NCBI GenBank assembly: GCA_030531915.1
Contig: JAUNMD010000002.1
Span: 1 to 28,177, forward strand
Length of the DNA: 28,177 nucleotides
From: Pseudomonadota bacterium
GTDB lineage: Bacteria; Pseudomonadota; Alphaproteobacteria; Rs-D84
Reading direction: 5' to 3'
The translations under genes and the position numbers were made by a program. The notes beneath the pieces are model-generated. The model did no database searches. It was not told the DNA's origin and was given only the letters and a program-made list of their open reading frames with translations. This document shows positions 1-28,177 of this stretch, one piece after another (the first letter of the stretch is position 1; each line of letters begins with the position of its first letter).

Positions 1-2
1 CC

Positions 3-380
3 GAAGATTATGGTTTCTTGGTTTCAATCGCGCGTGTGTATGAAATTCATAACTTGCAAACGGTGTTGTTGGATTATCGCTGGCACGATGCCAATGTGTC
101 GGTTGTGCATCACGCTGTCCAGCACGAGAGCAGTGAACGTGTTCGTCATGATATACTGGAATCTGTTTTAACAAGTGAAAAAGACGTACAAAAATTCTTG
201 GATTTGACACGTGAATTGCACCAGCATTTTTGGCTGTTTGGATTTTTGCCCGTTATTCGTCGCAAGCAATATTCGCTGGTCAAGACGAAGTATTATTTGT
301 TTGAAAAAATCCCATTGTTACGTGTCCAAGACGGAAAAATATATTTGTTTGAGTTTATAAAAATAGGAAACTTGCGATGA
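3..380 (+). CDS. Glycosyltransferase family 2 protein, C-terminal part (5'-truncated by window edge)
   Basis: Frame is open from base 3 and reads EDYGFLVSIARVYEIHNLQTVLLDYRWH, matching the GT2 'EDY...NL...L..YR.H' pattern. Stop overlaps the next GT start (ATGA). Confidence 0.7.
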   Translation, partial: EDYGFLVSIARVYEIHNLQTVLLDYRWHDANVSVVHHAVQHESSERVRHDILESVLTSEKDVQKFLDLTRELHQHFWLFGFLPVIRRKQYSLVKTKYYLFEKIPLLRVQDGKIYLFEFIKIGNLR

Positions 381-2299
381 ACCCAATAAATATTGCTTTT
401 TGCATCAATGACGGGTACACCCCACAACTGGCGGTCGTTCTGACATCAATCATGAAAAACACCACGCGCAATGTCGTGGCGTATGTTTTTTCATCTGATA
501 TGTCGGACGCGTCCAAACAGAAATTAAATAAACTGAAATTATTTTTCAAAAATCTGGCCATAAATTTTGTCGCCGTATCTGATGCAGAATTACGGGCGTT
601 GCCACGCACCATTGATTATATATCGGTTGAAACATATTACCGGTATTTAATCCCAGAATTGCTGCCAGAATTGGACAAGGTATTATACTTGGACGCCGAC
701 ATCGTCGTTCGTGGCGATATTGCACCGCTGTATGATTTTGATATGGCTGATTGTTATATCGCCGGTGCAAATGATTTGTGGGTTTATGATACAAAGTACA
801 AGGATAAAATCGGATTTGCCCAAAATGAATTATATGTAAATGCGGGCGTCTTGCTGATGAATTTGAAAAAAATGCGTGCCGAAAAAATGGCCCAGACATT
901 GATTCAGGAAACCACCAAATTGGCGGGCAAAATTCAGTACCAGGATCAAGATGTCTTGAACATCGTATGCCGTGGTCATGTCGCAGAATTTGACAGCATT
1001 TATAACTATACATCGCATAACATATATGATGAACAGGCGAAATTAAATTCGGCGGTAATCATTCACTATACGGGTGCAAAAAAGCCATGGCTGAAAGATA
1101 AACGCCACCCAATGAAGAAATTTTGGATTAAATATGCAAGGGAGTATGAAAAAATGGCACATAAAAAATTGCGCGTTGCATTATTGATTGATGAATTTTT
1201 TGGCGGGGCGGGCACGCAATTTGGCGGCTATGGAATGTTGGCACGAAATTATATTGCGAAATATATACCATGTGACGATATTAAAATGGACGTTTTATTG
1301 GGTGGGCGTGGTCACCGGTTTACGTCGCGCAAATACCATGTTGATAATGTCAATCTGTATCGGTTACCGCGCAAACATTGGGCATCGCGTTTATTCTTGC
1401 GTCGCAAAAACTATGATGTGTATGTGTCTATTGAATTGACCGACGATTGGGTTTTGCGTCATGAAACAAATAAAAACAAGAAACTGATTTTGTGGATTCA
1501 AGACCCACGTCCAAAATACGAATGGGACGAAATCGCCACAATGAAATTGATGCCTGAACCGAATTATTATAACCAGCGTATTTATGATACGGTGCACGGG
1601 TGGTATGAAAATGGTCGGGTGCGTTTTGTGTCCCAGGGTCATTTCTTGAATCAAAAGGCGGTTGATTTATACAATCTGGACAAAAATGTTCCAATTCAAT
1701 ATATGCCAAATCCCATAGAGGTCGACGCCGATTTTGATGTCAAAAATTATAAAAAGAAGAACATGGTTATCTTCCTTGGTCGATTGGAAGATGTTAAACG
1801 TGGTTGGCTGTTTTGTGAAACGGCGCGCCGTATGCCCGAATATGAATTTTGGGTCTTGGGCCGCATAAATACAAACAAGGCAGAAACTGCGAATTTCTGG
1901 AAACAATACCAAGATATTCCGAATTGGCATTTTGCGGGTCATGTTGATGGCGCACGCAAAACGCAATTCTTGCAGGACGCCAAAATATTGATGAACACAT
2001 CGATACACGAGGCATTACCCGTATCATTTTTAGAGGCCATGTCATACGGTTGTGCATTGGTCAGCAATCGCAACCCCGATGATTTAACATCAAAATTTGG
2101 TGTTTGGACGGGCGACGTGCTGGGCGATGGATTTGATAAAATAGATTTGTATGTGAATGCGGTTCGTGAATTGATGTCAAATGAACCCAAACGCAAAAAG
2201 TTGGGTCTGGCGGCACGTGAATATGTCCAGCAAATTCACAACATTCCAAAATTTATCAACGATATGCGTGATGTGATATATCAAGAGACCGGTAAATGA
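377..2299 (+). CDS. Bifunctional glycosyltransferase: N-terminal GT8 domain fused to C-terminal GT4-like (GT-B) domain
   Basis: GT8 motifs YLDADIVV (DxD), YVNAGVLLMNL, YQDQDVLN, IIHYTGAKKPW. GT-B motifs VIFLGRLEDVKRG and HEALPVSFLEAMSYG. Confidence 0.9.
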   Translation: MNPINIAFCINDGYTPQLAVVLTSIMKNTTRNVVAYVFSSDMSDASKQKLNKLKLFFKNLAINFVAVSDAELRALPRTIDYISVETYYRYLIPELLPELDKVLYLDADIVVRGDIAPLYDFDMADCYIAGANDLWVYDTKYKDKIGFAQNELYVNAGVLLMNLKKMRAEKMAQTLIQETTKLAGKIQYQDQDVLNIVCRGHVAEFDSIYNYTSHNIYDEQAKLNSAVIIHYTGAKKPWLKDKRHPMKKFWIKYAREYEKMAHKKLRVALLIDEFFGGAGTQFGGYGMLARNYIAKYIPCDDIKMDVLLGGRGHRFTSRKYHVDNVNLYRLPRKHWASRLFLRRKNYDVYVSIELTDDWVLRHETNKNKKLILWIQDPRPKYEWDEIATMKLMPEPNYYNQRIYDTVHGWYENGRVRFVSQGHFLNQKAVDLYNLDKNVPIQYMPNPIEVDADFDVKNYKKKNMVIFLGRLEDVKRGWLFCETARRMPEYEFWVLGRINTNKAETANFWKQYQDIPNWHFAGHVDGARKTQFLQDAKILMNTSIHEALPVSFLEAMSYGCALVSNRNPDDLTSKFGVWTGDVLGDGFDKIDLYVNAVRELMSNEPKRKKLGLAAREYVQQIHNIPKFINDMRDVIYQETGK

Positions 2300-3428
2300 A
2301 TAAAAGATTAGCAAAATTACTGACTTTTTATATCGTTCCAAAGCGGTTGCGTCATCGGATTCGTGGATATTTGTGTTCTGATAAATTTTCAGATTTGATT
2401 TCGTGCCCGCGTCAGGTAATGGCAATATTACGTTCCAAAACAGCACGTGCGGATTATTGTTTGATTGAAATGAATCCGTTTCACATAGAATGTTTGTATT
2501 CTGTGTATGCGTATATGTCGCGCAAAAATAAAAAATGCGCAATTTTCACAACGCAGAAAAATTTGAAATTAAATCTGTTCCCATCTGATATAGCAACGTT
2601 TTGTATTTCACCGTATACGATACGCGTGCTGGACAGGTTGAAATTTTTTAACACGGCATCTTGCGTATTTGTGGGCAGTTATTTTATTTGGAACTATCAA
2701 AAAACGGCGGAATTTTTCTTGGCCAATTATATACAGACCCAGAAACCGTTATTGACCATTGATCATGCACCCGATATGCATCAGCCGCTGCAATCAGTAT
2801 ATAAAAATGTTCATCAATTTGTGTTGGCGGACTTTATGTCAAAAATATACAAGATGCCTGTTATTTGGCCCATTGTATTCCCATGCGATAATTCAAACAT
2901 GACCAAGGACAAGAATAAATTTGTCTCGGTTGGTGTTATCGGTGATTCAAACCGTCGTGATATGGATACATGAACTGGCTGGGGACAAACCATGGTGTAA
3001 AATCCGATATAATCAGCGCAACAATATATGACGAATATCGCCCCATATTATCAAAACTGACAAATGTATGTGTATATGAACGCGCGCCGTTTGACCAGTT
3101 GTTCCGTTCGTGCCAGACGGCAACGTTTATTCCATTCCTGATACATGGCCAAACATTGGGTTATTATGACAAGGCGATAAGCGGGAACTTAAATCTGGCA
3201 TTGGCATTTGCGTTGATTCCAATCATTGATGCCCGATTGGCAAAACTGTATGGATTTTCAGATGATAACGCAATTCTGTACGATGGCCAATCTGATTGTG
3301 TTCGGGCATTGAATGCGGCCACGAAAATGTCAGATGCGGAAATATCGCAGAAACAAAATAACCTGCGGCGTTTGCAGGCACGTCATATAAAATCCAGTAT
3401 CGCGGAAATATCAAAATATCTGGATTAA
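2296..3428 (+). pseudogene. Probable GT-B-fold glycosyltransferase-like gene split into ORFs 2296-2973 and 2970-3428 (frameshift, or a genuine two-gene pair)
   Basis: ORF1 ends just after FVSVGVIGDSNRRD, which looks like the first strand of a GT-B C-terminal domain. ORF2 continues with plausible C-domain sequence. One extra base at ACATGA would give a ~377-aa protein. Lies in the GT cluster. Confidence 0.45.
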
Positions 3429-3431
3429 ACA

Positions 3432-3459
3432 AGTTGGGGGGGGCACGCCCCCCATTTTT
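3432..3459. terminator. Intrinsic terminator between convergent genes
   Basis: G-run / CACG / CCCCCA hairpin followed by TTTTT, between stops at 3428 (+) and 3458 (-). Confidence 0.6.
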
Positions 3460-3961
3460 AATAAAAAATTCTGAAAACATAACGCCAGCATGCCAGATTC
3501 AAGAAAGCATATTCATTGCTGCCGTCTTTCTTTAATGCGGCAATGGTCGATGTACCAGTGGTTGTTTCGATTGTATTTTCGGTCAAAGTGACGCCGTGCG
3601 ATATCGGAAATGCCAAATTTCCATTTTGACCAGATGGTGTCCAATTAGAGCAATATTCGCCCACAGAATACCCCGCATCATCGGACACGCATTTTAATAA
3701 AACGTCACCCCATGAATGCAGTGGGTTCAGCCCCAGATTATGTGTGGCAATGGTTCTGGTTGCGCTGGTTGGTTGAAATTCTGGGCTGATCCAAACCTTG
3801 AACGCCGCGTCTGCGCGTGCCAGCATTATGCCACCGGCGGTCACGCCGTCGTGCACGCGCAGGGTTTTGTTGGTTGTATCAACGGTAATTTCACCATCTG
3901 CACCGGTAAAGTTTTTATGCTCGTCGGCTGTTCCCCGACGAAACTGAATTTGTCTGGACAT
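3458..3961 (-). CDS. Mtd_N (major tropism determinant N-terminal) domain protein, tail-fibre/adhesin-like, 167 aa
   Basis: Start re-called at ATG 3961 after AAAGGA SD. N-terminus QIQFRRGTADEHKNFTGADGEITVDTTNKTLRVHDGVTAGGIMLAR closely resembles the Bordetella phage Mtd N-terminus as I recall it. Confidence 0.8.
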   Translation of the reverse strand: MSRQIQFRRGTADEHKNFTGADGEITVDTTNKTLRVHDGVTAGGIMLARADAAFKVWISPEFQPTSATRTIATHNLGLNPLHSWGDVLLKCVSDDAGYSVGEYCSNWTPSGQNGNLAFPISHGVTLTENTIETTTGTSTIAALKKDGSNEYAFLNLACWRYVFRIFY

Positions 3962-4092
3962 GTTTTTTCCTTTGATTGATTTTGTGAAATTGAATAAAAA
4001 AAGACCGATGCGGTCATGCATCGGCGAATGTGCATATTATATCACAAAACGCGTAAAAAATCAATGTGATAATAAATTCCCACCGCATATTC

Positions 4093-4121
4093 TGGACGGT
4101 GGGGCAAAAATTTGATATAAT
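4093..4121 (+). promoter_or_regulatory. Sigma70-type promoter of ldh
   Basis: TGGACG - 17 bp - TATAAT, with TG extension, ~30 nt upstream of ATG 4153. Confidence 0.6.
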
Positions 4122-4152
4122 CAGACCGACCAAAAAAATAGAGAGGGAACAC

Positions 4153-5088
4153 ATGAAAATTGCAATTATTGGTATTGGTACGGTTGGTTCGGCCGTTGCA
4201 ACCGCGGTTAAAAATACGGGCTTTGTACACGAAATAGTATTGTTTGATCGTGACGCAATTCGCGCACGTGCCGCCGCCGAAGATTTGGGCCACGCCGCCA
4301 GCTTTGGTTTTGACGTTAAAATTTCCGCGGTCAGTAATTATCGCGGCATTCGCGGTTCTGACATTGTGATTATTTCTGCGGGTGCAAACCAGAAACCCGG
4401 CGAAACGCGCACAGATTTGTTGAATAAGAATGTTGCGGTTATATCGGACATTGTCCCACGTGTTATGGCAAATGTTGACCCAAAGCATGTTCGCATTATC
4501 GTTGTGACAAATCCGTTGGACGTGATGGTTATGCTGACCCAGAAATTGTCAAAGTTGCCGGCGTCCCGCGTAATCGGTACGGGAACTATGTTGGATTCCG
4601 CGCGCCTGCGCACAATTTTATCACGTCAACTGTCGGTGTCGACCCAGTCCATCAATGCATACGTTTTGGGCGAACATGGTGATTCCAGTATGGTAAACTG
4701 GACATCTGCCACGATTGGTGCGGTTGCGCTGGACGATTTCTGTCGCCAGATGAAAACGCCATTGCCCGCAACAACGCGTGCAACGATTGAACATCGCGTG
4801 CGTAATGCGGCATATGAAATCATTCAGGGCCGTGGTGCAACATGGGACGGTATTGGTGCGGCGGCGGCGGACTTGCTGCGTTGCATCATCAATAATGAAC
4901 ATCGTATCTTGACCGTCAGTTGCGTAAACGGCGCGGGTGCGAATATGGTCGCAATGTCTTTGCCACGCGTGGTTGGTGCGGACGGTGCATCTGCCCCGAT
5001 TATGCCGAAAATGTCGGCATCTGAATCTGCGGCATTGCGCAAGTGTGCAAAAATAATTCGCAAGAATTACGATTCGATTGGTAAATAA
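4153..5088 (+). CDS. ldh: L-lactate dehydrogenase
   Basis: Start re-called at 4153 (GAGGG SD). Motifs GIGTVG, GANQKPGETR (Gln at the specificity position, LDH rather than MDH), VTNPLD, GTMLDSAR, LGEHGDS. Confidence 0.9.
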   Translation: MKIAIIGIGTVGSAVATAVKNTGFVHEIVLFDRDAIRARAAAEDLGHAASFGFDVKISAVSNYRGIRGSDIVIISAGANQKPGETRTDLLNKNVAVISDIVPRVMANVDPKHVRIIVVTNPLDVMVMLTQKLSKLPASRVIGTGTMLDSARLRTILSRQLSVSTQSINAYVLGEHGDSSMVNWTSATIGAVALDDFCRQMKTPLPATTRATIEHRVRNAAYEIIQGRGATWDGIGAAAADLLRCIINNEHRILTVSCVNGAGANMVAMSLPRVVGADGASAPIMPKMSASESAALRKCAKIIRKNYDSIGK

Positions 5089-5191
5089 TCACACGCGGAC
5101 ATGCAATGCGTCCGCGGCGTTTATGGATTCAATCATATTTAATATCATCGCCCCCATTGGTATAATTTGCATACAGATGGGGGATTTTTAT

Positions 5192-5497
5192 ATGCCTGAT
5201 AACATTACATATACGCTGTATTCAAATGGTTTGGGTTTCAGTGCCGACGTGCTGGGCCGGCATATTGGTGAAATCACATTCTTTCGCGTTGGAATTGATA
5301 AATTTGTTATCGACCACACCGCGGTTGTGCCCGAATATCGCAATGCCCAGGTTGGACGAAATTTGGTGCGTCAGGTATGCAATCTGGCGCGCCAACAACA
5401 TCGCAAGATTATACCCCTGTGCCCCTTTGCACGCGCGATGTTTGGTCGATACGCGGAATTTGATGATGTGCGTTTAATGAATCACAGCCAGTTGTAA
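5192..5497 (+). CDS. Small GNAT family N-acetyltransferase (YjdJ-like)
   Basis: Start re-called at 5192. Motifs IDHTAVVPEYRNAQVGRNLV and KIIPLCPFA are typical of this family. Confidence 0.85.
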   Translation: MPDNITYTLYSNGLGFSADVLGRHIGEITFFRVGIDKFVIDHTAVVPEYRNAQVGRNLVRQVCNLARQQHRKIIPLCPFARAMFGRYAEFDDVRLMNHSQL

Positions 5498-5520
5498 TTC
5501 AGATATTTTGAAAAAATGTC

Positions 5521-5549
5521 TTGCGCCACTTGCATGGTCTTTCTATAAT
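5521..5549 (+). promoter_or_regulatory. Sigma70-type promoter
   Basis: TTGCGC - 17 bp - TATAAT, followed by AAGGAG SD and ATG 5572. Confidence 0.65.
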
Positions 5550-5571
5550 CACGGCAGGAAAAGGAGAAAAA

Positions 5572-6153
5572 ATGAAAAAATTATCTATTTTGTCGGCTGT
5601 ATTGGGTATGGCTGCGTTCGGTGCGGCGTCTGCTGCGGATATCGCGATTTATCATTCCCCAACATGCCCACACTGCCATCACGCACGTGAATTTATAGAG
5701 GGCCAGTTGGTCTATGAATACCCAACCGTTTCGGTCAACGAAATCAACGTTATGGTTCCTGAAAATGTTGAAAAATTCCAAGATGCATTGGCAAAATGCG
5801 AATATGATTCTGGTGGTGTACCTGTAATCGTTATTGGTGAAAAATGCTTCCAAGGTTATGCGGATTTCATGCAACAGGATTTGCGTGACGCGGTCGAAGC
5901 AGATATGAGCGATGCTGACAAGGCAACCGCCGCCGAAAACCGCAAGGCATATGAACAAGACGCCGAAGGGTTCAAGGCCGCACATGCCGATCGTGCAAAT
6001 GCGATTTCTGAATATAACGCTACCACGGCTGCATCTGACGAAACTGCGCAAAAAAAAAGTGATGTAAAGCACGGCACAACAGCATACTTCTATGGTTTGC
6101 TGATTGTACTGGTTGCGGCATTGGGATTTGTTCTGGTTCGCAAGAAAAAATAA
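5572..6153 (+). CDS. Exported glutaredoxin/thioredoxin-fold protein (CPHC) with C-terminal membrane anchor
   Basis: Signal peptide MKKLSILSAV...AASA, YHSPTCPHC, GGVPVIVIG, terminal hydrophobic helix + RKKK. Confidence 0.8.
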   Translation: MKKLSILSAVLGMAAFGAASAADIAIYHSPTCPHCHHAREFIEGQLVYEYPTVSVNEINVMVPENVEKFQDALAKCEYDSGGVPVIVIGEKCFQGYADFMQQDLRDAVEADMSDADKATAAENRKAYEQDAEGFKAAHADRANAISEYNATTAASDETAQKKSDVKHGTTAYFYGLLIVLVAALGFVLVRKKK

Positions 6154-6191
6154 TCGCGTCACGCAAGTAACAGAATCGCTGGGGACACCGT

Positions 6192-6941
6192 ATGTTTGAT
6201 TTAACAACGCTTGACTATATCTATGTGGGTGTTTTATTGGCATCCACTGTTTGGGCAACAATCCGTGGTGGGGTTTACGAAACAATCGCAACCCTGTCGT
6301 GGGTTGCGGCGGCGGTGTCTGCGCGATTTGCGTCTCCATTGTTGGATTCGCTGTTGCAACGTTGGTTTGACCTGACGGATTCGACGGTCGGAACATTGGT
6401 TGCATCATACTTTATCGTGTTCTTTGCAATTTTGTTGTTGGTTGGTTTCTTTAACCAGAAATTGCGCGACAAAATTCAGGCCAGCATGATAAAGGTTACC
6501 GATCACACACTGGGCGTAATATTTGGTATTGTGCGCGGTATATTCGTTATGGGCGTCGTGTATTGGATTATGCTGTGGTATTATTCCGATGCACCACAAA
6601 TGCCCCAGTGGATTGCCGATGCGCGCACGCGTCCGGTTATGCAGTTGACGGCGGTAAAATTGGACGAATGGTTCGTGCCTGGGGCTGAAAACAAGTTGCT
6701 GGCGCGCGATATGGCGGGTTCTCGTGAATCGATTGAAATCTATAATAATTTGATAAATCCGGCGGTGTCTGATTCAAAACAGAAAGCAAGCGACGGCACA
6801 AAAACAGAAAATGCCGCGGCCCCTGAAACAGGGTATAAATCGTCTGAACGCACCGCATTGGAAAATCAGTTATTACAGATTGAAACCGCCGCCCGTGCCG
6901 AAGAGGCACGCGATGCCACCCCCGACATTGATGCAGAATAG
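6192..6941 (+). CDS. cvpA: CvpA family membrane protein with C-terminal extension
   Basis: LDYIYVGVLL...IRGGVYE..., DHTLGVIFGIVRG, four hydrophobic segments. Confidence 0.8.
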   Translation: MFDLTTLDYIYVGVLLASTVWATIRGGVYETIATLSWVAAAVSARFASPLLDSLLQRWFDLTDSTVGTLVASYFIVFFAILLLVGFFNQKLRDKIQASMIKVTDHTLGVIFGIVRGIFVMGVVYWIMLWYYSDAPQMPQWIADARTRPVMQLTAVKLDEWFVPGAENKLLARDMAGSRESIEIYNNLINPAVSDSKQKASDGTKTENAAAPETGYKSSERTALENQLLQIETAARAEEARDATPDIDAE

Positions 6942-6962
6942 GGCGCAAATAAAAATTCATTC

Positions 6963-6990
6963 ACCGCACAATTCGTGCGGTGTTTTTTTA
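6963..6990 (+). terminator. Intrinsic terminator
   Basis: CACCGCAC-AATTC-GTGCGGTG followed by a T7 tract. Confidence 0.75.
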
Positions 6991-7061
6991 TGAAATCGTT
7001 CCCGATGACATTACGCGCCCGATATGAAAAAATAGTGGTACATAACCAATGGGGGCGCAGA

Positions 7062-7583
7062 ATGTTTCTCAGATTAAAAATTTGCACAACTGTATTATTC
7101 CTGTATGAAATCATTGCGGTGATATTGCTGCATTTACCGAACACGTGCGCAACACTGTTTGGATTGCCGTTTTGTTCAGACGCGGTGTATAAATACTTTA
7201 TCGTATGTGCCGCCGTGCCAATGATTGCATTTCTGATTGCAATGTGGATTCGTCAAATTGTTGTTGCGCATCGCCGGCGTCATTCGGTGTTGCGTCGGGC
7301 GCGTGGCGCGGTGCGCGCAATCGCCGAAAATGTGCGTGACCACGTCGCGGGTCACATCAGTCAACCAGATATGGAAAAAATGATTGCGGCGGCGTTACTG
7401 ATGGGTGTCAAACGCTATGCGCGCCGTCACGGAAATATTCGCCGCTGGTTGGACGAAATCAATAACCCGAATTATTATGCCGATGCGTCCGATTTTGACG
7501 ATGCAGAATATGATGATGACGAATATGACGAAGAATCACGCCCCACATCGCGCCGTAATTATCGCCCGCATCACGACAGATAA
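7062..7583 (+). CDS. Hypothetical membrane protein (2 TM) with acidic C-terminal tail
   Basis: Start placed at ATG 7062 because the longer ORF start runs through the upstream terminator. Two hydrophobic helices; tail DASDFDDAEYDDDEYDEES. Confidence 0.6.
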   Translation: MFLRLKICTTVLFLYEIIAVILLHLPNTCATLFGLPFCSDAVYKYFIVCAAVPMIAFLIAMWIRQIVVAHRRRHSVLRRARGAVRAIAENVRDHVAGHISQPDMEKMIAAALLMGVKRYARRHGNIRRWLDEINNPNYYADASDFDDAEYDDDEYDEESRPTSRRNYRPHHDR

Positions 7584-7604
7584 TCGCATTTCCTTGGTAT
7601 CCGG

Positions 7605-7630
7605 TATGCCCCCACGCGGGGCATATTTTG
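7605..7630 (+). terminator. Intrinsic terminator
   Basis: TATGCCCC-CACGC-GGGGCATA then TTTT. Confidence 0.7.
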
Positions 7631-7684
7631 TTGTGGAAAAAAATATTTGTCAATATATAATAGACGTGACAAAAGGAAATTAAA

Positions 7685-8725
7685 TTGGCACAGCAGTGTA
7701 TTTTTTGTGGTAAAAAGCCGGAAAATAAAAACAAAGAACACGTTATCCCCCAGTGGCTGAGTAAACTGGTGGGCAGTTATGATCGTATCTGTAATTTTGG
7801 CGTATTGACCGAAAAACAGATTACGTTTGGCAAACTGACATTTCCGGCGTGCACCGCGTGTAATACCAAATTTGGGGAATTAGAGGCCGCCGCCAAAATC
7901 GTCTTGGAAAAAGTAATGGCGGGTCACGCCATCACCGCCACCGAAATCAACACGTTATTGGATTGGTTTGACAAGGTTCGTGTTGGCCTGTGGTTGGGGC
8001 AATTGATGTTGGTGGATGAAAAGCGCGACATTGAACCCCAATTCCATATTGCCGACCGTATTGGCACAAAAGATCGCATGTTGATTGTTGAACGCGCGGC
8101 CCAGCCCGTGGCGCGACTGGGGTTTTCCGGCACAAACACCGAAACATTTATGACATGCCCCAGTGCGTTTCAACTGTGCATCGGCGATTACCTGTTTACA
8201 AATGCATCTGAAATGGGATTGGTGGCAAACCGTTTGGGATACCCACAAATATCAAAAATCAGAAAGGGGGCGGAAACAACCTGTGATATCGCCCCAGGGC
8301 GTGGCAAGCCCAAACACCCAGTGGTGGCATCATTACAGGCATCGCCATATCGCACACTGATTTATCAACCAATGTTCAAATGTTTTGCGCCCGTAACACG
8401 TGCGGAATATTACAATGTGCCATACGTTTTGTCACATTCGTTGGACATGGAAAACGGTGTTGGCGGCGTGTTTTACCAGCGTGGCGATAACACGGTCAGA
8501 TATCTGGGCGCGAATGATAAAATAAATATTGTCCCGCGCCAGTCCCCTGAAAACGTATCACTGTATCAAATGACGGCCAAGGTATACGATTTGCAACACA
8601 CGGTTTTGAACCTGTCTGATTACGCCGGCCGCACAGAATATTTCAAATCAGTTGCAGATTCATTAAAACACGAAACAGAAATTTATAAAAACCTGATACA
8701 CAAACTGGACAAACACCAACGTTAA
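7685..8725 (+). CDS. HNH-like zinc-binding hypothetical protein
   Basis: TTG start after AAAGGA. CIFCG...KEHVIPQW...CTACN pattern of HNH/treble-clef proteins. Confidence 0.6.
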   Translation: MAQQCIFCGKKPENKNKEHVIPQWLSKLVGSYDRICNFGVLTEKQITFGKLTFPACTACNTKFGELEAAAKIVLEKVMAGHAITATEINTLLDWFDKVRVGLWLGQLMLVDEKRDIEPQFHIADRIGTKDRMLIVERAAQPVARLGFSGTNTETFMTCPSAFQLCIGDYLFTNASEMGLVANRLGYPQISKIRKGAETTCDIAPGRGKPKHPVVASLQASPYRTLIYQPMFKCFAPVTRAEYYNVPYVLSHSLDMENGVGGVFYQRGDNTVRYLGANDKINIVPRQSPENVSLYQMTAKVYDLQHTVLNLSDYAGRTEYFKSVADSLKHETEIYKNLIHKLDKHQR

Positions 8726-8739
8726 ACACGCAAACAAAA

Positions 8740-8760
8740 AACCGCGGGTAACCGCGGTAA
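8740..8760. terminator. Terminator hairpin between the HNH-like gene and tRNA-Thr
   Basis: ACCGCGG-GTAA-CCGCGGT preceded by an A-run (U-tract on the minus strand). Confidence 0.65.
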
Positions 8761-8763
8761 TTC

Positions 8764-8839
8764 TGGTGCCAGTTGTCGGACTTGAACCAACGACCCTCTG
8801 ATTACAAATCAGATGCTCTACCAGCTGAGCTAAACTGGC
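8764..8839 (-). tRNA. tRNA-Thr (anticodon TGT)
   Basis: Minus strand GCCAGTTTAGCTCAGCTGGTAGAGCATCTGATTTGTAATCAGAGGGTCGTTGGTTCAAGTCCGACAACTGGCACCA: 76 nt, loop TT-TGT-AA, GGTTCAA T-loop, encoded CCA. Confidence 0.97.
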
Positions 8840-8849
8840 AACGGGCTTT

Positions 8850-8878
8850 ACTATACATGGTTCAGAAAATAATTTCAA
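8850..8878 (-). promoter_or_regulatory. tRNA-Thr promoter
   Basis: Minus strand TTGAAA - 17 bp - TATAGT, 10 nt upstream of the tRNA. Confidence 0.65.
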
Positions 8879-8947
8879 GTGTAAAAATCATAAATTGCTT
8901 GATTTTATGCAATAACCGTAAAAAATATACGTCAAAGGGCACAGATT

Positions 8948-10192
8948 ATGATTAAATTACCAGAATTACTTGCACCGGCGGGCACGCTGGACGCATTCAA
9001 AACCGCGATTTTGTACGGCGCAGACGCAATTTATGCCGGTCTGCCGGGTTTTTCGATGCGTGCGCGCGCAAAAATCACCACCGCAGAGGTAAAACAAGGT
9101 ATAGAACTGGCCCACGCCGCGGGCAAACGGGTCTATTTGGCGTTCAACCTGTTCGCGCACGAACGCGAATATGCAAATATGCCCCGCGTCAGCGAAGTTA
9201 TAGATTACCTGCGCCCCGATGCACTGATTGTTGCAGACCCCGGCGTTATGATGTGGGTGCGCGAACATCACCCTGATATTCCAATTCATGTATCGACACA
9301 GGCGAATATATGTTCGTCGGCGTCGGTAAAGTTCTGGCAAAATGCGGGCGCAAAATTGTGCGTGTTGGCACGCGAAGTCCCATTTAATGAATTTTGTGAA
9401 ATCCGCGCCGCATGCCCCGATGTTGGTCTGGAAATCTTTGTTCATGGCGCAATGTGTATGAGTTATTCGGGCCGTTGCCTGTTGTCGAACTTTATCACGG
9501 GGCGTCCATCAAACCGCGGGGCGTGCGCGCAACTGTGCCGATGGAAATACGACGTCATTTTGCGTGAAACCCAGTCCGGTGTCGAAATGCCATTAGAGGA
9601 AGATTCCCGTGGCGCATACATCATGAACTCGCGCGATTTGTGTCTGATGCCACGCTTGGCAGAAATTATTGCCGCCCGTCCTGATTCATTAAAGATAGAG
9701 GGTCGCAATCGCAGCGAATATTATGTTGCCATGGTGACAAATGCGTATCGCTGTGCGCTGGACGCGTATGCCGCCGATCCCGATAATTTTGATCCTGCGC
9801 CATTTATGGATTTACTGAACAAATTGGAAACGCGTGGATACACAACGGCATTCTTTGATGGGAATTTGGGCCCATCGGCACATGATTATGAAACAACGCG
9901 TTCAACATCTGATTGGCACGCGGCGGGCGTGGTAACCGCGGTGGATGCAGACAAAATCACACTGGAATTGCGTAATGAATTGCGCGCCGATACCGATATT
10001 ACATTCGTGCTGCCGGGGGTAATTGGTGGCGCGACGGTGCACCTGAATCAAATTATAAATGCAAAAAATGGCGATACATTACCCAAAATGTCGGCGGGCC
10101 AGCACAACAGTATCACAATCCCGCGTGCGTGGATTTCGGCGGAAAACTGGGCAAAATTTGCGCCGTGTGTTGTTGCATACCAGCATAAATAA
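8948..10192 (+). CDS. trhP: Peptidase U32 family protein, TrhP/YegQ-like (tRNA hydroxylation)
   Basis: PELLAPAG, YGADAIYAG, HVSTQAN, EIFVHGAMCMSYSGRCLLS, NRGACAQLCR (Fe-S cysteines), DSLKIEGR. Confidence 0.8.
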   Translation: MIKLPELLAPAGTLDAFKTAILYGADAIYAGLPGFSMRARAKITTAEVKQGIELAHAAGKRVYLAFNLFAHEREYANMPRVSEVIDYLRPDALIVADPGVMMWVREHHPDIPIHVSTQANICSSASVKFWQNAGAKLCVLAREVPFNEFCEIRAACPDVGLEIFVHGAMCMSYSGRCLLSNFITGRPSNRGACAQLCRWKYDVILRETQSGVEMPLEEDSRGAYIMNSRDLCLMPRLAEIIAARPDSLKIEGRNRSEYYVAMVTNAYRCALDAYAADPDNFDPAPFMDLLNKLETRGYTTAFFDGNLGPSAHDYETTRSTSDWHAAGVVTAVDADKITLELRNELRADTDITFVLPGVIGGATVHLNQIINAKNGDTLPKMSAGQHNSITIPRAWISAENWAKFAPCVVAYQHK

Positions 10193-10214
10193 ATTTTGCA
10201 AGAAAAAGATTTCT

Positions 10215-10242
10215 TTGACTTTATTCCCAAAATAGGTATACC
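10215..10242 (+). promoter_or_regulatory. Probable promoter giving a ~115-nt leader
   Basis: TTGACT - 16 bp - TATACC. Confidence 0.45.
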
Positions 10243-10267
10243 CTGATAAATGGTCGTGTCGCAAAAA

Positions 10268-10330
10268 CACACTGTTGCCAATAATGGGCGGTGTGGATAT
10301 GACCTCCGGTCTTGCCAATAATGGGGGCCG
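10268..10330 (+). ncRNA. Candidate cis-regulatory RNA: two tandem stem-loops with identical loop GCCAAUAAUG
   Basis: Direct repeat TTGCCAATAATGGG at 10275-10288 and 10312-10325. Stems CACACTGTT/GGCGGTGTG and CGGTCTT/GGGGCCG differ in sequence yet both pair; their G-U pairs work only on the + strand. Confidence 0.45.
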
Positions 10331-10361
10331 CAGAATTTCATCACAACGAAGGAGTTATTTG

Positions 10362-11465
10362 ATGAAAAAAACAATTACGTTGGCGACGGCGATGGCCGCG
10401 CTGACTGCGCCTGCGATGGCTGCAAACATTCCTGGGCCGTATTCTACGGTTCATAACATGGAAAATCCGTTGTATTTGCCAGAACAGAATATGTTCTATT
10501 CCAAATTGTCCAACGGTATTATGTTAAAGGTCGCCGATAATTCATGGGCGCACCGCGAAAAAAATCACAGCGGCGGTTTTGAATTTCCAATCGTCCGCGT
10601 CCAAGAAGAAATGGGCTATGGTATTACAGATCGTTGGGCGGCACACTTTATGTTGCAATACACCCACGATAACGATATTGGCCGTACCGGTCTGTCCGGC
10701 GGTCGTCTGGGGACAACATATCGTATCTTGAACCTGTACAATGGTTTTGTATGGGACGTATATGGTGACATCCACTTGGGTGGTGTCGGTGAAATGCGCG
10801 GCACATACAATGTAAAGGGTGACTTGAATACCCCCAGCACCGTGTACGGCGTGTTTGATTACGATAACTATTCTGACGGTATGTGGGGATTCCATGCGGG
10901 GACAAAATTTGGCCGCGTATGGGACAAATTTACCGCACAGGCATTTGTTGAAATCCTGCAAACATTCGCAGATGACAACAATATGATACGTGTTGTCGGT
11001 GATACCAAAGGCGTGGTACGGAATATCCCTGGCGTTGGCGATGTTGTGATGTCGCCAGCAACACAGTTGGCGATGTTGGGTGCACCAAACCAGATTTCAG
11101 CCAGAATCAAAGGGTATACAGACATCAATGCCGGTGTCCAAGGGTTCTATGAATTTTCAAACCGTTGGAGCATGGGCGGTTGGTTCAAATTCAATCATCA
11201 TTCTGACCATGGTGTTGATAAAATCACAACCGAAATGCCAAATGCGCAAACCAAGGCATTGGCGACTGCGCTGGAAAAACTGTTGGCTGACATGGAAGAT
11301 GGTTGGGACGAATACGTTATCGGTGCATCGGTTTCGAACCGGTTGACAGATAATACCCAAATCACGGTCTATGGCGAATATACGCTGGACGACTCGCATC
11401 GTAAATCCCAAAACGGGACAGATGTCAAGGCCGAAATGGGCGTTCGTCTGAACTTTACGTTCTAA
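10362..11465 (+). CDS. Outer-membrane beta-barrel protein of unknown function
   Basis: Start re-called at 10362 (AAGGAG). Signal peptide, amphipathic aromatic/Gly strands, C-terminal GVRLNFTF BAM-type signature. Confidence 0.7.
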   Translation: MKKTITLATAMAALTAPAMAANIPGPYSTVHNMENPLYLPEQNMFYSKLSNGIMLKVADNSWAHREKNHSGGFEFPIVRVQEEMGYGITDRWAAHFMLQYTHDNDIGRTGLSGGRLGTTYRILNLYNGFVWDVYGDIHLGGVGEMRGTYNVKGDLNTPSTVYGVFDYDNYSDGMWGFHAGTKFGRVWDKFTAQAFVEILQTFADDNNMIRVVGDTKGVVRNIPGVGDVVMSPATQLAMLGAPNQISARIKGYTDINAGVQGFYEFSNRWSMGGWFKFNHHSDHGVDKITTEMPNAQTKALATALEKLLADMEDGWDEYVIGASVSNRLTDNTQITVYGEYTLDDSHRKSQNGTDVKAEMGVRLNFTF

Positions 11466-11493
11466 ACATAAAAACAACAAAACATATTGGACT

Positions 11494-11520
11494 AAATCCC
11501 GCGTAATGCGGGATTTTTGT
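11494..11520 (+). terminator. Intrinsic terminator
   Basis: AAATCCCGC-GTAAT-GCGGGATTT then TTGT. Confidence 0.75.
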
Positions 11521-11576
11521 TTTGTACTCTTGGGGAATTTTATGATATAATATGCGCAAAAGGAAATGGATTTTAC

Positions 11577-12656
11577 ATGAAAAAATCTGCTATTTTTGCC
11601 GTTTTAACGGGTGTTTTGGCGGGCATGTCAAATGACGCGCATGCCGCGTATCCTGTGTATCAGGCGGCGTATCCAACAACATATCAGGCGACCACCGCCC
11701 AGGGCCAGGTTATCGCATTGCCAAACCAAACGTCGGTCACAACCAGTACCAGTTTACCGGCCAATACCCGTGTCACGGGTGCGTTACCACGCGTTGGGTC
11801 ATCGGCAACGAATGCAGGACGCCAGTATTACCAGCCGGCGGACTATGACCGTTTGGCGGACAGTGGCCTGTACATCGGTGTTTCTGCGGGGTATTCTGCA
11901 TCAATCACGGGCAGTATGTCCGCCGATTATGCCGGCGAAGATAAATCGTATGTTGTCCCCGGCGCATTCAAAGATGCAAACTTTTCATCTGATACCGTGA
12001 TTCCATTACAGGTATCGGTTGGTGCGGCAATCAATAACGACGTGCGTATTGATTTCTCGTTCTTGCGTTATTCGGGGCTCGGGTACCCAGACACGGTTGA
12101 ATCCGCCGACGGTAATGGTGGCTATATCACGGGCAAGGTCAGTGGTGGTGCAATCACCGCAAACACGACAATGCTGAACGTGTATTATAATATCGATTCT
12201 TATACCGGCTATCTGGCGGGTGGCGCGTTGCGTCCGTATATCGGGGCTGGTGTTGGTATTTCGCTGAATACAATCGCCGACTATGTCGTGTACGATGGCA
12301 CGTTCTATGACGTGATGGATCCATCGGCGGCTGGTGCGGGTGACCTGACGGGTATTTCGGACGTCTATGCATACCACAACGGTGGCACAACAGAACAGTT
12401 GGCTTTTTCGGTCGAGGGTGGTTTGACAACCGAATTGGACGGCGGTATTAAATTGGATTTCTTTGTTCGCTATGCCAATTTGGGCAAGGTTAAAACATCG
12501 GGCAGTATCGTTGTTTCTCAAACTGAATGGTTGGGCGACGGTGCGGGTGGCGAATACCAAGCACCATATGACAGCGTATTCCACTATACCAACTGGTACG
12601 AAAGTGGCCGCCTGGGCATGGTTGATTTAGGTGTCCGCGCACGCCTGCAATTTTAG
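11577..12656 (+). CDS. Outer-membrane beta-barrel protein (OmpA-TM/opacity-like, probably 8-stranded)
   Basis: Start re-called at 11577. Signal peptide, GLYIGVSAG, RIDFSF, MLNVYYNID, RPYIGAGVG, terminal GVRARLQF. Confidence 0.75.
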   Translation: MKKSAIFAVLTGVLAGMSNDAHAAYPVYQAAYPTTYQATTAQGQVIALPNQTSVTTSTSLPANTRVTGALPRVGSSATNAGRQYYQPADYDRLADSGLYIGVSAGYSASITGSMSADYAGEDKSYVVPGAFKDANFSSDTVIPLQVSVGAAINNDVRIDFSFLRYSGLGYPDTVESADGNGGYITGKVSGGAITANTTMLNVYYNIDSYTGYLAGGALRPYIGAGVGISLNTIADYVVYDGTFYDVMDPSAAGAGDLTGISDVYAYHNGGTTEQLAFSVEGGLTTELDGGIKLDFFVRYANLGKVKTSGSIVVSQTEWLGDGAGGEYQAPYDSVFHYTNWYESGRLGMVDLGVRARLQF

Positions 12657-12691
12657 TTTTTTATAACAGGCCAGAGTAGGGGGGAGAGAGA

Positions 12692-14458
12692 ATGAAGTTT
12701 AACTATTATCTATTATCTATGCTCTATGCTCTATGCTCTGCGTCGGCAGACGCCGCAGTGCGAGTTGGCAACGCATCGCGCAGTTATGCGGCCGGCTATC
12801 AACAGGTAAATGCCCAACGCGAACAGATTGCGGCGGCCGCTGCGGCCGCCGCCACACCAACTGCCACGACCCAGTCGGCGGACACGGAAACCAACCTGCC
12901 GGTGCGGGTGGCAAACCGTGAATTGGCGCAAAAGTTGTCGCGTGGCGAAACGGATTCGCGTGTCAGTATCGAAACACTGGATTCTTGCGCAATGGTATAC
13001 CCAAATGGTGAATTTGCGTGGGATACGCCAACGGTTGGCAATGGTGCGGGTGGCGCATCAACGTGTGTCGCGGTTGTCGAATTGCGTGGCTATCAAATGG
13101 GACTGGACGGTTCCGACGCCGTTTTGGCGCGCGCGAATTTGGCGGCGGGCGACGCGGTCAAATGTAATATCTCTGACTTTCCTGAATTTTCATACACCAC
13201 CGATGCGGCCCAGGTTACGTTCCCTGCGGACAATGAACCGACCCGTGCGGACGTGGTTCAGGTATTGAATGCGGAACAGAAACAGAACGCCGGCCTGCGT
13301 ATTGCGGCGGGCACGGTGATTGGCGGTCTGGCGGGTAATGCCGCCGGCAAAAACGAAATCGGCAGTGACAGCATCTTGGGCGGTGGCAAACATAAAACCA
13401 CCGGCACAATTATCGGTGCAATCAGTGGCGCGGCCCTGATGGCGGGCAATGCCTATTCGGGCAAGGTTGCGGGTGACACAATCCTGTCAACCGGCGTCAA
13501 CGCCGCCGCGGGCAGTATGATTGGCAACATCGCCGCCAGTGGCGATTCAGTCCTGCGTATCGAGGATTGCAAAATCCCCAGCGTGACCGTGGCCAAAGAA
13601 AAAACGACCACCAACGCAAATGCCGATAACAAGGCGACCACCGACGCAACCGCGAACAATAACGCCAATGCTGATGATAAAACCGCCGAACCACAGAATA
13701 AAAATTCCAAGTGCCTGTGGGGTGTTATCAGAAAGGGTAACACACTGGGGGACAAACATGCCTATTACAACACTGGCGACGAAACAACATTGGTGTGTGA
13801 ATCAGACGATACTGGTTGTAAACAAGAAACCCTGTTGAATATTAAACTAGATGCATACCCGAACAAAGACATTGATGCCGCGGCCAAGGAAGGGTTCGAA
13901 AAAGTCAAAGCTGATTCCGCAAAACAGTTTTATTTGACTGAAAAAAATGAAATGAAAAATAGTGTAAATCCTGACAACAGTGCAATTTATGCCAAGATTT
14001 CCAGTGCCACCATTGCCACCGGCACACAGATTCCTGCGATGATTGCCGACGTCAATGACAAGGCGTTTGGTTACAAGCGTTCTGATTGGGCCAAATTGAA
14101 ATCGGATTTGTCGGGACATACAATTTTGGGCCGCACGTCCAGCGGTACTGGCTATGCCTTGGACGGTGAATACAGTATCACGGACTTTTACCCAATGATG
14201 GTTGATGCGTCCGACGGCGGTATTATTGACTTTGGTAACAAGGCCAGATTAAAAGGCACATTGATTGGTGCGGGTGCTGGTGGCGCATTGGGTGCATATG
14301 CTGGATACCAAGGGGCACAATCCGATGTCGAAAATCGCTGGGTTACGGCCGTGCGCGAATACAAGGATTCGTTGCAGAAAATATACTGTGCCACCGGAAA
14401 ACGATTCTTGGGCTATTACAACGACGAAATCGTAATCCCCACAATGATAAACCGATAA
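12692..14458 (+). CDS. Secreted/surface protein with glycine-zipper segments and several cysteines
   Basis: Signal peptide ending ASADA; GxxxG helices (AGTVIGGLAG, GTIIGAISG, GAGAGGALG); low-complexity N/A/D/T linker. Confidence 0.7.
   Translation: MKFNYYLLSMLYALCSASADAAVRVGNASRSYAAGYQQVNAQREQIAAAAAAAATPTATTQSADTETNLPVRVANRELAQKLSRGETDSRVSIETLDSCAMVYPNGEFAWDTPTVGNGAGGASTCVAVVELRGYQMGLDGSDAVLARANLAAGDAVKCNISDFPEFSYTTDAAQVTFPADNEPTRADVVQVLNAEQKQNAGLRIAAGTVIGGLAGNAAGKNEIGSDSILGGGKHKTTGTIIGAISGAALMAGNAYSGKVAGDTILSTGVNAAAGSMIGNIAASGDSVLRIEDCKIPSVTVAKEKTTTNANADNKATTDATANNNANADDKTAEPQNKNSKCLWGVIRKGNTLGDKHAYYNTGDETTLVCESDDTGCKQETLLNIKLDAYPNKDIDAAAKEGFEKVKADSAKQFYLTEKNEMKNSVNPDNSAIYAKISSATIATGTQIPAMIADVNDKAFGYKRSDWAKLKSDLSGHTILGRTSSGTGYALDGEYSITDFYPMMVDASDGGIIDFGNKARLKGTLIGAGAGGALGAYAGYQGAQSDVENRWVTAVREYKDSLQKIYCATGKRFLGYYNDEIVIPTMINR
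12703..12737 (+). repeat. Heptamer tandem repeat (CTATTAT)2(CTATGCT)3 in the signal-peptide coding region
   Basis: Read directly from 12703-12737. Confidence 0.9.
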
Positions 14459-14461
14459 AAC

Positions 14462-14489
14462 AAAAACACCCGCCCACGGGTGTTTTTTT
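14462..14489. terminator. Bidirectional intrinsic terminator
   Basis: AAAAACACCCG-CCCA-CGGGTGTTTTT between convergent genes. Confidence 0.8.
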
Positions 14490-14501
14490 GATGGTTTATG
14501 A

Positions 14502-14963
14502 CTATTGACACTCAAATATATTATAACGATATATTGTGGTGGTGCTTGCACCAAAACCGGAGAGTGTCGTAATTGATGTTTTTCCTGCGCTTGCGGATGT
14601 GTCTAACACGCCACCAGCGTTCTGAAATTTTACGGGCATGCTGATGTCTGAACCTGTGATCACATTGCCTCCCATTTCAAAAACAGTTTTGAATATTTGT
14701 GACATGTCAGAACTGGCTATATAACCCAGCAGGGTGCACTCGCCGCCTTTGGGTAATCCAGATGCGTAAATATCAATGTATGTATATTTGTATTCTGGGG
14801 CCGCTTCAAATAAAGAGTGTCCCAAGGTATCTGCTCGCAGTTGGCCTTCATAAAAGCCACCTTCGCCCGTGATATATTTTGTGCCGTCATATGGGTAAAA
14901 TGTCATTGCGGGGGAACACGCCGCCAACAACAGCGCGAAAATCCCGAACTGTATTGCTTTCAT
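14502..14963 (-). CDS. Putative lipoprotein
   Basis: MKAIQFGIFALLLAAC lipobox (LAAC); AAGGAG SD. Confidence 0.75.
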   Translation of the reverse strand: MKAIQFGIFALLLAACSPAMTFYPYDGTKYITGEGGFYEGQLRADTLGHSLFEAAPEYKYTYIDIYASGLPKGGECTLLGYIASSDMSQIFKTVFEMGGNVITGSDISMPVKFQNAGGVLDTSASAGKTSITTLSGFGASTTTIYRYNIFECQ

Positions 14964-14987
14964 AAATGTCTCCTTGATATATTTGTC

Positions 14988-15016
14988 AGTATAAGATATT
15001 GTCTGGCCAAGGGCAA
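14988..15016 (-). promoter_or_regulatory. Promoter of the lipoprotein gene
   Basis: Minus strand TTGCCC - 17 bp - TATACT. Confidence 0.55.
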
Positions 15017-15099
15017 TAAAAAAATACCGTTTTTGTATATTTTTTATTTTTTGGACTTACATGAATATTACTTCTGTTGCCTTGTTATGGTGCGCTGTG

Positions 15100-15193
15100 T
15101 TCTAGCGTGGGTTGATTTTTGTTGTAAAACACAACCTGTGCTAGAAAATAATAGAAAGTTGCACAAAATTCAACCTATGATTGAATTTTGTGT
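15100..15193. repeat. Two long inverted repeats (hairpins) in AT-rich intergenic DNA
   Basis: TTCTAGCGTGGGTTG (15100-15114) pairs with CAACCTGTGCTAGAA (15132-15146) using G-U pairs. GCACAAAATTCAA-N7-TTGAATTTTGTGT at 15161-15193. Confidence 0.75.
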
Positions 15194-15645
15194 TGGTTAA
15201 ATGACGCTTTTTTATAGTTGTGATTGTTGTGTGTACTATTTGTTTGTGCTATTTTATTTGCTTGTCTTATAAATCTCTGGGTAAATTCTAGTATTGTCTG
15301 ATTTCTTTATAAAAAACGCATTATGTAACCGGTGGTTGAATATTTACATAAATTCGCGTATCGCGCGAATTTTGTCTGACGTTTAGGACTGCTTGCAAAA
15401 AATAAATTGAATTTTTATCTTTGTGCAACCTGTGGTTGAATTATGGCCTGTAATACTCTGTGTTGACACAAAAAGCGCGTGATACGCGACAATATGTCCA
15501 GTTATGTTGCACATAAAAGCAATCTATCATAAAAAATATTGGGAAAAATTTCCTAAAATAGAGTAATTACAATAAGTTATTGCTTTTGCTCCTAAGGTGT
15601 GCTATTTAATTTTTTATCAAAATGGATAAATTACAGGAGAAAAAT

Positions 15646-16551
15646 ATGTCATTGCCAAATTATCAAGAATTTATGCGACCGTTATTGCAAGCGTACGCGG
15701 AAACAACAGAACCGTGTAAAATTGCGAAAATGGAACAAGTTGTGGCAAACAAAATGCACCTAACCAGTGAACAACAAAGTGAAATGATTAGGAGCAAGCG
15801 GAACACAGTTGTTTATTCACGTCTTCACTGGGCCAGTTATTATATGTATATTGCTGGATTGCTGCGTAAACCGCAACCTGGGTATTATGAAATCACTCCG
15901 GCTGGTATCAGCGCATTGAAATCAGGGGCGCAAATAAATGATGCTTACTTGTCCCAATTTCCGGATTTTGTCGCTTTTATGAAACGTTCCAATATGAAAA
16001 TCAAGAACACACAGGGCGGGGTAGAAACGGAAACTTGTTCGGCCAGTCAAGATCCAGAGGAAAGTATAGATTCGGCTATTGGCGAAATAAATGCGGCACT
16101 GGAAGATGAAATTTTAACGTCAGTGAAAAACATTCAACCACAACGTTTTGAGCGTGTAGTAGTTGACTTGATGGAGGCCATGGATTATGGCACGGGAAAA
16201 CTGACGCAATATACCGCAGATGGTGGCATAGATGGCATAATCTACGAAGATGAATTGGGTTTGTCTAAAATATATTTGCAGGCAAAGCGTTATTCGGATA
16301 GCAAAATCAATGAAAAAGAAATGCAAAATTTTATTGGCGCATTGGCATCAAATGGTGTGTCCAAAGGTGTGTTTATGACAACATCGTACTTTTCTGACAA
16401 GGCGCGTTCACGTGCCGACAAGGCCCAGAATATGATAATTCGCCTGATTGATGGCGCGGAATTGGCCAAGTTGATGCTGAAACATAATTTAGGCGCTCGC
16501 GCCAAGAAAAATTATGACATCAAAGAATTTGATGAAACATATTTCCAGTAA
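15646..16551 (+). CDS. mrr: Mrr family type IV restriction endonuclease
   Basis: Start re-called at 15646 (AGGAG). Mrr N-domain (LPNYQEFMRPLL, SRLHWA..Y...AGLL) and catalytic DGGIDGII...YLQAKRY, GVFMTTSYF, LIDGAELAKLM. Confidence 0.92.
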   Translation: MSLPNYQEFMRPLLQAYAETTEPCKIAKMEQVVANKMHLTSEQQSEMIRSKRNTVVYSRLHWASYYMYIAGLLRKPQPGYYEITPAGISALKSGAQINDAYLSQFPDFVAFMKRSNMKIKNTQGGVETETCSASQDPEESIDSAIGEINAALEDEILTSVKNIQPQRFERVVVDLMEAMDYGTGKLTQYTADGGIDGIIYEDELGLSKIYLQAKRYSDSKINEKEMQNFIGALASNGVSKGVFMTTSYFSDKARSRADKAQNMIIRLIDGAELAKLMLKHNLGARAKKNYDIKEFDETYFQ

Positions 16552-16623
16552 AACTTTGGTGCTAGTAAATAGGCCGATGAAGCAAAGAATAAAACTCAAG
16601 AATGTGTAAGAAAGGTGCTAGCC

Positions 16624-18510
16624 GTGTACATATCAAAAGTCAATATTAGAAATTTCAGATCACTAAAAAATTTTTCTATAACTCTTGAGAAAGGGTTGTC
16701 GGTTATTGTTGGACGTAACAATACCGGTAAGACATCTTTTTTGATAGCATTAAGCAGATTTATCAACGATGGCAAAATCAATTTTTATGATTTGAATACA
16801 GAGTTTAGCAAATTTCTCTGTGACTTACTCACCACAGGTAATGTCATGGAAGAGAATGATTTTAATGAAAAGTATAGTGGGGATAAAGAGCTGGGAGTTT
16901 TCTTGTCTTTTGTTATTACATATGATGACGATGATGATTTGAGTAATTTGTCTAATTTTATGATTGACCTAGATGAAAATGTTAAAACCGTATCATTTAA
17001 GATGAAGTTCGTCTTAACGTACGATAACTACAAAAAAATTACCCAAAAACTAGATGACAAAGAACCTGAGGCAAAGGTAAGTTATATAAAAAAACATATA
17101 AACGACATTTTAGTTTGGAATGCGTATTCTTATTTTCAAAATGGTGATAAAGAATGCAAGCACTGTTTTGACAAGAGAGACCAATCCTTAGGGAAACTTA
17201 TAGCCATAGAGACAATACGTGCACCAAGGGATTTTGTGAAAAATAATTCAAAAACATTATCGGAACTATCTAACGAATTTTTTCAATGCAAAAAAATCCA
17301 GAAGGAAAAAGTTATTGAAAATTTTGAGGCGTCTCTGGTTGATATGGATAAGCGTCTGAAAGACGAATATGTAAAGATTTTTGACGGTGTTTTTAAGAAA
17401 ATACGAGAATACATAGATGACGAGCATATAAAGCCACAAATTGTTTCAGAACTATCGGCAGAAAACCTGTTGAGACAAAATGTTATTGTAAAATATCAAG
17501 ATGATTTGCCGGAATATAATAATGGCTTGGGGTATTTGAATTTAATAGCCATATTATTTGATATTCAAATTTTTGCTGAAAAACAAAATGATGGCAAACG
17601 GCCAGATATTTCATTATTGTGCATAGAAGAACCAGAGGCGCACACGCACCCACAATTACAATATATTTTTATTAAACAAATAAAAAAATTGATACGAGAT
17701 TGTAGTTTTCAAAGTATTATTTCTTCACATTCAACACATGTTGTGTCCCAGTCAAATTTTGAAGATATAAGGTATTTTTATATAGGCGATGATGCTGGCG
17801 TGCACTCTAAAAGTTTAACAGATTTGCATGGACTCTTGGATGATGATGTATACATCTTTTTCAAAAAATATCTCACTGTAAATTTGGCAGAATTATTTTT
17901 TGCTGACAAAGTAATTTTTATTGAAGGGAACACAGAACGTATTTTGCTGCCGATATTTATTGAAAAGCTTAGACAGCAGGATGAATATAAAAATATTCGT
18001 AGTAAAAACGTTAGCATATTTACTGTTGGTGGGGCTTATGCATATAAATTCAGACCTTTAATTGATTTTTTGAACACAAAATGCCTTATCATAACGGATG
18101 TAGATTACAAAAAAAACAATAATAAGAACCACGGAACAACTAATGCAACCATTAGAAAATTAATACCCAAGCACTCTTCGACGCTTGCAGATTTAATTGG
18201 TGCTGCTAACGAGGAAGTAGAAAAAAATAAATTGTATCTTGCCTTTCAAAGGGATGGAACGCGATCTTTCGAAGATGCTTTTTTTGAAGCCAATAAGTCA
18301 TTTATTAGAGGCAATGTAAACCGCTTTTCGTCGTTAAAAAATAAATCTAAAATCGCAATTTATGAAGATAAAGATGACTTTGCGGAACGGTTTGTGAAAA
18401 GTAAGACGGGATTTGCCATGGATGTTTTAATATTATCTCAGGACAATGATTACAAAGATTGGAAAACGCCAACCTATATAGAAGAGGGCTTGAAATGGCT
18501 GATGAAATAA
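16624..18510 (+). CDS. gajA: OLD-family ABC-ATPase/TOPRIM nuclease, Gabija GajA-like
   Basis: Likely GTG start at 16624. Walker A GRNNTGKT, IEEPEAHTHPQ, SSHS, TOPRIM FFADKVIFIEG...E and ITDVD, terminal PTYIEEGLKWL. Overlaps a UvrD gene. Confidence 0.8.
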   Translation: MYISKVNIRNFRSLKNFSITLEKGLSVIVGRNNTGKTSFLIALSRFINDGKINFYDLNTEFSKFLCDLLTTGNVMEENDFNEKYSGDKELGVFLSFVITYDDDDDLSNLSNFMIDLDENVKTVSFKMKFVLTYDNYKKITQKLDDKEPEAKVSYIKKHINDILVWNAYSYFQNGDKECKHCFDKRDQSLGKLIAIETIRAPRDFVKNNSKTLSELSNEFFQCKKIQKEKVIENFEASLVDMDKRLKDEYVKIFDGVFKKIREYIDDEHIKPQIVSELSAENLLRQNVIVKYQDDLPEYNNGLGYLNLIAILFDIQIFAEKQNDGKRPDISLLCIEEPEAHTHPQLQYIFIKQIKKLIRDCSFQSIISSHSTHVVSQSNFEDIRYFYIGDDAGVHSKSLTDLHGLLDDDVYIFFKKYLTVNLAELFFADKVIFIEGNTERILLPIFIEKLRQQDEYKNIRSKNVSIFTVGGAYAYKFRPLIDFLNTKCLIITDVDYKKNNNKNHGTTNATIRKLIPKHSSTLADLIGAANEEVEKNKLYLAFQRDGTRSFEDAFFEANKSFIRGNVNRFSSLKNKSKIAIYEDKDDFAERFVKSKTGFAMDVLILSQDNDYKDWKTPTYIEEGLKWLMK

Positions 18511-20090
18511 TCGAAAAAATACAAAATGTATTTATGGCCGATAAAAGTTTTGTTCTTGTTGGTGGGGCCGGCAGCGGGAAGACGCATTCGCTCAACAAAC
18601 TGGTAAACCAGATATATTCCAATCAAGCATGTGCCAAAGTTGCGTGTATAACTTATACAGATGTTGCGGCCGAAGAGATAAAAAAAAGATGTTTGAACAC
18701 AGAAAGAACTAATGTCTTGCAAGTGTCTACAATCCATAGTTTCTTGTGGCAGAATATAAAAAATTTTCAACCAGGACTAAAGCGTGTTTTAATTGATTTA
18801 CTTATAAATGGGCACATAAGAAAAGATGATGATATTGAGCTGGATGAGTTAACTCATTTATTAAATGACAAGGACGTAGATTATAAAAATTATAGAAAGA
18901 TATCAGATGGGGTAATATCTCATGATGATTTACTAAAAATATTTGCAAAAATGCTTGAATCATATCGGTTATTATCACGCATATTTGCAGATAGATGTGA
19001 TTACATATTAGTCGATGAATATCAAGATACATCGCCAGATGTAATAAATGGGTTTATAGAATTGATCAAGAAAAAGTGTAAAACAAAATTTGGTTTCTTT
19101 GGTGATACTATGCAGGCCATTTATTCCAATGGAATCGGGGATTTGAATAGATATATCGCCGATGGTACATTGGAGAAAATAGAAAAACAGGATAATTATC
19201 GCTGTTCAATAGCGGCAATTGAGTTGTGCAATAAGATTAGAAATGACGGTTTAATACAGTGTGCTGCCCATCTAGACGATAAAGGTCATGTGGACAATAA
19301 ACCAGGGCGGGCCATATTTGTTTATAGTAATAGTGGTTTGGATGATTTTAGAAAAACAGATGTGTATAATGAAATCTTTGAAAACAAAAGTCCAGATAAG
19401 GAGATGTATTTAACAAATCGACTGGTGGCCAAAAGCGCAAAATTTGGGGAACTATTAGCCGCCTATACCTCCAGAGAAACATATGGTCAAAGTGGCAAGG
19501 AACGACTTATAGGAACAAACAAAGACAAACTTGCAGCTCATTTATCACATATGTCCAAGTTGGTTTACCTGTATAACCATCGGGTGTTTGATGAATTTAT
19601 TCAGGCGGTGTCTATCAAGGTAGAGCGTCATAGTGACAAAAGAAAATTAAAAGGTAAAATGGAGACATTTTTAGAGAAGAATATGTCGGTTGAAACCGCA
19701 ATAAATTCCATGAATGAACTTGGTTTGCTGCATGTGAGTGATGAGGTACAAGAGTTCCCCATTTTGTATAACAAAGTTAAAAATATTGCATTCAGCGAGG
19801 CGTTAGCGCTCTATGAGTATGAGAATAAGCATACACCGTTTTCTACGCAGCATGGCGTAAAGGGTGATGAGTTTAATAATGTTTTGGTTGTACTAGATAA
19901 TGGTCAATGGAATACATATAACTTTGATGAATTATTTTCTGACAATCCGCCGGATAATGTTTTGAAATTATTTTATGTCTGTGTATCAAGAACAGTAAAT
20001 AATGTTGCTGTTTTTATGAAAGAGCCATCTGAGTCTATAATCAATAAAGCAAAACAATGGTTTGGAAATGATAATGTAATTTCTGTTTAG
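18495..20090 (+). CDS. gajB: Short UvrD-like SF1 helicase, Gabija GajB-like
   Basis: Start re-called at 18495. GGAGSGKT, ITYTDVAAEE, STIHSF, VDEYQD, FGDTMQAIY, NYRCS, TQHGVKGDEF, YVCVSR. Confidence 0.8.
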   Translation: MADEIIEKIQNVFMADKSFVLVGGAGSGKTHSLNKLVNQIYSNQACAKVACITYTDVAAEEIKKRCLNTERTNVLQVSTIHSFLWQNIKNFQPGLKRVLIDLLINGHIRKDDDIELDELTHLLNDKDVDYKNYRKISDGVISHDDLLKIFAKMLESYRLLSRIFADRCDYILVDEYQDTSPDVINGFIELIKKKCKTKFGFFGDTMQAIYSNGIGDLNRYIADGTLEKIEKQDNYRCSIAAIELCNKIRNDGLIQCAAHLDDKGHVDNKPGRAIFVYSNSGLDDFRKTDVYNEIFENKSPDKEMYLTNRLVAKSAKFGELLAAYTSRETYGQSGKERLIGTNKDKLAAHLSHMSKLVYLYNHRVFDEFIQAVSIKVERHSDKRKLKGKMETFLEKNMSVETAINSMNELGLLHVSDEVQEFPILYNKVKNIAFSEALALYEYENKHTPFSTQHGVKGDEFNNVLVVLDNGQWNTYNFDELFSDNPPDNVLKLFYVCVSRTVNNVAVFMKEPSESIINKAKQWFGNDNVISV

Positions 20091-20207
20091 TTAAAATTGG
20101 CGGACTCATATTTTAGAGAGTGCTCTAAAAACGGTTTGGTATAAAAATAACAGAATTTAGTTATTATGTTCAACCACGGGTTGAATGGTGTGGCGGATTT
20201 TTAGTGT

Positions 20208-20996
20208 TTATACAACTATATTCTCAAACCGACCTACAATTTCAAGTAGCGTGTTCGGTACATATTTTCGGGCGGTTGCCTTTATGTCGGCTGGCACGCC
20301 ATAGTACGCACCGGCAACAGCACCCGTAATAGCGGCGATTGTGTCGCTGTCACCGCCGATTGAAATTGCATTGCGTATCGCATCTTCAAAATCTGTGGAT
20401 TCTATAAAGCACTGCAATGCTTGTGGAACTGTGCCTTGGCACGAAGAGTCCCAACAGTAACTTTTTTGCAATTCCGAAACCGATAAACATGCCCCATAGT
20501 AGTTTTTGATTATGTGACGGCCTATCTCGGCTTTGTCGTGGCCGGTGCGTGCCAGAAATACAGCAACGGCGGTCGCCTCGGCCCCCTTGATGGCCTCAAT
20601 GTGGTCATGGCTGACCGATGTCACCATGTATGACAGACGTTTGACCTCTGATAAACTGCGACCAACCCAGCCAGCCGCCGACACACGCATTGCTGCACCG
20701 TTGCCCCAACTGTCATACGGTTCATTGTCATAGCCGTCCAGCCATCGCGCAAATCTGAATCCATAGCTTTTGTCTGGAAACTGCCGACCAATCGCGCGCA
20801 TAGACCGCCGTGCCAAGTCCGACAGGTCGCCACCATCATGCCGCCATTTTAACAGTGCATCCGCCACCGCGATGGTCATACAACTGTCATCTGTGATAAA
20901 TCCACATGGTGAAAATAATGGAAAATCCTTGGTCTTGATATTATCAAATTCATAAATAGACCCGACAATGTCACCAACTATTGCACCCCACAGCAT
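20208..20996 (-). CDS. ADP-ribosylglycohydrolase (DraG/ARH family)
   Basis: GAIVGDIVGS, ITDDSCMT (metal-binding TDD), GNGAAMRVS, GGDSDTIAAITGAVAGAYYG. Confidence 0.92.
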   Translation of the reverse strand: MLWGAIVGDIVGSIYEFDNIKTKDFPLFSPCGFITDDSCMTIAVADALLKWRHDGGDLSDLARRSMRAIGRQFPDKSYGFRFARWLDGYDNEPYDSWGNGAAMRVSAAGWVGRSLSEVKRLSYMVTSVSHDHIEAIKGAEATAVAVFLARTGHDKAEIGRHIIKNYYGACLSVSELQKSYCWDSSCQGTVPQALQCFIESTDFEDAIRNAISIGGDSDTIAAITGAVAGAYYGVPADIKATARKYVPNTLLEIVGRFENIVV

Positions 20997-21013
20997 ATTG
21001 CACCCCCCCCTTT

Positions 21014-21535
21014 TTATAATTTGCTTAAAAAATTTTCTAACTCTTTAATCTTTTGTTTTTTCCAAGCACGATTGCTTTTTTGAAACAGGCCGTAAGTACG
21101 CAACTCTGTGACCTTGCGCAACCATGGGGCAGGGTAATAGCCGAACACCGGCACATTCCGTGCCATATATCGCCGCAACAGGGCGACATTTTCATCACGT
21201 GCATCACGCGCGCCACGGGGCCACATTGCCTCTGGCGGAATATCGCGCGATGATGCCGTATGATATGGGTAATATTCCAAGAACAAAACCTCTGATTGCT
21301 CTATGCCACGTTCACGGAACGCCGCACAAAAATCGTCCCACCAATCGTTGTATTCCTGCAAACTGTCCAAATGCATGCCTGTTGGGGCATAACGCCCGTC
21401 TGCCCGCATTGCGTATTCGGGCAAGCGTTTTGGCCATTGCGGGTTTCCGCCTGGGTTCCATAACAATACGACAAGGCGTGGATTTTCATCGTTTCCCAGA
21501 CGTACCACCGGCAAATCGTATAAATCTATACTCAT
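21014..21535 (-). CDS. Hypothetical protein with uracil-DNA-glycosylase-superfamily-like motifs
   Basis: LP...GN...PRLVVLLWNPGG resembles the UDG-fold 'NPG' strand, followed by a W-rich helix and VLFLEYYPYHT. Fold assignment is inference. Confidence 0.5.
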   Translation of the reverse strand: MSIDLYDLPVVRLGNDENPRLVVLLWNPGGNPQWPKRLPEYAMRADGRYAPTGMHLDSLQEYNDWWDDFCAAFRERGIEQSEVLFLEYYPYHTASSRDIPPEAMWPRGARDARDENVALLRRYMARNVPVFGYYPAPWLRKVTELRTYGLFQKSNRAWKKQKIKELENFLSKL

Positions 21536-21645
21536 ATTGCATTTCCCCCCACAAGCAGACCAAAAATTTGATGCGAAATATTTATATGAAAATTTTGCAA
21601 GAAGCAGACAATAAAATCAACAAAAAACACCTGCGCGAGAGTAAT

Positions 21646-21672
21646 AAAAAACACCCCATACAGGGTGTTTTT
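21646..21672. terminator. Intrinsic terminator downstream of the Fic gene
   Basis: AAAAACACCC-loop-GGGTGTTTTT; same stem as the 14462 terminator. Confidence 0.7.
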
Positions 21673-21945
21673 CATCTCTGGCGGTGTGGCAAGATTCTAC
21701 GGCGAACGCCATACAACAAAATACAGGGATTATCAGGGAATTTTTGTAATTTCCTCCCCGCCAACCGCCAATTATTCAATCATAAGTTGTATTATGTCGC
21801 CAAATTCCGCCATTTTTCGCAAAATACGACAATATACATAACAGGGAATTATTTTCGCAAAACAGGGATTTTACATCGCACTATCAGGCAATATCACAAC
21901 CAGAAATAAGTGACTCAAAAATACAAAAAACGACAGAGAATTATA

Positions 21946-22947
21946 TTACAAATTCGGATTTAATTTGTACTTGCGACCCTTGGTGCGACCGGTTGCAATC
22001 AGTACATTATTTGCCACCAATGCTGCCAATAATTTCTTGGTCATTTCCGGTGATTTACCGGTCAACAACTGGGCACGATAGTTGTCTATTTCGCCATTAT
22101 TTTGTATAAATCCGATAATATTGGTCAAGAAATCCCGTTGAGTCTTGGTCAATAATTCGGTAATTTTTTCGGGAATTATTTCGGTAATATTTGATAATTC
22201 ATTTATGGCACGCAAGATAGCATACAGTATAAATTCTATGAATTCTGTTGAATCAGCGGTCTTTTCTGCACGCCCCAAAACAGCATAATATTCCGCCTGA
22301 TTTTCATATACTATGGTTTCAACCGGAATCCATGCAAACACTGGTTGCCATGTGGACAGTACCAATGTCTGCCACAAACGCCCCATACGGCCATTACCAT
22401 CTGCAAATGGGTGGATAAATTCAATTTCAAAATGCATAACAGCAGATTTAATCAGCGGATGTTCTTTGGTTGATTTTGCCCATTTGAATAAATCGGTCAT
22501 TAACGATAACAGATATTCTGGTTTTGCACCGATATGTACCACTTTTTTACCAGAAAATACGCCAACATTACCACTGCGGAACTTGCCAGCTTCATCAACC
22601 AACTCTGCTGTCATCATTTTATGTGCATGCAAAAAGTCAGGAACTTTATACGGATTTAATGTCAAAGCGCGTTCATATGCATCATAAGCATTACGAACTT
22701 CCTTGATTTCACGTGGATTACCAACAATACGACGACCATTGATAACATCTGTAATTTGTTCCAACGATAATGAATTTCCTTCAATGGCTGTGGAAGATTG
22801 AATAGAACGTAGGCGATTTACCTTGCGCAAATGCAGATTGCGTTCATATTCCTTTTTACCCTGAATTTGCCCAATTTTTTCAGCTATTTCCGCAACAAGA
22901 TTGGTAATGTTTGTTGTAATAGTAAATTTCGGGGTATTTGCAGTCAT
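21946..22947 (-). CDS. fic: Fic family protein with N-terminal inhibitory motif and C-terminal HTH-like region
   Basis: Start re-called at 22947 (AAGAGG SD). HPFADGNGRMGR catalytic motif; SSTAIEGN matches the (S/T)xxxE(G/N) auto-inhibition motif. Confidence 0.9.
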   Translation of the reverse strand: MTANTPKFTITTNITNLVAEIAEKIGQIQGKKEYERNLHLRKVNRLRSIQSSTAIEGNSLSLEQITDVINGRRIVGNPREIKEVRNAYDAYERALTLNPYKVPDFLHAHKMMTAELVDEAGKFRSGNVGVFSGKKVVHIGAKPEYLLSLMTDLFKWAKSTKEHPLIKSAVMHFEIEFIHPFADGNGRMGRLWQTLVLSTWQPVFAWIPVETIVYENQAEYYAVLGRAEKTADSTEFIEFILYAILRAINELSNITEIIPEKITELLTKTQRDFLTNIIGFIQNNGEIDNYRAQLLTGKSPEMTKKLLAALVANNVLIATGRTKGRKYKLNPNL

Positions 22948-22959
22948 ATAAACCTCTTT

Positions 22960-23000
22960 TAATTCGGTAATATTATACAAACAAAATACCGAATTATCAA
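22960..23000 (-). promoter_or_regulatory. fic promoter overlapped by an inverted-repeat operator
   Basis: Minus strand TTGATA - 17 bp - TATAAT (22995-23000; 22972-22977). TAATTCGGTA (22960-22969) and TACCGAATTA (22987-22996) form 10-bp arms. Confidence 0.7.
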
Positions 23001-23455
23001 GTTAAAACGATTGATGACCATATATAGGGATACCCAACTCAAAAAACGCCCAAAATAACAACTTTGTTAAACACACTTTACAAAAGTGTTGTTTTTAACA
23101 GTTTTGTAAAATGAGATACAAACATAACATTGCGGAGATTAGTTTGAATTTATACCCAGCAAAGTTACACAATTTTTGCATACACCCCAAGACGCAAAAA
23201 CTAACAATTCAACCACAGGTTGTATCGCGCCAAAAAACTCATCACTTCCAACAAAATACGATGGCTATATGCGCACCCTAAAGGCATTACGCCGGTCGCA
23301 ACCAGTTCTGCAAACAGTTGACGTACACGTTGCAACTTATCGCTAATTATATCGCTAGTTTTTATATTTGAATTAGCAACAAATATACAACCTATGGTTG
23401 TGCATCACACCAAAAACAGGCACGTTTACAGAAAAATGATTTTTGACACCACGCC

Positions 23456-23483
23456 TTGACAATCACACTAAAAAAACTATTTT
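23456..23483 (+). promoter_or_regulatory. Promoter of the HNH-like gene, probably leaderless
   Basis: TTGACA - 16 bp - TATTTT ending 6 nt before ATG 23490; no SD. Confidence 0.45.
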
Positions 23484-23489
23484 TACCGT

Positions 23490-24236
23490 ATGGTAGTTGG
23501 AATTTGTAAATTTTGTGGACAAGAAAAAGAACTTATAAAATCGCATATCATTCCCAAGTCTTTCTATCGTTTAAAAGAACGTGGCAGATTTGCTGCAATA
23601 ACGCCTTCTGATAGGCGCGTTGACATCGTACATCACCAAAATGGGTTTAAAGAGTATTTGATGTGTTCAAATTGTGATGGTTCGTTAGGCAACTTAGACG
23701 CGTATGCAGAAAGAATACTTTTTCAAGAAATATGCAACTATCCATTTCAAACGGTTGATAATATTAAAACATATTTGCTAAAAAATGGTGAATTTGATTA
23801 TAATAAATTGAGAAAATTTTTTATATCGTTAGCATGGCGTGCTTCAATTTCTTCAGAATTTAATACTTTTTCTTTGGGTAAATACGAAGATGTAGCATTA
23901 AAAATCTTGAAAGGGGAACTTTCAGACAATGCTGATTTATTTGTACCAATCGTTATGAGAAAACAAACACAAACACCGATAGACAACATAAGCACTTGTT
24001 TTAGAGATCGGGTTCTTGGGAAATACTCTTGTTTAATCAAATTCCCAGACTACGAAATAAAAGTAATCACAAATACAAAAGATAACAACTCTCCGGAAAT
24101 TATGCGGATATATAAATCTTGTTTAACCCCAGAAGAGTTCCTTGTTATGGAAACAGACTGCGCTACAGACTATGATGTGAGATTACTAGAAGCAATTATT
24201 CGTTCGCATCGCCCTAATAATCACATCATCTCGTAA
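23490..24236 (+). CDS. HNH-like zinc-binding hypothetical protein
   Basis: CKFCG...KSHIIPKSF...CSNCD pattern. Confidence 0.6.
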   Translation: MVVGICKFCGQEKELIKSHIIPKSFYRLKERGRFAAITPSDRRVDIVHHQNGFKEYLMCSNCDGSLGNLDAYAERILFQEICNYPFQTVDNIKTYLLKNGEFDYNKLRKFFISLAWRASISSEFNTFSLGKYEDVALKILKGELSDNADLFVPIVMRKQTQTPIDNISTCFRDRVLGKYSCLIKFPDYEIKVITNTKDNNSPEIMRIYKSCLTPEEFLVMETDCATDYDVRLLEAIIRSHRPNNHIIS

Positions 24237-24331
24237 TCTTTGTGGCGGAGGACGGTGTCAAACAGGCCGATGTCTTCGCCATCGGACCATCATTAAACAC
24301 ATCTTGGCTCACTAGCGGTTCATAAAATAAA

Positions 24332-27300
24332 TCATCCAAACACCTTATCCAACTCTGTTTCCAATGTCCCTTCTTGGGCGGCAGGCAAGGCATCATACTG
24401 TCTGAAATTATGCTTTTTGATTGTTATGTCACTGTCAAATCCCAAAATATATGACGTTGCAATCTTATATATAATCTCTGTCGGTGCCAATCCATATACC
24501 TGTTTTTCAAATATATGTTTCAGTCTTTCCTTGTTATCCGGATACTTCTTACGCATTTCCTTGCTTTGATATAATCTTTTTACAATTTCCGTTATATATA
24601 ACCCCGATTTCATGTATAAATCTATGAACGTTTTTTCAGGATCATCAAAGCAACCAGGATTTTCTTGCTCTAAATAATCAACCATTTCTTTTACTACTTT
24701 CTTGGGCGTAAATATCTGGTTTGTTTTCTGTGGTGGGATATAGTCAAAAATGTCTTCCTTGCTAGATTCATCAAAATAGTTCGCCAGTTTAGCTTTCAGA
24801 TTCAAAAACTCTTTCACAGAATCATCAAATACAACAGGATCAAACAAATGCCCCTCAAAATGTTTGGTTTCACCGGTCTCTGAATCTGTATAATCGCCAC
24901 CATCACGCAAGAACCTGAATTGATCTAACGTAATACTGGTAACATCTTGGAATACTGCGTCTGGAATAATCTGATCAAAGTTTTCCAACGTTGTATCCTC
25001 ATCCCCATAGGCCATCAGGAAAGACGGTATGGTTCTCGAAAATCCACGTAAATGGGCACGAACAGATTCTTCTATACCTTCTTTCTCTTTCTTACGTTTT
25101 TCTGTTTCAACTGTTTTTACTATGGTTTCACCGGCCTTCTTGACAACAGTATCCACACTACCTTTTACTGTATCTACAAATGTTTTATGAATCTTGTTTT
25201 TCTGAGAGTCATATTTTGCATTTATCTTGGCTATTTCAGTTTTTGATGTGGCTTCTTCTATTTCTTTTTTACGTTCTAATTCATTTTTATTATTTTCTAT
25301 TTGATATGAAGAATAAGCCTTTACCAAAGCAGCATTAGCATCTGAGGCGATAGCACGAGTCACCGCCTGTTGGGCACTTTTACTCATTTCACTACCATAC
25401 GATTCCTTTGCCGTTTCTACTAAAGATGTTGTTACAGTGCCAAATGCGGCTTTATACTTTGCAAATTCATCTGGGTCCCCGGCTTTTTGTTGTGTTATTT
25501 CGTCAACAGTATCTAACAAACCTTGGCTAAGGCCATATATTTTATCGCCAAAGACTTCGTGTGCTTGGCCAATAATTATATCTTGTGAAACTTCAACTTC
25601 GCCTTCATCGTTAATTGACAGCGAATCTTTTGTTTCTTGGTTGACTAGTACCTGTTCTTTTGTTGGTTCCAGTTGCTTTATAACATCTATAATTTCTGTT
25701 GGTGCATTGAATATATTACTGATGTTTTGGAATAAGAAATTGCTCATAAATCCACGTCTGACAACTTCTGCTGAATGAATTTTACGTGGAATTGATAATA
25801 CTTTCTCGGCATCCAGTGTTATCATCTCACCTTCTTCGTCTTCACCATATACAGGGAAGAAGTTCAACAGCTCATAGACATGTTTTTTTCTTATTGCAAT
25901 ATCACCTTTGCCAGAGGAAGTATCGGGGCTCAGGTTATTAGCAAATTGTTCCACTATGGTCAAAGTTCTAGCAGGATCAAAATCAAACACATAAGCATTT
26001 TCTTTTCTATAGAATTTCTTGCCGTCTTTGAACAAACATGGATTTTGTGCTCTGAACGCCGCCTGCATATAAAGAGCAGGACTTTGAACATTACTAAGCA
26101 TCAAAACGGCCGTCCATTCTGGTATTGTTATTCCTGTTGTCAGTTGCCCCACAGATAAAGTTATGGTTTTGTCGTGTTCTGCTATGGCCTTTTTCACCTT
26201 GTCAAACGACTTCTGGTTTTCCTCTTCGTCATCTATTTTGCCGTTCCCAGCAGCTAAAACAACTTCGTAATTGCCATTGCCGAATACGGGGTGGCCTTTC
26301 AATTTCTTTGCCAATGCTTTGGCACTGTCAACACGATTTAATAACCAGAAAGTATGCTTCAATTCATTACGCAATTCTGGGGTAGAAAACGGAAACTTTG
26401 TCTTGTTTACCAGTGCGTCCAAAAATTTATCCACGTCTTCTTCGTATTTGAAAGTTCCATCTGATTTGGTGATAAAAAACTCATTCAAATCAAATGCATA
26501 CTCTTCTGTTTCGCCATCTGAATTGAAATCTGCCCCAGCCTTCAGTTTATCCCTTATGATTTCTGACATTTGATACGTGTAAAGATTCAACTGGGGCAGA
26601 CTTTCGTATGGGTTTTCTATTTCCAGATTTTCTTGTTTTTCATACCATTCACGTTTTTTTCGTTGTTCATCAGCATAAGTCCAGTTGAATATAGCATGCT
26701 CATCAAACTTGCTATTCGCTAATGCTTTAAACGGTGTTCCAGACAGGTGTAATGTATATTTTCTTCTTATCTGATCAAACGCCATATCTGTTTTGTATGT
26801 ATCAATTCCTTCGTGTGCTTCATCAATAACCAATAAATCCCATTCCAAATCAGCAACTTCTTTCAATTTATCATATCGGCCACCAAAAAACACTGAACCT
26901 TTCATATCCTGCAACGAAACAAATTCTATGCAACCTTTATGATTCGGATCTGATAAATGTTTTGTGTATTGTTCCCTGGTTATAACGTATTTTTTACCTT
27001 TTAGTGTATCAACTTGGCTAACAAAATAATACCCAGATTCCGTCCCCATAAACTTTACATAATCATCATACCAAGAATTGGCAATCGCTGGTCTGTTCGT
27101 TACAATCAATACCTTTTTCGCCCCCAGTTGTTTGCACAGATCATACGTAGATAATGTCTTTCCAAATCTGGGCTTTGCATTCCATAAAAATTCGGGTTCA
27201 TCGTCTTCATTTGCCTTGAAGTATGCTTTTGTATTATCAACGGCTGTATTTTGCTCTTCGCGCAGTTTATACTCAACAGATCCCAAAGATTCCAATATGC

Positions 27301-27682
27301 CACGATTTGATTTAAATTCTATAAAATGATCATGAGATGGCTTTGGTAATATGTGGAACCATTCTGTCTTTTCTGTGTGTTCTTGACCATCTGAATCTAT
27401 GTAAGTATTTGTTCCTCGTTCAATATCATGTTTTTGTAAATAGGCATGAAAATCAGTATCATGAAAAGTATCGCCCGAACCATCGTCATAAATAGCCGTT
27501 CCCGTCCATTCTATTTTGTATTTTATATCCGCTGTTTGTGTCTGTTGGCGAATACGCGCCTCTACATCCTGCTCTGTAAACCCAATCTTTGTCCACCCAT
27601 GATGTCGTGCAATTTCTGGGGTAGTATAAGCATAACACATTGGCACAACTTTTTTACTGGTATTGATGTGTATCTTTGCCAT
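24332..27682 (-). CDS. RM-associated GIY-YIG-like nuclease / SF2 helicase with C-terminal methyltransferase-like remnant
   Basis: N-terminal YAY...KIGFT...RIRQQ...TEWF; Walker A AKPRFGKT, DEAHEG, LSGTPF, YMQAAFRAQNP; C-terminal YIPPQKTNQIFTPKKVV...DLYMKSG without an NPPY-type motif. Confidence 0.8.
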   Translation of the reverse strand: MAKIHINTSKKVVPMCYAYTTPEIARHHGWTKIGFTEQDVEARIRQQTQTADIKYKIEWTGTAIYDDGSGDTFHDTDFHAYLQKHDIERGTNTYIDSDGQEHTEKTEWFHILPKPSHDHFIEFKSNRGILESLGSVEYKLREEQNTAVDNTKAYFKANEDDEPEFLWNAKPRFGKTLSTYDLCKQLGAKKVLIVTNRPAIANSWYDDYVKFMGTESGYYFVSQVDTLKGKKYVITREQYTKHLSDPNHKGCIEFVSLQDMKGSVFFGGRYDKLKEVADLEWDLLVIDEAHEGIDTYKTDMAFDQIRRKYTLHLSGTPFKALANSKFDEHAIFNWTYADEQRKKREWYEKQENLEIENPYESLPQLNLYTYQMSEIIRDKLKAGADFNSDGETEEYAFDLNEFFITKSDGTFKYEEDVDKFLDALVNKTKFPFSTPELRNELKHTFWLLNRVDSAKALAKKLKGHPVFGNGNYEVVLAAGNGKIDDEEENQKSFDKVKKAIAEHDKTITLSVGQLTTGITIPEWTAVLMLSNVQSPALYMQAAFRAQNPCLFKDGKKFYRKENAYVFDFDPARTLTIVEQFANNLSPDTSSGKGDIAIRKKHVYELLNFFPVYGEDEEGEMITLDAEKVLSIPRKIHSAEVVRRGFMSNFLFQNISNIFNAPTEIIDVIKQLEPTKEQVLVNQETKDSLSINDEGEVEVSQDIIIGQAHEVFGDKIYGLSQGLLDTVDEITQQKAGDPDEFAKYKAAFGTVTTSLVETAKESYGSEMSKSAQQAVTRAIASDANAALVKAYSSYQIENNKNELERKKEIEEATSKTEIAKINAKYDSQKNKIHKTFVDTVKGSVDTVVKKAGETIVKTVETEKRKKEKEGIEESVRAHLRGFSRTIPSFLMAYGDEDTTLENFDQIIPDAVFQDVTSITLDQFRFLRDGGDYTDSETGETKHFEGHLFDPVVFDDSVKEFLNLKAKLANYFDESSKEDIFDYIPPQKTNQIFTPKKVVKEMVDYLEQENPGCFDDPEKTFIDLYMKSGLYITEIVKRLYQSKEMRKKYPDNKERLKHIFEKQVYGLAPTEIIYKIATSYILGFDSDITIKKHNFRQYDALPAAQEGTLETELDKVFG

Positions 27683-28176
27683 TACGCCATCTCCATATAA
27701 TTTTTGATATTTCTTTCGGTTTTTGTCTGAAAATTATCAAACACGAATTTCTGAATATTTTGAGGCACTTTATATTTTTTCATCAATTCTTTATCTATTT
27801 CTTCTATAGATAAATTCCACCACAATTCGGTATAATCTTGGATTGGTATTGAACCCCAAGACGTTGTGCTATGTTGAGAAAACTTATTTAAATATAATAA
27901 GGCCCTTAAAAACTTTGTCATAAGATATTTTGAATGTTTTTCCGCTGTAATTGCATCGTCAAAGCATCCAGATTCAAGATATGACTCTGTACAAATTTCA
28001 TTTGGCGCTGCTATTATTATGTCAGAAAACGCTCCTCCTAAACCAGTCTTCTCTGACATGTTTCCCCAAGCATAAGGAACAAATACCTTATATTTATGCA
28101 TAGCATCGGATGTTTTTGGTAAAGTGTATCCGCTAGGAGCAAATTTTACTTTTCCGCTTTTGCAATATATTTTTAT
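27682..28176 (-). CDS. C-terminal (specificity-like) part of a probable Eco57I-type RM methyltransferase, truncated by window edge
   Basis: Frame stays open from 28101 to the window end (IKIYCKSGKVKFAPSGYTLPKTSDAMHKYK...). Tail KFLRALL...W..IP.QDYT..W...IDKELMKKY is typical of such proteins. TAATG coupling to the helicase gene. Confidence 0.55.
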   Translation of the reverse strand: MKIYCKSGKVKFAPSGYTLPKTSDAMHKYKVFVPYAWGNMSEKTGLGGAFSDIIIAAPNEICTESYLESGCFDDAITAEKHSKYLMTKFLRALLYLNKFSQHSTTSWGSIPIQDYTELWWNLSIEEIDKELMKKYKVPQNIQKFVFDNFQTKTERNIKNYMEMA

Positions 28177-28177
28177 A

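Follow-up and report, generated by a model that had tools for sequence, protein, structure and literature searches.

A lineage-specific palindromic repeat in an alphaproteobacterial defence island, a probable boundary element of exchangeable gene cassettes

Organization of the defence island

The window, i.e. the whole stretch of 28,177 nucleotides that was analysed, harbours an island of anti-phage genes in which gene cassettes are framed by non-coding modules. These modules carry copies of the palindrome CAACC-N3-GGTTG. The features of the island are as follows (positions in the window; for the matrix scores see the next section).

14964..15646: module ig1, non-coding, separating the Mrr gene from a lipoprotein-like ORF (14502-14963, minus strand)
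15100..15146: long hairpin TTCTAGC..GGTTG..CAACC..GCTAGAA, containing two separated half-sites of the palindrome
15171..15183: palindrome copy CAACCTATGATTG, one mismatch, matrix score 28.6
15326..15338: palindrome copy TAACCGGTGGTTG, one mismatch, under the matrix threshold
15426..15438, plus strand: perfect copy CAACCTGTGGTTG, with AATT after it; homology to the island of genome G093 stops at 15442
15622..16551, plus strand: cassette of an Mrr-type type IV restriction enzyme
16615..20090, plus strand: Gabija pair, gajA (16615-18510) and gajB (18459-20090)
20171..20183: perfect copy, in the gap where gajB and the ADP-ribosylglycohydrolase gene converge with their 3' ends
20208..21535, minus strand: ADP-ribosylglycohydrolase cassette, hydrolase (20208-20996) and a 173-aa ORF without known family (21014-21535)
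21536-21945: module ig3, recurring in four related loci
21777..21789: degenerate copy CAATCATAAGTTG inside ig3, two mismatches, matrix score 22.4
21946..22980, minus strand: SoFic-like Fic cassette
22981..23489: module ig4, non-coding, between Fic and a 248-aa ORF
23210..23222, minus strand: perfect copy, minus-strand reading CAACCTGTGGTTGAATTG, matrix score 29.0
23388..23400: perfect copy CAACCTATGGTTG; homology to the island of genome G188 stops at 23388
24332..28176, minus strand: pieces of a large helicase/methylase restriction-modification gene (ResIII; type IIG/ISP-like), which extend past the end of the contig

The Mrr-type enzyme was recognized by the Pfam domains Mrr_N and Mrr_cat and by the PADLOC profile mREase_IV (1.2e-64), the Gabija proteins by the PADLOC profiles for GajA (3.1e-153) and GajB (2.6e-147), and the hydrolase by the Pfam family ADP_ribosyl_GH (1.2e-37). 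The hydrolase and its 173-aa neighbour recur as a pair in G188 and G093, and in genome G262 an array of 14 palindrome copies directly adjoins a relative of the methylase piece.

Module ig1, the site of the long hairpin, of three copies of the palindrome and of another small family of palindromes, is found at 70-91% identity in four genomes of the same genus, in which the downstream genes differ. The consensus fold of the hairpin over five homologues has 24 pairs, two of them with changes on both sides. The copy at 15171 is the centre of a near-perfect palindrome of 31 bp (15162-15192) with orthologous copies in three relatives, and the copy at 15326 has the form CAATC..GATTG in two relatives. 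The perfect copy at 20171 bounds the hydrolase cassette on the left; three other contexts are homologous from 20169 onwards. Around the copy at 23210 identical 21-22-mers were found in G080 and G158, and positions 23301-23377 of ig4 are a relic of a longer Fic-like gene, with matches within a 476-aa Fic-family ORF (locus L027).

Enrichment of the palindrome in the island

The first-pass annotation had reported that the palindrome recurs in the intergenic gaps of the island, and all coordinates it gave were verified: perfect copies at 15426, 20171, 23210 and 23388, copies with one mismatch at 15171 and 15326, a copy with two mismatches at 21777, and the half-sites GGTTG (15110-15114) and CAACC (15132-15136), which turned out to be the inner stem of the longer conserved hairpin. 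One further one-mismatch copy (22335), which had escaped the annotation, lies within the Fic gene and under the matrix threshold, and is probably a chance match. Every listed site is intergenic, as judged against long ORFs with family matches. The TT..AA flanks described earlier are genuine and part of an extended consensus (A/T)T(T/A)CAACC-N3-GGTTG(A/T)AT. Absence from the first 15 kb was likewise borne out, positions 1-15170 holding neither sites with up to one mismatch nor matrix matches.

The window contains four perfect CAACC-N3-GGTTG palindromes against 0.06 expected, a number reached in none of 100 dinucleotide shuffles. Genome-wide (958 kb) there are seven perfect cores, four of which lie within 15171-23400. 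A weight matrix trained on sites of relatives only gave eight matches in the genome and none in the reversed genome. Six of these eight matches fall within the same stretch, and one belongs to a second defence island on contig C129, so that the two defence islands together account for seven of the eight.

The repeat and its arrays in related genomes

Comparison with relatives revealed that the palindrome is the core of a polar repeat of 19-25 nt, AAATA-CAACC-TRT-GGTTG-AATTT. Over 163 distinct sites the flanks and the centre co-vary with orientation, the most frequent centre triplets being ACA/TGT (55), ATA (29) and ACG (13). The shared polar flanks and preferred centre make the copies look like products of common descent.

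Six relatives carry gene-free arrays of 11-44 copies (up to one mismatch). The longest, in G095, comprises 44 sites in 5.8 kb with a single ORF of at least 80 aa; the others have 28 (G185), 19 (G076), 14 (G262), 11 (G209) and 6+14 (G054) copies. Between the copies lie segments of 45-125 bp, which belong to recurring families and stand in mosaic order, and the arrays also show higher-order duplication, e.g. with a period of 502 bp in G262. A protein of 391-420 aa encoded beside three arrays belongs to no family in Pfam or NCBIfam.

The sequence CAACCNNNGGTTGAAT was matched in 55 of 257 genomes of the same genus, eight of the 55 having at least five strand matches, while among 298 genomes from other genera of the class 11 had one or two matches, none of them clustered; this distribution is uncertain to the extent that draft genomes may under-assemble arrays. 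Within the genus the copies concentrate at one or two variable loci per genome, namely the defence islands and a second hotspot with long arrays. No foreign origin of the array segments was found: the 5.9-kb array of G095 had no match in phage or plasmid collections, and CAACCNNNGGTTGAATT gave, among the matches listed, only single scattered ones in viral contigs. A search of the genome collection for two palindromes 80-105 bp apart yielded, among the matches listed, multi-copy loci of other taxa, and the seven inspected were unrelated tandem repeats with other flanks. A literature search by queries other than organism names returned no description of a CAACC-N3-GGTTG repeat.

Alternative cassettes between shared modules

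The palindromes sit in non-coding modules that are common to islands of the same genus carrying different cassettes, and the same locus differs in island gene content among relatives. Modules ig3 and ig4, for instance, flank Fic here and an AAA_14/DUF4143 ATPase in G188. Four different left contexts precede the hydrolase cassette, and in each its start coincides exactly with the palindrome. More generally, of 108 ends of non-coding homology blocks 15 are no more than 6 bp from a palindrome, where chance predicts 6.3 (~2.4x). This enrichment is to be read with caution, since the endpoints depend on one another and BLAST extends through any palindrome that two sequences share, which inflates the figure. 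The remaining 93 of the 108 ends lie away from palindromes, and the joint of a tandem duplication of 2367 bp in G093 falls within a shared module that bears a terminator, rather than at a palindrome.

One proposal made for this DNA was that the palindromes are recombination sites of a cassette-capture mechanism that built the mosaic. The shared modules, the edge of the hydrolase cassette and the excess of joints agree in part with recombination sites. A defined cassette-capture mechanism goes beyond these observations, given the 93 joints elsewhere, the duplication in G093 and the want of a consistently associated recombinase described below.

Searches for a partner enzyme and for known elements

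A recombinase near other copies had been suggested as a thing to look for. Among the islands and arrays examined no recombinase, transposase or nuclease consistently adjoins the repeats. The 28-kb window encodes no recombinase, and none was found in 14-16 kb around the arrays of G095 and G076. Small serine recombinases or P4-like integrases do occur in, or ~1-13 kb from, some islands and arrays, and every genome searched contains resolvases and integrases, which do not consistently adjoin the repeats. RAYT transposases (PF01797) gave no match in four of five genomes and two matches with internal stops in G262, none being intact; IS110-type enzymes (PF01548) were detected in none of the five, with 6 of 14 controls positive. 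A partner of the Ssn nuclease type was rejected, as the small GIY-YIG genes of G000, G095 and G185 are flanked by other repeats, of the GTCATTGCGA... type. The sole palindrome match near these genes (up to two mismatches, one arm exact) is a core with one mismatch after the G000 gene. G076 and G262 possess arrays, yet only a GIY-YIG protein of ~500 aa. ComEC and DprA were found in four of four genomes; their presence in most control genomes as well makes this uninformative.

Several known elements were also considered. A relation to the replication terminus or dif, raised by a turn of the GC skew at ~20 kb, was rejected because the skew in G188 stays positive for ~60 kb past the homologous island. 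Rfam returned only a tRNA at gathering score and chance-level matches in 14400-24400, and a reading as IHF sites was rejected by inspection of the sequences against the consensus. CRISPR arrays consist of near-identical direct repeats with unique spacers and adjoining cas genes. The present repeats are degenerate and occur in both orientations, the segments recur, and the array DNA has no phage or plasmid match, so that a CRISPR array was rejected too. Only in G158 do cas genes lie near the island, and these have a separate repeat of their own.

Comparison with known repeat systems

The attC sites of integrons are 57-141 bp long, carry R''-L''...L'-R' boxes, stand singly at the 3' end of each cassette and are recombined by the integrase IntI. 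The palindromes resemble them as imperfect inverted repeats at cassette boundaries, and by inspection their arms fit the consensus RYYYAAC / GTTRRRY. However, the arms are 5 bp apart without inner L boxes, 3-5 copies share one intergenic gap, the cassettes face both ways and the ORFs of the window include no integrase family; the attC reading was rejected on inspection of the sequences against the consensus.

The REP/BIME elements of enterobacteria and pseudomonads are extragenic palindromic units, often of alternating orientation, with other short motifs between them and arranged in mosaic clusters. The present repeat also forms mosaic clusters of palindromic units. REP units differ in being dispersed along the chromosome in tens to hundreds of copies and served by a cognate Y1 (RAYT) transposase, whereas here only eight matrix matches occur in 958 kb, seven of them in two islands, and an intact RAYT was lacking in the five genomes searched. 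REP/BIME clusters are also mentioned in an article on the single-strand nucleases Ssn (PMC11893778). As described there, Ssn enzymes are small and dedicated to NTS/SRM, oriented semi-palindromic repeats near particular genes (PMC11893778). The clustering of palindromic repeats near particular genes is a likeness to that system, but inspection shows no GTC in the palindrome such as the published degenerate motif has, and the small GIY-YIG genes of the genus have a different repeat around them.

The closest architecture is that of the neisserial intergenic mosaic elements (NIME). In Neisseria the 20-bp inverted repeat dRS3, ATTCCC-N8-GGGAAT, flanks RS elements, and many families of segments of ~50-150 bp form long non-coding arrays, proposed to be substrates for recombination (PMC1797815). 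The two systems share a short inverted repeat, its arms conserved and its centre variable, which flanks segment families, clusters in long non-coding arrays (in six relatives here, copies being sparse in the window) and adjoins genes that vary between strains, here alternative cassettes between the same modules. They differ in sequence, ATTCCC-N8-GGGAAT of dRS3 against AT(T/A)CAACC-N3-GGTTG(A/T)AT here, and in taxonomy, Neisseria against an alphaproteobacterial lineage. NIME furthermore number hundreds genome-wide, adjoin surface antigens and are the target of an IS110-type phage recombinase, in contrast to the few to dozens of copies at one or two loci, the anti-phage neighbours and the lack of IS110-type matches in the five genomes searched here. 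The palindrome family is lineage-specific, and its architecture matches NIME and BIME clusters.

Alternative explanations

Four other explanations were weighed. The repeats could be selfish DNA or neutral to the host, consisting of MITE-like units with ends GGTTG(A/T)AT or of products of slippage and unequal crossing-over, which would accumulate at places that tolerate insertions and play no role in the island. MITEs have terminal inverted repeats, target-site duplications and a related transposase. Palindrome-to-palindrome units show imperfect inverted ends with a 3-bp joint, the arrays contain higher-order duplications (the 502-bp period) and the family is, in the sampled genomes, restricted to a single genus. 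Against this, a transposase partner was not found, solitary full palindromes such as that at 20171 do not have the other end that a unit should possess, and kilobase arrays persist in genomes of ~1 Mb; this explanation has a low probability. A dedicated site-specific recombinase or nuclease acting within the palindrome (arms AAAT(A/T)CAA, centre CCNNNGG), with islands and arrays as an integron-like cassette platform, would account for the joints exactly at palindromes and for a polar site with a preferred centre triplet, and small serine recombinases or P4-like integrases do lie in, or ~1-13 kb from, some islands and arrays. It is nevertheless unlikely in view of the lack of a consistently adjacent recombinase (none in the window or in the 14-16 kb around the G095 and G076 arrays), the AAC..GTT order, arm distance and missing inner boxes that misfit attC on inspection, the failure to find IS110-type or intact RAYT enzymes in five genomes, and the different repeat carried by the small Ssn-like GIY-YIG gene.

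An island-wide operator was the other proposal of the first-pass annotation. A dimeric DNA-binding protein encoded elsewhere would co-regulate or silence the island promoters, and the arrays would act as its sink. Conservation is far stronger in the 5+5 core than in the centre, several copies lie in divergent promoter regions, and the half-site forms GGTTGAAT and GGTTGTAT next to the core combine almost randomly (67 : 75 : 7), which suggests that sequence and not pairing is kept there, as for contact with a protein. A repressor of a defence island, RptR, is moreover known; it is encoded by the first gene of its island, whose promoter has a repeated short palindromic motif, as here, with TAGCTA sites overlapping the -10 box (PMC12255303). 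The present palindromes are remote from the predicted core promoters: they either precede the best predicted -35 boxes by 56 to ~210 bp, these boxes coming from promoter-like matches no commoner than in shuffles, or lie between convergent 3' ends. As the annotation had stated, no obvious regulator is encoded: none of the island ORFs belongs to a DNA-binding regulator family, three having no family at all. Gene-free arrays of up to 44 copies would be unexpected for an operator, and the polar flanks and preferred centre common to the copies resemble common descent. The operator proposal is a weak reading of the palindrome and an improbable one. Least probable is an action at the RNA level, with a hairpin serving as terminator, transcript stabilizer or processing site. 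Variants with one mismatch mostly have C replaced by T in the left arm, equivalent to G-U pairs in one orientation, one site lies ~25 bp past the hydrolase stop codon in three genomes, and the fold of the intergenic region is better than that of shuffled sequences (z = -6.9, minus strand). The T-run after the stem is, however, missing in most copies, pairing is not under selection past the 5-bp stem, many copies are upstream of genes or in gene-free arrays, and Rfam holds no matching family.

Proposed role and implications

By analogy with the neisserial elements, the palindromes are probably lineage-specific mosaic repeats that delimit segments of 45-125 bp and gene cassettes; most likely they are boundary repeats that help to shuffle defence cassettes. 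The repeats and surrounding modules would provide different strains and loci with common short sequences, and recombination at these, intrachromosomally or with incoming DNA, would swap, duplicate or delete the intervening cassettes, with arrays growing as a by-product. Such use of the repeats may be driven by homology or by an enzyme, and it may bring a selective benefit; the family itself could be selfish or neutral to the host.

It may also be speculated, though with a low probability, that the palindrome is the recognition site of a novel site-specific recombinase or nuclease, islands and arrays together forming a cassette-exchange platform for anti-phage genes in a gut lineage of reduced genome. 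Such a platform would be integron-like in function, with a minimal 5-3-5 site and without IntI, and the long arrays without genes would serve as landing pads or represent scars of repeated exchange.

Boundary repeats of the mosaic kind bear on the question of how defence islands gain and lose systems, especially in small genomes with few mobile elements. In this lineage a short specific repeat and its modules frame interchangeable cassettes of Mrr, Gabija, the ADP-ribosylglycohydrolase pair, Fic or the DUF4143 ATPase, and restriction-modification genes, and arrays of this repeat reach kilobase length in genomes of ~1 Mb. Because such repeats break short-read assemblies, draft genomes of this group probably under-represent their defence islands. 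Should the repeats promote exchange, mosaic scaffolds of the neisserial type would be a recurrent means of diversifying strongly selected genes, and the principle would extend from surface antigens to immunity genes.

Occurrence of the palindrome

The palindrome CAACC-N3-GGTTG is a confirmed feature of the window. Four perfect copies were found, at 15426, 20171, 23210 and 23388, against 0.06 expected, and four or more were reached in none of 100 dinucleotide-preserving shuffles. Allowing up to one mismatch gave seven matches (0.9 expected) by adding copies at 15171, 15326 and 22335, the last of which lies within the Fic gene and was absent from the list in the first-pass annotation. A recheck of the sequence reproduced every coordinate that this annotation did list, among them 21777 for a copy with two mismatches, and 15110-15114 and 15132-15136 for the separated half-sites. 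Its remark that the motif was unseen in the first 15 kb was borne out by the scan at up to one mismatch and by a weight matrix, neither of which found a copy there.

The genome (958 kb in 139 contigs, 48.5% G+C, 86% complete) holds seven perfect cores, four of them within this 8-kb stretch. The weight matrix, 21 nt long, was trained on sites of relatives (135 distinct ones, the window excluded), with a cut-off retaining 90% of them. It gave eight hits across the genome, while the reversed genome gave none. Six are in the window (15171, 15426, 20171, 21777, 23210 and 23388). A seventh (C129:1887), within a longer hairpin flanked by A/T, belongs to a second defence island and comes directly after the 3' end of a GmrSD-like gene; the eighth (C116:1104) lies upstream of two small ORFs without known family. 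Since six of the eight hits fall in the window and one in another defence island, the motif is not equally common in coding or non-island DNA. One perfect core match, on contig C137 (2.4 kb, 59% G+C as compared to 48.5% for the genome, with a run of N), looks like a chance occurrence; this contig may belong to another organism.

The defence island

From ~15 kb onward the G+C content of the window falls from 45-52% to 32-37%. The AT-rich part contains the following genes:
Mrr-type type IV restriction enzyme (family match)
Gabija pair GajA/GajB (family match)
20208-21535, ADP-ribosylglycohydrolase and a 173-aa partner without known family
SoFic-like Fic protein (family match)
248-aa ORF, no family assigned
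large helicase/methylase restriction-modification gene, in pieces, running past the contig end

The second AT-rich defence island of this genome (C129, 1-17561) harbours a GmrSD-like enzyme, an EcoRI-like methylase, a resolvase, RhuM, two integrases and a type III-like restriction-modification pair. Cumulative GC skew reaches its maximum near 20 kb of the window, at the flip of gene orientation. A replication terminus at this position was rejected, because the skew of G188, a relative of the same genus, stays positive well past the homologous island and makes no turn at the corresponding place; the peak is a local island effect.

Shared non-coding modules

Relatives of the intergenic DNA were found in same-genus genomes. 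Comparison with four related islands (G188, G158, G080 and G093) showed the palindrome in intergenic gaps of all four. Each of them also conserves the 680-bp non-coding block that precedes Mrr, followed there by differing genes, and the modules at ~21640-21890 and ~23040-23390 recur in several of the four loci. The stretch 23301-23377, left behind in an intergenic gap, is what remains of the 3' part of a longer (476-aa) Fic-family gene. This accounts for the ~88% matches that its 41-bp piece 23337-23377 has in about 25 genomes of the genus.

Further structures were noted. A long hairpin at 15100-15146 (TTCTAGC..GGTTG..CAACC..GCTAGAA) is kept in five homologous copies; this structure is predicted, with 24 pairs of which two show changes on both sides and with a weak covariation term. 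Another family of small palindromes, TTCGCGTATCGCGCGAA (15352-15368) and CGCGTGATACGCG (15476-15488), forms an inverted pair 92 nt apart that is kept in the four-genome alignment of the gap. Two similar hairpins, rich in G+C and bordered by A/T runs at either end so as to resemble bidirectional terminators, lie at 14462-14488 and 21646-21672, the latter in a module common to four related loci. In G158 a CRISPR array (L026, 14433-15327) adjoins cas9-cas1-cas2; its 36-nt repeats end in TGATATAAT (extended -10-like), and it directly abuts the counterpart of the non-coding block preceding Mrr in the window.

Anatomy and distribution of the repeat

Among 163 distinct sites the 5+5 core is nearly invariant, and each arm continues outward with T or A. 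The two half-site forms, GGTTGAAT and GGTTGTAT, join up almost randomly (67 : 75 : 7), so selection for pairing does not reach past the 5-bp stem. The 87 asymmetric sites show a central bias to T-R-T that goes along with the state of their flanks. This coupling indicates a polar repeat unit, AAATA-CAACC-TRT-GGTTG-AATTT. Such polarity favours a common origin of the copies over separate evolution of each as a binding site.

A scan of the genus with CAACCNNNGGTTGAAT gave matches in 55 of 257 genomes, with tight clusters in several. Six clustered loci were fetched and their sites counted at up to one mismatch. All six hold gene-free arrays. That of G095 spans 5.8 kb, contains a single ORF of at least 80 aa, and has its 44 sites divided between two oppositely oriented arms. 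The others are those of G185 (28 sites), G076 (19), G262 (14), G209 (11) and G054 (6 and 14). Copies are mostly ~97-115 bp apart, and the DNA between them consists of recurring families in mosaic order with higher-order duplications. The arrays occupy a second hotspot; a conserved TetR-flavodoxin-DUF362 gene set lies upstream of it. Array DNA (the 5.9-kb array of G095) showed no match in phage or plasmid collections. In other genera of the class, 11 of 298 genomes had one or two matches, none clustered; in the whole genome collection, the multi-copy loci inspected in other taxa, among the matches listed, were unrelated tandem repeats. The repeat family looks genus-restricted among the genomes searched.

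Proposed roles as operator or recombination site

It had been proposed that the palindrome is either an island-wide operator or a recombination site of a cassette-capture mechanism. The operator reading is weak. The best promoter-like -35 boxes, of a kind no commoner than in shuffles, lie ~210 bp (Fic, 23000-22995) and 56 bp (248-aa ORF, 23456-23461) from the nearest palindrome, and site 20171 falls between the stop codons of two convergent genes. None of the island's ORFs had a match to a DNA-binding regulator family, in agreement with the first-pass annotation, which had seen no obvious regulator. The island repressor RptR is described as encoded within its own island, where the TAGCTA repeats it binds overlap with the -10 box (PMC12255303). 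A protein that acts from a distance or is titrated would be compatible with these results, with nothing positive in its favour. Rfam gave no family match, and among the public sequencing runs listed none of RNA was found to hold this DNA.

The recombination reading is partly supported, with a mechanism that we infer. The same two modules flank Fic in the window and an AAA_14/DUF4143 ATPase in G188. The hydrolase cassette (20169-21631) has further occurrences in G188 (a second copy) and, two of them, in G093. The homology starts exactly at the palindrome, next to four unrelated left flanks. Homology to G093 stops at 15442 and homology to G188 at 23388, both at a palindrome. Over six island loci and all of their DNA, 15 of 129 homology-block ends were no more than 6 bp away from a palindrome (3.2 expected). 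The excess is modest, since in non-coding DNA the count is 15 of 108 against 6.3 expected, at a nominal p of ~0.002 that is affected by non-independent ends and by the tendency of BLAST to extend through any shared palindrome. Cassette swaps and some joints at palindromes speak for this reading, whereas 93 of the 108 joints lie elsewhere and no enzyme is consistently associated. The joint of a tandem duplication in G093 (2367-bp period) is inside the shared terminator-bearing module around the 21646-21672 hairpin, away from the palindrome. What is duplicated (L028, 4606-9338) is the ADP-ribosylglycohydrolase and 173-aa ORF, two genes that recur together and resemble a pair of toxin-antidote style; each of them is broken into shorter ORFs in G093.

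Five genomes were searched for partner enzymes. No intact Y1 (RAYT) transposase was found (no match in four genomes, two broken matches in G262), and no IS110-type enzyme in any of the five. Resolvases and integrases occur in every genome searched for them, and inside some islands, with no consistent adjacency to the repeats. Ssn single-strand nucleases are reported to recognise oriented hairpin repeats (PMC11893778). An Ssn-type partner was rejected, as the small GIY-YIG genes, present in three of the five genomes, are flanked by a repeat different from the palindrome. A small single-domain GIY-YIG gene of the window's own genome (C96:13159-13377), with its own hairpin repeat of the GTCATTGCGA... 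type on both sides, agrees with the published layout of Ssn nucleases and their repeats; it has no relation to the palindrome.

Comparison with known repeat families

Neisserial intergenic mosaic elements are described as short inverted repeats with a variable centre that flank many families of 50-150-bp segments and form long arrays beside variable genes (PMC1797815). The palindrome family has the same architecture, and a looser likeness to REP/BIME clusters. It is a member of neither: it differs in sequence, in lineage, in copy number (between a few and some dozens of copies, at one or two loci) and in that no partner enzyme was found for it. We class the family as a mosaic repeat that is lineage-specific and associated with defence islands, here in a genome of ~1 Mb.
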